Shown: positions 1-16,115 of the stretch, piece by piece | How the letters are laid out: the number at the start of each line of letters is the position of its first letter | How positions within the stretch are numbered: position 1 is the first letter of the stretch | DNA from: a virus | UHGV virus genome: UHGV-1642828 | Length of the DNA stretch: 16,115 nucleotides | Reading direction: 5' to 3' (one strand) | Position numbers and translations under genes: made by a program | Notes under the pieces: generated by a model | The model's input: the letters and a program-made list of their open reading frames with translations, nothing else | Told to the model about the DNA's origin: nothing | Databases searched by the model: none

Positions 1-45
1 ACACCTCTCTATTCGTCGGCAGCGTCAGATGTGTATAAGAGACAG
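1..45. other. Illumina Nextera adapter remnant (P5 tail ACAC + 8-nt index CTCTCTAT + TCGTCGGCAGCGTC + Tn5 mosaic end AGATGTGTATAAGAGACAG)
   Basis: Exact match to the recalled Nextera read-1/i5 adapter structure, and its reverse complement sits at the other contig end. Confidence 0.9.
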
Positions 46-428
46 ATGTAACAATCAATTTCTAAAGATACCCCCAACATTGCCAGACAACCGTCAATAA
101 ACCCTTCAGCTTTCTGCAGTCTGATAACAACCTGATTAAGTGATATCCCCAGTTTTACCCCCAACGCCCGTAATGTAACCCCATACACATAATACATTTC
201 CAGTAATTCGTATTGATACGGTTCCTTTTTCTTAAGAACTGTCATCGCAGAGCTAATGATCAGGCCATCGTCATCGCTACATTGCGGGCGGGATTTTACT
301 TTCGAAGGAATTAATCCCTTAAAACCTGCAGCAACAGATGACCATTCCACATCCTCGTGATTATTTGCCACCCATGCCCCCCAACGTTCAAGAACCATTT
401 GAATATCACGCATCAACTTTCTCCACAA
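46..428 (-). CDS. Phage antitermination protein Q-like (lambdoid late-gene antiterminator), 3' end truncated by adapter
   Basis: The ORF 9..428 translates to MWRKLMRDIQMVLERWGAWVANNHEDVEW...RLQKAEGFIDG, resembling recalled Q proteins of Qin/DLP12-type prophages. The last residues [11 protein letters not shown] are translated adapter, so the true C-terminus and stop are missing. It is the last gene of the minus-strand early operon, as expected for Q. Confidence 0.65.
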
Positions 429-430
429 AA

Positions 431-1426
431 TCAGGCCAGCACGCCTATTGCCAGCGCACGATCGATAAAACGAAATATCAGCTCCAGCTGGGAGCCATAC
501 TTCTCTTCAAATGCCACGGTATCCGCATGCAGCTCGTCGTGATGCTTTCTGCACAAAGGCAACACAAAGAGGTCATGCGCTTTTGTACCCATTCCCCCCT
601 GACCGTGGCCTATCAGGTGGTGGGGATCATCAGCAGGCTTTCCACAACATGCACACGGCTGTGTCTTAACCCAGCGCGTGTACTTTTCATTAACCCAGCG
701 GCGACGTTTTGGGCGTAACATAAAAGACTCCGGCGACTCCGGATCCACTTTCAGCGCCAGCACCTTTTTCGCCTTATCCTGGATGATGCTGGTGGCAGGA
801 ACCGAAGGCACAAGGTCACTTTCCCGGGTGACAGACGGCACAACAGGCTTCGGTAATCTCAGTGCCTTACGGGCTGCACTTTCCGGTAAGGCATCCGCCA
901 GGTCATTACGAATCAGCCACCAGCACAGTTCCGGCATTGTCACGGCATGGTTATCATCAAAACCGAGATCCAGACGGACTACAGACAACACCCAGCGGGC
1001 ACAGTTATCCGTTGCCATTGATTCCAGCCGTTCCGTGAACTGATCGCGCAGCTGGTTATCGCAGTGCCAGCACAGACGGATCGCGCCCGGCGCGTGTCGC
1101 ATTGTGGTCATGTTCTCGCTGTGCCAGTCGGAATGAGGCCACTGGCAGCCTTTTTCACGAAGTAACCAGCTTTCAAGACATTCCACGCCACCAGCACGAC
1201 GGATCACTGCCTCATTGCGGAACACGGCCCTAACGGCAGGATCATCCGCCAGCGGTTGTGATGCCGCCGGAACGGCACCACTGGCGAAAGATGAATAACG
1301 TTCCGGCTCAGGCTCCAGCAGGACACGCCCCTGCATAAACAGGGGCATCAGCTCTGAACCTGGTCTGAACAATACAATCCCCATACGCGGGGCTATTTCA
1401 GGGGTCAGTAGTGCTCTCACGGTCAC
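431..1426 (-). CDS. DUF968-family phage protein (YdfU-like) with C-terminal Cys/His-rich HNH-like zinc motif
   Basis: 331-aa ORF whose C-terminus reads CACCGKPADDPHHLIGHGQGGMGTKAHDLFVLPLCRKHHDELH. It sits immediately upstream of Q, as DUF968 genes do in Qin-like prophages. Its stop is 2 nt from the Q start. Confidence 0.6.
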   Translation of the reverse strand: MTVRALLTPEIAPRMGIVLFRPGSELMPLFMQGRVLLEPEPERYSSFASGAVPAASQPLADDPAVRAVFRNEAVIRRAGGVECLESWLLREKGCQWPHSDWHSENMTTMRHAPGAIRLCWHCDNQLRDQFTERLESMATDNCARWVLSVVRLDLGFDDNHAVTMPELCWWLIRNDLADALPESAARKALRLPKPVVPSVTRESDLVPSVPATSIIQDKAKKVLALKVDPESPESFMLRPKRRRWVNEKYTRWVKTQPCACCGKPADDPHHLIGHGQGGMGTKAHDLFVLPLCRKHHDELHADTVAFEEKYGSQLELIFRFIDRALAIGVLA

Positions 1427-1427
1427 C

Positions 1428-2237
1428 TCAATGAACGGTATCGAGCAGCTTTAACAGCTCAGGGAATCGGGATTCGAAGAAATGCGGCTGCGTCTCACGC
1501 GGATTTGCGGGACTGGTGATGTTCTTGCCGAACATGCAGCCTTTCGCCGTCAGCGACCAGAATTTTTTGATGTTGTTAATCCCGGTACGGCTGTATCGTT
1601 CGCGCTGCTCGACGATCCCCAGCTTCACCATCTGGTGATATGCCTGATTAGCCGTCAGGCGGATACCATACTGCTTCAGCAGTGCACTCAGCGACAGCGT
1701 CGGGCGGCTTGAGCCATCAGGCGCGTCAGCAGGTGCATCAATGGCATAGCGCGGTGCCAGATTCGGTAAGCCAACAGCCTCCTGGAGTTTCTGACAGGCC
1801 CCAAGCACAGATGAGTTAGACAGATTTAACTCCCGGCGCATAAAGTCCAGCAGAATCACGCCAGCCTGCATCTTGTCAGCAGCCTGTCCGGATAATTTTT
1901 CCGGTGCGCTGGTTACCATATCGAAAGTACGGATCACCTTCAGATGGAATGACGGGCTGATCCACATTGCATAGGCATACACCAGTTCCTTACAGACATA
2001 CGTTCCCCGTTCATTTCCCCCATGAATCACACTCACCGGGTCAACACCCAAATTCTGGGTGTTGGTTAATTCATGAACAAGCTCAACAGTTTGTTGGCTG
2101 GAAAGAAACTTTCCTGGCTCCTTGGTTCTGGCATTTGCACCAGATGCTACTGCTGCGCGATGCAGATCGTTCAGGCTGTAACGCCCATAAGCATCACGAC
2201 GAACTTCAATACCATCAATAACCATCAGATTATTCAT
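1428..2237 (-). CDS. KilA-N domain protein (antirepressor-like)
   Basis: 269-aa ORF; the N-terminal ~100 aa contain VIDGIEVRRDAYGRYSLNDLHRAA ... GTYVCKELVYAYAMWISPSFHLKVI, matching the recalled KilA-N signature (GTWVH..LA..FA.WISP.F). Its stop is 2 nt from the next start. Confidence 0.65.
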   Translation of the reverse strand: MNNLMVIDGIEVRRDAYGRYSLNDLHRAAVASGANARTKEPGKFLSSQQTVELVHELTNTQNLGVDPVSVIHGGNERGTYVCKELVYAYAMWISPSFHLKVIRTFDMVTSAPEKLSGQAADKMQAGVILLDFMRRELNLSNSSVLGACQKLQEAVGLPNLAPRYAIDAPADAPDGSSRPTLSLSALLKQYGIRLTANQAYHQMVKLGIVEQRERYSRTGINNIKKFWSLTAKGCMFGKNITSPANPRETQPHFFESRFPELLKLLDTVH

Positions 2238-2256
2238 ACTTCGTTTCTCCTCTTAA

Positions 2257-2646
2257 TCAGGCGGCTGCACCCGCCGTTTTCTCGTACTTACTGATAGTGA
2301 TTTCGACCTTCCCTTCCGGGATAACCGGCCCCCACTCCACCAGCATTCTTTTCACCTGGCTGTCGTCCACCCACACACCCGCGTGGGTCAGGGCGTCAAA
2401 CAGCGCCTTGTTATAGTTGTCCAGATCGCGAAGCCGGTTATCCGGAGGAAACAACACGATCTCCACTGAAGCTGGTGCCGACGTTGGTTTCGGCAGACGA
2501 CGTAACTGCTCAATGATGGCTGCACACGCTGCGCTCTGGAATTTTCGCCCCGCCTCGCTTATCAGGCTCTTACCAGCAAATGCCCCTTTGTTGGGGTGTC
2601 GCCAGTACGTGTTCACACTGGGCGGGAAAGGAAGGATCAACTTCAT
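2257..2646 (-). CDS. rusA: Crossover junction endodeoxyribonuclease RusA (Holliday junction resolvase)
   Basis: 129-aa ORF with LPFPPSVNTYWRH ... RDLDNYNKALFDALTHAGVWVDDSQV, very close to the E. coli RusA pattern (LPWPPSNNRYY ... [26 protein letters not shown]). Its start overlaps the upstream stop (ATGA). Confidence 0.85.
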   Translation of the reverse strand: MKLILPFPPSVNTYWRHPNKGAFAGKSLISEAGRKFQSAACAAIIEQLRRLPKPTSAPASVEIVLFPPDNRLRDLDNYNKALFDALTHAGVWVDDSQVKRMLVEWGPVIPEGKVEITISKYEKTAGAAA

Positions 2647-2969
2647 ACTTTCAAGCCCCTCTCATGTAACCAGTGGGCTGCACGCAACCTGGCGTTCTCC
2701 TCACCGGCAAGCAGTGCGCGGATGATACCGACCGCTTCGCTGTCGTCGTCCTTCACTGCGGTATGAAGCGTGATCCCCCGGGCCACGCCACGCTTTATCG
2801 TGATGACGCCTTTTTTCTCCAGTGCGCGAAGATGCTCCACCGCTGCATTCACTGAACGGTATCCCAGCATGGTTGCCACCTCCTGATTGGTTGGCGGGAA
2901 GCCACGTTCTTTCTGGTAAGAAATCAGCATATCCAGCACCTGCTGCTGGCATTGAGTTAACGTCGTCAT
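2643..2969 (-). CDS. LexA DNA-binding-domain protein without a peptidase domain
   Basis: 108-aa ORF whose N-terminal 70 aa align position by position with the LexA N-terminal winged helix (LT..QQ.V.D.I......G.PPT..E.A..LG.RS.NAA.EHL.AL..KGVI.I..G..RGI.L). There is no Ala-Gly/Ser/Lys S24 domain. It is translationally coupled to the methyltransferase upstream and rusA downstream. Confidence 0.6.
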   Translation of the reverse strand: MTTLTQCQQQVLDMLISYQKERGFPPTNQEVATMLGYRSVNAAVEHLRALEKKGVITIKRGVARGITLHTAVKDDDSEAVGIIRALLAGEENARLRAAHWLHERGLKV

Positions 2970-3619
2970 GCCGCCATCTCCCTGACCAGTTTTTCCGCCT
3001 GCTGGCGAACCTGCGCCAGAAACGCCTCACCACATGCCTCAAGTTCATCACGCCCGATGTAGCTGATTGCCGGTCCCTTCCAGGTCTTGTCGAAAACAGC
3101 AATAGCGCCAGCGAAGAAAGCGCCTGTCGGCACCTGCTTATCGTCCTTCGGGATAAACCAGGCAGGCAGTTCAAAACCAATACGCCCGCGAATAAAAGCA
3201 ATATGATCCGCATCTTCCGGCCACCACACTTCGCTGGTGGCAGCTTTGATCAGGAAAACATAGCGCCCGCCCTTATCACGCATGGCACTGGCATGTTTCA
3301 TGATGTAACGCATGCCGGTGATGTATTGCCCCTCATGCTGACTGGCGCGGCTGTATGGGGGATTACCAAAGGCAGCCCCTTTAAGCTCCGCAAGACGTTT
3401 TGACCAGTCATGCGCCAGCGCGTTGTCTTCCGCCGTGTAATACGCGGCACATTTGGCGTTATCACCGTCAGTGAACAGATCCAGAACAAACGGGCCAAAC
3501 AGGGTGTTAATTCCCCAGAAAATGTTGTCCGGCGTGCGCCACTGATCGCCCACTTCCTTCAGTTCATGGGCTGGTTTGTTCCGCAGTTCCACCAGCGCCT
3601 GGCAATATTTATTACTCAT
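2966..3619 (-). CDS. Phage DNA N6-adenine methyltransferase (Dam family)
   Basis: ORF with the FGNPPYS motif (NPPY catalytic motif IV of amino-methyltransferases). The longest ORF starts at 3652, but the ATG at 3619-3617 (MSNKYCQ...) overlaps the upstream stop as TAATG and is the more likely start. Confidence 0.7.
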   Translation of the reverse strand: MSNKYCQALVELRNKPAHELKEVGDQWRTPDNIFWGINTLFGPFVLDLFTDGDNAKCAAYYTAEDNALAHDWSKRLAELKGAAFGNPPYSRASQHEGQYITGMRYIMKHASAMRDKGGRYVFLIKAATSEVWWPEDADHIAFIRGRIGFELPAWFIPKDDKQVPTGAFFAGAIAVFDKTWKGPAISYIGRDELEACGEAFLAQVRQQAEKLVREMAA

Positions 3620-4113
3620 TAAGCCCCCACGTAATTCCCTGACAGATACCACTCTTCACCTGATGCAGCCCGCTTACTGCTTTTCCGTAAACACCGTTCA
3701 CGACGCGCCAGAAAATTGTTTCGTTCTGGCTGGGAGTGGCTTTCACGGAATGCCGCCATCCACACCGTTGCAGCACGACGGTATAAGCCCCTGGACTCCA
3801 GTTCTTCCGCCTGGCGGGTCAGGCACAAAATCACCCGCGGGTCGTTAGTGCCGACATAGAAATTGCGCACAGGTCTGGTTTCACGAACTGGTTGTGGTTC
3901 CGGATCCTGCGCTCTCTCAGTCAGGCGCTGGAAATGTCTGTGTGTATCTCCTTCACAACGGTGAGCCACACGACCACTCTGACGTAACTTGCTTGCTGAC
4001 TGCAGAACGCGCTGCCGTGAGTAACCTGCAAAAGCATCCGCAATGTCTCCGGAAGTACAGCCCGGATGGGCTTCAATGAATTTCTGAACGTCATTCAAAA
4101 GACTCATGCTCAC
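3619..4113 (-). CDS. Putative regulator: N-terminal winged-helix-like region plus C-terminal PerC-like motif
   Basis: 164-aa ORF. The C-terminal AEELESRGLYRRAATVWMAAF...RRERCLRK resembles the recalled PerC/Pch signature (A..LE..GLWRRAA..W ... R..CL). Its start overlaps the replication gene stop (ATGA). Confidence 0.4.
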   Translation of the reverse strand: MSMSLLNDVQKFIEAHPGCTSGDIADAFAGYSRQRVLQSASKLRQSGRVAHRCEGDTHRHFQRLTERAQDPEPQPVRETRPVRNFYVGTNDPRVILCLTRQAEELESRGLYRRAATVWMAAFRESHSQPERNNFLARRERCLRKSSKRAASGEEWYLSGNYVGA

Positions 4114-5051
4114 CCCCTGAATCCTGCCGGGATCTGGCTGTAGTCCACATTGTCGTAACTGGCTTTGAAGTACGGGTCTTCGCGTTTTTCTGTGTACGTG
4201 CTGACGGACGGCGATAAGCGCAGGGAAAGCTCATCCCATTTTTCCCGCAGCTTCGACGGGCTGAGCACGTTACGGCACCAGAACGGATCGCGGCTGACGC
4301 GGCTGTACATCTCGCAGATTTGTTTGTGAGTACGACCATCCTGCACACACATCAGGCGAATTTCGTTTGCCCAGGCTGTCCAGTTCGGTTCTTTGGGACG
4401 AACCACCTCGCCGTCACATTCGGCAGCCTGCTCGTACAGGGCGATGATTTTTTTCCAGAGCCACTGTGCGCAGGTCAAATCATCCTGCGTTCCCCACTGG
4501 CGCTTTTTAGGGCTGAATACAACCGCATCAGGATGGCAAGTTAAAAAATCCTGTTCAGCCGTCTGCGTGTCCGGTTGCGAAGCGTCCGGACGAGAAGGTT
4601 TTTTATCTGACGGATCATGTTTTGATTTTACTGACGGATCCCCGCCAGATTCTGACGGGTGAAAACCCGATTTTTTGCCAGATTTCGACGCATCAAATTT
4701 TGACGGGTCAGATTTTGATGCGTCAGATTTTGACGGGTCAGAATCTGACAGTTGAGAAAATGCCGCTGCCTGAAGCTTCGCAACGTTAAGCTGATAAACA
4801 TTCGACGCATTGCGGTTACCCTGGCGACGCGCCTTACGCGTTAACCAGCCTTCTGCTTCCAGCCGTGCGATAGCCGTTCTGACGGTGCTCATCCCCGCGC
4901 CAATCTGGCGGGCAATGGTTTCAATTGATGGCCAGCACATACCTTCGTCATTACTGAAATCAGCCAGGCGGGCCATAATTGCCACGCTGGATAATTTCAT
5001 ACCTGACGCTGCACAACCATCCCATACATAGCCGGTTAATTTAGTGCTCAT
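4110..5051 (-). CDS. Phage replication initiation protein (N-terminal HTH, Ser/Asp/Lys repeat linker, C-terminal domain)
   Basis: 313-aa ORF with an N-terminal HTH-like region (SIETIARQIGAGMSTVRTAIARLEAEGWL), a central DPSKSDASKSDPSKFDASKS repeat encoded by 15-bp tandem DNA repeats, and a conserved-looking C-terminal domain. It occupies the O-gene position after the cro/cII-like genes. Confidence 0.55.
   Translation of the reverse strand: MSTKLTGYVWDGCAASGMKLSSVAIMARLADFSNDEGMCWPSIETIARQIGAGMSTVRTAIARLEAEGWLTRKARRQGNRNASNVYQLNVAKLQAAAFSQLSDSDPSKSDASKSDPSKFDASKSGKKSGFHPSESGGDPSVKSKHDPSDKKPSRPDASQPDTQTAEQDFLTCHPDAVVFSPKKRQWGTQDDLTCAQWLWKKIIALYEQAAECDGEVVRPKEPNWTAWANEIRLMCVQDGRTHKQICEMYSRVSRDPFWCRNVLSPSKLREKWDELSLRLSPSVSTYTEKREDPYFKASYDNVDYSQIPAGFRG
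4602..4755. repeat. Iteron-like tandem repeats inside the replication gene (candidate origin)
   Basis: Four contiguous in-phase 15-bp units at 4681-4740 (GATTTCGACGCATCA, AATTTTGACGGGTCA, GATTTTGATGCGTCA, GATTTTGACGGGTCA), flanked by degenerate copies containing CTGACGG at 4605-4617, 4631-4640, 4651-4660 and 4741-4751. Confidence 0.5.
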
Positions 5052-5060
5052 GACCGACCC

Positions 5061-5399
5061 CTATTTCCCTGAATTTACGACGAAACTGTTCGAGCGGACT
5101 GAAGCATTCATGCTCATAGCCTTCACGGAGGTAGATAACACGTTGTGTTTCCGGCTCCCAACGAATGACTCTGACGGGCACTCAGTAGTGATCTTTGAAC
5201 CAGCGGTTAACTTGTTGCAAAGGACTGTCTCCTTCTGCCGGTTGAAATCACCCACAGCCCACTCGGCAAAGCTGTGGGTTACAATTTCCCTGTCACCTGG
5301 TACATTCACTGCATAGCAATACTCCACCTTCGCTTTTCCACCCGGTACAGGAAGCGCAATCAGTTGCGAGCGACGGTAGTGTGTTGTTAAACTGTTCAT
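5061..5399 (-). CDS. Hypothetical protein (small ORF between the YdaT-like and replication genes)
   Basis: 112-aa ORF whose start overlaps the ydaT-like stop (ATGA) and which ends 10 nt before the replication gene start. No family recognised. Confidence 0.4.
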
Positions 5400-5980
5400 G
5401 CGTTAGTTTCTCCACAGTCACGACACGCCACGGCGCCCGGAGCTGCACACTCGCGGGCGTCATTACTTTCTGAAATGCAAAAGATTTTGTAGACCAGTGC
5501 TGCATGCTCCTGCAGCTTCGAAATTGAGAGATACAGCTCGTCGTTAATTGCTGTCTTCTCATGCGGTTCCACCACACCGTCTTCGATTGCCGAACGAATC
5601 TGTCTGGAATAACTGCCAATCTGTTCAATGACTTCCAGCAGGCGCTTGTTAATATCGGCGTTGTCCACATCCTCGACGTCAGGAAGAGACACAAAGACGC
5701 CATTTGCAGACTGCGCCACAGCGTCAGCAATGAAGTGAGTTCCACCAGCACGTTGCAAAACCATTGCCAATCCCAGCGGGAAAATCTGATCGCCATCGGC
5801 ACGAAGGCGGTTAAATAATGCGTTCTCTGTTACATCCAGCCAGTCAGCAGCTTCAGCGTAACCACCCGGCAACGCCGCGATAGTTTTTCTGACAGCTTTC
5901 ACGTACCACTCAGGCTGTTTTTCTACTTTCCAGTGATGCTTACCCACGGCTATCTCCTTAAAACTGTGGTTACTTTCCAT
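5396..5980 (-). CDS. YdaT-like protein (cII-position regulator of Rac-type prophages)
   Basis: 194-aa ORF immediately downstream of and overlapping the YdaS/Cro-like gene, in the same arrangement as ydaS-ydaT in the Rac prophage. Assignment is by synteny and general resemblance only. Confidence 0.5.
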
Positions 5981-6218
5981 CTGATAAGTCTTTAATCTTT
6001 TGAAAAATATCTGGACGTAATTTTTCTTTTGATACGCCAGTGGTCATTTCAATAAATATCGAGAGTTTTGCAGGGGGACGCTTTTCTCTGTTCAACCAGT
6101 TCCAGACATGTTGTTGCTTTACTAAACGACCACTGCTGGCTGTGAGCTTCCGAGCCAATTCTGATTGACCACCAGCCAGAGCGATTGCCTCTGATAAGGC
6201 TAATTGCTCAGGTGTCAT
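5970..6218 (-). CDS. Cro-like HTH regulator (YdaS/DUF1019-like)
   Basis: 82-aa ORF, first gene transcribed divergently from cI. It contains GGQSELARKL ... RLVKQQHVWNWL ... LRPDIF, resembling recalled YdaS. A GGAGA Shine-Dalgarno lies 6 nt upstream of the ATG. Confidence 0.65.
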   Translation of the reverse strand: MTPEQLALSEAIALAGGQSELARKLTASSGRLVKQQHVWNWLNREKRPPAKLSIFIEMTTGVSKEKLRPDIFQKIKDLSDGK

Positions 6219-6355
6219 AGCTTTCTCCTATCTGTAAGTAGTAAAGTTGTTGATAACTTCGATTATACAACTACAACAACTTTTATCACAACTTTTAGAT
6301 GTTGGAAAGCTAAAACATAAAGTTGTAACCTCAATAAAAACGAGGGGGATATGTT
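6219..6355. promoter_or_regulatory. Divergent promoter/operator region (OR-like) between the cro-like gene and cI
   Basis: 137-bp AT-rich spacer with repeated AAGTTGT / ACAACTT half-sites (6244-6259 AAGTTGTTGATAACTT; 6288-6304 ACAACTTTTAGATGTTG; 6320-6326). On the minus strand there is a perfect -10 TATAAT (plus 6262-6267) with TTGTGA as -35 (plus 6286-6291, 18-bp spacer), reading toward the cro-like gene. A possible weak cI promoter lies toward 6356. Confidence 0.6.
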
Positions 6356-7042
6356 GTGAAAACATTGGCAGAAAGACTAAAAAGCGAAAGAGAAAAAGCA
6401 GGAATGAGTCAGGCGCAACTAGCTGAAAAAATTGGGCTTTCACAACAATCCGTAGCGAAAATCGAGAATGGAGAAACTCAACAGCCTCGGAAAATTAAAG
6501 AGATTGCTAAAGTGTTAGGGGTTTCTCAAAAGTGGTTGCAATTGGGCATTGAGGATAACGCGTCTTTCCCAGACCTTGTTGTAAAGGAGGCTGAAAGTAC
6601 AGCATTAGATCCTGACATTTTTGCAAACATTCCAGTCCTAGATGTCGAGTTATCAGCGGGTAATGGATGTTTGGCTGAAATAGTTGAATCAACTGTAGAC
6701 TGGTTCCCGCTAAGAAGGATTGATTTAAGAAAAGCTGGTGTATGTGTCTCCAATGCAAAGATCGTAAAAATTTGGGGCAATAGTTTACTACCTGTACTTA
6801 ACAATGGAGATTTTGTTGCTGTTGATGTTTCCCAAACGGTTCCTATTCGTGATGGGGATCTTTATGCCATACGTGATGGCGTATTACTTAGAGTTAAAAT
6901 ATTGATCAATTTACCTGACGGTGGTCTGATTCTAAGAAGTTTCAATAAAGATGAGTATCCAGATGAAATACTCACCTTCGAAGATAGGCGTTCAAGAATT
7001 CACGTTATAGGTAGAGTATTCTGGTCATCGCGCACTTGGTAA
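6356..7042 (+). CDS. cI: cI-type prophage repressor (HTH XRE domain + LexA-like S24 autopeptidase domain)
   Basis: 228-aa ORF with a GTG start preceded by GAGGGGGA. It has an N-terminal HTH (MSQAQLAEKIGLSQQSVAKIENGE), an Ala-Gly cleavage site (LSAGNG), a Ser in GNSLLP and a Lys in LRVKIL, which is the LexA/cI autocleavage architecture. Confidence 0.85.
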   Translation: MKTLAERLKSEREKAGMSQAQLAEKIGLSQQSVAKIENGETQQPRKIKEIAKVLGVSQKWLQLGIEDNASFPDLVVKEAESTALDPDIFANIPVLDVELSAGNGCLAEIVESTVDWFPLRRIDLRKAGVCVSNAKIVKIWGNSLLPVLNNGDFVAVDVSQTVPIRDGDLYAIRDGVLLRVKILINLPDGGLILRSFNKDEYPDEILTFEDRRSRIHVIGRVFWSSRTW

Positions 7043-7225
7043 TGCATCAAAAAACCTTCCTTCAGAAATTTAGTTACCATTATTACCCGCCTTTTCAATC
7101 TTCCTCCCGTGATTTGAGAGTTTCCAATCACGGAAGGAAAGTGTCCCTTGTGTAATTAAAAGCGCATCGTCCATACAACCTCCTTTTTTGATAACCCTTG
7201 CCCTCATTTCACATCCGTCAAAACC

Positions 7226-7290
7226 ACATAAAGTTGTTGACAACAACCAAAACAACAACTAGATTACAACTTAAAGATGTTGCAGTAACG
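7226..7290. promoter_or_regulatory. OL/PL-like operator-promoter for the plus-strand early operon
   Basis: Consensus -35 TTGACA at 7237-7242 and -10 TAGATT at 7260-7265 (17-bp spacer). A perfect 13-bp palindrome TTGTTGACAACAA (7235-7247) overlaps the -35, and the 17-bp element ACAACTTAAAGATGTTG (7266-7282) at the start site matches the OR-region copy at 15 of 17 positions. Confidence 0.55.
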
Positions 7291-7383
7291 AACAGGCAGG
7301 ACGCCCACGAAGTAGCCGCCGGTGGCGTATGAATGACCGGATGATTCGCTGACAGAAAACTTAGGTTGGGGGTAGAGGTTTAC

Positions 7384-7749
7384 ATGAATCATTTATTCAC
7401 ATGCTCATTTTGCGGAGCAACCGAACTGGGAGCGATAAAGATCGTCGCAAAAGGTGGTAAGGACGAACCTGCCATCTGTTCGGAATGCGTAGTCACATGT
7501 GTAGAAAAAATGATCCTGACTAAAAAATCAGAGGCTGAAAAACCAACCTCTGATAACGAAATAATATCAGTCGATAAAAAACTATTTAAAGAGCTTCTTC
7601 AGCTTGTCCTCAACCTTCCTGATTTCGGAAGTAAGCTGGCTGCTGTTGACATTGATAGTAGCTCCACATCGACAAGTGAAACTTTTGTTCGACTTGAGCC
7701 AAGCGATTTTCTTCTTCGTCTTAGTGCCGCACTTAGGGCATGCGGGTAA
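7384..7749 (+). CDS. Small protein with an N-terminal ClpX-type C4 zinc-finger motif
   Basis: Starts MNHLFTCSFCGATELGAIKIVAKGGKDEPAICSECVVTCVEKMI; compare the recalled ClpX N-domain [36 protein letters not shown]. GAGG lies 6 nt upstream of the ATG at 7384; the longer ORF from 7366 uses TTG and has no Shine-Dalgarno. It is the first gene after the PL-like promoter. Confidence 0.55.
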   Translation: MNHLFTCSFCGATELGAIKIVAKGGKDEPAICSECVVTCVEKMILTKKSEAEKPTSDNEIISVDKKLFKELLQLVLNLPDFGSKLAAVDIDSSSTSTSETFVRLEPSDFLLRLSAALRACG

Positions 7750-7872
7750 CGTAATTTCCTGGTTATCAAAAGCGCCCATAAACATCCCTCTTGGTTGTGT
7801 GAGAACACCAAGATACCACCGCGCCTGATGTGGTTAAAAGCAGGCTAAAGCAATAACAAGTAACTCCCTGTT

Positions 7873-7922
7873 CTGGCGGCCCGGTGTTTTCCCGTGTATT
7901 TCCGGTAACCGCCAGCCTTTTT
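7873..7922 (+). terminator. Candidate intrinsic terminator (tL1-like) between the first early gene and rdgC
   Basis: Inverted repeat CTGGCGG/CCGG (7873-7884) with CCGG/CCGCCAG (7902-7915) around a 17-nt loop, followed by CCTTTTTC (7916-7923). Confidence 0.4.
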
Positions 7923-8091
7923 CAGGGCACAACAGAAAAGGGCATCACCGGGCGACGGGCTCATAACCCAATCCACCCGGGCAAAAAGAAAGCGGTCTCT
8001 GCAAGCCGCCGACCAATGCAGGTGCCCTTCTCTGTTGTGTATGGAGAAACTAACTTTTTAGCGCCGGTGCAGAGGCGTTGAGGAACCGAGA

Positions 8092-9009
8092 ATGAACAAT
8101 CCGTTTTTCAAAAATATGTTGGTGTATCGCATTAATCGCGATTTCACCATCAACCAGGAAGAGCTGGAACAGCAGCTTGAACTATTTCGCTTCACTCCAT
8201 GCGGTAGCCAGGATATGGCAAAAACCGGTTGGGTATCACCACTTGGTCAGCTGTCAGATCGCTTGCATCACACTGTCAATAATCAAGTGTTGTTGGTTAT
8301 TCGCCGGGAAGAAAAAATACTGCCATCTCCTGTCATTGCTGAAGAACTGCGCAAGCGTGTGTCGCGTCTGGAATCCGATCAGGGGCGTCGCCTCAAAAAA
8401 ACTGAGAAAGATTCGCTGCGTGATGAAGTGTTGCACTCCCTGCTTCCTCGGGCGTTCTCCAAAAACTCGACTGTTAGTTTGTGGATCAACGTCACCGACG
8501 GTCTGATCATGGTTGATGCAGCCAGCGCTAAACGTGCCGAAGACTCACTGGCCCTGCTTCGTAAAACTCTCGGTTCTCTCCCGGTGGTACCGCTGACTAT
8601 GGAAACGCCGATCGAACTAACTATGACCGAATGGGTTCGTTCCGGTAGTGCGCCTGCTGGCTTTGGCCTGGGTGATGAAGCCGAACTGAAAGCTATTCTT
8701 GAAGATGGTGGTATTGGACGCTTTAAAAAACAGACTCTGGTCAGTGACGAAATTCATGTGCATCTGGAAGCTGGCAAAGTAGTTACAAAGCTGTCTATCG
8801 ACTGGCAACAGCGCATTCAGTTCGTTCTTTGCGATGACGGCAGCATCAAACGCCTTAAGTTCTCTAATGAGATTACAGAACAAAACGACGATATCGACCG
8901 TGAGGATGCGGCTCAGAGGTTCGACGCTGACTTTGTTCTGATGACCGGCGAGCTTATCTCTCTCATTAACGGATTAACAACCTCTCTCGGCGGCGAAGCC
9001 AAGCGATAA
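8092..9009 (+). CDS. rdgC: Recombination-associated protein RdgC homolog
   Basis: 305-aa ORF with long identities to E. coli RdgC ([117 protein letters not shown]). GAGGAA Shine-Dalgarno upstream. Confidence 0.9.
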
Positions 9010-9117
9010 ACACCAGGCAACAATTACCCCCATAAGCATGGGTTGGGTTGCTGCACGCTAAATTCAGCAATTCATTAATTTAATGGCGCGGTGCAGCGCG
9101 CCAATATGGAGAAAACC

Positions 9118-9657
9118 ATGAGCTACATTCAGACATTATCCGGCAAACATTTTAATTACCTCGATATCCAACAGGACGATATCGTGATCGAGGATATTGC
9201 TACCGCGTTGTCTCATATCTGCCGCTTTGCAGGGCATCTTCCTGAGTTTTACAGCGTCGGCCAGCATAGCGTTTTAACCAGCCATCTCGTTCCGCAGGAG
9301 TTTGCCTTAGAAGCACTGCTTCATGATGCCGCCGAAGCCTACCTGCAAGATATTCCCTCACCGCTTAAGCGCCTGTTACCGGATTACCAGGTGATCGAAG
9401 CTCGCGTAGACGCTGCTATTCGCCAGAAATTTGGCCTACCGACGGAGCAACACCCAACAGTGAAATATGCCGATCTGGTGATGCTCGCCAGCGAACGCCG
9501 CGATTTTGAGATTGACGAAGGTTCCGTGTGGCCATGCCTCGATGGCGTTGTCCCGACGGACCTATTCATCATCAATCCAGTTCGTCCAGGCCAGTCATAC
9601 GGCATGTTCATAAATCGCTTTAATGAGTTGATGGAGCAGCGTCAATGCGCCGCATGA
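9118..9657 (+). CDS. HD-domain phosphohydrolase
   Basis: Contains H...H (ALSHICRFAGH) followed about 35 aa later by HD (LLHDAAEAY), the metal-binding pattern of the HD superfamily. GGAGA lies 9 nt upstream of the ATG at 9118; the longest ORF starts at 9091. Confidence 0.5.
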   Translation: MSYIQTLSGKHFNYLDIQQDDIVIEDIATALSHICRFAGHLPEFYSVGQHSVLTSHLVPQEFALEALLHDAAEAYLQDIPSPLKRLLPDYQVIEARVDAAIRQKFGLPTEQHPTVKYADLVMLASERRDFEIDEGSVWPCLDGVVPTDLFIINPVRPGQSYGMFINRFNELMEQRQCAA

Positions 9658-9821
9658 AGGTAAAAGAACTCGTGGCGGAGGCGTTTGCCTCCGTGGCTGA
9701 ATTGCCACCAAAGCATGCATCGCTTATGCGCGAAGTCGCTACCAGGCTTGAAGCTACGTTCGCAGCATTAACCGAATCATTGGCGCAACTGGAACAGGAA
9801 CGTAAAGGTAAAACGCAATGA
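9654..9821 (+). CDS. Small hypothetical protein (55 aa), translationally coupled on both sides
   Basis: Not in the ORF track (below its length cutoff). ATG at 9654 overlaps the HD gene stop (ATGA) and its TGA overlaps the next gene's ATG at 9818 (ATGA). Translates MKVKELVAEAFASVAELPPKHASLMREVATRLEATFAALTESLAQLEQERKGKTQ. Confidence 0.35.
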   Translation: MKVKELVAEAFASVAELPPKHASLMREVATRLEATFAALTESLAQLEQERKGKTQ

Positions 9822-10072
9822 CCGTATTTGAATATCTCCAGGGCCACCCGAACGCCACCAGCGGTGAAATCGCAAGGGCGATGGGTAAAAAGACGCCAGC
9901 CGTAGCCAGCGCACTATCTCAGCTTTATGCAACAGGGAGAATTGTTAAGTCTGGCGCACGCGGTGGGATACCGACATACCGCGTCAATGATCTGCCGTTT
10001 GGATGCAGCAATAACTTAACGCTGATATTTAACCAGCTTCTGCGAAACGTCCGCAAAGGAGCAGCCCAATGA
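9818..10072 (+). CDS. Hypothetical small protein, possible winged-helix DNA-binding protein
   Basis: 84-aa ORF with a wHTH-like segment (ATSGEIARAMGKKTPAVASALSQLYATGRI); overlapping start/stop coupling with neighbours. Confidence 0.45.
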   Translation: MTVFEYLQGHPNATSGEIARAMGKKTPAVASALSQLYATGRIVKSGARGGIPTYRVNDLPFGCSNNLTLIFNQLLRNVRKGAAQ

Positions 10073-10386
10073 GCAAATTTACGGCATTACCAGTAGAACG
10101 CGACCAATACGGCTACTGGACTCACCCCGTCTATGAGCAATTTTGCGATGGTCGTGAATTTATCTCACCTGATGAGTTCAACGCCTGGCTGGATAAAAAC
10201 GGCCTCGAATGGACGGTAGTTTACCGGGATGAAGAAGACATCGATCCTGAAGTTGATGGTTACGATATTTCAGCCTGGCAGCCAGAATCGCCAGCCGGTG
10301 AAGGTTGGTTTGTCGGTTCAATTCACAACACCGAAGATGGCGCGGTATGCATCTGGTTACGTAACGTTGAAGGCGGTGCAGCATGA
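10069..10386 (+). CDS. Hypothetical protein
   Basis: 105-aa acidic ORF, translationally coupled (overlapping stops/starts) within the early-left operon. Confidence 0.45.
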   Translation: MSKFTALPVERDQYGYWTHPVYEQFCDGREFISPDEFNAWLDKNGLEWTVVYRDEEDIDPEVDGYDISAWQPESPAGEGWFVGSIHNTEDGAVCIWLRNVEGGAA

Positions 10387-11141
10387 CAGTCCATACACTG
10401 AAGCAATGCCGCCCGGACCAAGAAGAAACCGAGTATTTCTGGAAGTTGTTTCATGCGGCACAACGGAATGACGCTCGCTGGAACGGTAGTGAAATCAGCA
10501 TTATCGCCGATGAACTATCCCGGACGGATTTAGATCGTAATCAAAAACTGTTTCTTCTCCGTGCCTGGCAAGTGCTGGTAGACGACAAAGGTGGATTCGG
10601 GCGCTTGATGGGTGCCTTTGATACTTACGTCTACAACATGCAGGACCCTGATGATGACTGCGTAGCCTGGAAGCCTGAACTGGCTAAGCTGCTACAGGAT
10701 GGCAATCTGTTTGATGTTGTGCTGACGGCATATCAGGAGGCCTGCCATGAGGGGATCGTTAATTGGGAGGCAGCGGTATCTCTTTCTGAGGAAAACGTAG
10801 AACTGAAGCGCAAACTCTACGCAGCAGAGAATCAAATAGCAGAACTGGAGGCGCGGACGTTCAATCCTGCAATTCTAGATGTGATAGCAGAGCGCCAGCG
10901 GCAGAAAGCCGTTGAGGGCTGGACGTCTGAGCATGACGACGCCTATCAAAACAGTGAGCTGGCAGATGCTGCAGCTTGCTATGCGATTAACGCACACAAT
11001 CAAGGCCTCTCAACGCCAGCGCATTGGCCGTGGGCTCCTGATTGGTGGAAGCAATCTGGGCCGCGTCGTGACCTTGTGAAAGCTGGCGCACTTATTCTGG
11101 CCGAAATTGAACGCATAGACCGCCAGGAGGCCGCCCAATGA
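10383..11141 (+). CDS. Hypothetical protein (Trp-rich C-terminal region, coiled-coil segment)
   Basis: 252-aa ORF, coupled to neighbours; contains AENQIAELEAR and HWPWAPDWWK. No family recognised. Confidence 0.5.
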   Translation: MTVHTLKQCRPDQEETEYFWKLFHAAQRNDARWNGSEISIIADELSRTDLDRNQKLFLLRAWQVLVDDKGGFGRLMGAFDTYVYNMQDPDDDCVAWKPELAKLLQDGNLFDVVLTAYQEACHEGIVNWEAAVSLSEENVELKRKLYAAENQIAELEARTFNPAILDVIAERQRQKAVEGWTSEHDDAYQNSELADAAACYAINAHNQGLSTPAHWPWAPDWWKQSGPRRDLVKAGALILAEIERIDRQEAAQ

Positions 11142-11530
11142 GCAACATCAACAAACGCGCAACAGAGATGCTGATTGAAAACGGAGTGCTGGTTGCCGAC
11201 ACGCTGAGGCGTTTGGCTGATAACGAAATCGACTCCGATTACTTTGCTATTTGCCACACAAACGAAAACGGAACTGAAATTGAATGCGAGCTGGCAATTA
11301 CAGATTACGCACGCCAATCTGCTGGAATCGTTGATGATCTGGTAAATGCGCTGGAAGCCGCAGAGAAGCGCATTGCAGAACTGGAAGCGCGGGAAATATC
11401 GCTCCCAGAACTTAGCAGCATGCTTCATCGAACAGATTTTCACGAGGATTACCAAACGGTAATGGCATACAAAGTTTCTGAGGTCATCGCTGCAATCCGC
11501 GCCGCTGGCATTCGCATCAAAGGAGAGTGA
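11138..11530 (+). CDS. Hypothetical protein
   Basis: 130-aa ORF, coupled; shares the EKRIAELEAR heptad-like motif with the preceding gene. Confidence 0.5.
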   Translation: MSNINKRATEMLIENGVLVADTLRRLADNEIDSDYFAICHTNENGTEIECELAITDYARQSAGIVDDLVNALEAAEKRIAELEAREISLPELSSMLHRTDFHEDYQTVMAYKVSEVIAAIRAAGIRIKGE

Positions 11531-11531
11531 T

Positions 11532-11966
11532 ATGGCGTTAACACACCGCGAACTCTGTCAGATTGCGTACAAGTTCCTTAAGCGCAACGGGTTCAAGGTT
11601 TGTTTTCATGACCGCTTTATAGCTGTAACCAGTACCGGAGAACAGCCAGATGCTATGGGATTCAGAAATTCAGCATCATGCCTGATAGAGGCGAAATGTT
11701 CTCGTGCTGACTTGTTGGCAGATAGAAAAAAGCGTTTTCGTAAAAATCCGTCTCTTGGAATGGGCGACTGGCGATTCTTTATTAGTGAGCCGGGAATTAT
11801 TTCAATTGAGGATTTACCACCTGGCTGGGGATTACTTCACGTTGTTAACGGAAGAGTACGGAAAGTGCATGGGTGCCCAAGGGTAATTGCTGTTGGGGTA
11901 ATCCTGACGATAAGCCATTTACTGGAAATAAGCAGGTTGAATGCGATTACATGTTATCTGCATTAA
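11532..11966 (+). CDS. Hypothetical protein with a possible PD-(D/E)xK nuclease-like motif; the 3' end may be frameshifted
   Basis: 144-aa ORF containing GEQPDAMGF...CLIEAKCS (a D ... ExK arrangement). A second reading frame opening after the stop at 11846-11848 encodes a plausible C-terminus (...GNCCWGNPDDKPFTGNKQVECDYMLSALRRMELRGHLNEIYDGVIVNKKEGNAA) and ends at 12044-12046 in an ATGA overlap with the next gene. Confidence 0.4.
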   Translation: MALTHRELCQIAYKFLKRNGFKVCFHDRFIAVTSTGEQPDAMGFRNSASCLIEAKCSRADLLADRKKRFRKNPSLGMGDWRFFISEPGIISIEDLPPGWGLLHVVNGRVRKVHGCPRVIAVGVILTISHLLEISRLNAITCYLH

Positions 11967-12042
11967 GGCGCATGGAGTTGAGAGGGCACCTTAATGAAAT
12001 ATATGACGGTGTAATTGTTAATAAGAAAGAAGGAAACGCGGC

Positions 12043-12744
12043 ATGATCACTATTACCAAAGAGCGACTGCTGACAATCAAGCAGTGGCGCGAAACATACG
12101 GACCTGGTAGCAACGTTGTACTGCCAGCAGAAGAAGCGGAAGAACTGGCACGAATTGCTCTGGCATCGCTGGAAGCAGAGCCTATTGGTGAGGTTTCAGA
12201 GAAGCGACTCGGCCTTGTTATGGATGGAACGGTAGACCTTGGCGGGAAATCAACTTATCGCATCATTAAGGGAGAAAAAGCGATGAAGTTGTTGCCGCTG
12301 GGGACGAAGTTTTATGCCGCCCCTCCAGTGCCAGTAGTACCGGAAGAAAAACCAATGCCTAATCCTCTTAGCATGTACGCGGTTGATGCTTTTGCCGCTA
12401 TTGCAGAGGTGAGAGGCTGGAACGCCTGCCGTGCCGCTATGCTTCAGGGTAAATCCGAACAACCACAAAACGCACAACAAAATATTCCGGAAAATATTCA
12501 CGGTGGCAACTCTCCGGTAACTCCGGATGGTTGGATAAGCTGTAGTGATCGAATGCCGGAAAAGAATCAGAACGTGCTTATTTCAGTGAATTTCGATAGC
12601 TCTCTGGTTGAACCGCTAATATGCTCCGCACGCTATACCGGAAGCACCTTTCGGCGCGGAGATGCAACGATTAAGCCGGGTAATGGTATTGAGCAAGCAA
12701 CTCACTGGATGCCGCTACCGGAACCGCCGCAGGAGGTGAAGTAA
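12043..12744 (+). CDS. DUF551-like phage protein
   Basis: 233-aa ORF whose C-terminal part (GWISCSDRMPEKNQNVLISV ... ATHWMPLPEPPQEV) matches the recalled DUF551 signature ending in W.PLPEPP. Confidence 0.5.
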   Translation: MITITKERLLTIKQWRETYGPGSNVVLPAEEAEELARIALASLEAEPIGEVSEKRLGLVMDGTVDLGGKSTYRIIKGEKAMKLLPLGTKFYAAPPVPVVPEEKPMPNPLSMYAVDAFAAIAEVRGWNACRAAMLQGKSEQPQNAQQNIPENIHGGNSPVTPDGWISCSDRMPEKNQNVLISVNFDSSLVEPLICSARYTGSTFRRGDATIKPGNGIEQATHWMPLPEPPQEVK

Positions 12745-13316
12745 TGAATAACTTAATGATCGACCTTGAGACGATGGGGAAAAATAAGGATGCACCGATC
12801 GTTTCCATTGGCGCGGTGTTCTTCACTCCAGAAACCGGAGACATCGAACAAGAATTCTATACGGTTGTTAGCCTGGAAAGTGCTATGGAGCAAGGAGCTA
12901 CACCTGACGGCGATACCATCCTGTGGTGGTTGAAACAGAGCTCTGAAGCACGAGCTGCAATCTGTATTGATGATACTTTGTCGATCAGCGATGCACTCTC
13001 TGAACTGAGCCATTTCATTAATCAGCATGCAGACAATACAAAATATTTAAAAGTCTGGGGTAACGGGGCCACCTTCGACAACGTAATTTTACGTGGAGCT
13101 TACGAGCGAGCAGGACAAATCTGCCCGTGGGCGTACTGGAATGACCACGATGTACGCACGATCATTACGCTTGGGCGTTCCATCGGATTCGACCCAAAAA
13201 TGGACATGCCTTTCGATGGCGAACGGCACAACGCCCTGGCTGATGCCCGTCATCAGGCAAAATATGTTTCCGCTATCTGGCAGAAACTAATTCCTGCCAC
13301 CAGCACAGAATTATGA
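12744..13316 (+). CDS. 3'-5' exonuclease (DEDDh / DnaQ-like fold)
   Basis: 190-aa ORF with N-terminal IDLETMG (Asp-x-Glu) and C-terminal HNALADARHQ (His-x4-Asp), as in DEDDh exonucleases. TAATG overlap with the upstream gene. Confidence 0.65.
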   Translation: MNNLMIDLETMGKNKDAPIVSIGAVFFTPETGDIEQEFYTVVSLESAMEQGATPDGDTILWWLKQSSEARAAICIDDTLSISDALSELSHFINQHADNTKYLKVWGNGATFDNVILRGAYERAGQICPWAYWNDHDVRTIITLGRSIGFDPKMDMPFDGERHNALADARHQAKYVSAIWQKLIPATSTEL

Positions 13317-13352
13317 TTTTCCCGGGTGCAGCCGGTTTTGATGGAGAAAATT

Positions 13353-13634
13353 ATGAACACCTTGTTTTTACTGATGGCTGAATTCAATACCCCTAACATT
13401 GAACTCTCAGCAGTTAGCCAGAAGTACTTTGGCATGAGTCCAGCCACGGCAGAAGCAAAAGCAAACGCTTGTAAGTTGCCCGTTCCAACATATCGCATCG
13501 GCACATCACAAAAAGCAAAACGTTGCATCAATATTCAGGATCTTGCGGAATACATAGACAAAAGACGAGAAGAAGGACGTATCGAGTGGGAACAGGTCAG
13601 AACAGGCAAACAGAAGGGCAAAGAACATCACTAA
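13353..13634 (+). CDS. PrtN-family / excisionase-like DNA-binding protein
   Basis: ORF track gives 13326..13634; GGAGA 5 nt upstream favours the ATG at 13353 (MNTLFLLMAEF...). It is the last gene of the early-left operon, followed directly by a terminator. Family assignment is from recalled PrtN-type excisionase resemblance. Confidence 0.5.
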   Translation: MNTLFLLMAEFNTPNIELSAVSQKYFGMSPATAEAKANACKLPVPTYRIGTSQKAKRCINIQDLAEYIDKRREEGRIEWEQVRTGKQKGKEHH

Positions 13635-13636
13635 AG

Positions 13637-13663
13637 AAAAAACCCGCCTGAAGGCGGGTTTTC
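13637..13663. terminator. Bidirectional rho-independent terminator
   Basis: AAAAAA-CCCGCC-TGAA-GGCGGG-TTTTC: a perfect 6-bp GC stem (13643-13648 / 13653-13658) with a 4-nt loop, flanked by an A-run and a T-run. It terminates both the plus-strand operon and the convergent small minus-strand gene. Confidence 0.75.
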
Positions 13664-13681
13664 AAAAAGCACCAGCTATGA

Positions 13682-13855
13682 TCATGCTGCTTTGCGACGA
13701 CGAAGCTTACCCTGCTGCTCTTTACCAGAGACAGTAGCGTGAGTGAACGCATTAGGAGCAGCCTTCATCAGAACTTCAACAGCAGCACCCATACCTGCGA
13801 ATGCTTTCATTGTGTCGAACTTAACCTGTGGCTTGGTTGCTTTTTGATCTTTCAT
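13682..13855 (-). CDS. Small hypothetical protein (57 aa)
   Basis: Not in the ORF track (below its length cutoff). ATG at 13855-13853 with GGGAG about 8 nt upstream. Translates MKDQKATKPQVKFDTMKAFAGMGAAVEVLMKAAPNAFTHATVSGKEQQGKLRRRKAA and ends just before the bidirectional terminator. Confidence 0.4.
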   Translation of the reverse strand: MKDQKATKPQVKFDTMKAFAGMGAAVEVLMKAAPNAFTHATVSGKEQQGKLRRRKAA

Positions 13856-14051
13856 AGAAAACTCCCGAGACAGTAAAGGCGTCTCTAACCCTCTCTTTAA
13901 AGCTAGCTTGTTTCGCTAACTTATGCCAATCGATCATGTCGATTGGTGACATCGTTTCTTAGTAGTTTAAGCACAAAACGACTGCCATAGATGTACCTTT
14001 AAGGTAATCTGGACGGGTATCCTACAATTTGTAGACCCTTCTCGTCTATAC

Positions 14052-14588
14052 CTACTGAGCAAATTTAAGAAAGATATCCTGCAGCTCATCAATGACTGCA
14101 GACATCACATAACCGCACTGTTCCATGCGGAAACCAAAAGACTCGTAATACTGCACCAGTTCTGGTACTGGCTCTACAATGTGGACAACTTTACATTCAA
14201 CAGCTTTACAAAATATAAAAGCACTCATAAGAGTGAGTAAAACCATGCGCCCTTTCAATGGGTGAGATTCATCTTCTCTAGAAAACCTTTCGATCATATG
14301 GATACGAAAGATGTTTTCTTCAACCCCATAAACACAAATTGCTGCTCCTGATGGTATTCCCTGAACCCGACCTTGCTGAACAAGTTTTATGCAGAACTCA
14401 TACTTTTCTCTGGAGTTGCCATAGGTGCTTAACGCATAGTCCCATTCAAGCTCACCATAGCCACCACACAGAATCTTGTAATCATCATCACTGAGCGGAC
14501 CAACAGCAAGAGGTAAGCCGACATGATCAATAATCAACTGGATATTGTTACGTACTGATTGACCTATCTCGTCCAGGGTAAGCATCAT
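14052..14588 (-). CDS. Hypothetical protein (178 aa), weak GNAT-like resemblance
   Basis: Isolated ORF in the AT-rich block; two adjacent ATG codons at the start. A minus-strand TATAAT (plus 14618-14623) lies about 25 nt upstream. It contains QQGRVQGIPSG and a C-terminal VQYYESFGF, loosely reminiscent of GNAT motifs A and B. Confidence 0.45.
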   Translation of the reverse strand: MMLTLDEIGQSVRNNIQLIIDHVGLPLAVGPLSDDDYKILCGGYGELEWDYALSTYGNSREKYEFCIKLVQQGRVQGIPSGAAICVYGVEENIFRIHMIERFSREDESHPLKGRMVLLTLMSAFIFCKAVECKVVHIVEPVPELVQYYESFGFRMEQCGYVMSAVIDELQDIFLKFAQ

Positions 14589-15126
14589 GGCCTCTCAAGC
14601 GGAACACTAAAAGTCGCATTATATCTCATTCTTAAGCCGCGTATGGATTACACCTTGAAATGAAAACGCCGGGTTCCCAATAGGCTCCCACAGAGTGTAT
14701 AACTACTTGTTTTTCAACAACGGTACATCCTATCGAGCATTGGTGCAACGCTAAACCGACCACTCCAGTGAACGTCAGTTTTTTCAGGCATTGCGCTGGT
14801 TTGGTTGATTTTTTGCATTTCAGAATTACCGTGCATTTTCAAATGTAGAGATTATTTTATCGATATATCATGGGGTTATGTTATTCAGCATCACTGTTCA
14901 GGAGGCTCAATAACGGGGTACTATACCATAACAACAGGAAGCGCCTGTCTCATTGCAAAAGAAAATTGAGATCCTCTCAAGGCATGAAGCTCTCACGAAG
15001 TGATGGAAATAATCTTATTAGCCGTTAGCTTTGTTAAGGCCAATGATAAACAATCCAGGTTCGACGATAAATAAAAATCACACATTAAACTCCGGTGATA
15101 TCTCTCCCTGCTAATAGCACTGATAG

Positions 15127-15162
15127 AGAAAAAAAGAACCCAATAAGCATTGGGTTCTTTTA
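15127..15162 (-). terminator. Rho-independent terminator downstream of the 248-aa gene
   Basis: Perfect 10-bp stem AGAACCCAAT / ATTGGGTTCT (15135-15144 / 15149-15158) with a 4-nt loop. The plus-strand A-run at 15127-15135 gives a long U-run on the minus-strand transcript. Confidence 0.65.
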
Positions 15163-15198
15163 TGTAATGCCTTCCATACCATCGAAGAACTTCACATA

Positions 15199-15945
15199 TT
15201 ATTTCTCCGATTTAACCCCGAATAAATCATAAATTAATTTAGAAGTGTCTGTATATATTTTAATCTTTTCCTTTGAGTTTGGGTCAAACGACTTAGCAAA
15301 GTCAATTAATTTCGGTGCAGCATCTCGCATTTTGCTTAAAATATCAGGGGCGAGCTTTCCTTCATTCACCAGATGTGACATCTTATCCAGATAGCCATCA
15401 AAATTCATTTCTCCCCCATCTGCCAGACGCTTCATCTCTCCCAGGTACTTCTTCATATCACGTTGAGATAACTCTTCAAACTGAGCTGTCAGATAGTTCT
15501 CATTATCATCATTAATATTCACTTTTTCTGCTCCTGCTAAATCTGTGTAGGCACTAGAGTATGAAAGTGAAATCAACAGCGAAGCGAATAATTTTAAGCT
15601 GTTGTCATCATATTCCTGACATGCATTAACAAACGTTAAAAAACCAGAACCTATTGCTTGCAAATGTATATTCGCTAAAGGTTCATTATCTTTAGATTCC
15701 TCATAAAAAAGCTGAACCGTGGAGGGAAGGCCATTCTTGGTTTCTACATCAAAAGTATATCGTTCTATGGGCGTTGCATCTTTATTATCCTCAGGATTAC
15801 ATATACTATTAATCGCAAAATGAAAAATAGCCCGATCAACAACTGATGCAATAAATTCACGATCGTTTAATTCCTCATCAGTGCAATCTCCAATATACTT
15901 ATTAACCCACTCTTTGAGATTAGTTATTTGCTCAATTAAAAACAC
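15199..15945 (-). CDS. Hypothetical protein (248 aa), AT-rich cargo gene
   Basis: Long ORF in strongly AT-rich sequence with its own downstream terminator. No family recognised from sequence. Confidence 0.5.
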
Positions 15946-16071
15946 ATTTTTTTACGTGCATGCCATAAATTATGAGTGATTCTTTGAATAAACAAATCTA
16001 TTTTTGCAATAATTATATCCCGATGACGCAGCGCTGAATAATCAATAGACTTACCATATATATTATTTAAT

Positions 16072-16115
16072 CTGTCTCTTATACACATCTGACGCTGCCG
16101 ACGAATAGAGAGGTG
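16072..16115. other. Illumina Nextera adapter remnant, reverse complement (CTGTCTCTTATACACATCT + GACGCTGCCGACGA + ATAGAGAG + GTG)
   Basis: Exact reverse complement of the adapter at positions 1-45, minus one terminal base. Confidence 0.9.

What the first reader, a model, noticed from the sequence alone, without database searches (positions are those of the whole stretch)
2643..2969. LexA DNA-binding domain without a peptidase domain, inside the nin-like region
The first 70 residues match the LexA N-terminal domain nearly position by position, but there is no autocleavage domain. Such a protein could bind SOS boxes or a phage operator in a way RecA cannot relieve, or form mixed dimers. It is coupled between the methyltransferase and rusA.
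Basis: partly seen in the sequence, partly recalled or inferred. Interest (0 to 1): 0.6.

Follow-up and report, generated by a model that had tools for sequence, protein, structure and literature searches.

The report
Phage LexA look-alike lacking self-cleavage domain
A lambdoid prophage gene encodes the DNA-binding half of the bacterial DNA-damage repressor LexA joined to a short helical tail instead of the self-cleaving half; the family is common and already annotated, its function is untested, and it could plausibly let the phage override the host damage response.

Summary
Window 2643-2969 (minus strand) encodes a 108-aa protein. Residues 1-68 are a full LexA winged-helix domain: Pfam PF01726 E 2.9e-19, 50% identical to E. 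coli LexA, rmsd 1.3 Å to the LexA-DNA complex. There is no S24 peptidase domain. In its place are a short acidic linker and a two-helix hairpin, conserved down to 40% identity, that probably mediates dimerisation.

The gene is under purifying selection (13 synonymous to 1 non-synonymous change against SfII). It is translationally coupled between a phage Dam methylase and RusA in the early rightward operon. It occurs in 2233 of 5426 complete E. coli genomes, in SfII and in Stx2 phages, and is already annotated "LexA family transcriptional regulator" (PHROG 362).

In sister lineages (Klebsiella, Raoultella, Salmonella, Enterobacter) the gene follows a canonical SOS-box promoter, often with DinI or a phage RecA. 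This supports an SOS-linked role.

Two HTH residues common in true LexAs (R28, E44) are always replaced, the recognition helix varies between subgroups, and the window has no SOS box. The DNA target is therefore unresolved. Mixed dimers with LexA are unlikely, because LexA dimerises through the domain this protein lacks.

It is a new member of a known kind and moderately interesting.

The parts
2643..2969 (-). Coding sequence of the 108-aa stand-alone LexA-type DNA-binding protein ('mini-LexA'), stop codon included
   Evidence: ORF list; Pfam PF01726 E 2.9e-19; PHROG 362 E 1.6e-59 over the full length; pN/pS 0.02-0.2 against SfII and two other copies
2766..2969 (-). Residues 1-68: LexA-type winged helix-turn-helix (helices 6-22, 28-35, 40-52; wing strands 56-58 and 66-68). 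Recognition helix reads S39-V-N41-A42-A-V44-E45-H
   Evidence: AF2 model; Foldseek best hit is the LexA-DNA complex 3jso_B, rmsd 1.3 Å; LexA contact residues from PMC3091678
2748..2765 (-). Residues 69-74: variable acidic linker, low model confidence
   Evidence: pLDDT below 50 at residues 71-73; length and sequence vary in the family
2646..2747 (-). Residues 75-108: conserved two-helix hairpin (helices 75-87 and 93-103) replacing the S24 domain; inferred dimerisation module. Its first helix still aligns to the LexA cleavage-site region (LLAGE against VAAGE)
   Evidence: AF2 models of this protein and of a 43%-identical Klebsiella relative show the same hairpin. Positions 79, 80, 82, 83, 86, 87, 93, 97, 100 and 101 are 91-100% hydrophobic in 123 distinct family sequences. 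HMMER alignment to LexA residues 75-86
2966..2969 (-). ATGA overlap of the Dam stop codon and the mini-LexA start codon (translational coupling)
2643..2646 (-). ATGA overlap of the mini-LexA stop codon and the rusA start codon (translational coupling)
2966..3652 (-). Upstream neighbour: phage N6-adenine methyltransferase (Dam family)
   Evidence: Pfam PF05869 E 6.2e-46
2257..2646 (-). Downstream neighbour: RusA Holliday-junction resolvase
   Evidence: Pfam PF05866 E 9.1e-15
6262..6291 (-). PR-like promoter (TTGTGA-18-TATAAT) upstream of cro. It is the only strong consensus promoter upstream of the gene on its strand, and no terminator-like site on that strand lies between it and the gene
   Evidence: consensus scan only; function inferred
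6356..7042 (+). Prophage CI repressor (HTH_3 plus Peptidase_S24). It is RecA-cleavable by family membership and controls PR, and hence expression of the mini-LexA
   Evidence: Pfam HTH_3 E 1.2e-15 and Peptidase_S24 E 9.5e-14
9..428 (-). Q antiterminator at the end of the same operon; the ORF runs into the adapter sequence at the contig end
   Evidence: Pfam PF06530 E 6.9e-48; adapter

Best explanation
The gene encodes a RecA-insensitive, LexA-derived transcription factor. It has a complete LexA winged-helix DNA-binding domain, a short flexible linker, and a conserved 30-residue helical hairpin. The hairpin takes the place of the S24 peptidase/dimerisation domain and most likely makes the protein a homodimer. 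In this prophage the gene sits in the early rightward (PR) operon, so the protein is made only after the S24-type CI repressor has been cleaved or after infection. That is when host LexA is being destroyed. In sister lineages it is instead transcribed from a promoter carrying a canonical SOS box, so it is again made when LexA falls. The most likely action is binding to LexA-type (CTGT-containing) operators, with host and phage SOS boxes as the leading candidates. This would re-impose repression that RecA* cannot relieve, damping or shutting off SOS-controlled genes during lytic development. Shown here: the fold and homology, absence of the cleavage domain, purifying selection, operon position, and SOS wiring in relatives. 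Inferred: dimerisation through the tail, the DNA target, and repression rather than activation.
For: The domain is LexA-type: PF01726 over its full length, 50% identity and rmsd 1.3 Å to LexA in its DNA complex. Four of the five helix-3 DNA-contact residues listed for E. coli LexA are kept (S39, N41, A42, E45; PMC3091678), and the wing motif R64-G65-I66 is invariant. No S24 domain is present. The tail is conserved to 40% identity, carries a two-faced hydrophobic pattern, and is predicted as a hairpin in two independent models. The gene shows purifying selection and occurs in 2233 of 5426 complete E. coli genomes. It lies in an uninterrupted PR operon under an S24-type CI. Eight copies from six subgroup-B loci (Klebsiella L001-L003, L014 and L016; Raoultella L015; Salmonella L011; Enterobacter L012) have an SOS box of 21-27 bits just upstream of a unit made of a phrog_1813 small ORF followed by the mini-LexA. 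The same model gave 0 hits of 18 bits or more in 2.45 Mb of shuffled sequence. The unit is preceded by DinI in five copies and by a RecA homologue in one. There is precedent: the isolated LexA N-terminal domain keeps some SOS-box binding and repression, and must be removed by ClpXP for SOS induction (PMC10584840). LexA N-terminal domains also form their own interface on the operator (PMC3159453).
Against: R28 and E44 form the residue pair in 10 of 12 S24-containing LexAs sampled, but in 0 of 129 family members; the family has N/V, Q/T, I/N, Y/F or L/L instead. E44 is listed as a DNA contact. Helix 3 differs between subgroups (SVNAAVEH, SPNAANDH, SPNAATDM, SSNAVLLH and others), although the enterobacterial SOS box is constant. 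The 16-kb window has no site of 8 bits or more with the SOS-box model and no exact CTGT-N8-ACAG. The SOS boxes upstream of relatives are most simply explained as host LexA sites, not sites for this protein. The spacing that the tail would impose on a dimer is unknown. The SOS-box model was built from 20 boxes recalled from memory. No experimental data on this family were found.
Confidence: 0.45

Rival explanations
1. It is a phage-specific regulator with its own operator, not the SOS box. It would switch a phage promoter on or off during lytic growth, as GIL01 gp6 (a truncated LexA homologue) activates the late promoter P3.
For: gp6 sets a precedent: a LexA N-terminal homologue that binds a distinct palindrome and activates transcription (PMC6182141). 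R28 and E44 are replaced throughout the family, and helix 3 diversifies between subgroups in the way phage specificity types do. No SOS box lies in the window. The gene always sits a few genes upstream of Q.
Against: No enriched or repeated CTGT/ACAG palindrome at any spacing from 0 to 20 was found in the window, two complete phages or two related loci; the only convincing sites are N8 SOS boxes. Intergenic palindromes in the closest complete prophage are terminators, the OR operators, or an unrelated TTATCCC/GGGATAA set. The operon is compact, with almost no intergenic DNA. The gene is repeatedly linked to SOS components (DinI, RecA, SOS boxes). There is no detectable sequence similarity to gp6.
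Confidence: 0.33
2. The helical tail is a protein-interaction module rather than a homodimerisation module. The protein would tether or sequester a partner at DNA. Candidate partners are the co-transcribed phrog_1813 protein in relatives, RecA, ClpX or RNA polymerase.
For: The tail is as well conserved as the DNA-binding domain and has more hydrophobic surface than a hairpin needs for itself. In subgroup B there is strict pairing with a conserved 75-96-aa ORF. The same prophage encodes a ClpX zinc-finger-like protein and RdgC.
Against: The window and the other subgroup-A phages lack the phrog_1813 partner upstream; a methylase sits there instead. No tool available here could test any interaction. 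Most winged-helix regulators with added helices use them to dimerise: the Foldseek secondary hits are MntR, MarR and DtxR types, all with poor rmsd.
Confidence: 0.1
3. It antagonises host LexA. It would occupy half-sites or form mixed complexes without repressing, so that it induces or prolongs SOS.
For: On the operator the two LexA N-terminal domains form an extensive interface (PMC3159453), so mixed occupancy of one box cannot be excluded.
Against: LexA homodimerises through its C-terminal domain (PMC6590174), which this protein lacks. The gene co-occurs with DinI, which damps SOS (role of DinI as stated in PMC7556043). An SOS inducer would be redundant at the time the protein is made.
Confidence: 0.07
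4. It is a decaying remnant of a captured lexA gene with no function.
For: Similarity to LexA runs on to the cleavage-site region and then stops. Many truncated or frame-shifted singletons exist in the databases.
Against: pN/pS is 0.02-0.2. Full-length 108-aa clusters have 2527, 782 and 374 member sequences. Both the tail and the synteny are conserved across genera at 40-50% identity.
Confidence: 0.02

Closest known systems
E. coli LexA (SOS repressor; PDB 1lea, 3jso; TIGR00498)
   Same: The N-terminal winged helix-turn-helix is homologous and aligns without gaps (residues 2-70, 50% identity, rmsd 1.3 Å). S39, N41, A42, E45 and the wing motif R64-G65-I66 are kept. Vestigial similarity reaches the cleavage-site region.
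   Different: It has no S24 peptidase/dimerisation domain, and no conserved Ala-Gly cleavage site across the family. R28 and E44 are replaced. A helical hairpin tail is added. It is encoded by a prophage early operon, not the lexA-dinF locus.
LexA(1-84) autocleavage fragment and non-cleavable LexA(Ind-) mutants
   Same: The fragment is a LexA DNA-binding domain without a working cleavage function. It retains some SOS-box binding and repression (PMC10584840).
   Different: The natural fragment is a transient product removed by ClpXP. This protein is a selected, stand-alone gene product with its own C-terminal module.
Bacillus phage GIL01 gp6 (PMC6182141)
   Same: It is a phage-encoded truncated LexA homologue consisting of the DNA-binding domain, made early and acting during the lytic switch of an SOS-controlled phage.
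   Different: gp6 is 66 aa with no tail. It shows no BLASTP similarity to this protein. It comes from a tectivirus of a Gram-positive host, and it is an activator with a defined palindrome at the late promoter. No such site was found here.
Phage- and plasmid-borne SOS modulators (DinI-like proteins, RdgC, PsiB)
   Same: These are accessory genes of mobile elements that tune the host RecA/LexA circuit. DinI sits directly upstream of the mini-LexA in the Klebsiella/Raoultella relatives, and RdgC lies in this window.
   Different: They act on RecA filaments, not on DNA operators, and are unrelated in fold.
PHROG 362 / RefSeq 'LexA family transcriptional regulator' (e.g. SfII_44, WP_000210159.1)
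   Same: This is the same family: a full-length match (E 1.6e-59) and identical synteny in SfII, Stx2a and Stx2c phages and mEp460.
   Different: None. The name is an annotation by homology; no functional test was found.

Membership tests
Canonical LexA (TIGR00498 equivalog) | N-terminal LexA-type winged helix-turn-helix | tested here: met
   PF01726 1-65 of 65, E 2.9e-19; 1lea E 6.5e-16; 3jso_B rmsd 1.3 Å
Canonical LexA (TIGR00498 equivalog) | C-terminal S24 peptidase domain with the Ser119/Lys156 dyad, which is also the dimerisation domain | tested here: not met
   The protein ends at residue 108. No PF00717 hit. TIGR00498 is matched only over profile positions 1-91 of 203
Canonical LexA (TIGR00498 equivalog) | Ala84-Gly85 self-cleavage site | tested here: not met
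   A88-G89 aligns to it in this copy. However, position 89 is G in only 80 of 123 distinct family sequences (N, D, R or E otherwise), and there is no catalytic domain
Canonical LexA (TIGR00498 equivalog) | Score above the curated family cut-off | tested here: not met
   70.5 bits against a cut-off of 110.95
Canonical LexA (TIGR00498 equivalog) | HTH residues R28 and E44, the usual pair in true LexAs | tested here: not met
   The pair is N28/V44 here. R/E occurs in 10 of 12 S24-containing homologues and in 0 of 129 tail-family members
Canonical LexA (TIGR00498 equivalog) | Binds CTGT-N8-ACAG SOS boxes as a dimer | not testable with these tools
   Only residue conservation and genomic context could be examined
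Stand-alone LexA_DNA_bind phage proteins (PHROG 362) | Full-length match to the family profile | tested here: met
   phrog_362 E 1.6e-59, residues 1-108 to profile 1-106 of 106
Stand-alone LexA_DNA_bind phage proteins (PHROG 362) | Encoded in the early/nin region of lambdoid (pro)phages, upstream of RusA, DUF968 and Q | tested here: met
   Window; 51 phage records; Cronobacter, Klebsiella, Salmonella and Enterobacter loci
GIL01 gp6-type LexA-homologue activators | LexA N-terminal domain only, no S24 domain | tested here: met
GIL01 gp6-type LexA-homologue activators | Sequence relationship to gp6; about 66 aa with nothing beyond the wing | tested here: not met
   No BLASTP alignment at E up to 100. 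This protein carries an extra 40-residue linker plus hairpin
GIL01 gp6-type LexA-homologue activators | Own palindromic site overlapping the -35 element of a late promoter; activates transcription | tested here: inconclusive
   No candidate site found, but the late promoter region lies outside the window and the specificity is unknown
CI-type phage repressors (HTH_3 plus S24) | Cro/CI-type HTH with an S24 cleavage domain, at the immunity locus | tested here: not met
   A separate gene (6356..7042 +) plays that role

The most novel reading that the evidence does not exclude
Lambdoid prophages present in about 40% of sequenced E. coli genomes, including Stx2a and Stx2c phages and Shigella SfII, carry a RecA-proof SOS off-switch. 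It is a dimeric mini-LexA made as soon as the prophage is derepressed, or as soon as host LexA falls. It would re-occupy SOS boxes and silence the LexA regulon during lytic growth. The silenced genes would include error-prone polymerases, SulA, SOS toxins, colicins and LexA-controlled antirepressors of rival prophages. The effect would shape mutagenesis, toxin release and competition between prophages.
Probability: 0.3. Interest if true: 0.65.

Novelty: new member of a known kind. Interest (0 to 1): 0.4.

Why it matters
The SOS response drives prophage induction, Shiga-toxin release, colicin production and stress-induced mutagenesis. A phage-encoded LexA look-alike that RecA cannot inactivate would be a direct viral handle on that circuit. 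The family is very common: 2233 of 5426 complete E. coli genomes, Stx2 phages and SfII, with relatives in Klebsiella, Salmonella, Cronobacter and Enterobacter. It is apparently absent from the K-12 CPS-53 remnant (from memory, not checked here), which may explain why no functional study was found. Relatives sit behind SOS-box promoters next to DinI or a phage RecA, so the SOS link is now concrete and cheap to test. If the protein instead proves to be an ordinary phage-specific regulator, its value is mainly better annotation.

Tried and rejected
1. SOS boxes in the window. There is no exact CTGT-N8-ACAG. Ten one-mismatch sites were found against 5.4 expected, and 8 of 200 shuffles reached that count. 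No site reached 8 bits with the SOS-box model.

2. Other spacings. CTGT-N0..20-ACAG is not enriched in the window, L007, L008, L004 or L001. Only the N8 sites look like real boxes.

3. Intergenic palindromes in the closest complete prophage (L010). These gave terminators, the OR operators and an unrelated TTATCCC/GGGATAA set. No candidate operator emerged.

4. Defence-system assignment. PADLOC gave only a marginal CARF-region hit (E 3.6e-4), rejected as a generic winged-helix match.

5. Tail-only Pfam search. The only hit was a sub-threshold NIL-domain match (E 0.011), rejected.

6. Trans-cleavage or pseudo-substrate idea, based on LLAGE resembling VAAGE. Rejected because the Gly is not conserved in the family.

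7. gp6 homology. No BLASTP alignment.

8. Literature. Seven of the nine full-text searches targeted this family and found no study of it. The LexA-DNA structure paper and Neher et al. 2003 were not held.

9. Tool failures. The search for related loci on the family alignment failed for lack of a conserved stretch. The afdb50 fold library was unavailable. No homodimer or protein-DNA structure prediction was possible.

Full report
**Observation**

The ORF is at window 2643..2969 on the minus strand, starts with ATG and encodes 108 aa. It matches Pfam LexA_DNA_bind from end to end (E 2.9e-19, 69 bits against a cut-off of 23.7). It aligns without gaps to residues 2-70 of E. coli LexA (1lea, E 6.5e-16). 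An AlphaFold2 model built on 24 family sequences (mean pLDDT 79) superposes on LexA in its operator complex (3jso_B) at rmsd 1.3 Å over 68 columns with 50% identity.

There is no Peptidase_S24 hit. The NCBIfam lexA equivalog is matched only over profile positions 1-91 of 203, at 70.5 bits against a cut-off of 110.95. The start codon overlaps the stop of a Dam-family methyltransferase (ATGA at 2966-2969). The stop overlaps the start of rusA (ATGA at 2643-2646).

**Anatomy of the protein**

- Residues 1-68 form the LexA winged helix-turn-helix (helices 6-22, 28-35 and 40-52; wing strands 56-58 and 66-68).
- Residues 69-74 are a variable acidic linker with low model confidence.
- Residues 75-103 form two helices (75-87 and 93-103) with pLDDT about 86.

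The first tail helix still aligns to the LexA cleavage-site region (LLAGE against VAAGE). This suggests descent from a full-length LexA truncated just after the hinge. The Gly is not conserved in the family, so a cleavage site is not a family feature.

The tail is conserved in relatives down to 40% identity. In 123 distinct family sequences, positions 79, 80, 82, 83, 86, 87, 93, 97, 100 and 101 are 91-100% hydrophobic, and A97 is invariant. That is more buried surface than a lone hairpin needs. I infer a four-helix-bundle homodimer, but could not model it. A second AF2 model, of a 43%-identical 130-aa Klebsiella relative, gives the same architecture plus a disordered N-terminal extension.

**The gene is real, selected and common**

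Comparisons among the window copy, phage vB_EcoM-720R4, SfII and the closest complete genome give 3-13 synonymous against 1-2 non-synonymous differences, so pN/pS is 0.02-0.2. The 327-bp gene is found in 2233 of 5426 complete E. coli genomes, mostly at 95-99% identity. A 1.5-kb query spanning it and its neighbours matched 51 phage records, including SfII, Stx2a and Stx2c phages and mEp460.

It is annotated 'LexA family transcriptional regulator', 'LexA-like protein' or 'transcriptional repressor'. It is a full-length member of PHROG 362 (E 1.6e-59). The family extends to Citrobacter, Salmonella, Hafnia, Cronobacter, Klebsiella, Raoultella, Enterobacter, Atlantibacter and Kosakonia. Stand-alone LexA N-terminal domains of 65-150 aa are also common among predicted phage structures.

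**Context and expression in the window**

The window is a lambdoid early region. An S24-type CI repressor (6356..7042 +) faces Cro (5970..6218 -). The rightward operon then runs on the minus strand through:

- a CII-like gene;
- an O-like replication gene;
- PerC/YfdN;
- Dam;
- the mini-LexA;
- RusA;
- a KilA-N protein;
- DUF968;
- Q.

A PR-like promoter lies at 6262-6291. No terminator-like site on that strand lies between it and the gene, and no separate consensus promoter lies in front of the gene (consensus scans only). I infer that the protein is made only when CI is inactivated or on infection.

**Family-wide context**

There are two wiring modes.

Subgroup A comprises the window, E. coli phages, Cronobacter and a metagenomic relative. 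The gene is translationally coupled behind a DNA methyltransferase and followed by RusA, an ANT or KilA-N gene, DUF968 and Q. There is no SOS box upstream.

Subgroup B comprises proteins of 118-135 aa that are 40-43% identical to the window protein. A rho-independent terminator (seen in L011, L012 and L014) or a moron is followed by a promoter carrying a canonical SOS box. Next comes DinI (optionally) or, in one lineage, a full RecA homologue. Then come a conserved 75-96-aa ORF (phrog_1813) and the mini-LexA.

| Locus | Origin | SOS box (bits) | Gene after the box |
|---|---|---|---|
| L001-L003 | Klebsiella | 27.0 | DinI |
| L014 | Klebsiella-type | 22.4 | RecA homologue |
| L015 | Raoultella | 27.0 | DinI |
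| L016 | K. oxytoca | 24.6 | DinI |
| L011 | Salmonella | 26.1 | none |
| L012 | Enterobacter | 21.3 | none |

The scoring model was built from 20 E. coli SOS boxes that I recalled from memory, so absolute scores are rough. It did recover the two boxes of the host lexA gene in L010, although those two boxes were in its training set. It gave no hit of 18 bits or more in 2.45 Mb of shuffled phage sequence. In both wiring modes the protein appears when LexA and CI are being cleaved. In subgroup B it keeps company with known SOS modulators.

**What it might bind**

Of the five helix-3 residues listed as DNA contacts of E. coli LexA (S39, N41, A42, E44, E45; PMC3091678), the window protein keeps four; position 44 is Val. 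The wing motif R64-G65-I66 is invariant.

Against simple SOS-box binding:

- The residue pair R28/E44 is present in 10 of 12 S24-containing homologues sampled and absent from all 129 tail-family members. It is replaced by N/V, Q/T, I/N, Y/F, L/L and similar pairs.
- Helix 3 differs between subgroups: SVNAAVEH, SPNAANDH, SPNAATDM, SSNAVLLH, SANGAFEH, SANAIAEH and SPNAAAEH. All the hosts share one SOS box.
- The upstream SOS boxes of subgroup B are canonical whatever the helix type, so they are most simply host LexA sites.

The window has no SOS box. Complete relatives do carry strong ones. One lies at the 5' end of a late-region N6/N4 methyltransferase downstream of Q: L007 and L010 at 22.2 bits, L011 at 19.8 and L014 at 20.4. 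Another lies inside the linker-coding part of SfII cI at 26.7 bits. No alternative palindrome emerged.

**Mechanism and rivals**

The best-supported reading (0.45) is a RecA-insensitive, tail-dimerised LexA-type regulator made on induction. It would act at LexA-like operators, with SOS boxes as the leading candidates, to re-impose repression. The isolated LexA N-terminal domain retains some SOS-box binding and repression and has to be cleared by ClpXP (PMC10584840). LexA N-terminal domains also make their own interface on the operator (PMC3159453). A stable N-terminal domain with its own dimeriser is therefore a plausible repressor.

- Main rival (0.33): a phage-specific regulator with a diverged operator, as for GIL01 gp6, which activates a late promoter (PMC6182141).
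- Tail as a partner-binding module: 0.10.
- Antagonist of LexA: 0.07. This is disfavoured because LexA dimerises through the C-terminal domain (PMC6590174).
- Decaying remnant: 0.02. This is refuted by the selection data.

**Comparison with what is known, and novelty**

The protein is not a LexA. It fails the S24 domain, cleavage-site, family cut-off and R28/E44 tests. It is a member of the annotated family of stand-alone LexA-domain phage proteins (PHROG 362). The only functionally characterised analogue I found is gp6. That protein is unrelated at BLASTP level, has no tail and comes from a tectivirus. I found no paper on the enterobacterial family.

I rate it a new member of a known kind. 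The existence and naming of the family are already known. The new points here are the conserved tail, the R28/E44 signature and the SOS-box/DinI/RecA linkage in relatives. Interest is moderate (0.4): the result is not surprising to a specialist, but the family is widespread, occurs in medically relevant phages and is directly testable.

Noticed in passing
window 1-45 and 16072-16115: Both contig ends are untrimmed Nextera adapter (TCGTCGGCAGCGTCAGATGTGTATAAGAGACAG plus index, and its reverse complement). The Q ORF 9..428 reads into it, giving the artefactual ...[11 protein letters not shown] end. Matches to the closest genome cover only 46-16071.
   Followed up: yes
window 7366-7749 (+) and 8092-9009 (+): The leftward operon encodes a ClpX C4 zinc-finger-like protein (26 bits, just under the Pfam cut-off of 27) and a full-length RdgC homologue (E 6e-116). 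Host RdgC is known, from memory, to inhibit RecA functions. Together with the S24-type CI, RusA and the mini-LexA, this prophage carries several genes that touch the RecA/LexA/ClpX axis.
   Followed up: partly
L001-L003 4385-5393; L011 4561-5357; L012 4560-5408; L014 3536-5393; L015 4386-5393; L016 4387-5393: There is a conserved SOS-box-controlled unit in Klebsiella, Raoultella, Salmonella and Enterobacter prophages. It consists of an SOS box, then DinI or a 361-aa phage RecA homologue or nothing, then a phrog_1813 small ORF of unknown function, then the mini-LexA. The roughly 40-nt spacer between the small ORF and the mini-LexA (GGCCTGAACAACC...ACCTGCTGCGCC.CGGAGA) is conserved at the DNA level across genera.
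   Followed up: partly
L008 (Shigella phage SfII) 29167-29186: A perfect SOS box (TACTGTATATAAAAACAGTA on the cI strand, 26.7 bits) lies inside the linker-coding region of the SfII cI gene, between the HTH and S24 domains. Its function is unknown; an internal LexA-controlled promoter or a roadblock are possibilities.
   Followed up: no
L007 22133-22152; L010 13646-13665; L011 7739-7758; L014 7942-7961: A strong SOS box (20-22 bits) sits at or just before the start of a late-region N6/N4 DNA methyltransferase downstream of Q. This is seen in E. coli, Salmonella and Klebsiella-type prophages that also carry the mini-LexA. It suggests a LexA-regulated methylase moron.
   Followed up: partly
L010 (E. 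coli O68:H12 strain 97.3) 29471-34133: The closest complete relative of this prophage is integrated at a dusA remnant, about 4 kb from the host lexA-dinF operon. The right-hand end of the window (DUF2713 gene, 15199-15945) is probably host DNA. No integrase is annotated at this end.
   Followed up: no
L010 9394-9427 and 11237-11285: Clustered palindromes of the form TTATCC(C)-N6-8-GGGATAA occur in two late-region intergenic gaps. They look like operators for an unidentified regulator.
   Followed up: no
proteins P0133, P0134, P0148, P0151, P0152 and others: Several database proteins of 140-350 aa contain two tandem LexA-type DNA-binding domains. This would mimic a dimer within a single chain.
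   Followed up: no
L011 8794-10357: In the Salmonella locus, an AcrVA2-like gene and a cas1 gene lie immediately beyond the prophage late-region methylase.
   Followed up: no

Follow-up and report, generated by a model that had tools for sequence, protein, structure and literature searches.

The replication initiator gene of a common prophage type carries a run of short tandem repeats in its interior, and the question raised by this locus is whether these repeats are kept for the peptide that they encode or for the DNA itself. The window, by which we mean the whole analysed stretch of 16,115 bp, comes from an SfII/SfIV-type lambdoid prophage, a type common in E. coli and Shigella. A first-pass annotation had proposed that 15-bp iteron-like repeats inside the initiator gene, at 4602-4755, form a candidate replication origin, by analogy to lambda. 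That segment falls in the part of the gene that codes for the linker. Comparison of homologs and mosaic relatives leads us to conclude that positions 4599-4752 very probably serve as the replication origin of the prophage, placed inside the linker-coding part of its only replication gene.

The initiator gene and its surroundings

In the initiator of 313 amino acids, an N-terminal winged helix is followed by the repeat linker, then by a C-terminal domain of helices, and finally by a tail like that of DnaT. It has a Pfam HTH_36 match at amino acids 23-70 (E 3.5e-12) and matches PHROG 391, "replication initiation O-like", with E 2e-134; "O-like" is here a functional label. At the nucleotide level, the gene is 98.8% identical to SfIV gp41 and to the SfII "O protein family protein". 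The winged-helix domain is presumed to be the iteron reader. When 16 diverse homologs are aligned, S55 and T56 of the putative recognition helix are invariant, with R58 and T59 present in at least 90%, and in the wing R75, R76, G78, R80, N81, N84, and Y86 are invariant, with N79 present in at least 90%. The features discussed below are as follows.

4110..5051, minus strand: replication initiator gene, 313 aa (open reading frame and translation)
4761..5051, minus strand: part of the gene that encodes the DNA-binding winged helix at the N-terminus, aa 1-97 (Pfam)
4738..4748, minus strand: iteron 1, TCAGATTCTGA, perfect palindrome
4723..4733, minus strand: iteron 2, TCAAAATCTGA
4708..4718, minus strand: iteron 3, TCAAAATCTGA
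4693..4703, minus strand: iteron 4, TCAAAATTTGA, perfect palindrome
4678..4688, minus strand: iteron 5, TCGAAATCTGG, degenerate (PWM score 16.6 vs. 25-29 for iterons 2-4)
4656..4669: conserved short G+C hairpin, CGGGTGAAAACCCG, separating iteron 5 from iteron 6
4645..4655, minus strand: iteron 6, TCAGAATCTGG, isolated, 33 nt past iteron 5
4599..4640: A/T-rich stretch, A-rich on the coding strand
4113..4175, minus strand: C-terminal tail of the initiator, last 21 aa, ...DYSQIPAGFRG (BLASTP and hhalign)
6262..6291, minus strand: pR-like promoter match, by consensus match only (TTGTGA-18-TATAAT, 10/12)

The pR-like match is placed between a cI-like gene (6356-7042, plus strand) and a cro/YdaS-like gene (5970-6218, minus strand), and transcription starting there would pass through the origin. 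Downstream of the initiator follow genes identified as PerC-like, Dam, LexA-DBD, RusA, KilA-N, and DUF968/HNH. These identities agree with the earlier statement that no P or DnaC-like gene lies downstream; none of the downstream genes is a helicase or helicase-loader gene (P, DnaC-, or DnaB-like), and SfIV is annotated alike. A second candidate origin or replication gene was not found in the early region. Chi sites number 10 in the window, against 0.48 expected. There is no enrichment of GATC over the whole window, and near the repeat element there are no DnaA boxes beyond chance.

Structure of the repeat array

Each repeat is built on a nearly palindromic core of 11 bp, TCARAATCTGA; five of the cores follow one another at 15-bp intervals, and a sixth stands alone. 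Tandem Repeats Finder describes 4679-4742 with a period of 15 (4.3 copies, 81% matches, score 86) or of 30 (2.1 copies, 88% matches, score 100), and a repeat search returned in-register copies at 4679, 4694, 4709, and 4724, with degenerate ones at 4608 and 4631. The pattern TCARAWTYTGA has four matches in the 16,115-bp window, all within 4693-4748, whereas 0.07 are expected in a shuffled window and no shuffle reaches four; when one mismatch is allowed, the pattern is also found at 4678-4688 and 4645-4655. These results confirm the in-phase 15-bp tandem repeats that had been reported inside the initiator gene. The periodicity of a plain 15-bp repeat stands, but the element is better described as five tandem and one isolated 11-bp palindromes. 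Of the degenerate flanking copies proposed earlier, one is a degenerate tandem unit (4678-4688) and one is the isolated core (4645-4655), which is fully conserved; the rest are a pair of GATCCGTCAG direct repeats, at 4631-4640 and at 4607-4616.

The cores occupy nucleotides 304-407 of the gene (codons 102-136), between the N-terminal DNA-binding domain (HTH, aa 23-70) and the helical C-terminal domain, which begins at about aa 189. Their translation, SDPSK SDASK SDPSK FDASK S, is a linker peptide of the DPSKS/DASKS type, as the first-pass annotation had read it. All copies share one codon phase, and tandem duplication within the gene would also give such phasing, which counts against the origin reading. 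The two GATCCGTCAG direct repeats lie in the A/T-rich stretch (4599..4640), together with two GATC sites (4637-4640 and 4613-4616). At 4600-4639 the GC content is 0.325, the minimum of the gene, and this stretch is presumed to be the unwinding region.

Conservation of the repeats as DNA

The conservation set comprised 66-68 distinct homologs of the gene, drawn from over 20 genera of enterobacteria. Their N-terminal domains are 69-99% identical, and their hosts include Escherichia, Providencia, Proteus, Yersinia, Pantoea, and Rahnella. Matches from protein searches with the N- or C-terminal domain are query-length fragments, usable for the C-domain alignment and not for full-length diversity. 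The core is found in all 68 homologs, mostly in 4-11 copies per gene with a single copy in one sequence, and the commonest spacing is 15 nt. Across these 68 genes, 406 of 407 PWM matches fall inside the linker. Copy number is also polymorphic over short distances, as 8 of 80 near-identical (99%) viral contigs differ by one to three units.

Within the repeat unit, information content tracks the place in the 11-bp core and not codon position: the third codon positions A6, A9, and T12 of the PWM carry 1.3-1.65 bits, and the spacer codon has 0.45-0.63 bits at each of its three positions. Codon choice in the linker departs strongly from that in the N-terminal domain of the same genes, with Ser written as TCA or TCT in 85% vs. 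20%, Lys as AAA in 96% vs. 61%, and Val as GTA in 68% vs. 16%; at the two Ser positions of each unit, TCA and TCT are not swapped for one another. Synonymous resampling of the window gene gave 0.33 cores on expectation, against five observed, and none of 2000 resamples reached five. The encoded residues themselves vary, with K/E swaps in 39% and P, A, T, G, V, or R at the spacer codon.

The flanking parts of the element are preserved in a similar way. Iteron 6 is the best-conserved copy across genera, and its codons TCA GAA TCT are 97-100% identical where the amino acid is retained. The hairpin at 4656..4669 has at least 95% conservation per nucleotide in GTTTT.ACCC (66 homologs). In the conserved downstream block (TTT GAC CCG TCA GAA TCT GGn GGG GAT CCG TCA GTA AAT TCA AAA), codon identity is 1.00 at 10 of 16 columns and 0.70-0.94 at five, with the GGn codon free (0.40), whereas pairwise codon identity at conserved four- or sixfold degenerate columns of the N-terminal domain is 0.35. 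Most of the block is at least 95% conserved per nucleotide, and conservation decays at the start of the C-terminal domain. The A/T-rich stretch has an A+T content of 0.67 vs. 0.48 for the whole gene (66 homologs), and its first GATC site is retained in 66 of 66 homologs and its second in 58 of 66.

The region is therefore under purifying selection at the DNA level, independent of the coded peptide. The first-pass annotation had set against its own reading the pattern of a conserved protein with free synonymous sites; the 66-68 homologs show near-frozen sites and varying residues. Because the repeats are preserved as DNA and not as protein, they very probably form a replication origin. An overlapping reading frame was considered as the cause of conservation and rejected, as alternative frames are interrupted in most homologs and the best is open in 30 of 66.

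Repeat type in mosaic relatives

Mosaic relatives allow the repeats to be followed separately from their surroundings. Phage phiNP has the N-terminal domain and repeats of the window, with a different C-terminal domain and different neighbours. Conversely, mEp460_4F5 has the window's C-terminal domain, tail, and neighbours (both have the 112-aa gene upstream and the same genes downstream), but another N-terminal domain and six 23-nt repeats, a period that makes a peptide repeat impossible. SfV has a third type of N-terminal domain, with repeats at 24- and 42-nt spacing. The three N-domain types correspond to three repeat types, while C-terminal domains and neighbouring genes are exchanged independently of them. 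Repeats and N-terminal domain thus move together, and the repeat type switches when the domain type does.

Comparison with known systems

The architecture closely resembles that of lambda ori, where the origin also lies in the initiator gene between the N-terminal DNA-binding and C-terminal domains, consists of several direct repeats that are each internally dyad-symmetric, and is followed by an A-rich tract on the coding strand, with matching side and strand bias. In lambda, the iterons occupy nucleotides 349-433 of O and in the window gene nucleotides 304-407, in both cases followed by the A-rich tract. Both also lie in a pR operon, downstream of cro and cII, and they share the switching of repeat sequence with N-terminal domain type in mosaic relatives. 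The differences are that the 11-bp cores at 15-bp spacing are packed more tightly than the 18-bp lambda iterons (~20-24 bp start to start), that there are five tandem iterons and one isolated against four in lambda, and that the window has no P gene and its initiator has a DnaT-like tail. Homology of the initiator to lambda O was tried and rejected (hhalign probability 0.4% with a 16-sequence N-domain profile), and no match to Pfam PF04492 (Phage_rep_O) was found in the initiator at E < 0.01. Thus, the lambda analogy drawn by the first-pass annotation holds for the anatomy and fails for sequence homology; it is architectural only.

For lambda, P22, and L, it is established that iterons lie within the initiator gene and vary with the specificity of the initiator (PMC8022706). 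Gene 18 of P22 and gene 18 of L likewise contain distinct short iterons inside an O-analogue gene, and the L origin, with six imprecise copies of an 11-bp sequence, resembles the window in count and length (PMC8022706). However, the iteron sequences of P22 and L are unrelated to those of the window, and both phages have their own DnaB-type helicase (partner gene 12), whereas the window phage encodes none. O-only modules have been recognized in 34 of 314 lambdoid phages, including LLS and mEp460_4F5, in a study that called O-only replication not understood and described neither the origin nor the tail (Zheng et al. 2025, PMC12315714). The window shares with this class a single O-like gene, the absence of a helicase or loader gene, and a high Chi density; it differs from the member mEp460_4F5 in that the latter has an N-terminal domain and iterons of another specificity type. 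The element is a further example of the known in-gene iteron type of origin, in an O-only module.

Alternative explanations

Constraint at the DNA level shows only that something reads the DNA, and what is read could be a cis-acting element other than an origin, such as autoregulatory operators, a transcription roadblock, or sites for another protein, with SeqA/Dam at the GATC sites or a CII-like protein as candidates. Plasmid iterons often serve also as autoregulatory sites, the GATC sites here are conserved, and the phage encodes a Dam methylase. We nevertheless consider this unlikely, because in mEp460_4F5 and phiNP the repeats switch with the initiator's N-terminal domain and not with the neighbours, because their position and A/T-rich flank copy lambda ori, and because no other origin or replication gene is at hand in the early region. 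An RNA element in the initiator mRNA, in which a long hairpin formed by the palindromes would govern the translation or the stability of the message, might be suggested by the predicted fold of 4596-4760 on the minus strand (-53.2 kcal/mol, z -6.4), but a high fold score is an automatic consequence of tandem palindromes. Copy numbers from 4 to 11, odd as well as even, do not preserve a fixed pairing partner; the core is invariant, the 3-4 nt spacer is free, and there are no compensatory changes; and a search of Rfam gave just sub-threshold hairpin hits and no family match. An RNA function is accordingly very unlikely.

It is most improbable that the array is a mere low-complexity SDxSK linker driven by slippage, with DNA similarity left by recent duplication or an overlapping frame. 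The units are all in phase and code for a Ser/Asp/Lys-rich linker, and their number varies among near-identical contigs (8/80), as such a reading would have it. However, synonymous sites are frozen across genera in the repeats and near-randomised in the N-terminal domain, the peptide is not conserved (39% K/E swaps and a variable spacer codon), the resampling gives P < 1/2000, and the sister module has a period of 23 nt.

A DnaT-like tail and a model for initiation

The last nine residues of the initiator are identical at 8/9 positions to residues 171-179 of E. coli DnaT (BLASTP), and a profile of C-domain relatives aligned with DnaT by hhalign with a probability of 89.9% (E 1.7e-6) over DnaT residues 159-179. 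The tail is homologous to that of DnaT (...PDSQIPPGFRG), the similarity extending over the C-terminal ~21 residues and ending in SQIP(A/P)GFRG. The DnaT-like tails that were found in phage genomes all stand at the end of an initiator gene. Among eight contexts inspected, the gene after a tail-bearing initiator was a DnaC homolog in four, and in the other four there was no loader; a lambda-P-type loader or DnaB-type helicase followed in none of the eight. E. coli dnaT likewise adjoins dnaC, as several of these phage initiators adjoin a phage dnaC homolog.

The match to DnaT suggests direct recruitment of host DnaB-DnaC. More specifically, the IPxGFRG tail, which E. coli DnaT has in common with many phage initiators, may be a docking peptide for a DnaC-type loader or the DnaB-DnaC complex, a reading that we offer tentatively and rate as somewhat doubtful. 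A clean association between the tail and the absence of a loader was sought in the 68 homologs and fails, as C-domain type D (335-349 aa, no GFR tail) is also without a downstream loader; the tail is thus not the sole route.

We consider it likely that the origin, an iteron-bound initiator, opening of the A/T-rich stretch, and recruitment of the host helicase by the C-terminal part together explain the locus. Dimers of the N-terminal winged helix would bind the six 11-bp dyad-symmetric iterons, and the resulting nucleoprotein complex, aided by transcription from pR across the gene, would open the adjoining GATC-bearing A/T-rich stretch. As the phage has no helicase or loader gene, host DnaB-DnaC must come via the C-terminal part of the initiator, which would bring it most likely through the DnaT-like tail.

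Implications

The RefSeq label for the initiator gene is just "helix-turn-helix domain-containing protein", with no origin annotated, and the SfIV genome paper mentions no origin. We found no description of the iterons, or of a DnaT tail in phage initiators, in the literature searched, which mostly excludes subscription journals, so an earlier account is possible. The N-domain-plus-repeat segment (4560-5051) is widespread: of 5426 complete E. coli genomes, 2107 contain at least a partial match and 1576 match 80% or more of its length, and it is also found in prophages across Enterobacterales. The locus is a worked case of a DNA element hidden in a coding repeat, which annotation pipelines and dN/dS would misread as a disordered linker.

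For the class of lambdoid phages that carry just one replication gene, a concrete candidate origin is now defined by the iteron core, the lone sixth copy, and the GATC-bearing A/T-rich block, and the DnaT-tail observation makes helicase loading in O-only phages open to direct experiment. If the docking reading is true, an iteron-bound initiator would present its tail and pull host DnaB-DnaC onto the opened origin, O-only lambdoid phages would need no loader gene, and a function would be assigned to DnaT residues 154-179.

The initiator gene and its operon

The repeat interval (4602-4755) belongs to a gene on the minus strand (4110-5051) whose 313-residue product has a winged-helix domain (Pfam HTH_36, residues 23-70, E = 3.5e-12) and a full-length match to PHROG 391, "replication initiation O-like" (E = 2e-134). 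Nucleotide identity of the gene is 98.8% to SfIV gp41 and 98.7% to the SfII "O protein family protein"; in RefSeq it is called only "helix-turn-helix domain-containing protein." The window represents a lambdoid prophage of the SfII/SfIV type, and the minus-strand gene order is that of a classical early-right operon.

Features of the early operon, with Chi sites and the E. coli comparison locus
6356-7042, strand opposite to the operon: cI-like repressor gene
6262-6291: match to the consensus of a pR-like promoter
5970-6218, minus: cro/YdaS-like gene
5396-5980, minus: cII-like gene
5061-5399, minus: gene of unknown function (112 residues), directly before the initiator
4113-4175, minus: DnaT-like tail of the initiator, a homolog of the C-terminal ~21 residues of host DnaT
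After the initiator, minus: PerC-like, Dam, LexA-DBD, RusA, KilA-N, and DUF968/HNH genes
2966-3652, same operon as the initiator: Dam methylase gene
788, 917, 1188, 2337, 3233, 3589, 5742, 6169, 9855, 13297: Chi sites
L005:1979-2518: E. coli dnaT, adjoining dnaC

No P-, DnaC-, or DnaB-like gene occurs in the window's early operon gene set, and the remark in the first-pass annotation that no helicase-loader gene follows the initiator holds for all six downstream gene types. Chi (GCTGGTGG) occurs 10 times in the window versus 0.48 expected, with eight sites on the operon (minus) strand, a density that agrees with the high-Chi class of lambdoid phages, in which phages that have no recombination module of their own depend on host RecBCD (Zheng et al. 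2025).

Of 5426 complete E. coli genomes, 2107 have at least a partial match to the segment spanning the initiator's N-terminal domain (N-domain) and the repeats (4560-5051), and in 1576 the match covers 80% or more of this segment. Many database entries for the initiator (P0002-P0015) end at about residue 140, near the A-run that follows the repeats.

An array of near-palindromic iterons

Tandem Repeats Finder reports periods of 15 (4.3 copies) and 30 (2.1 copies) at 4679-4742. The coding-strand unit, TCA AAA TCT GAC followed by CCG or GCA, specifies the peptide S-K-S-D-P/A, and every unit holds an 11-bp near-palindromic core, TCARAATCTGA, which is a perfect palindrome in units 1 and 4. Across the 16-kb window there are four matches to TCARAWTYTGA (0.07 expected), all of them within 4693-4748; allowing one mismatch brings in a degenerate fifth unit of the tandem array (4678-4688) and a sixth copy that stands apart from it (4645-4655). 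Downstream from the array, two GATCCGTCAG direct repeats (4631-4640 and 4607-4616) lie where the gene is richest in A/T (GC 0.325). The 15-bp tandem repeats described in the first-pass annotation are thus borne out by both repeat finding and pattern counts, and the degenerate flanking copies it mentioned can be refined to the fifth and sixth cores and the two GATCCGTCAG repeats.

Two GATC sites (4613-4616 and 4637-4640) lie 24 bp apart inside the presumed unwinding region. Among homologs, the site at 4637-4640 is present in 66/66 and that at 4613-4616 in 58/66; given these conserved sites and the operon-encoded Dam, control of the origin by methylation or SeqA is conceivable.

Constraint on DNA rather than on peptide

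We compared 77 genomic loci encoding N-domain relatives (68 distinct genes; N-domain identity 69%-99%) from hosts that include Escherichia, Citrobacter, Kosakonia, Kluyvera, Buttiauxella, Yersinia, Pantoea, Rahnella, Ewingella, Proteus, and Providencia. The repeat is present in all 68 genes. An iterated position weight matrix found 407 copies, 406 of them in the linker between the N-domain and the C-terminal domain (C-domain); most homologs have 4-11 copies and one sequence has a single copy. Intervals between copies are 15 nt in 269 of 339 cases, and a single conserved copy follows the array at a distance of 33 or 48 nt.

Across these copies, information content tracks position in the core rather than in the codon: A6, A9, and T12, all at third-codon positions, carry 1.65, 1.28, and 1.28 bits, and each position of the fifth codon, whose residue varies among P, A, T, G, V, and R, carries 0.45-0.63 bits. 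The Lys of the unit is replaced by Glu in 39% of units, a reversal of charge, and AAG and GAG are nearly absent at this position. Codon choice is skewed in the linker, with TCA or TCT used for 85% of Ser (20% in the N-domain, 34% in the C-domain), AAA for 96% of Lys (versus 61%), and GTA for 68% of Val (versus 16%); because TCA and TCT are each fixed at different Ser positions of the unit, the skew cannot be put down to a general A/T bias. Pairwise codon identity at conserved four- and sixfold degenerate columns is 0.35 in the N-domain. Of 16 such columns in the block F-D-P-S-E-S-G-G-D-P-S-V-N-S-K, 10 reach 1.00 and five lie at 0.70-0.94, which leaves only the first Gly codon free (0.40). Conservation per nucleotide is at least 95% over most of GTTTT.ACCC.TCAGAATCTGG.GGGGATCCGTCAGTAAA.TCAAA, and drops past this block, where the C-domain starts.

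Synonymous resampling of the window's linker gave 0.33 TCAN5TGA cores versus five observed, a number reached in 0 of 2000 resamples. Most of eight other homologs tested behaved alike; for a Providencia variant with one core (L055), the result was not significant (P = 0.09). An overlapping reading frame can be dismissed as the cause of conservation, because alternative frames are interrupted in most homologs. The first-pass annotation had named free synonymous sites in homologs as evidence against an origin; because these sites are instead constrained, the DNA of the array itself is under selection.

Mosaic relatives and the putative reader of the repeats

Exchange of domains among related phages bears indirectly on the repeat's putative reader, the N-domain. 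Citrobacter phage phiNP has the window's N-domain and 15-nt repeats (83% nucleotide identity), and differs in C-domain and neighboring genes. Phage mEp460_4F5 shares the C-domain, the upstream 112-residue gene, and a similar downstream set (Dam, LexA-like, RusA). It differs in having an unrelated N-domain and, in the linker, six copies of another repeat with core GTCAYTTTGACC (L004:3034-3167), whose 23-nt period means that it cannot be a peptide repeat. SfV has a third N-domain type, with repeats spaced 24 and 42 nt apart (L003:2950-3054). The records of mEp460_4F5 and SfV carry no origin annotation for these in-gene arrays, which probably serve the two phages as replication origins. Residues of the putative recognition helix (S55, T56, R58, and T59) and wing (R75, R76, G78, N79, R80, N81, N84, and Y86) are invariant or nearly so across the window's family, in keeping with the invariant core.

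The boundary of mosaic exchange falls at 4573-4609 (nucleotide matches H15 and H16), just beyond the A/T-rich block, so N-domain, iterons, and A/T-rich stretch travel as one module. This interval, where the otherwise unrelated initiators of mEp460_4F5, phiNP, and the window have a short peptide in common, S(R/C)P..A.QPD, may be a recombination joint between an origin-specificity module and a C-domain module.

A probable origin and its alternatives

The lambda record places four iterons at nt 349-433 of O, with a coding-strand A-rich tract after them; in the window, the cores occupy gene nt 304-407 and an A-rich tract likewise comes next, in agreement with the resemblance to lambda's in-gene iterons proposed earlier. 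P22 and phage L each have their own in-gene iterons; in L, these are six inexact copies of an 11-bp unit (PMC8022706). The initiator has no detectable homology to lambda O, with an hhalign probability of 0.4% and no Pfam Phage_rep_O match; by analogy, the element would work like ori-lambda with an initiator from outside that family. A conserved block, GTCAGAATCTGGCGGGGATCC (4636-4656, minus), resembles GTCAGAGAATTCTGGCGAATCC (lambda L163:664-685), just right of lambda's A/T-rich ori region, a likeness that may be due to chance, the proteins being non-homologous.

Taken together, the comparative evidence supports the first-pass interpretation of the array as a candidate origin, and the array is very probably a replication origin. 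That it is instead an operator with no origin function seems improbable, as this would leave the lambda-like anatomy unexplained and the region has no replication gene other than the initiator. The strong fold predicted for RNA from the array (z = -6.4) suggested an RNA element, but tandem palindromes yield such a fold automatically, copy number takes both odd and even values, and there is neither compensatory variation in homologs nor a match to an Rfam family. The array is mildly polymorphic (8 of 80 near-identical contigs, L083-L162, gain or lose 1-3 units), as a mere peptide VNTR might be; however, that explanation is contradicted by the synonymous-site, codon-usage, and resampling analyses.

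Two phage-sized records labeled "non-mobilizable plasmid," CP085522.1 (41,492 bp; H46) and NZ_CP081716.1 (37,667 bp; H47), carry an 88%-89% identical copy of the N-domain and iteron module, and may be circular phage genomes or phage-plasmids using such an origin.

A DnaT-like tail and helicase loading

Four initiators aligned together share a C-terminus, DYSQIPAGFRG or a close variant of it, and the window's matches the DnaT end, SQIPPGFRG, at 8/9 positions. A profile built from C-domain homologs gives an alignment with DnaT 159-179 (probability 89.9%, E = 1.7e-6), and some of these homologs have VNHISEPDTEIPPGFRG where DnaT has VNTVSEPDSQIPPGFRG; the rest of the C-domain shows no clear likeness to DnaT by profile or fold. 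When the DnaT tail was searched against 50,697 phage records with tblastn, nearly all matches lay at the 3' ends of initiator genes. Among eight contexts inspected, a DnaC homolog directly follows the tail-bearing initiator in four (Gifsy-1, 75/02 Stx, vB_EcoS-666R9, and SPN3UB), no loader or helicase is next in four (SPN1S, ST11-OXA245phi3.2, HannyBb, and Pantoea AH07), and a P-type loader or DnaB-type helicase follows in none. We found no description of a role for residues 154-179 in the structural papers on DnaT that we consulted.

From these associations we infer that the tail may recruit DnaC-type loaders. It cannot be the sole loading route, because one C-domain type in the family has neither tail nor loader gene. 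In a homolog from a Serratia MAG (L050:2501-3403), the IPEGF motif is internal, a DnaC/IstB-like AAA+ gene is next, and the C-terminus, ...GGTDDDFI, resembles the acidic tip of SSB.

The first-pass suggestion that the initiator module may rely on host loading factors agrees with Zheng et al. (2025). The array would supply an origin for a replication module that is abundant and acknowledged as poorly understood, and the tail yields a testable idea on how its helicase may be loaded.

What the first reader, a model, noticed from the sequence alone, without database searches (positions are those of the whole stretch)
7384..7749. Stand-alone ClpX-type zinc-finger protein as first gene of the early-left operon
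The N-terminus (CSFCG ... ICSECVVTC) mimics the ClpX N-terminal zinc-binding domain, which mediates adaptor and substrate recognition (for example lambda O and SspB-delivered substrates). A phage-encoded copy lacking the AAA+ module could act as a decoy or competitor that modulates ClpXP proteolysis of phage or host proteins. It sits in the position of lambda N, directly after the PL-like promoter, and is followed by a terminator-like hairpin.
Basis: partly seen in the sequence, partly recalled or inferred. Interest (0 to 1): 0.7.

Follow-up and report, generated by a model that had tools for sequence, protein, structure and literature searches.

The report
Phage early gene copying ClpX's zinc finger
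A prophage gene switched on first after induction encodes a small protein whose front half copies the zinc-finger docking domain of the host ClpX protease; databases already name it, but its function is untested and it is an optional insert, not a lambda-N equivalent.

Summary
ORF 7384-7749 (+) encodes 121 aa. Residues 1-45 are a genuine ClpX-N-domain-type C4 zinc finger: Pfam PF06689 E 7.6e-6, a phage-only family profile hits only ClpX N-domains in the PDB, and the AF2 model superposes on 2DS5-2DS8 at about 1.5 A. The four Cys plus F9 (ClpX F16) are invariant. The gene follows a repressor-controlled PL-like promoter. RefSeq already names the identical protein "ClpX C4-type zinc finger protein" (E. 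coli Nissle prophage), and no functional study was found.

- Residues 58-121 are a separate, uncharacterised module. Elsewhere it stands alone or is fused to three unrelated N-terminal families.
- The gene is a 464-nt optional cassette (7350-7813). Related functional phages have an empty slot, so it is not an N analogue.
- The real terminator-like hairpin lies 124 nt downstream, among conserved unannotated leader RNA structures.

The decoy or competitor idea for ClpXP is the best available mechanism. Relatives of 54-66 aa consist of little but the finger, so they can only act by binding. It remains inference, at about 0.35 to 0.4. The finding is moderately interesting.

The parts
7229..7282 (+). 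PL-like promoter (TTGACA 7237-7242, 17-nt spacer, TAGATT 7260-7265) overlapped by operator-like repeats (palindrome GTTGTTGACAACAAC 7233-7247; CAACTTAAAGATGTTG 7267-7282)
   Evidence: Promoter scan gives 10 of 12 matches. The 12-mers TAAAGTTGTTGA and ACATAAAGTTGT, and the palindrome CAACTTnnAGATGTTG, recur in the cro-cI intergenic region at 6242, 6315 and 6289-6304. The cI-type repressor (HTH_3 + Peptidase_S24) lies at 6356-7042 on the same strand.
7286..7349 (+). Conserved PL-leader element with a 5-bp hairpin (7319-7323 pairs with 7336-7340, 12-nt loop GGCGUAUGAAUG). It is not part of the cassette.
   Evidence: It is 86-100% identical in phages with unrelated immunity regions and unrelated downstream genes. 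All 40 cells pair, and two of five pairs show double-sided changes with three pair types each. phiNP carries a fourth stem variant. No Rfam match.
7350..7813 (+). Inserted accessory cassette: ribosome-binding site, the 121-aa gene and a 3' hairpin
   Evidence: Empty-site comparison: in phage Flotzy the leader ...GATGATTCGC is followed after 9 nt by ACCACCGCGCCTGATG..., which is window 7814 onward. ST64B, LLS and phiNP have no ORF in the slot, and SfV has an unrelated 98-aa ORF.
7384..7749 (+). CDS, 121 aa plus stop. It is identical to RefSeq WP_016240143.1 'ClpX C4-type zinc finger protein'.
   Evidence: PHROG 20296 (unknown function) matches at E 3e-68.
7384..7518 (+). ClpX-N-domain-type zinc finger (residues 1-45). 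Zn ligands are C7, C10, C32 and C35. F9 corresponds to ClpX F16. The helix starts at residue 33.
   Evidence: dN/dS is 0.10-0.26 against relatives.
7519..7554 (+). Linker, residues 46-57 (TKKSEAEKPTSD), predicted disordered
   Evidence: pLDDT is below 50 for residues 45-57 in the full-length model. Linker sequences differ between fusions.
7555..7746 (+). C-terminal module (residues 58-121; ..VDKxLFKxLLQLVLNLPDxGS...LEPSDFLLRLSAALRACG), uncharacterised, predicted helix-helix-strand-strand-helix
   Evidence: It is found alone or fused to AlpA-HTH, phrog_1744 and phrog_1273/PF27050 N-termini. No Pfam or PDB relative. dN/dS is 0.47-0.68. The model has low confidence.
7789..7813 (+). Hairpin at the 3' end of the cassette (9 bp, no U-tract). 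It travels with the C-module gene.
   Evidence: Fold is -9.9 kcal/mol, z -2.75. The 3' flank is conserved with C-module genes even at a different genomic site, L016.
7873..7922 (+). Intrinsic-terminator-like hairpin (CUGGCGG...CCGCCAG, then CC and U5). It belongs to the conserved backbone, not to the cassette.
   Evidence: Fold is -18.3 kcal/mol, z -2.7. Flotzy has CUGGCUG...CAGCCAG plus CUUUUU, a compensatory change. The scanner missed it because the loop exceeds 8 nt.
7927..8040 (+). Conserved structured RNA-like element (19-bp outer stem with inner hairpins) upstream of rdgC
   Evidence: Fold of 7920-8050 is -54.9 kcal/mol, z -4.36, with 0 of 200 shuffles as stable. The 55-nt core 7928-7982 occurs in 2520 of 5426 complete E. 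coli genomes and is not annotated as an RNA gene in any of the 25 records listed. No Rfam match.

Best explanation
Identity is shown with high confidence. This is an optional immediate-early gene cassette inserted into the leader of the early-left (PL) transcript of an e14/ST64B/SfV-type lambdoid prophage, upstream of the first terminator-like signal. It should therefore be made as soon as the repressor is lost, without any antitermination. The protein has two modules: a genuine ClpX-N-domain-type C4 zinc finger (residues 1-45) and, after a disordered linker, an uncharacterised 64-residue module. Mechanism is inferred, at roughly 0.35-0.4. The zinc finger acts purely by binding, as a free copy of the ClpX docking domain. 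It would compete for the peptides that normally dock on the ClpX N-domain: adaptor tails of the SspB/RssB type, or N-domain-dependent substrates such as lambda-O-like initiators, MuA or FtsZ. This would shift what ClpXP degrades early after induction or infection. The C-terminal module is a separable unit, either an oligomerisation or a second binding function, that has been fused to several different first-gene products.
For: Homology and fold of the finger. Invariant in the combined alignment of the phage family and ClpX-like repeats: C7, F9, C10, I31, C32, C35; S8 is also invariant within the phage family alone. F9 corresponds to ClpX F16. [quoted passage not shown] The ClpX strand motif KLIAG is kept as KIVAKG. 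The finger is under strong purifying selection, dN/dS 0.10-0.26 with saturated dS. Many relatives are only 54-66 aa, a finger plus a short variable tail. Such proteins can only work by binding or dimerising, which fits a competitor. In every case with enough context, four distinct family members besides this window, the gene lies 120-240 bp downstream of the S24 repressor gene on the same strand. That means obligatory early expression. The ClpX N-domain dimerises independently and is needed for FtsZ, MuA and adaptor recognition (PMC5415555). From my own knowledge, not checked here: isolated ZBD added in trans blocks ClpXP degradation of lambda O and MuA in vitro (Wojtyra et al. 2003). Lambda cIII (FtsH inhibitor) and RexB (reported to protect O from ClpXP) are precedents for protease modulators in this part of the genome.
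Against: There is no experimental or co-evolutionary link to ClpXP. The position equivalent to ClpX I46 is Lys in this protein, although it is hydrophobic in most relatives. The phage family has a 3-residue insertion in the hairpin loop and Ala in place of ClpX Y34. The gene is rare (39 of 5426 complete E. coli genomes) and dispensable, because related phages have empty slots. The same C-module is fused to an AlpA-type DNA-binding domain and to two other unrelated N-termini in the same slot, so the slot is not dedicated to ClpX biology. The Pfam score is 0.8 bits under the curated cut-off.
Confidence: 0.38

Rival explanations
1. Docking rather than decoy. The phage finger heterodimerises with the N-domain of a ClpX subunit, since the ClpX ZBD is a constitutive dimer. 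This would either poison adaptor docking or tether the C-terminal module and whatever it binds to ClpXP, acting as a phage-made adaptor or anti-adaptor.
For: The helix after the second CxxC keeps a hydrophobic pattern, CV-x-x-[LM]-I. The N-domain dimerises on its own (PMC5415555). A divergent relative (P0016, 46% identity) keeps both modules fused, which suggests they work together.
Against: Most family members have no second domain to deliver. The C-module also works in fusions that have no finger.
Confidence: 0.15
2. The fold is borrowed but the target is unrelated to ClpXP. The finger is a small dimerisation or peptide-binding scaffold, and the cassette is a host-takeover, anti-defence or exclusion gene. 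Its specificity would lie elsewhere, possibly in the faster-evolving C-module.
For: It is an optional cassette in a hypervariable first-gene slot that holds unrelated cargo in other phages. The C-module has dN/dS of 0.47-0.68 and is fused promiscuously, as is typical of arms-race accessory genes. No PADLOC, Pfam or PDB clue exists for the C-module.
Against: The finger keeps ClpX-specific features beyond the Zn ligands (CSFCG, K-I/L-I/V-A, ICxECV..C and F9) and is under strong constraint. Generic zinc ribbons match the family profile only at the first knuckle.
Confidence: 0.3
3. Functional analogue of lambda N. The protein binds the conserved leader hairpin (7319-7340) and lets RNA polymerase read through the terminator-like hairpin at 7873-7922.
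For: The layout resembles PL-nutL-N-tL1: a conserved covarying hairpin, then the first gene, then a terminator-like stem. Some AlpA-family proteins are antiterminators (my own knowledge), and an AlpA-type domain replaces the finger in sister prophages.
Against: The leader hairpin and terminator are present in ST64B, phiNP and Flotzy, which have no gene in the slot, and in SfV, which has an unrelated ORF. There is no arginine-rich motif. The finger-only relative P0029 has a different leader.
Confidence: 0.05
4. A decaying or accidental gene fusion with no function
For: The gene is rare and arose by fusion of two families that are otherwise separate. An antisense terminator-like hairpin sits exactly in the linker, as if this was once an intergenic spacer.
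Against: The ORF is intact with a good Shine-Dalgarno sequence. It is at least 99% identical in 39 genomes and in one phage record. The finger shows strong purifying selection. An independent divergent fusion exists (P0016).
Confidence: 0.07

Closest known systems
[quoted passage not shown]
   Same: It has the same CxxC...CxxC ligand set, the CSFCG and ICxECVxxC motifs, the F16 equivalent and the strand-strand-helix fold. Rmsd is about 1.5 A over 40 residues.
   Different: It is not attached to an AAA+ ATPase. It has a 3-residue insertion in the hairpin loop, Lys at the I46-equivalent position and Ala at the Y34-equivalent position. It is fused to an unrelated C-terminal module and is phage-encoded.
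Stand-alone 'ClpX C4-type zinc finger protein' family of enterobacterial prophages (PHROG 5259 and 20296; e.g. Salmonella phage 118970_sal3 gp052)
   Same: It has the same finger at 45-78% identity, and the same genomic slot directly after the repressor gene and PL.
   Different: Those proteins are 54-95 aa with short variable tails. This one carries the additional 64-residue C-module. None has a tested function.
Phage-encoded modulators of host AAA+ proteases: lambda cIII (FtsH), lambda RexB (ClpXP/ClpP), T4 PinA and T7 gp4.5 (Lon). This comparison rests on my own knowledge.
   Same: These are small early or immunity-region proteins proposed to change host proteolysis in the phage's favour. 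cIII also lies in the PL operon.
   Different: There is no sequence or fold relationship. None of them works by copying a domain of the protease itself. The function of the present protein is untested.
Lambda N / nutL / tL1 arrangement
   Same: It is the first gene after PL, preceded by a conserved RNA hairpin and followed by a terminator-like hairpin.
   Different: It has no arginine-rich motif, and the gene is dispensable while the RNA elements are conserved without it.

Membership tests
ClpX N-terminal zinc-binding domain (PF06689) | Four Cys Zn ligands arranged as CxxC, about 20 residues, then CxxC | tested here: met
   C7, C10, C32 and C35 are invariant in 19 aligned domains.
ClpX N-terminal zinc-binding domain (PF06689) | Significant match to the family model | tested here: inconclusive
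   The single sequence scores 26.2 bits against a 27-bit gathering score, E 7.6e-6. A phage-only family profile hits only ClpX N-domains, E 1.6e-6 to 5.7e-5. Relatives carry precomputed PF06689 hits.
ClpX N-terminal zinc-binding domain (PF06689) | ZBD fold (short strands plus C-terminal helix) | tested here: met
   AF2 gives pLDDT 83.8. The Foldseek top 7 are all ClpX N-domains; for the six E. coli ZBD chains TM (target) is 0.77-0.81 and rmsd 1.4-1.6 A. Caveat: the alignment used included ClpX-like repeats.
ClpX N-terminal zinc-binding domain (PF06689) | Hydrophobic adaptor/substrate pocket (ClpX F16, I46) | tested here: inconclusive
   The F16 equivalent (F9) is invariant. The I46 equivalent is K42 here but T/V/I/A/L in relatives.
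ClpX N-terminal zinc-binding domain (PF06689) | Zn binding, homodimerisation, and binding of SspB-tail or lambda-O peptides | not testable with these tools
   This needs metal analysis, SEC/NMR or binding assays. No multimer prediction was available.
ClpX ATPase (NCBIfam NF003745 / TIGR00382) | AAA+ unfoldase module with IGF loop | tested here: not met
   The protein is 121 aa. It scores 20.7 and 14.8 bits against cut-offs of 359 and 371, and only the N-terminus matches.
Lambda-N-type antiterminator | Arginine-rich RNA-binding motif, and a gene conserved together with its nut-like site | tested here: not met
   No arginine-rich motif is present (sequence). The leader hairpin is conserved in phages with an empty slot or an unrelated gene.
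Moron-like accessory cassette | Present or absent between conserved flanks in related genomes | tested here: met
   Flotzy has the empty site, and the window has 464 extra nt at 7350-7813.
Moron-like accessory cassette | Own promoter and terminator | tested here: not met
   No promoter-like site lies between PL and the ATG, and the 3' hairpin lacks a U-tract. The gene relies on PL.

The most novel reading that the evidence does not exclude
Temperate enterobacterial phages carry, as an immediate-early cassette, a free-standing copy of the substrate and adaptor docking domain of ClpX. It reprogrammes host ClpXP in trans by domain mimicry of the protease itself. Possible effects are stabilising the phage initiator or other N-domain-dependent substrates, or blocking SspB/RssB delivery. 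In this variant it is coupled to a new, promiscuously fused 64-residue module. That would be a new class of phage protease modulator.
Probability: 0.3. Interest if true: 0.7.

Novelty: new variant of a known kind. Interest (0 to 1): 0.45.

Why it matters
ClpXP controls the lambda O-type initiator, MuA, sigma-S, FtsZ, SOS proteins and several antitoxins. A phage protein that copies the ClpX docking domain would be a simple, transferable way to retune all N-domain-dependent proteolysis at the moment of induction. It would also be a compact tool for separating adaptor-dependent from adaptor-independent ClpXP degradation. The gene sits in the inducible prophage of the probiotic and chassis strain E. 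coli Nissle 1917, so it is easy to test. As it stands, it is a correctly recognised but already annotated domain with no functional evidence.

Tried and rejected
- **Rfam:** neither the gathering-threshold scan nor the permissive scan matched the leader or the intergenic structures.
- **HK022 put RNAs:** tested as an explanation for the conserved leader RNAs. The HK022 immunity and early regions share no similarity.
- **Rac YdaE ('zinc-binding protein' in the Rac PL operon):** tested as a relative. Its sequence is not ClpX-type.
- **PADLOC defence models:** nothing significant for the protein or its module relatives.
- **C-module:** no Pfam or PDB sequence relative.
- **Idea that the C-terminal ALRACG mimics the SspB tail (ALRVVK; ZBD motif LKxh, PMC7226468):** rejected as unsupported. 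The Arg is replaced in LGACR variants, distant homologues extend past this point, and the segment is predicted helical.
- **Idea that the finger co-occurs with a ClpX-type N-degron on the phage initiator (MSTKL...):** the same N-terminus is present whatever occupies the slot, so there is no specific association.
- **Literature:** searches for stand-alone or phage ClpX zinc fingers found no functional study. Two ClpX ZBD papers (Wojtyra 2003, Thibault 2006) are not held.

Full report
**What is there.** The window is the immunity and early region of a lambdoid prophage. On the minus strand lie a Q antiterminator, DUF968, an Ant/KilA-type gene, RusA, a methylase, an HTH_36 replication initiator, a CII (CP76) gene and a Cro-like gene. 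On the plus strand lie an HTH_3 + Peptidase_S24 repressor at 6356-7042, then the finding, then rdgC at 8092-9009 and further early-left genes. ORF 7384-7749 starts with ATG, has GAGG 5 nt upstream and encodes 121 aa.

A TTGACA-17-TAGATT promoter lies at 7237-7265. It overlaps palindromes and 12-mers that recur in the cro-cI intergenic region. This is therefore a repressor-controlled PL, and the ORF is the first gene behind it.

**Is the N-terminus a ClpX-type zinc finger?** Yes.
- Pfam zf-C4_ClpX matches residues 6-41 at E 7.6e-6, 0.8 bits under the curated cut-off. The two NCBIfam ClpX equivalogs match only at their N-terminus.
- With the single sequence, the six best PDB hits are all ClpX, although weakly.
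- A profile made only from stand-alone phage relatives finds ClpX N-domains as its seven best PDB hits, E 1.6e-6 to 5.7e-5. The next hits are unrelated zinc ribbons that match only the first knuckle, at E >= 0.01.
- AF2 on residues 1-53 with a 19-sequence alignment gave pLDDT 83.8. Foldseek put 2DS5, 2DS6, 2DS7, 2DS8 and a human CLPX model in the first seven places. For the six E. coli ZBD chains rmsd is 1.4-1.6 A and TM 0.77-0.81 on the target. The alignment contained ClpX-like repeats, so this test is not fully independent.
- C7, F9, C10, I31, C32 and C35 are invariant.
- F9 is ClpX F16. [quoted passage not shown] The region around F16 and I46 overlaps the lambda-O binding site and is where SspB and RssB bind (PMC7804408).
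- The I46 equivalent is Lys here but hydrophobic or small in most relatives. The family also has a 3-residue loop insertion.
- dN/dS for the finger is 0.10-0.26 with saturated dS.

Homologue searches show that residues 58-121 form a separate unit. This C-module occurs in several forms:
- alone, in proteins of 73-96 aa;
- fused to an AlpA-type HTH (P0004, P0010);
- fused to a phrog_1744 N-terminus (P0006, P0008, P0011);
- fused to a phrog_1273/PF27050 N-terminus (P0007);
- fused to a zinc finger (this protein, and the 46%-identical P0016).

Each N-terminal partner is a stand-alone phage family in its own right. The C-module has no Pfam or PDB relative. The full-length model is poor (pLDDT 57.8) with a disordered linker. 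Its dN/dS is 0.47-0.68. Conversely, the finger occurs in many proteins of 54-95 aa with short, variable tails.

**Position and dispensability.** Finger-family members of 45-70% identity always lie 120-240 bp after an S24 repressor gene on the same strand. AlpA, phrog_1744 and PF27050 fusions occupy the same slot.

The slot is nevertheless optional.
- ST64B, LLS and phiNP have no ORF there.
- SfV and an O157 prophage have unrelated small ORFs.
- In phage Flotzy the conserved leader is joined, after 9 nt, directly to the sequence that follows window 7813.

Window 7350-7813 is therefore a 464-nt inserted cassette containing the RBS, the gene and a 3' hairpin. That hairpin and flank travel with the C-module even to a different genomic site. 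This rules out a lambda-N-like essential role. The gene occurs in 39 of 5426 complete E. coli genomes, all at least 99% identical and many of them Nissle 1917 derivatives, and in one phage record. RefSeq already names it 'ClpX C4-type zinc finger protein'. PHROGs lists it as unknown function. I found no functional literature.

**Backbone RNA signals around the cassette.**
- Upstream, 7286-7349 is 86-100% conserved across phages with different immunity regions. It holds a 5-bp hairpin with convincing covariation.
- Downstream, the hairpin next to the gene (7789-7813) has no U-tract.
- A stem followed by U5 lies at 7873-7922, and Flotzy has a compensatory change in that stem.
- A highly stable structure lies at 7927-8040, z -4.36. 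Its 55-nt core is present in 46% of complete E. coli genomes and is not annotated as an RNA gene in any of the 25 records listed.
- None of these matches Rfam or the HK022 early region.

The cassette thus sits before the first terminator-like signal, so its product should be immediate-early.

**Mechanism.** Shown: the domain identity, the early position, the purifying selection and the cassette nature. Inferred: what the protein does.

Relatives that are little more than the finger can only act by binding or dimerising, and the finger keeps ClpX-specific surface features. The best-supported model is therefore competition for ligands of the ClpX N-domain, meaning adaptor tails or N-domain-dependent substrates. 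The close alternative is heterodimerisation with ClpX itself. There are precedents from my own knowledge: isolated ZBD inhibits lambda O and MuA degradation in vitro, and lambda cIII and RexB modulate host proteases.

Several facts count against over-confidence: the K42 substitution, the loop insertion, the rarity of the gene, and the fact that the same slot and the same C-module serve unrelated N-terminal domains. I put about 0.38 on the decoy model, 0.15 on docking or adaptor action, 0.30 on a target unrelated to ClpXP, 0.05 on N-like antitermination and about 0.07 on no function.

**Verdict.** It is a new variant of a known domain: detached from its ATPase, phage-borne and fused to a new module. 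The domain call itself is already in public annotation. Interest is moderate.

Noticed in passing
window 7286-7349 (hairpin 7319-7323 / 7336-7340): A conserved PL-leader element is shared at 86-100% identity by phages with unrelated immunity regions and unrelated first genes: ST64B, SfV, phiNP, Flotzy, and the Nissle and Salmonella prophages. Its 5-bp hairpin with a 12-nt conserved loop shows double-sided compensatory changes (GC/CG/UA and UA/AU/GC). It has no Rfam family and is unannotated. It may be a nut- or put-like or other regulatory RNA site. LLS and the P0029 prophages lack it.
   Followed up: partly
window 7873-7922 and 7927-8040: A terminator-like hairpin (with a compensatory change in Flotzy) is followed by a very stable structure of about 115 nt (z -4.36) upstream of rdgC or yfdP. 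The 55-nt core 7928-7982 is present in 2520 of 5426 complete E. coli genomes at about 91% identity. In the 25 records listed it is unannotated or lies under small hypothetical ORFs, and it has no Rfam match. Functional phages such as LLS, phiNP and ST64B have 600-1000 nt of such non-coding leader between cI and the first early-left gene.
   Followed up: partly
window 7517-7590, minus strand: Inside the linker-coding part of the gene, the antisense strand has a promoter-like site (TTTAAA-18-TATTAT with TG, 7590-7561). It is followed immediately by a 12-bp hairpin plus T5 (7554-7527). The hairpin lies exactly at the junction of the two protein modules, as if the linker derives from a former intergenic spacer.
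   Followed up: no
window 1-47, minus strand: The left end of the window is a sequencing adapter. CTGTCTCTTATACACATCTGACGCTGCCGACGA is the Nextera transposase adapter (recognised from my own knowledge), followed by ATAGAGAG, an index-like sequence. It truncates and falsely extends the Q antiterminator ORF (9-428), so this is a contig-end artefact.
   Followed up: yes
window 13650-16115: After the PrtN/excisionase-like gene (13326-13634) there is no integrase ORF, unlike the Nissle prophage. GC content drops to 0.35-0.42 instead. Two minus-strand ORFs follow: 178 aa with no Pfam hit, and 248 aa matching DUF2713. This may be the prophage end or a different island.
   Followed up: partly
proteins P0031, P0032, P0038, P0039 (metagenomic; not in the window): Some proteins consist of 2 to 6 tandem ClpX-type zinc fingers with no AAA+ module. 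This is another detached use of the domain.
   Followed up: no
L002-L004 6001-6393 (sister prophages): In the same slot, an AlpA-type HTH is fused to the same C-module, with the same leader element upstream. Some AlpA-family proteins are processive antiterminators (my own knowledge), so this variant may be worth testing for that role.
   Followed up: no

Follow-up and report, generated by a model that had tools for sequence, protein, structure and literature searches.

The 16,115-nucleotide stretch of viral DNA analysed here (the window) contains, after its early-left operon, a block of low G+C content at 13664-16071 (39.2%, against 48.2% for the window and 49.1% for the operon) with three minus-strand ORFs of 57, 178 and 248 codons. 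The last gene of the operon encodes a PrtN-family excisionase (xis), whose mEp460 counterpart, gp25, is annotated as excisionase; it is followed by a G+C-rich hairpin shared with the convergent 57-aa gene. The hairpin mainly terminates the 57-aa transcript, because the minus strand has the better T-run. Matches in an Rfam scan of 13300-16115 were all sub-threshold and centred on this hairpin. An earlier, sequence-only reading had ended the operon at a PrtN/excisionase-like gene and a terminator, and had noted that no integrase gene follows them; both observations hold within the window. The features are collected in Table 1.

Table 1. Features from the end of the early-left operon to the end of the window (strand "." where none applies).
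Feature	Position	Strand	Basis or remark
PrtN-family excisionase gene, last of early-left operon	13326-13634	+	Pfam PF11112, E 4.2e-23; phrog_1300 'excisionase', E 8e-40
G+C-rich hairpin	13638-13663	.	11 pairs, 6 GC; minus-strand tail TTTTTTCTTT
57-aa basic protein gene	13682-13855	-	ORF list; mEp460 gp24, WP_000654815.1, phrog_2741, E 8e-36
Spacer between gp23 and gp24 genes, 196 bp	13856-14051	-	palindromes CTACAAATTGTAG and CCAATCGA-N5-TCGATTGG
178-aa acidic GNAT-fold protein gene	14052-14588	-	ORF list; mEp460 gp23, WP_000956557.1, phrog_4350
Phage-derived attP arm kept in attL	14671-14732	.	six-way alignment; conserved in every cargo variant
Orphaned host dusA 5' end	14714-14836	-	35 native codons (14732-14836), then 5 phage codons and stop
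attL crossover core TCGAGCAT	14733-14740	.	start of empty-site match; att alignment
Native dusA upstream region	14837-15125	-	promoter-like site 15037-15009
Intrinsic terminator of host yjbM (DUF2713)	15132-15161	-	13 pairs, then T-run
248-aa ORF	15199-15945	-	ORF list; GTG start
Host DUF2713 gene	15199-16071	-	PF10897, E 3.9e-144; frameshifted, 5' 150 nt lost to adapter
Nextera mosaic end and i5 adapter, library artefact	16072-16115	.	exact CTGTCTCTTATACACATCT at 16072

The block is not one homogeneous island; it has two parts, one of phage and one of host origin. Positions 14733-16072 are matched in 4318 of 5426 complete E. coli genomes, with or without a prophage, and the prophage-free genomes among these have an intact dusA at that place. 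From 14741 onward the sequence is chromosomal DNA of E. coli. As to the 248-aa ORF, it makes up the 3' portion of a DUF2713 gene of the host, yjbL/yjbM in K-12. Aligned with an intact 340-aa DUF2713 allele, this gene proves to have lost 1 nt from an A-run, which splits it (plus-strand T7 at 15947-15953, A8 in gene sense in intact alleles), and RefSeq labels it 'frameshifted' in strain 81, in MB06233 and in the K-12 lineage. The adapter that cuts it off recurs as an inverted copy filling positions 1-45, with the reverse complement of CTGTCTCTTATACACATCT at 27. Literature searches on DUF2713/yjbM in E. coli, the RefSeq accessions and the PHROG identifiers yielded nothing useful. The low G+C content noted in the sequence-only reading is real over the block but uneven: the phage part (13664-14732) has 43.0% and the host part (14741-16072) 36.0%, so that the strongest AT-richness is that of the host yjbL/M region, not of phage cargo. 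All three of the presumed orphan cargo genes exist as ORFs, but only the first two are phage accessory genes. The interval 14589-15198, described as free of ORFs above 40 codons, has five of 42-54 codons and contains the attP arm, the attL core, the truncated dusA 5' ORF and the native dusA upstream region.

A lambdoid prophage of the mEp460 type ends here: the region is its attL junction with E. coli dusA, the tRNA-dihydrouridine synthase gene, in whose 5' end it is inserted. Empty-site genomes match the window only from 14733 onward, inside dusA codons 33-35, and a four-way alignment of attL, attB, attP and attR agrees with the reciprocal junction in lysogen 97.3 on an 8-bp core. In the dusA sense the core reads ATGCTCGA and supplies the codons Met-Leu-Asp of APMLDW; around this identical core the att alignment reveals a diverged repeat of the dusA 5' end of ~100 bp. 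The attP arm has a 58-bp match in three other phages and carries GGTTCCC (14672-14678), a candidate arm-type integrase site; GGTTCCC/GGGAACC occurs in four copies within 230 bp around the mEp460 attP. The orphan dusA fragment translates as MHGNSEMQKINQTSAMPEKTDVHWSGRFSVAPMLD followed by RMYRC and a stop, and in relatives bears the RefSeq label 'tRNA-dihydrouridine synthase, incomplete'. The dusA upstream region is 99.9% identical to that of the empty-site genome MB06233, and its promoter-like site is TTAACA-17-GATTAT (9/12 consensus matches).

Across 13660-14720 the window has 99.2% DNA identity to phage mEp460 (NC_019716 / JQ182728), with the same xis, gp24, gp23 and attP arm. Free mEp460 has the order exo, xis (PrtN family), gp24 (57 aa) and gp23 (178 aa) on the opposite strand, attP, int and dinI. 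The int gene (gp22) begins 340 bp after gp23, and attP bears the 35 opening codons of dusA in diverged form, encoding MHDNPEIQKTNQTSVMPEKTGAYWSSRFSIAPMLD. Because attP lies between xis and int, integration moves int to the far prophage end, beside the rebuilt dusA. Recombination in the 8-bp core parts gp23 from int: at attR, ~44 kb away, an intact dusA is rebuilt by int together with the dusA 5' end that the phage supplies, and the native dusA promoter with the first 35 codons stays behind at attL, aimed into gp23 and gp24.

The closest whole prophage is that of E. coli O68:H12 strain 97.3, to which the window aligns at 97.7-99.5%. There the tyrosine integrase WP_000332265.1 lies at the other prophage end, divergent from dusA, and the first 35 residues of DusA are phage-type. 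O157:H7 TR01 has the same layout, with integrase WP_000332269.1 beside dusA, and both lysogens encode an intact 345-aa DusA with the phage-type N-terminus; the same dusA-int layout occurs in Salmonella. From near-identical genomes we infer that attR and int, both outside the window, are also present in the source strain. In strain 81 (99.4% identity) the prophage is rearranged. The window is mosaic: outside 12504-14839 and a short 88% stretch, it is unaligned to the 19-kb segment of mEp460 that was compared. The window was also searched for sRNA-17, which is regulated by ArcA and was reported from a prophage of the mEp460 type in E. coli RS218 (PMC7719688); its sequence is absent. This integration architecture is close to certain, and the explanation as a whole, which joins the dusA prophage end to the account of the phage cassette given below, is probable (about 0.85).

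The architecture itself is already known from prophages and islands with dusA-specific integrases (DAI), published by Farrugia et al. 2015 in NAR (PMC4482086), and we find no essential difference from these. Like DAI elements, the prophage is inserted in the dusA 5' end and supplies a replacement 5' end that keeps dusA intact; a tyrosine integrase adjoins dusA and is divergent from it (in the relatives, outside the window); an orphan dusA 5' fragment remains at the other junction; and imperfect direct repeats flank the element. The published att repeats are semi-conserved and 21 bp long; seen here are the identical 8-bp core and the diverged dusA 5' repeat of ~100 bp. To that picture we add the precise 8-bp crossover of this group of E. 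coli phages, the conserved arm of ~70 bp and the orphaned host promoter that faces the cargo.

The cargo consists of gp23 and gp24. The predicted structure of gp23 (pLDDT 93.5) has the alpha/beta fold of GNATs (Gcn5-related N-acetyltransferases); this fold search had been proposed in the sequence-only reading. Matches in a viral fold library were all generic GNAT proteins, and many other GNATs resemble gp23 at least as well as the GNAT toxins do. The protein, which RefSeq annotates as 177 aa starting from a second ATG at 14585, is strongly acidic (net charge -10), and its family has 25 invariant positions among 29 sequences. Ahead of alpha3 the loop has the invariant H109-P-L-x-G113-x-M115, a partial fit (here HPLKGRM) to the motif Q/R-x-x-G-x-G/A that binds the acetyl-CoA pyrophosphate. 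E139 (≥90% conserved) follows beta5 and Y148 is invariant in alpha4; these sit where RimI has E103 and Y115, and Tyr148 is in a YxxxGF position, which in AtaT and TacT is that of the catalytic Tyr. We describe gp23 as a GNAT fold with conserved catalytic-type residues; it may have the acyl-CoA-dependent transferase activity of the superfamily.

Sequence searches place gp23 in no named family. Pfam and NCBIfam scans of the 57-aa and 178-aa proteins gave no match (E ≤ 0.1-1), and neither did a PADLOC-DB 2.0 scan of all three proteins at E ≤ 1. A profile search of 1.84 billion representatives yielded no more than 93 relatives of gp23, and ten distant ones are without a Pfam domain, so that no sequence bridge leads to a named GNAT family. 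The family profile matched PDB sequences only by chance (gp41 constructs, designed armadillo proteins). BLASTP of gp23 against the 189-aa protein encoded upstream of YafO detected no similarity, and a literature search on GNAT-based anti-phage systems produced no match to the pair.

The partner, gp24, is a conserved, basic and mostly unstructured peptide (pI 10.5) with a central helix and the C-terminus RRRKAA. Its AF2 model reaches a pLDDT of only 61, with the helix at residues 15-37; it has 48 homologues at 68-98% identity across Enterobacterales and 19 invariant positions among 17 sequences. The charges of the acidic enzyme and its basic partner are complementary. In the spacer between the two genes, a weak promoter-like TTGGCA-18-TAGCTT precedes the 57-aa gene, and an Rfam search gave no above-threshold match. 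Compared with Salmonella, P. vulneris and E. tarda, the spacer is only partially conserved, in the second palindrome and the TTGG(C/T)A...TA(G/C)CTT spacing. The spacer palindromes may have a regulatory role. Upstream of gp23 lies a promoter-like TATAAT (14623-14618) without a -35 element.

Comparison of related prophages, again as proposed in the sequence-only reading, shows that the slot between xis and the attP arm holds variable cargo. In about half of the related E. coli dusA prophages, the 178+57 pair is the cargo. In the others the slot is filled by PanA(Panacea)+128aa+57aa, PanA+182aa or 189aa+YafO toxin, or has an added CoiA-like gene. All variants are bounded by the same xis gene and the same ~70-bp attP arm (six-way alignment) and face away from the orphaned dusA promoter in the same orientation. 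On this gene content, the xis-attP interval is a sharply bounded hotspot, mostly of toxin-antitoxin (TA)-type pairs. Among complete E. coli genomes ~6-7% have the GNAT-fold protein, with O157:H7, O111 and O145 strains among them. Elsewhere the pair is found at a P. vulneris prophage end, between the replication/nin genes and the holin gene in E. tarda, inside the tail module in Photorhabdus, and in Salmonella prophages. The two genes do not overlap (distance 93-196 bp) and are still together in Shewanella, where the 178-aa homologue has 39% and the 57-aa homologue 29% identity; the pair behaves as a mobile cassette that travels as a unit. Lacking a GNAT neighbour, the 57-aa gene is found downstream of PanA+128aa as well.

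The suggestion of a moron or cargo hotspot in the sequence-only reading therefore fits the phage part, but not the host part from 14741. Like phage morons, a concept reportedly due to Hendrix and Juhala, the cassette is small, is found between conserved flanks in some close relatives and missing from others, occurs at other intergenic sites in unrelated phages, has its own terminator (the hairpin behind gp24) and has a G+C content below that of its neighbours. A moron would also have a promoter of its own and be expressed from the repressed prophage; the candidate promoters here are weak promoter-like sites, and part of the transcription may come from the captured host promoter instead. PanAT and YafO-type TA pairs fill the identical slot in sister prophages; the Panacea domain (PF13274) of PanA/PanT modules (Kurata et al. 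2022, PMC8832971) is absent from gp23 and gp24 and present in those sister-prophage cargoes.

In the proposed mechanism, the lysogen would express the cassette, in part through transcripts that start at the captured dusA promoter and read through. Read-through is proposed because no terminator was found between the truncated dusA and the 178-aa gene, or between the 178-aa and 57-aa genes, and because all slot variants share one orientation. Terminators were found only after the 57-aa gene and after yjbM, which does not bear out the earlier view that each gene is apparently its own transcription unit. With the basic 57-aa protein, the acidic GNAT would form an enzyme-partner pair, which may work like the TA modules of the same slot, in prophage maintenance or abortive-infection defence. 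We put forward this TA-like or abortive-infection function tentatively, with the odds somewhat against it. Counted against a TA-like function are the lack of a PADLOC, Pfam or NCBIfam match, the 93-196 bp gene gap, the solo 57-aa gene, the acidity of gp23 and the partial acetyl-CoA motif. The narrower idea that gp23 and gp24 are a previously undescribed two-component TA or anti-phage module, wired to lysogeny via the captured dusA promoter, is rather unlikely; such a module might be enzymatic (type VII-like), with the acetyltransferase either neutralising its small basic partner or being regulated by it.

The strongest competitor of a TA-like function, itself unlikely, is a non-toxic lysogenic-conversion module, in which the GNAT would acetylate a host or phage target (a protein N-terminus, a lysine or a small molecule), the 57-aa protein would be its substrate, specificity factor or regulator, and the lysogen would gain without addiction or abortive infection. 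An acidic enzyme with a lysine-rich basic partner, a gene spacing suggestive of partly independent promoters and the existence of the 57-aa gene without the GNAT gene are consistent with this, whereas TA-type pairs fill the same slot in sister prophages almost exclusively, strict co-inheritance down to 29-39% identity fits mutual dependence, and no target can be named.

It is very unlikely that gp23 is a GNAT toxin of the classical TacT/AtaT/KacT type, acetylating aminoacyl-tRNA, with the 57-aa protein as labile antitoxin in reversed gene order. With TacAT, AtaRT and KacAT the cassette shares the form of a two-gene prophage module with a GNAT-fold protein; Tyr148 would be the counterpart of the catalytic residue, and the RRRKAA tail of gp24 resembles recognition tails of ClpX reportedly described by Flynn and colleagues in 2003. 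Against this, there is no RHH/DUF1778 antitoxin gene upstream of gp23, where the attP arm lies instead; the partner, without a Pfam domain, is encoded downstream, 93-196 bp off, by a non-overlapping gene; gp23 has no sequence match to any GNAT family, and its fold is no closer to the toxins than to many other GNATs; and its acidic charge is presumably unlike that of tRNA-acetylating GNAT toxins.

That the block is a single horizontally acquired, AT-rich, three-gene cargo or defence island standing in place of the integrase is hardly tenable. It would account for the low G+C content across the block, the missing integrase ORF and the lack of a named function for any of the three ORFs, but the empty-site comparison refutes it: the sequence from 14733 onward occupies the same chromosomal place in prophage-free genomes. 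The 248-aa ORF is host DUF2713/yjbM, which does not come in with the phage, and int has not been replaced by cargo, being intact in mEp460 and in the lysogens on the other side of attP/attR. Least credible of all, the two phage ORFs might be remnants without function, or ORFs wrongly called in a spacer next to att, as the missing family annotation and the poor AF2 model of the 57-aa protein could suggest, but both genes are intact and under clear constraint in many genera (19 and 25 invariant positions), the pair is kept in at least five genomic contexts, and the 178-aa model is confident.

The value of the dusA prophage-end explanation is mainly corrective: an apparently integrase-less prophage with an orphan island is the normal outcome, in dusA-integrating phages, of an attP located between xis and int. 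Host DNA that ends in adapter, put at a third of the block, matters for the annotation of prophage borders and for composition-based scoring of cargo. The xis-attP hotspot of TA-type pairs may be worth following, as may, from E. coli to Shewanella, an uncharacterised, family-less GNAT-fold protein always paired with a basic 57-aa protein.

The interval 13664-16071 comprises 1.07 kb of phage DNA, then the 8-bp core of the crossover and 1.33 kb of chromosome, followed by adapter. This division follows from the start of the empty-site match, a four-way alignment of attachment sites and the reciprocal junction. A megablast query of 14600-16072 matches 4318 of 5426 complete E. coli genomes, and in prophage-free genomes the match begins at 14733 and extends over an intact dusA and then the DUF2713 gene. 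In the alignment of attL (window), attB (strain MB06233), attP (phage mEp460) and attR (O157:H7 TR01), the window is attP-like to 14732 and attB-like from 14741, with TCGAGCAT (14733-14740) common to all four. E. coli O68:H12 strain 97.3 shows the reciprocal junction, where phage sequence extends to ATGCTCGA and host sequence follows. Minus-strand translation of 14836-14732 gives the N-terminal 35 residues of native DusA (MHGNSEMQKINQTSAMPEKTDVHWSGRFSVAPMLD), beyond which the frame runs through five foreign codons to a stop at 14716-14714.

The window is a lambdoid prophage of E. coli, in which the sequence-only reading had correctly oriented the early-left operon and placed a strong terminator after its last gene (hairpin 13638-13663, with the better T-run on the minus strand). 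Positions 1-45 and 16072-16115 are Nextera mosaic-end and i5 adapter (ACAC CTCTCTAT TCGTCGGCAGCGTC AGATGTGTATAAGAGACAG and its reverse complement at the contig ends), leaving 46-16071 as real genome. For this reason the C-terminal residues encoded by the Q-antiterminator ORF, and likewise the adapter-cut 5' end of the DUF2713 gene, are artefactual or missing.

Features of the prophage and its attL flank
Feature	Position	Strand
Early-right operon, cro to Q-type antiterminator	5970-6218 to 9-428	minus
cI-type repressor gene	6356-7042	plus
rdgC (early-left operon)	8092-9009	plus
3'-5' exonuclease gene (early-left operon)	12744-13316	plus
PrtN-family excisionase gene (end of early-left operon)	13326-13634	plus
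57-aa ORF	13682-13855	minus
178-aa ORF	14052-14588	minus
Promoter-like site, native dusA promoter region	15037-15009	
Terminator of DUF2713 gene, 3' of gene	15132-15161	
248-aa ORF	15199-15945	minus

The stretch 13660-14720 is 99.2% identical to Enterobacteria phage mEp460, and the strain 97.3 prophage matches 46-16071 at 97.7-99.5%, except for ~5460-7286. This immunity region (cII-like, cro, cI) has no alignment to the strain 97.3 prophage, which is otherwise 98-99.5% identical, and looks like a swapped module of the kind typical of lambdoid mosaicism; the GC content of 6219-7365 is 39.8%. The first early-left ORF (7366-7749) has a strain 97.3 counterpart annotated 'ClpX C4-type zinc finger protein', which is unusual at a position occupied by N in lambda. 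The ArcA-regulated sRNA-17 was published from mEp460-like prophages (E. coli RS218 prophage; PMC7719688), and its deletion derepressed yfdP and yfdR, suggesting a location in or near an immunity region; its sequence is absent from the window.

No integrase ORF lies downstream of the excisionase gene within the window, as previously noted, but the integrase has not been replaced by cargo. In free mEp460, the exonuclease and excisionase (gp25) genes are followed on the other strand by gp24 (57 aa) and gp23 (178 aa), and then by a 340-bp attP region, the integrase gene (gp22) and dinI. The attP region holds a diverged dusA start encoding MHDNPEIQKTNQTSVMPEKTGAYWSSRFSIAPMLD. With attP placed between xis and int, the two genes part on integration and int ends up at the other end of the prophage. 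In strain 97.3 the tyrosine integrase gene and an intact dusA are divergently oriented, the former 44.5 kb away from the excisionase gene, and DusA carries the phage-type sequence over its N-terminal 35 residues. The same layout is found in O157:H7 TR01 and Salmonella. This is the architecture published for dusA-associated integrases (PMC4482086), in which the element inserts in the dusA 5' end, brings a replacement for it and leaves an orphan 5' fragment at the opposite junction. The heptamer GGTTCCC occurs in 4 copies within 230 bp around the mEp460 attP (10013, 10211, 10223 and 10239 of locus L003, counting GGTTCCC/GGGAACC), one in the attL arm (window 14672-14678) and three in the int-proximal arm; these are candidate arm-type integrase-binding sites. 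In E. coli strain 81, the genome most similar to the region (99.4%), an integrase gene, dinI and a recombinase-family gene (1-1126 of the locus) lie only ~6 kb upstream of the excisionase gene, so that its prophage looks deleted or rearranged relative to strain 97.3.

All three minus-strand ORFs proposed as orphan cargo are present, but the 248-aa ORF is the host DUF2713 gene (Pfam, E 3.9e-144), at the site between dusA and zur that this gene occupies in every E. coli. Alignment to an intact 340-aa allele reveals that one nucleotide of an A-run is missing from the window (plus-strand T7, 15947-15953; 7 bases versus 8 in intact alleles), so the GTG-started ORF represents only the downstream frame of a gene that has been split. 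The gene is likewise labelled "frameshifted" by RefSeq in strain 81, MB06233 and the K-12 lineage. The frameshift yields yjbL-like and yjbM-like ORFs, the halves being named yjbL and yjbM in K-12; in many strains the gene is retained at 318-340 aa, with a KD-rich repeat at the N-terminus. The block described as AT-rich does have low GC (39.2%; the whole window has 48.2% and the early-left operon 49.1%) but is not uniform, with 43.0% in 13664-14732, 36.0% in 14741-16072 and its minimum in the DUF2713 gene. The 610-bp gap has the stated length but is occupied by the truncated dusA 5' frame, the native dusA upstream region, the attL core and a conserved arm.

With 13326-14740 as query, the excisionase gene is found in 741 E. 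coli genomes, 357 of which have the xis-57-178-att arrangement in full; when the ranking was sampled at even intervals, roughly one in four genomes matched through the 57-aa gene only and roughly one in four through xis only. In related prophages the slot between xis and attP holds PanA (Panacea, PF13274) with 128-aa and 57-aa proteins (L014, L015, phage Lys8385Vzw), the same set plus a CoiA-like gene (L020), PanA with a 182-aa protein and no 57-aa gene (L016, L017, L022), or a 189-aa protein with a YafO-family toxin (L021). All cargo genes are oriented like the orphaned dusA 5' end, and a ~70-bp stretch beside the core (14671-14740, including GGTTCCC) is common to all variants. Differing contents beside a fixed arm make "variable cargo hotspot" an apt description of 13664-14670, but not of the remainder of the block. 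In E. coli KP63 (L022, 4405-5916) the slot PanA gene adjoins zur, and the dusA 5' fragment and DUF2713 gene are unannotated, suggesting a deletion across attL and the host gene.

The 178-aa and 57-aa genes form a cassette. Homologues of the two, with the smaller gene downstream of the larger at a distance of 93-196 bp, occur in dusA prophages of Salmonella, at one prophage end in Pseudescherichia vulneris, in Edwardsiella tarda prophages (with replication/nin genes on one side and the holin gene on the other), within the tail/baseplate module of a myovirus-type prophage of Photorhabdus, and in Shewanella frigidimarina (39% and 29% identity, respectively). With 25 invariant positions in 29 sequences (178-aa) and 19 in 17 (57-aa), both proteins are clearly constrained. 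The 178-aa protein has no match in Pfam, NCBIfam or PADLOC, no sequence-level relative found in the PDB and just 93 relatives among 1.84 billion representatives. In RefSeq its gene starts at the second ATG (14585, 177 aa), a start with a better fit to the GAGAGG Shine-Dalgarno sequence. The AlphaFold model is confident (pLDDT 93.5) and has a GNAT fold, with the canonical acetyl-CoA motif kept only partly; enzymatic activity is suggested by the invariant H97, E100, H109-P-L-x-G113 loop (ahead of helix alpha3) and Y148-x-x-x-G-F motif, and by E139, conserved in at least 90% of sequences. The 57-aa protein is basic (pI 10.5, C-terminal RRRKAA), with the conserved core FDTxKAFAGMGAAVEVLMKAAP and a poor model containing a single helix (residues 15-37).

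Integration would swap promoters: dusA would take its promoter from phage DNA, a suggestion also made by Farrugia et al. (PMC4482086), and the native dusA promoter region (14837-15125) would face the cassette, with no terminator detected between it and 14588. The cassette's own promoter-like sites are weak (TATAAT, 14623-14618; TTGGCA-18-TAGCTT, palindrome-overlapped, before the 57-aa gene). Within the spacer 13856-14051 lie CTACAAATTGTAG, which is perfectly palindromic, and CCAATCGA-N5-TCGATTGG, an 8-bp inverted repeat that overlaps the -35-like TTGGCA and shows partial conservation in P. vulneris; both may be operator sites for a regulator.

Toxin-antitoxin modules fill the same slot in sister prophages, and we tentatively propose (probability about 0.35) that the cassette acts alike, its enzyme and partner depending on each other and serving to maintain the prophage or to abort infection. 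Somewhat less probable is the main rival, a non-toxic acetyltransferase for which the 57-aa protein would be the substrate or a regulator. It is improbable that the enzyme is a GNAT toxin of the classical, tRNA-acetylating kind, since the cassette lacks an RHH antitoxin, its two genes are non-overlapping and the protein has an acidic pI (4.8).

The 178+57 cassette is widespread yet unnamed. The dusA-prophage architecture of the region is established: the published mechanism, together with a GenBank phage genome, accounts in full for the junction, for the "missing" integrase and for the host gene.

Follow-up and report, generated by a model that had tools for sequence, protein, structure and literature searches.

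The open reading frame (ORF) at positions 14052 to 14588 of the window, which is a stretch of 16,115 nucleotides of the virus genome UHGV-1642828, is a genuine gene on the minus strand, and by its structural model it encodes a conserved GNAT-fold protein, referred to here as gp23 after its counterpart in phage mEp460. The gene opens a mobile two-gene "moron" cassette of about 1 kb, which also codes for a small basic protein (gp24) and which, in a lambdoid prophage integrated in dusA, occupies the variable slot near att, at the attR end. We propose that gp23 and gp24 quite possibly form a non-canonical toxin-antitoxin (TA)-like or phage-defence module, in which the GNAT would be neutralised by gp24.

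The cassette and its prophage setting

The features of this region are the following:

15199-15945 (minus strand): yjbM-like DUF2713 gene of the chromosome, beyond the prophage, from annotation and K-12 alignment
14714-14836 (minus strand): displaced 5' piece of the host gene dusA, with codons 1-35 followed by codons from outside the gene up to a stop; its annotation is truncated tRNA-dihydrouridine synthase
about 14715-14733: attR junction/core, the K-12 alignment breaking at about 14733
13869-14671 (minus strand): exchangeable slot (P1, GNAT gene, P2 and leader), delimited by identity breakpoints against a PanA-type prophage end
14591-14623 (minus strand): putative GNAT promoter P1, with a -10 TATAAT at 14623-14618 and a Shine-Dalgarno (SD) GAGAGG at 14596-14591, predicted from the sequence
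14052-14588 (minus strand): gene for the GNAT-fold protein, mEp460 gp23 family, PHROG 4350, acidic (pI 4.8)
14019-14048 (minus strand): putative internal promoter-like element P2, TAGACG (14048-14043), 18 nt, TAGGAT (14024-14019), predicted from conserved hexamers
13856-14015 (minus strand): structured leader or intercistronic RNA of about 150 nt, predicted from folding and covariation, with five hairpins (H1, about 14015-13988; H2, about 13987-13950; H3, 13946-13926; H4, 13922-13900; H5, 13885-13867)
13866-13862 (minus strand): SD of gp24, GGGAG
13682-13855 (minus strand): gene for the 57-aa basic partner, mEp460 gp24, PHROG 2741 (E=8e-36), WP_000654815.1
13638-13663 (minus strand): intrinsic terminator closing the cassette, bidirectional (it also lies behind xis), with an 11-bp stem, 6 GC pairs and a T-run
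13326-13634 (plus strand): excisionase gene (xis), PrtN/pyocin-activator family, PHROG 1300 (E=8e-40), from RefSeq and mEp460 annotation

On the attR side the GNAT gene is the outermost gene of the prophage, and the displaced promoter and 5' fragment of dusA lie immediately upstream of it. Between the yjbM-like gene, whose terminator is at 15161-15132, and position 14842 lies the promoter region of host dusA. At the other side, xis is convergent with the cassette and marks the prophage backbone. The fragment at 14714-14836 is 100% identical to residues 1-35 of K-12 DusA. The preliminary description had searched upstream of the GNAT gene for a partner and had found there only this 40-codon ORF: the ORF does exist, and it was discarded as an antitoxin because it is the 5' remnant of dusA cut by prophage integration; the conserved 57-aa gene lies instead downstream of the GNAT gene. 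It is known that dusA-specific integrases insert about 100 bp into dusA (Farrugia et al., 2015; Phi-stx2dact/1720a-02). The prophage studied here resembles those carrying such integrases in its junction at about codon 35 of dusA with the displaced host 5' fragment at attR, and in the phage-borne dusA 5' surrogate located beside int (71% identity to DusA 1-35). The integrase itself lies outside the window, and int and the surrogate were read from the attP form of the element (locus L032, mEp460). That literature covers the integration system and not the pair of cargo genes found here beside attR.

The 178-codon ORF was borne out, but translation probably begins at its second ATG, at position 14585, giving a protein of 177 aa, since homologues start with MLTL, the RefSeq annotation has 177 aa and the spacing of the SD GAGAGG fits this codon better. 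The gene had been considered an orphan, which is contradicted by its occurrence in PHROG 4350, in phage mEp460 (gp23) and in 358 E. coli genomes, and by the 51 clusters at 90% identity and 99 cluster representatives at 50% identity that were found. Both cassette genes are under purifying selection (dN/dS of about 0.07 for the GNAT gene and 0.11 for gp24), and the GNAT ORF is intact in 102 of 103 loci. Both carry only "hypothetical" annotation; a few UniRef names read "N-acetyltransferase domain".

The order of the cassette is an own -10 element, the acidic GNAT gene, P2, the leader, gp24 and the terminator. In the window and in each of the 104 loci, a gp24 homologue was found downstream of the GNAT gene and in the same orientation, and the GNAT gene plus a downstream small ORF also occur in Salmonella, Hafnia and phage Eeyore (where the small ORF is unannotated). 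As a unit, the pair has entered at least five genomic contexts that are unrelated to each other, among them the dusA end, the Q-holin slot, the tail module of a myovirus and the end of a Shewanella prophage, and the two genes remain side by side down to about 40% GNAT identity. About 6.6% of the complete E. coli genomes carry the cassette, many O157:H7, O111 and O55:H7 strains among them, and it is also present in prophages of Salmonella, Enterobacter, Citrobacter, Cronobacter, Edwardsiella, Photorhabdus and Shewanella. In E. coli, the GNAT gene and the complete cassette occur in exactly equal numbers of genomes (358), against 562 for the small ORF; neither in these counts nor in any locus examined was a GNAT gene seen without the small ORF. 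In the sole decayed locus (L025) the GNAT gene is frameshifted and the small ORF is intact. This asymmetry is as expected of a toxin and its neutraliser.

Comparison with a PanA-type prophage end delimited the exchangeable slot: the two sequences match over 14900-14672 (100% identity) and 13868-13501 (98.6% identity), with unrelated sequence in between. About 200 E. coli genomes carry in the slot, instead of the GNAT gene, genes for a Panacea-domain protein (PF13274, E=2e-19; an antitoxin-type module) and a 128-aa protein; Panacea has been described in published work as a promiscuous antitoxin domain. In sister dusA prophages the PanAT (Panacea/DUF4065) module occupies the same att-proximal slot and is followed by the same 57-aa ORF, whose SD and terminator also stay in place. 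No Panacea gene accompanies gp23, and the two modules are alternatives, not homologues. Since the small ORF is kept beside the PanA module in about 200 genomes, it may have a GNAT-independent function.

Predicted fold and active site of gp23

The AF2 model of gp23 (pLDDT 92.1, pTM 0.88) has the GNAT topology (beta1-alpha1-alpha2-beta2-beta3-beta4-alpha3-beta5-alpha4-beta6), and the best 50 Foldseek matches to this model were all GNATs, including AtaT, TacT3 and KacT. The GNAT reading of the preliminary description was upheld in part. Curated GNAT profiles failed to recognise the protein: gp23 gave no match at E<=10 to Pfam (Acetyltransf_*) or NCBIfam, and neither did 10 distant relatives. Searches of PDB sequences with gp23 alone and with a close-family profile retrieved only spurious armadillo-repeat and gp41 matches; with a broad gp23-family profile the best non-artefact matches were GNATs, at a marginal level (5c82, E=0.063).

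Two sequence motifs had been suggested as motifs A and B. VQYYESFGF as motif B was in register, and it is located in helix alpha4 of the model (residues 142-149), where the motif reads Y148-E-S-F-G-F and its counterpart in E. coli RimI reads Y115-E-S-L-G-F. An hhalign comparison of the gp23 family with RimI covered 14 columns at 1.6% probability and serves as a register check only; its sole aligned segment placed YYESFGF opposite ALYESLGF, with Tyr148 facing Tyr115, at the catalytic position of RimI. Tyr148 and Trp49 are near-invariant in 79 sequences, down to about 17% identity (Tyr148 also across the family at about 20% identity), and HPLxG, IE (beta4) and E/D-P (beta5) are conserved as well. 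The assignment of QQGRVQGIPSG to motif A did not hold, since this segment spans the beta2-beta3 hairpin (strands 62-71 and 74-88) and is among the least conserved stretches. The true beta4-alpha3 loop is the invariant H109-P-L-x-G113-R-M115 (HPLKGRM in gp23), in which the central glycine (G113) alone fits the motif A consensus Q/R-x-x-G-x-G/A, with P at the Q/R position and M at the G/A position. Because motif A is non-canonical, cofactor binding by gp23 is not assured. The spacing of the motifs had been described as atypical, which was a consequence of this mis-assignment: G113 and Y148 are 35 residues apart versus 36 for G108 and Y144 of AtaT.

GNAT toxins have been defined by their association with DUF1778, DUF4065 antitoxins going with one clade (PMC9177977). 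Like TacAT, AtaRT, ItaRT, KacAT and GmvAT, the cassette encodes a GNAT-fold protein of about 175 aa on a mobile element with a small-protein gene as partner, and gp23 has the alpha4 Tyr and the beta4-alpha3 Gly at an AtaT-like spacing, with the structures of TacT, AtaT and KacT among its fold matches. Unlike in the GNAT/DUF1778 systems, the partner gene lies downstream and not upstream, its 57-aa product is basic, mostly disordered and devoid of an RHH/DUF1778 domain, and between the two genes lie a promoter-like element and a 150-nt leader with predicted structure; also unlike those toxins, to which no sequence similarity could be detected, gp23 is a strongly acidic protein whose motif A is non-canonical. 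None of AtaT, TacT, KacT and ItaT in PDB was returned by phmmer or by two profile searches, so that the similarity is at the fold level only, and it does not exceed the structural similarity of gp23 to housekeeping GNATs.

The partner protein and the RNA between the genes

The partner gp24 (pI 10.5) is predicted to have a central helix and disordered tails rich in Lys and Arg; its AF2 model (pLDDT 62) contains a helix at residues 15-32 only. It gave no match to Pfam or PADLOC, and neither a DNA-binding or RHH domain (Pfam scan) nor an RHH-like predicted fold (AF2) was found. It is more conserved than the GNAT, also at synonymous sites (dS 0.52 versus about 1.7), which is the opposite of typical antitoxins, and gp24 could be a backbone gene used as a recombination anchor. 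The charges of both proteins are complementary in 41 distinct pairs: the pI is 4.3-4.9 for the GNAT (net charge -8 to -18 in 41 family members, as bulk charge) and 9.6-10.8 for the partner. In a distant branch this complementarity is kept with reversed polarity, the partner there being a non-homologous protein with an acidic tail.

For P1, a -10-like hexamer was found at -28 to -42 in 23 of 31 unique GNAT upstream regions from unrelated insertion contexts. P2 is located directly past the GNAT stop codon, and its hexamers are kept in 37 of 42 unique spacers that otherwise diverge; the Shewanella spacer contains a TTGATA-N-TATAAT-like element at this site. A simple sigma-70 scan flagged neither P1 nor P2, and the case for both is one of conservation, not of consensus strength.

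Downstream of P2, the leader has a minimum free energy of -49.2 kcal/mol (z=-3.74), and none of 200 shuffled sequences reached so low a value. Fifteen divergent leaders folded independently gave a common five-hairpin layout, which RNAalifold also supported. Covariation analyses pointed in the same direction: 90% of the cells were paired, versus 20-44% when the pairing was slid, and 29 double-change cells were counted versus 10.6+-3.2, a number reached in none of 500 shuffles. The evidence for H2 comes from the independent folds only, MAFFT misaligning this hairpin so that it has no column-based covariation score, and H5 is one column off in four alignment rows, its "unpaired" cells thus being alignment artefacts. 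A search of the GNAT-gp24 spacer against Rfam yielded no family and only weak terminator-like matches. The leader is not sRNA-17, an RNA published from prophages similar to mEp460 (PMC7719688), since the sequence of sRNA-17 is absent from the window. At the end of the cassette, the terminator (ACCCGCC-loop-GGCGGGTTTTT) is conserved in all aligned loci.

Explanations for the gp23-gp24 pair

In the module that we favour, gp23 would be an acyl-CoA-dependent acyltransferase with Tyr148 as predicted catalytic residue, Glu139 at the end of beta5 and the cofactor loop H109-P-L-K-G113-R-M. Its acidic surface would target a positively charged acceptor, which would probably be a basic protein or peptide and not tRNA; basic gp24 would bind and neutralise it; and the internal promoter and the structured leader would set the supply of gp24 separately. 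Loss or dilution of gp24, for instance on infection or prophage loss, could then free the enzyme. Distant GNAT relatives adjoin genes for OLD-like ATPase/TOPRIM, HEPN-AbiU2, DpnII and RelA/SpoT; PADLOC v2 gave no match to a known defence-system model for gp23, gp24 or the distant relatives. A more specific version, which we put forward tentatively and consider somewhat unlikely in all its parts, is that the pair represents a previously unrecognised GNAT-based two-component immunity or addiction system: the acidic GNAT would acylate not aminoacyl-tRNA but basic proteins of phage, ribosome or nucleoid, the 57-aa disordered gp24 would restrain it, and the covarying five-hairpin leader would gate gp24 translation and could act as a sensor, all from an att-proximal slot that lies behind the host dusA promoter after integration.

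It was also considered that both proteins could be enzyme and substrate, gp23 acetylating gp24 at its N-terminus or lysines and thereby switching the activity of gp24, which would be the real effector, for instance a nucleic-acid- or ribosome-binding peptide. The best structural matches of gp23 include enzymes acting on basic termini or tails (NatD/histone H4, GCN5, RimI, RimJ and a lasso-peptide acetyltransferase), and this explanation would fit the strict co-occurrence and charge complementarity of the pair, the Lys/Arg-rich disordered nature of gp24 and its higher conservation. NatD/Naa40, GCN5, RimI and RimJ have only 7-17% identity to gp23 and no profile-level relationship with it, and they differ from gp23 in its non-canonical acetyl-CoA loop and in its being encoded by an accessory phage gene that has a small partner of its own. 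Against the enzyme-substrate explanation, the small ORF persists intact without a functional GNAT gene in L025 and without any in about 200 E. coli genomes, which argues that it does not need the enzyme, and the partner in the distant branch, non-homologous and with its acidic tail, also speaks against this reading, which we judge unlikely.

Alternatively, the two genes could be independent, the GNAT being a lysogenic-conversion enzyme acting on a small molecule (polyamine, antibiotic or metabolite) or a host protein, and the 57-aa gene a neighbouring backbone gene. In favour of this possibility, the small ORF stays in place with its SD and terminator upon exchange of the slot, it has a promoter-like element of its own, and SpeG-type polyamine and antibiotic acetyltransferases are among the structural matches. 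Nevertheless, joint movement of the pair between at least five unrelated contexts, its persistence down to about 40% GNAT identity, and the failure to find the GNAT gene alone, make it rather improbable. That gp23 is a GNAT-fold pseudoenzyme or binding protein lacking transferase activity, such as a scaffold sequestering a basic phage or host protein, would agree with its non-canonical motif A, with the inability of GNAT profile HMMs to find the family and with its very acidic bulk charge; it is very unlikely, since Tyr148, the beta5 acidic residue and the Gly113 loop are kept in very distant relatives and would not be needed by a mere scaffold. The least probable explanation, a canonical aminoacyl-tRNA-acetylating toxin (TacT/AtaT/ItaT/KacT type) with a protein antitoxin, is opposed by the absence of a DUF1778/RHH or Panacea gene adjoining gp23 in a class defined by DUF1778 association, by the dusA origin of the upstream ORF, by the lack of sequence kinship with the toxin clade in PDB and by the negative charge of gp23 versus the positively charged surface at the dimer interface by which AtaT binds tRNA (PMC7595197). 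In our reading, gp23 falls outside the GNAT/RHH family of tRNA-acetylating toxins.

If gp23 and gp24 do form a TA or defence module, GNAT-based systems would be extended beyond the paradigm of RHH antitoxins and tRNA acetylation, the new elements being a disordered basic partner that does not bind DNA, a probable protein target and a layer of control by an RNA leader. This leader is a candidate for a new family of cis-regulatory RNAs. In addition, phages integrating in dusA have a swappable att-proximal cargo slot, occupied by the GNAT cassette or by the PanA module, which is a useful site in which to search for further defence genes.

The acetyltransferase-fold protein and its motifs

The gene under study is an ORF of 178 codons on the minus strand (14052-14588) that opens with ATG-ATG. 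The ORF stands as the preliminary description gave it; its protein length of 178 aa probably does not, since homologues open MLTL, the RefSeq entry (WP_000956557.1) has 177 aa and the spacing of the SD GAGAGG suits the second ATG better, so that the real start is probably at 14585. The gene was considered real because it was intact in 102 of the 103 homologous loci fetched and showed a dN/dS of about 0.07. Its description as an orphan was contradicted by a full-length match to PHROG 4350 (E=2e-103), by 51 homologue clusters at 90% identity spanning Enterobacterales and Shewanella, by 99 cluster representatives at 50% identity, recovered when 1.84 billion proteins were searched exhaustively with a profile, by gp23 of the cultured lambdoid phage mEp460 (100% identity), and by its presence in 358 of 5,426 complete E. 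coli genomes. In E. coli O111:H8 08-4455 (NZ_CP077540.1, hit H76), the only such record in the listed E. coli sample, the gene was matched in two separate places, with 74% coverage in the best, and this copy may be disrupted by an insertion.

Of the two comparisons to GNAT folds initially proposed, the structural one supported the assignment and the profile scans did not. No match was obtained in Pfam, NCBIfam or PADLOC, even at E<=10, and a broadened profile of 79 sequences had GNATs as its best meaningful PDB matches at marginal level only (5c82, E=0.063). An AlphaFold2 model from a 40-sequence alignment (pLDDT 92.1, pTM 0.88) displayed the order alpha0, beta1, alpha1, alpha2, beta2, beta3, beta4, alpha3, beta5, alpha4, beta6, alphaC. 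All of its top 50 Foldseek hits were GNATs, including GCN5, SpeG, NatD, RimI/J, AtaT, TacT3 and KacT; structural matches had identities of 7-17% and favoured no subfamily, and a viral structure library returned generic GNATs only. As a model prediction, the GNAT fold of the gp23 family is solid.

The segment VQYYESFGF, first read as motif B, retained that assignment: it forms helix alpha4, and hhalign aligned it, but no other segment, to RimI (sequence confirmed identical to PDB 5isv), placing Tyr148 opposite RimI Tyr115, which we take to be the proposed general acid of that enzyme. Across the family, down to ~17% identity, two residues are nearly invariant, Tyr148 and Trp49. QQGRVQGIPSG had to be abandoned as motif A, as it falls in the beta2-beta3 hairpin and shows little conservation. 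The beta4-alpha3 loop, home of the pyrophosphate-binding motif, is the invariant H109-P-L-x-G113-R-M115, in which the central glycine is all that remains of Q/R-x-x-G-x-G/A. Acidity is also retained where beta5 ends, the position of E139 being E or D in nearly all members. G113 and Y148, 35 residues apart, are the equivalents of G108 and Y144 of AtaT, which lie 36 apart and of which Y144 is catalytic and G108 blocks acetyl-CoA binding when mutated to D (PMC7595197). From these residues we infer that the protein would be an active transferase whose cofactor loop is unusual.

A small basic partner and its leader RNA

The preliminary description had sought a small partner gene upstream; a conserved one was found downstream instead. 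A systematic scan located it in 104 of 104 loci and in the window, where it is the 57-aa ORF 13682-13855 on the minus strand. Three prophages of very different context have a gene of 56-58 aa downstream of the GNAT gene on the same strand: an Edwardsiella lambdoid, where the pair lies between replication and lysis genes; a Shewanella prophage, at its end; and a Photorhabdus myovirus, midway in its tail module. The products of these small genes are homologous to the window protein (PHROG 2741). The small ORF is also present in Salmonella dusA prophages and in Hafnia, where the cassette occupies the moron slot between Q antiterminator and holin. In these Hafnia prophages (L110/L111, 3051-4109) a gene for a RelA/SpoT-domain protein of 319-352 aa lies directly upstream of the cassette and may serve defence in the manner of toxSAS or CapRel. 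In Escherichia phage Eeyore (PP925821.1) the GNAT homologue is only 42% identical, and an unannotated 53-aa partner homologue (4798-4959) lies 248 nt downstream, where the deposited annotation has four ORFs of 30-38 aa.

The small ORF is protein-coding (dN/dS 0.11), and Pfam and PADLOC scans gave no match. Its product is predicted to have one central helix (residues ~15-32) and disordered Lys/Arg-rich tails (pLDDT 62). Charges were complementary across 41 distinct pairs, the GNAT having pI 4.3-4.9 and net charge -8 to -18 and the partner pI 9.6-10.8. A distant marine branch (~20% identity) combines a basic GNAT-like protein with a non-homologous, acidic-tailed 58-aa partner encoded in an overlapping ORF; neighbouring genes on these metagenome contigs (L114-L116) encode an OLD-like AAA/TOPRIM ATPase, HEPN AbiU2 and a DpnII-type protein, surroundings that look like a defence island. 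Synonymous divergence was far lower in the small ORF (median dS 0.52) than in the adjacent GNAT gene (~1.7), which may reflect mosaic recombination in which the small ORF is the conserved flank, or extra nucleotide-level constraint.

Features of the cassette and its junction (window coordinates)
14623-14618, minus strand: -10-like hexamer TATAAT of the GNAT gene, by conservation
14048-14019, minus strand: internal promoter-like element TAGACG-18 nt-TAGGAT, by conservation
13856-14015, minus strand: five-hairpin leader RNA, ~150 nt, up to the SD of the small ORF, by thermodynamic z-score and covariation
13663-13638: intrinsic terminator closing the cassette, conserved
within ~14733-16071: yjbM (DUF2713), dusA promoter region and dusA codons 1-35, chromosomal

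In 23 of 31 unique upstream regions, regardless of insertion context, a -10-like hexamer precedes the GNAT start by 28-42 nt, and in 37 of 42 unique spacers a promoter-like element lies directly past the GNAT stop. Variants of the latter were TAGACA-16-TAG(C/G)AT in the Photorhabdus/Xenorhabdus lineage and TTGATA-type in Shewanella. Conservation thus points to two putative promoters. The window leader folded at -49.2 kcal/mol (z = -3.74; 0 of 200 shuffles folded as well), and 15 divergent spacers folded independently gave the identical five-hairpin layout despite wholly different sequences of the second and fourth hairpins. In an alignment of 19 distinct sequences, 90% of cells were paired, against 20-44% with partners slid; double-sided changes numbered 29, against 10.6+-3.2 in shuffles (0/500), and six pairs showed compensatory change. 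RNAalifold gave further support. Numerous changes are C-G to U-G or A-U to G-U, which can pair only on the genes' own strand. Rfam contained no family matching this RNA, a candidate new cis-regulatory RNA.

The dusA junction and an exchangeable slot

The window carries a lambdoid prophage encoding CI, a CII-like protein, a replication protein, Dam, RusA, KilA-N, DUF968, RdgC, a YfdR-like protein, a 3'-5' exonuclease and a PrtN-type excisionase. Alignment to K-12 and to annotated E. coli genomes assigned ~14733-16071 to the chromosome. Since K-12 identity through the first 35 codons of dusA breaks off at ~14733, with a half-matching, core-like stretch beyond, the 40-codon ORF at 14714-14836, listed in the preliminary description as the only small ORF upstream, is the displaced dusA 5' end. 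Elements with dusA-specific integrases insert ~100 bp into dusA and supply a surrogate 5' end (PMC4482086, PMC6328086), and by sequence the junction is an instance of this known behaviour. The attP form is visible in mEp460 (L032): int on the minus strand, a divergent phage-borne stretch (4753-4857; also in L033, L056 and L057) whose translation is 71% identical to DusA 1-35, then after 144 nt the GNAT gene, followed by the small ORF and terminator, with xis convergent. The junction and this order make the GNAT gene the last at the attR end. As the surrogate lies upstream of it in the excised form, integration swaps the dusA-type promoter region preceding the cassette. The gene is co-oriented with the host dusA promoter, a simple scan found no terminator-like site between them, and read-through from that promoter may occur.

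Beside the junction, the yjbM-like DUF2713 gene (15199-15945) is annotated as frameshifted in four loci (L001, L119, L120, L121), and its K-12 version is split into yjbL and yjbM. Both window ends (1-45, 16072-16115) consist of Illumina Nextera adapter that was left untrimmed and lies in inverted orientation (ACAC, i5 index CTCTCTAT, TCGTCGGCAGCGTC and mosaic end AGATGTGTATAAGAGACAG); genuine genomic sequence therefore spans only ~46-16071, and ORFs running to the ends (e.g. 9-428, 15936-16088) are partly artefactual.

The 1-kb cassette matched 562 complete E. coli genomes, 358 in full and ~200 only in SD, small ORF and terminator. At the same attR end of the latter, a Panacea-domain protein (PF13274, E=2e-19) and a 128-aa protein replace GNAT gene and leader, with the same 57-aa ORF 40 nt beyond. 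Sister dusA prophages of this type include E. coli MS6198 (L118, 1293-2500) and L119-L121; in L121 a CoiA-like gene is inserted between small ORF and xis. Sharp breakpoints at 14672 and 13868 define 13869-14671 as an exchangeable cargo slot. Taken by itself, the GNAT gene matched 358 genomes (361 records), exactly as many as the full cassette, so it was never seen without the small ORF, which often occurs without it. Loss is likewise asymmetric in the sole decayed locus (L025), with the GNAT gene frameshifted and the small ORF intact.

Possible roles of the pair

Pfam, NCBIfam, PADLOC and Rfam hold no name for the protein family, partner or leader, and no paper describing them was found; those on mEp460 mention only the unrelated sRNA-17. 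The comparisons establish that the small gene is an obligate companion of the GNAT gene, moves with it, and encodes a product of complementary charge, and that the pair resides in moron and defence slots. The reading we favour, tentatively, is a toxin-antitoxin-like or defence module: the acidic GNAT, as effector, would acylate a cationic target, the disordered basic partner would bind and thereby neutralise it, and the partner's separate promoter and leader would fix the ratio of the two. Several toxin-first TA operons have a separate promoter for the downstream gene. The main counter-arguments are that conservation of the partner exceeds that of the enzyme, synonymous sites included, and that the partner persists beside a different, Panacea module. 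Each suits a backbone gene serving a function of its own, which keeps two other models alive: that the GNAT acetylates the small basic protein itself, which we hold to be unlikely, and that the two are independent accessory genes, which is rather more doubtful. A GNAT fold lacking transferase activity is improbable, being disfavoured by the active-site conservation. The canonical GNAT toxin acetylating aminoacyl-tRNA, raised in the preliminary description, is the least probable: compared with the GNAT/DUF1778 family (PMC9177977), the gp23-family protein is not a member, since it lacks an RHH or Panacea neighbour, shows no sequence link to that family and is oppositely charged. In the module we favour, the gp23-family protein works like a GNAT, as a predicted transferase, and may act like a GNAT toxin.
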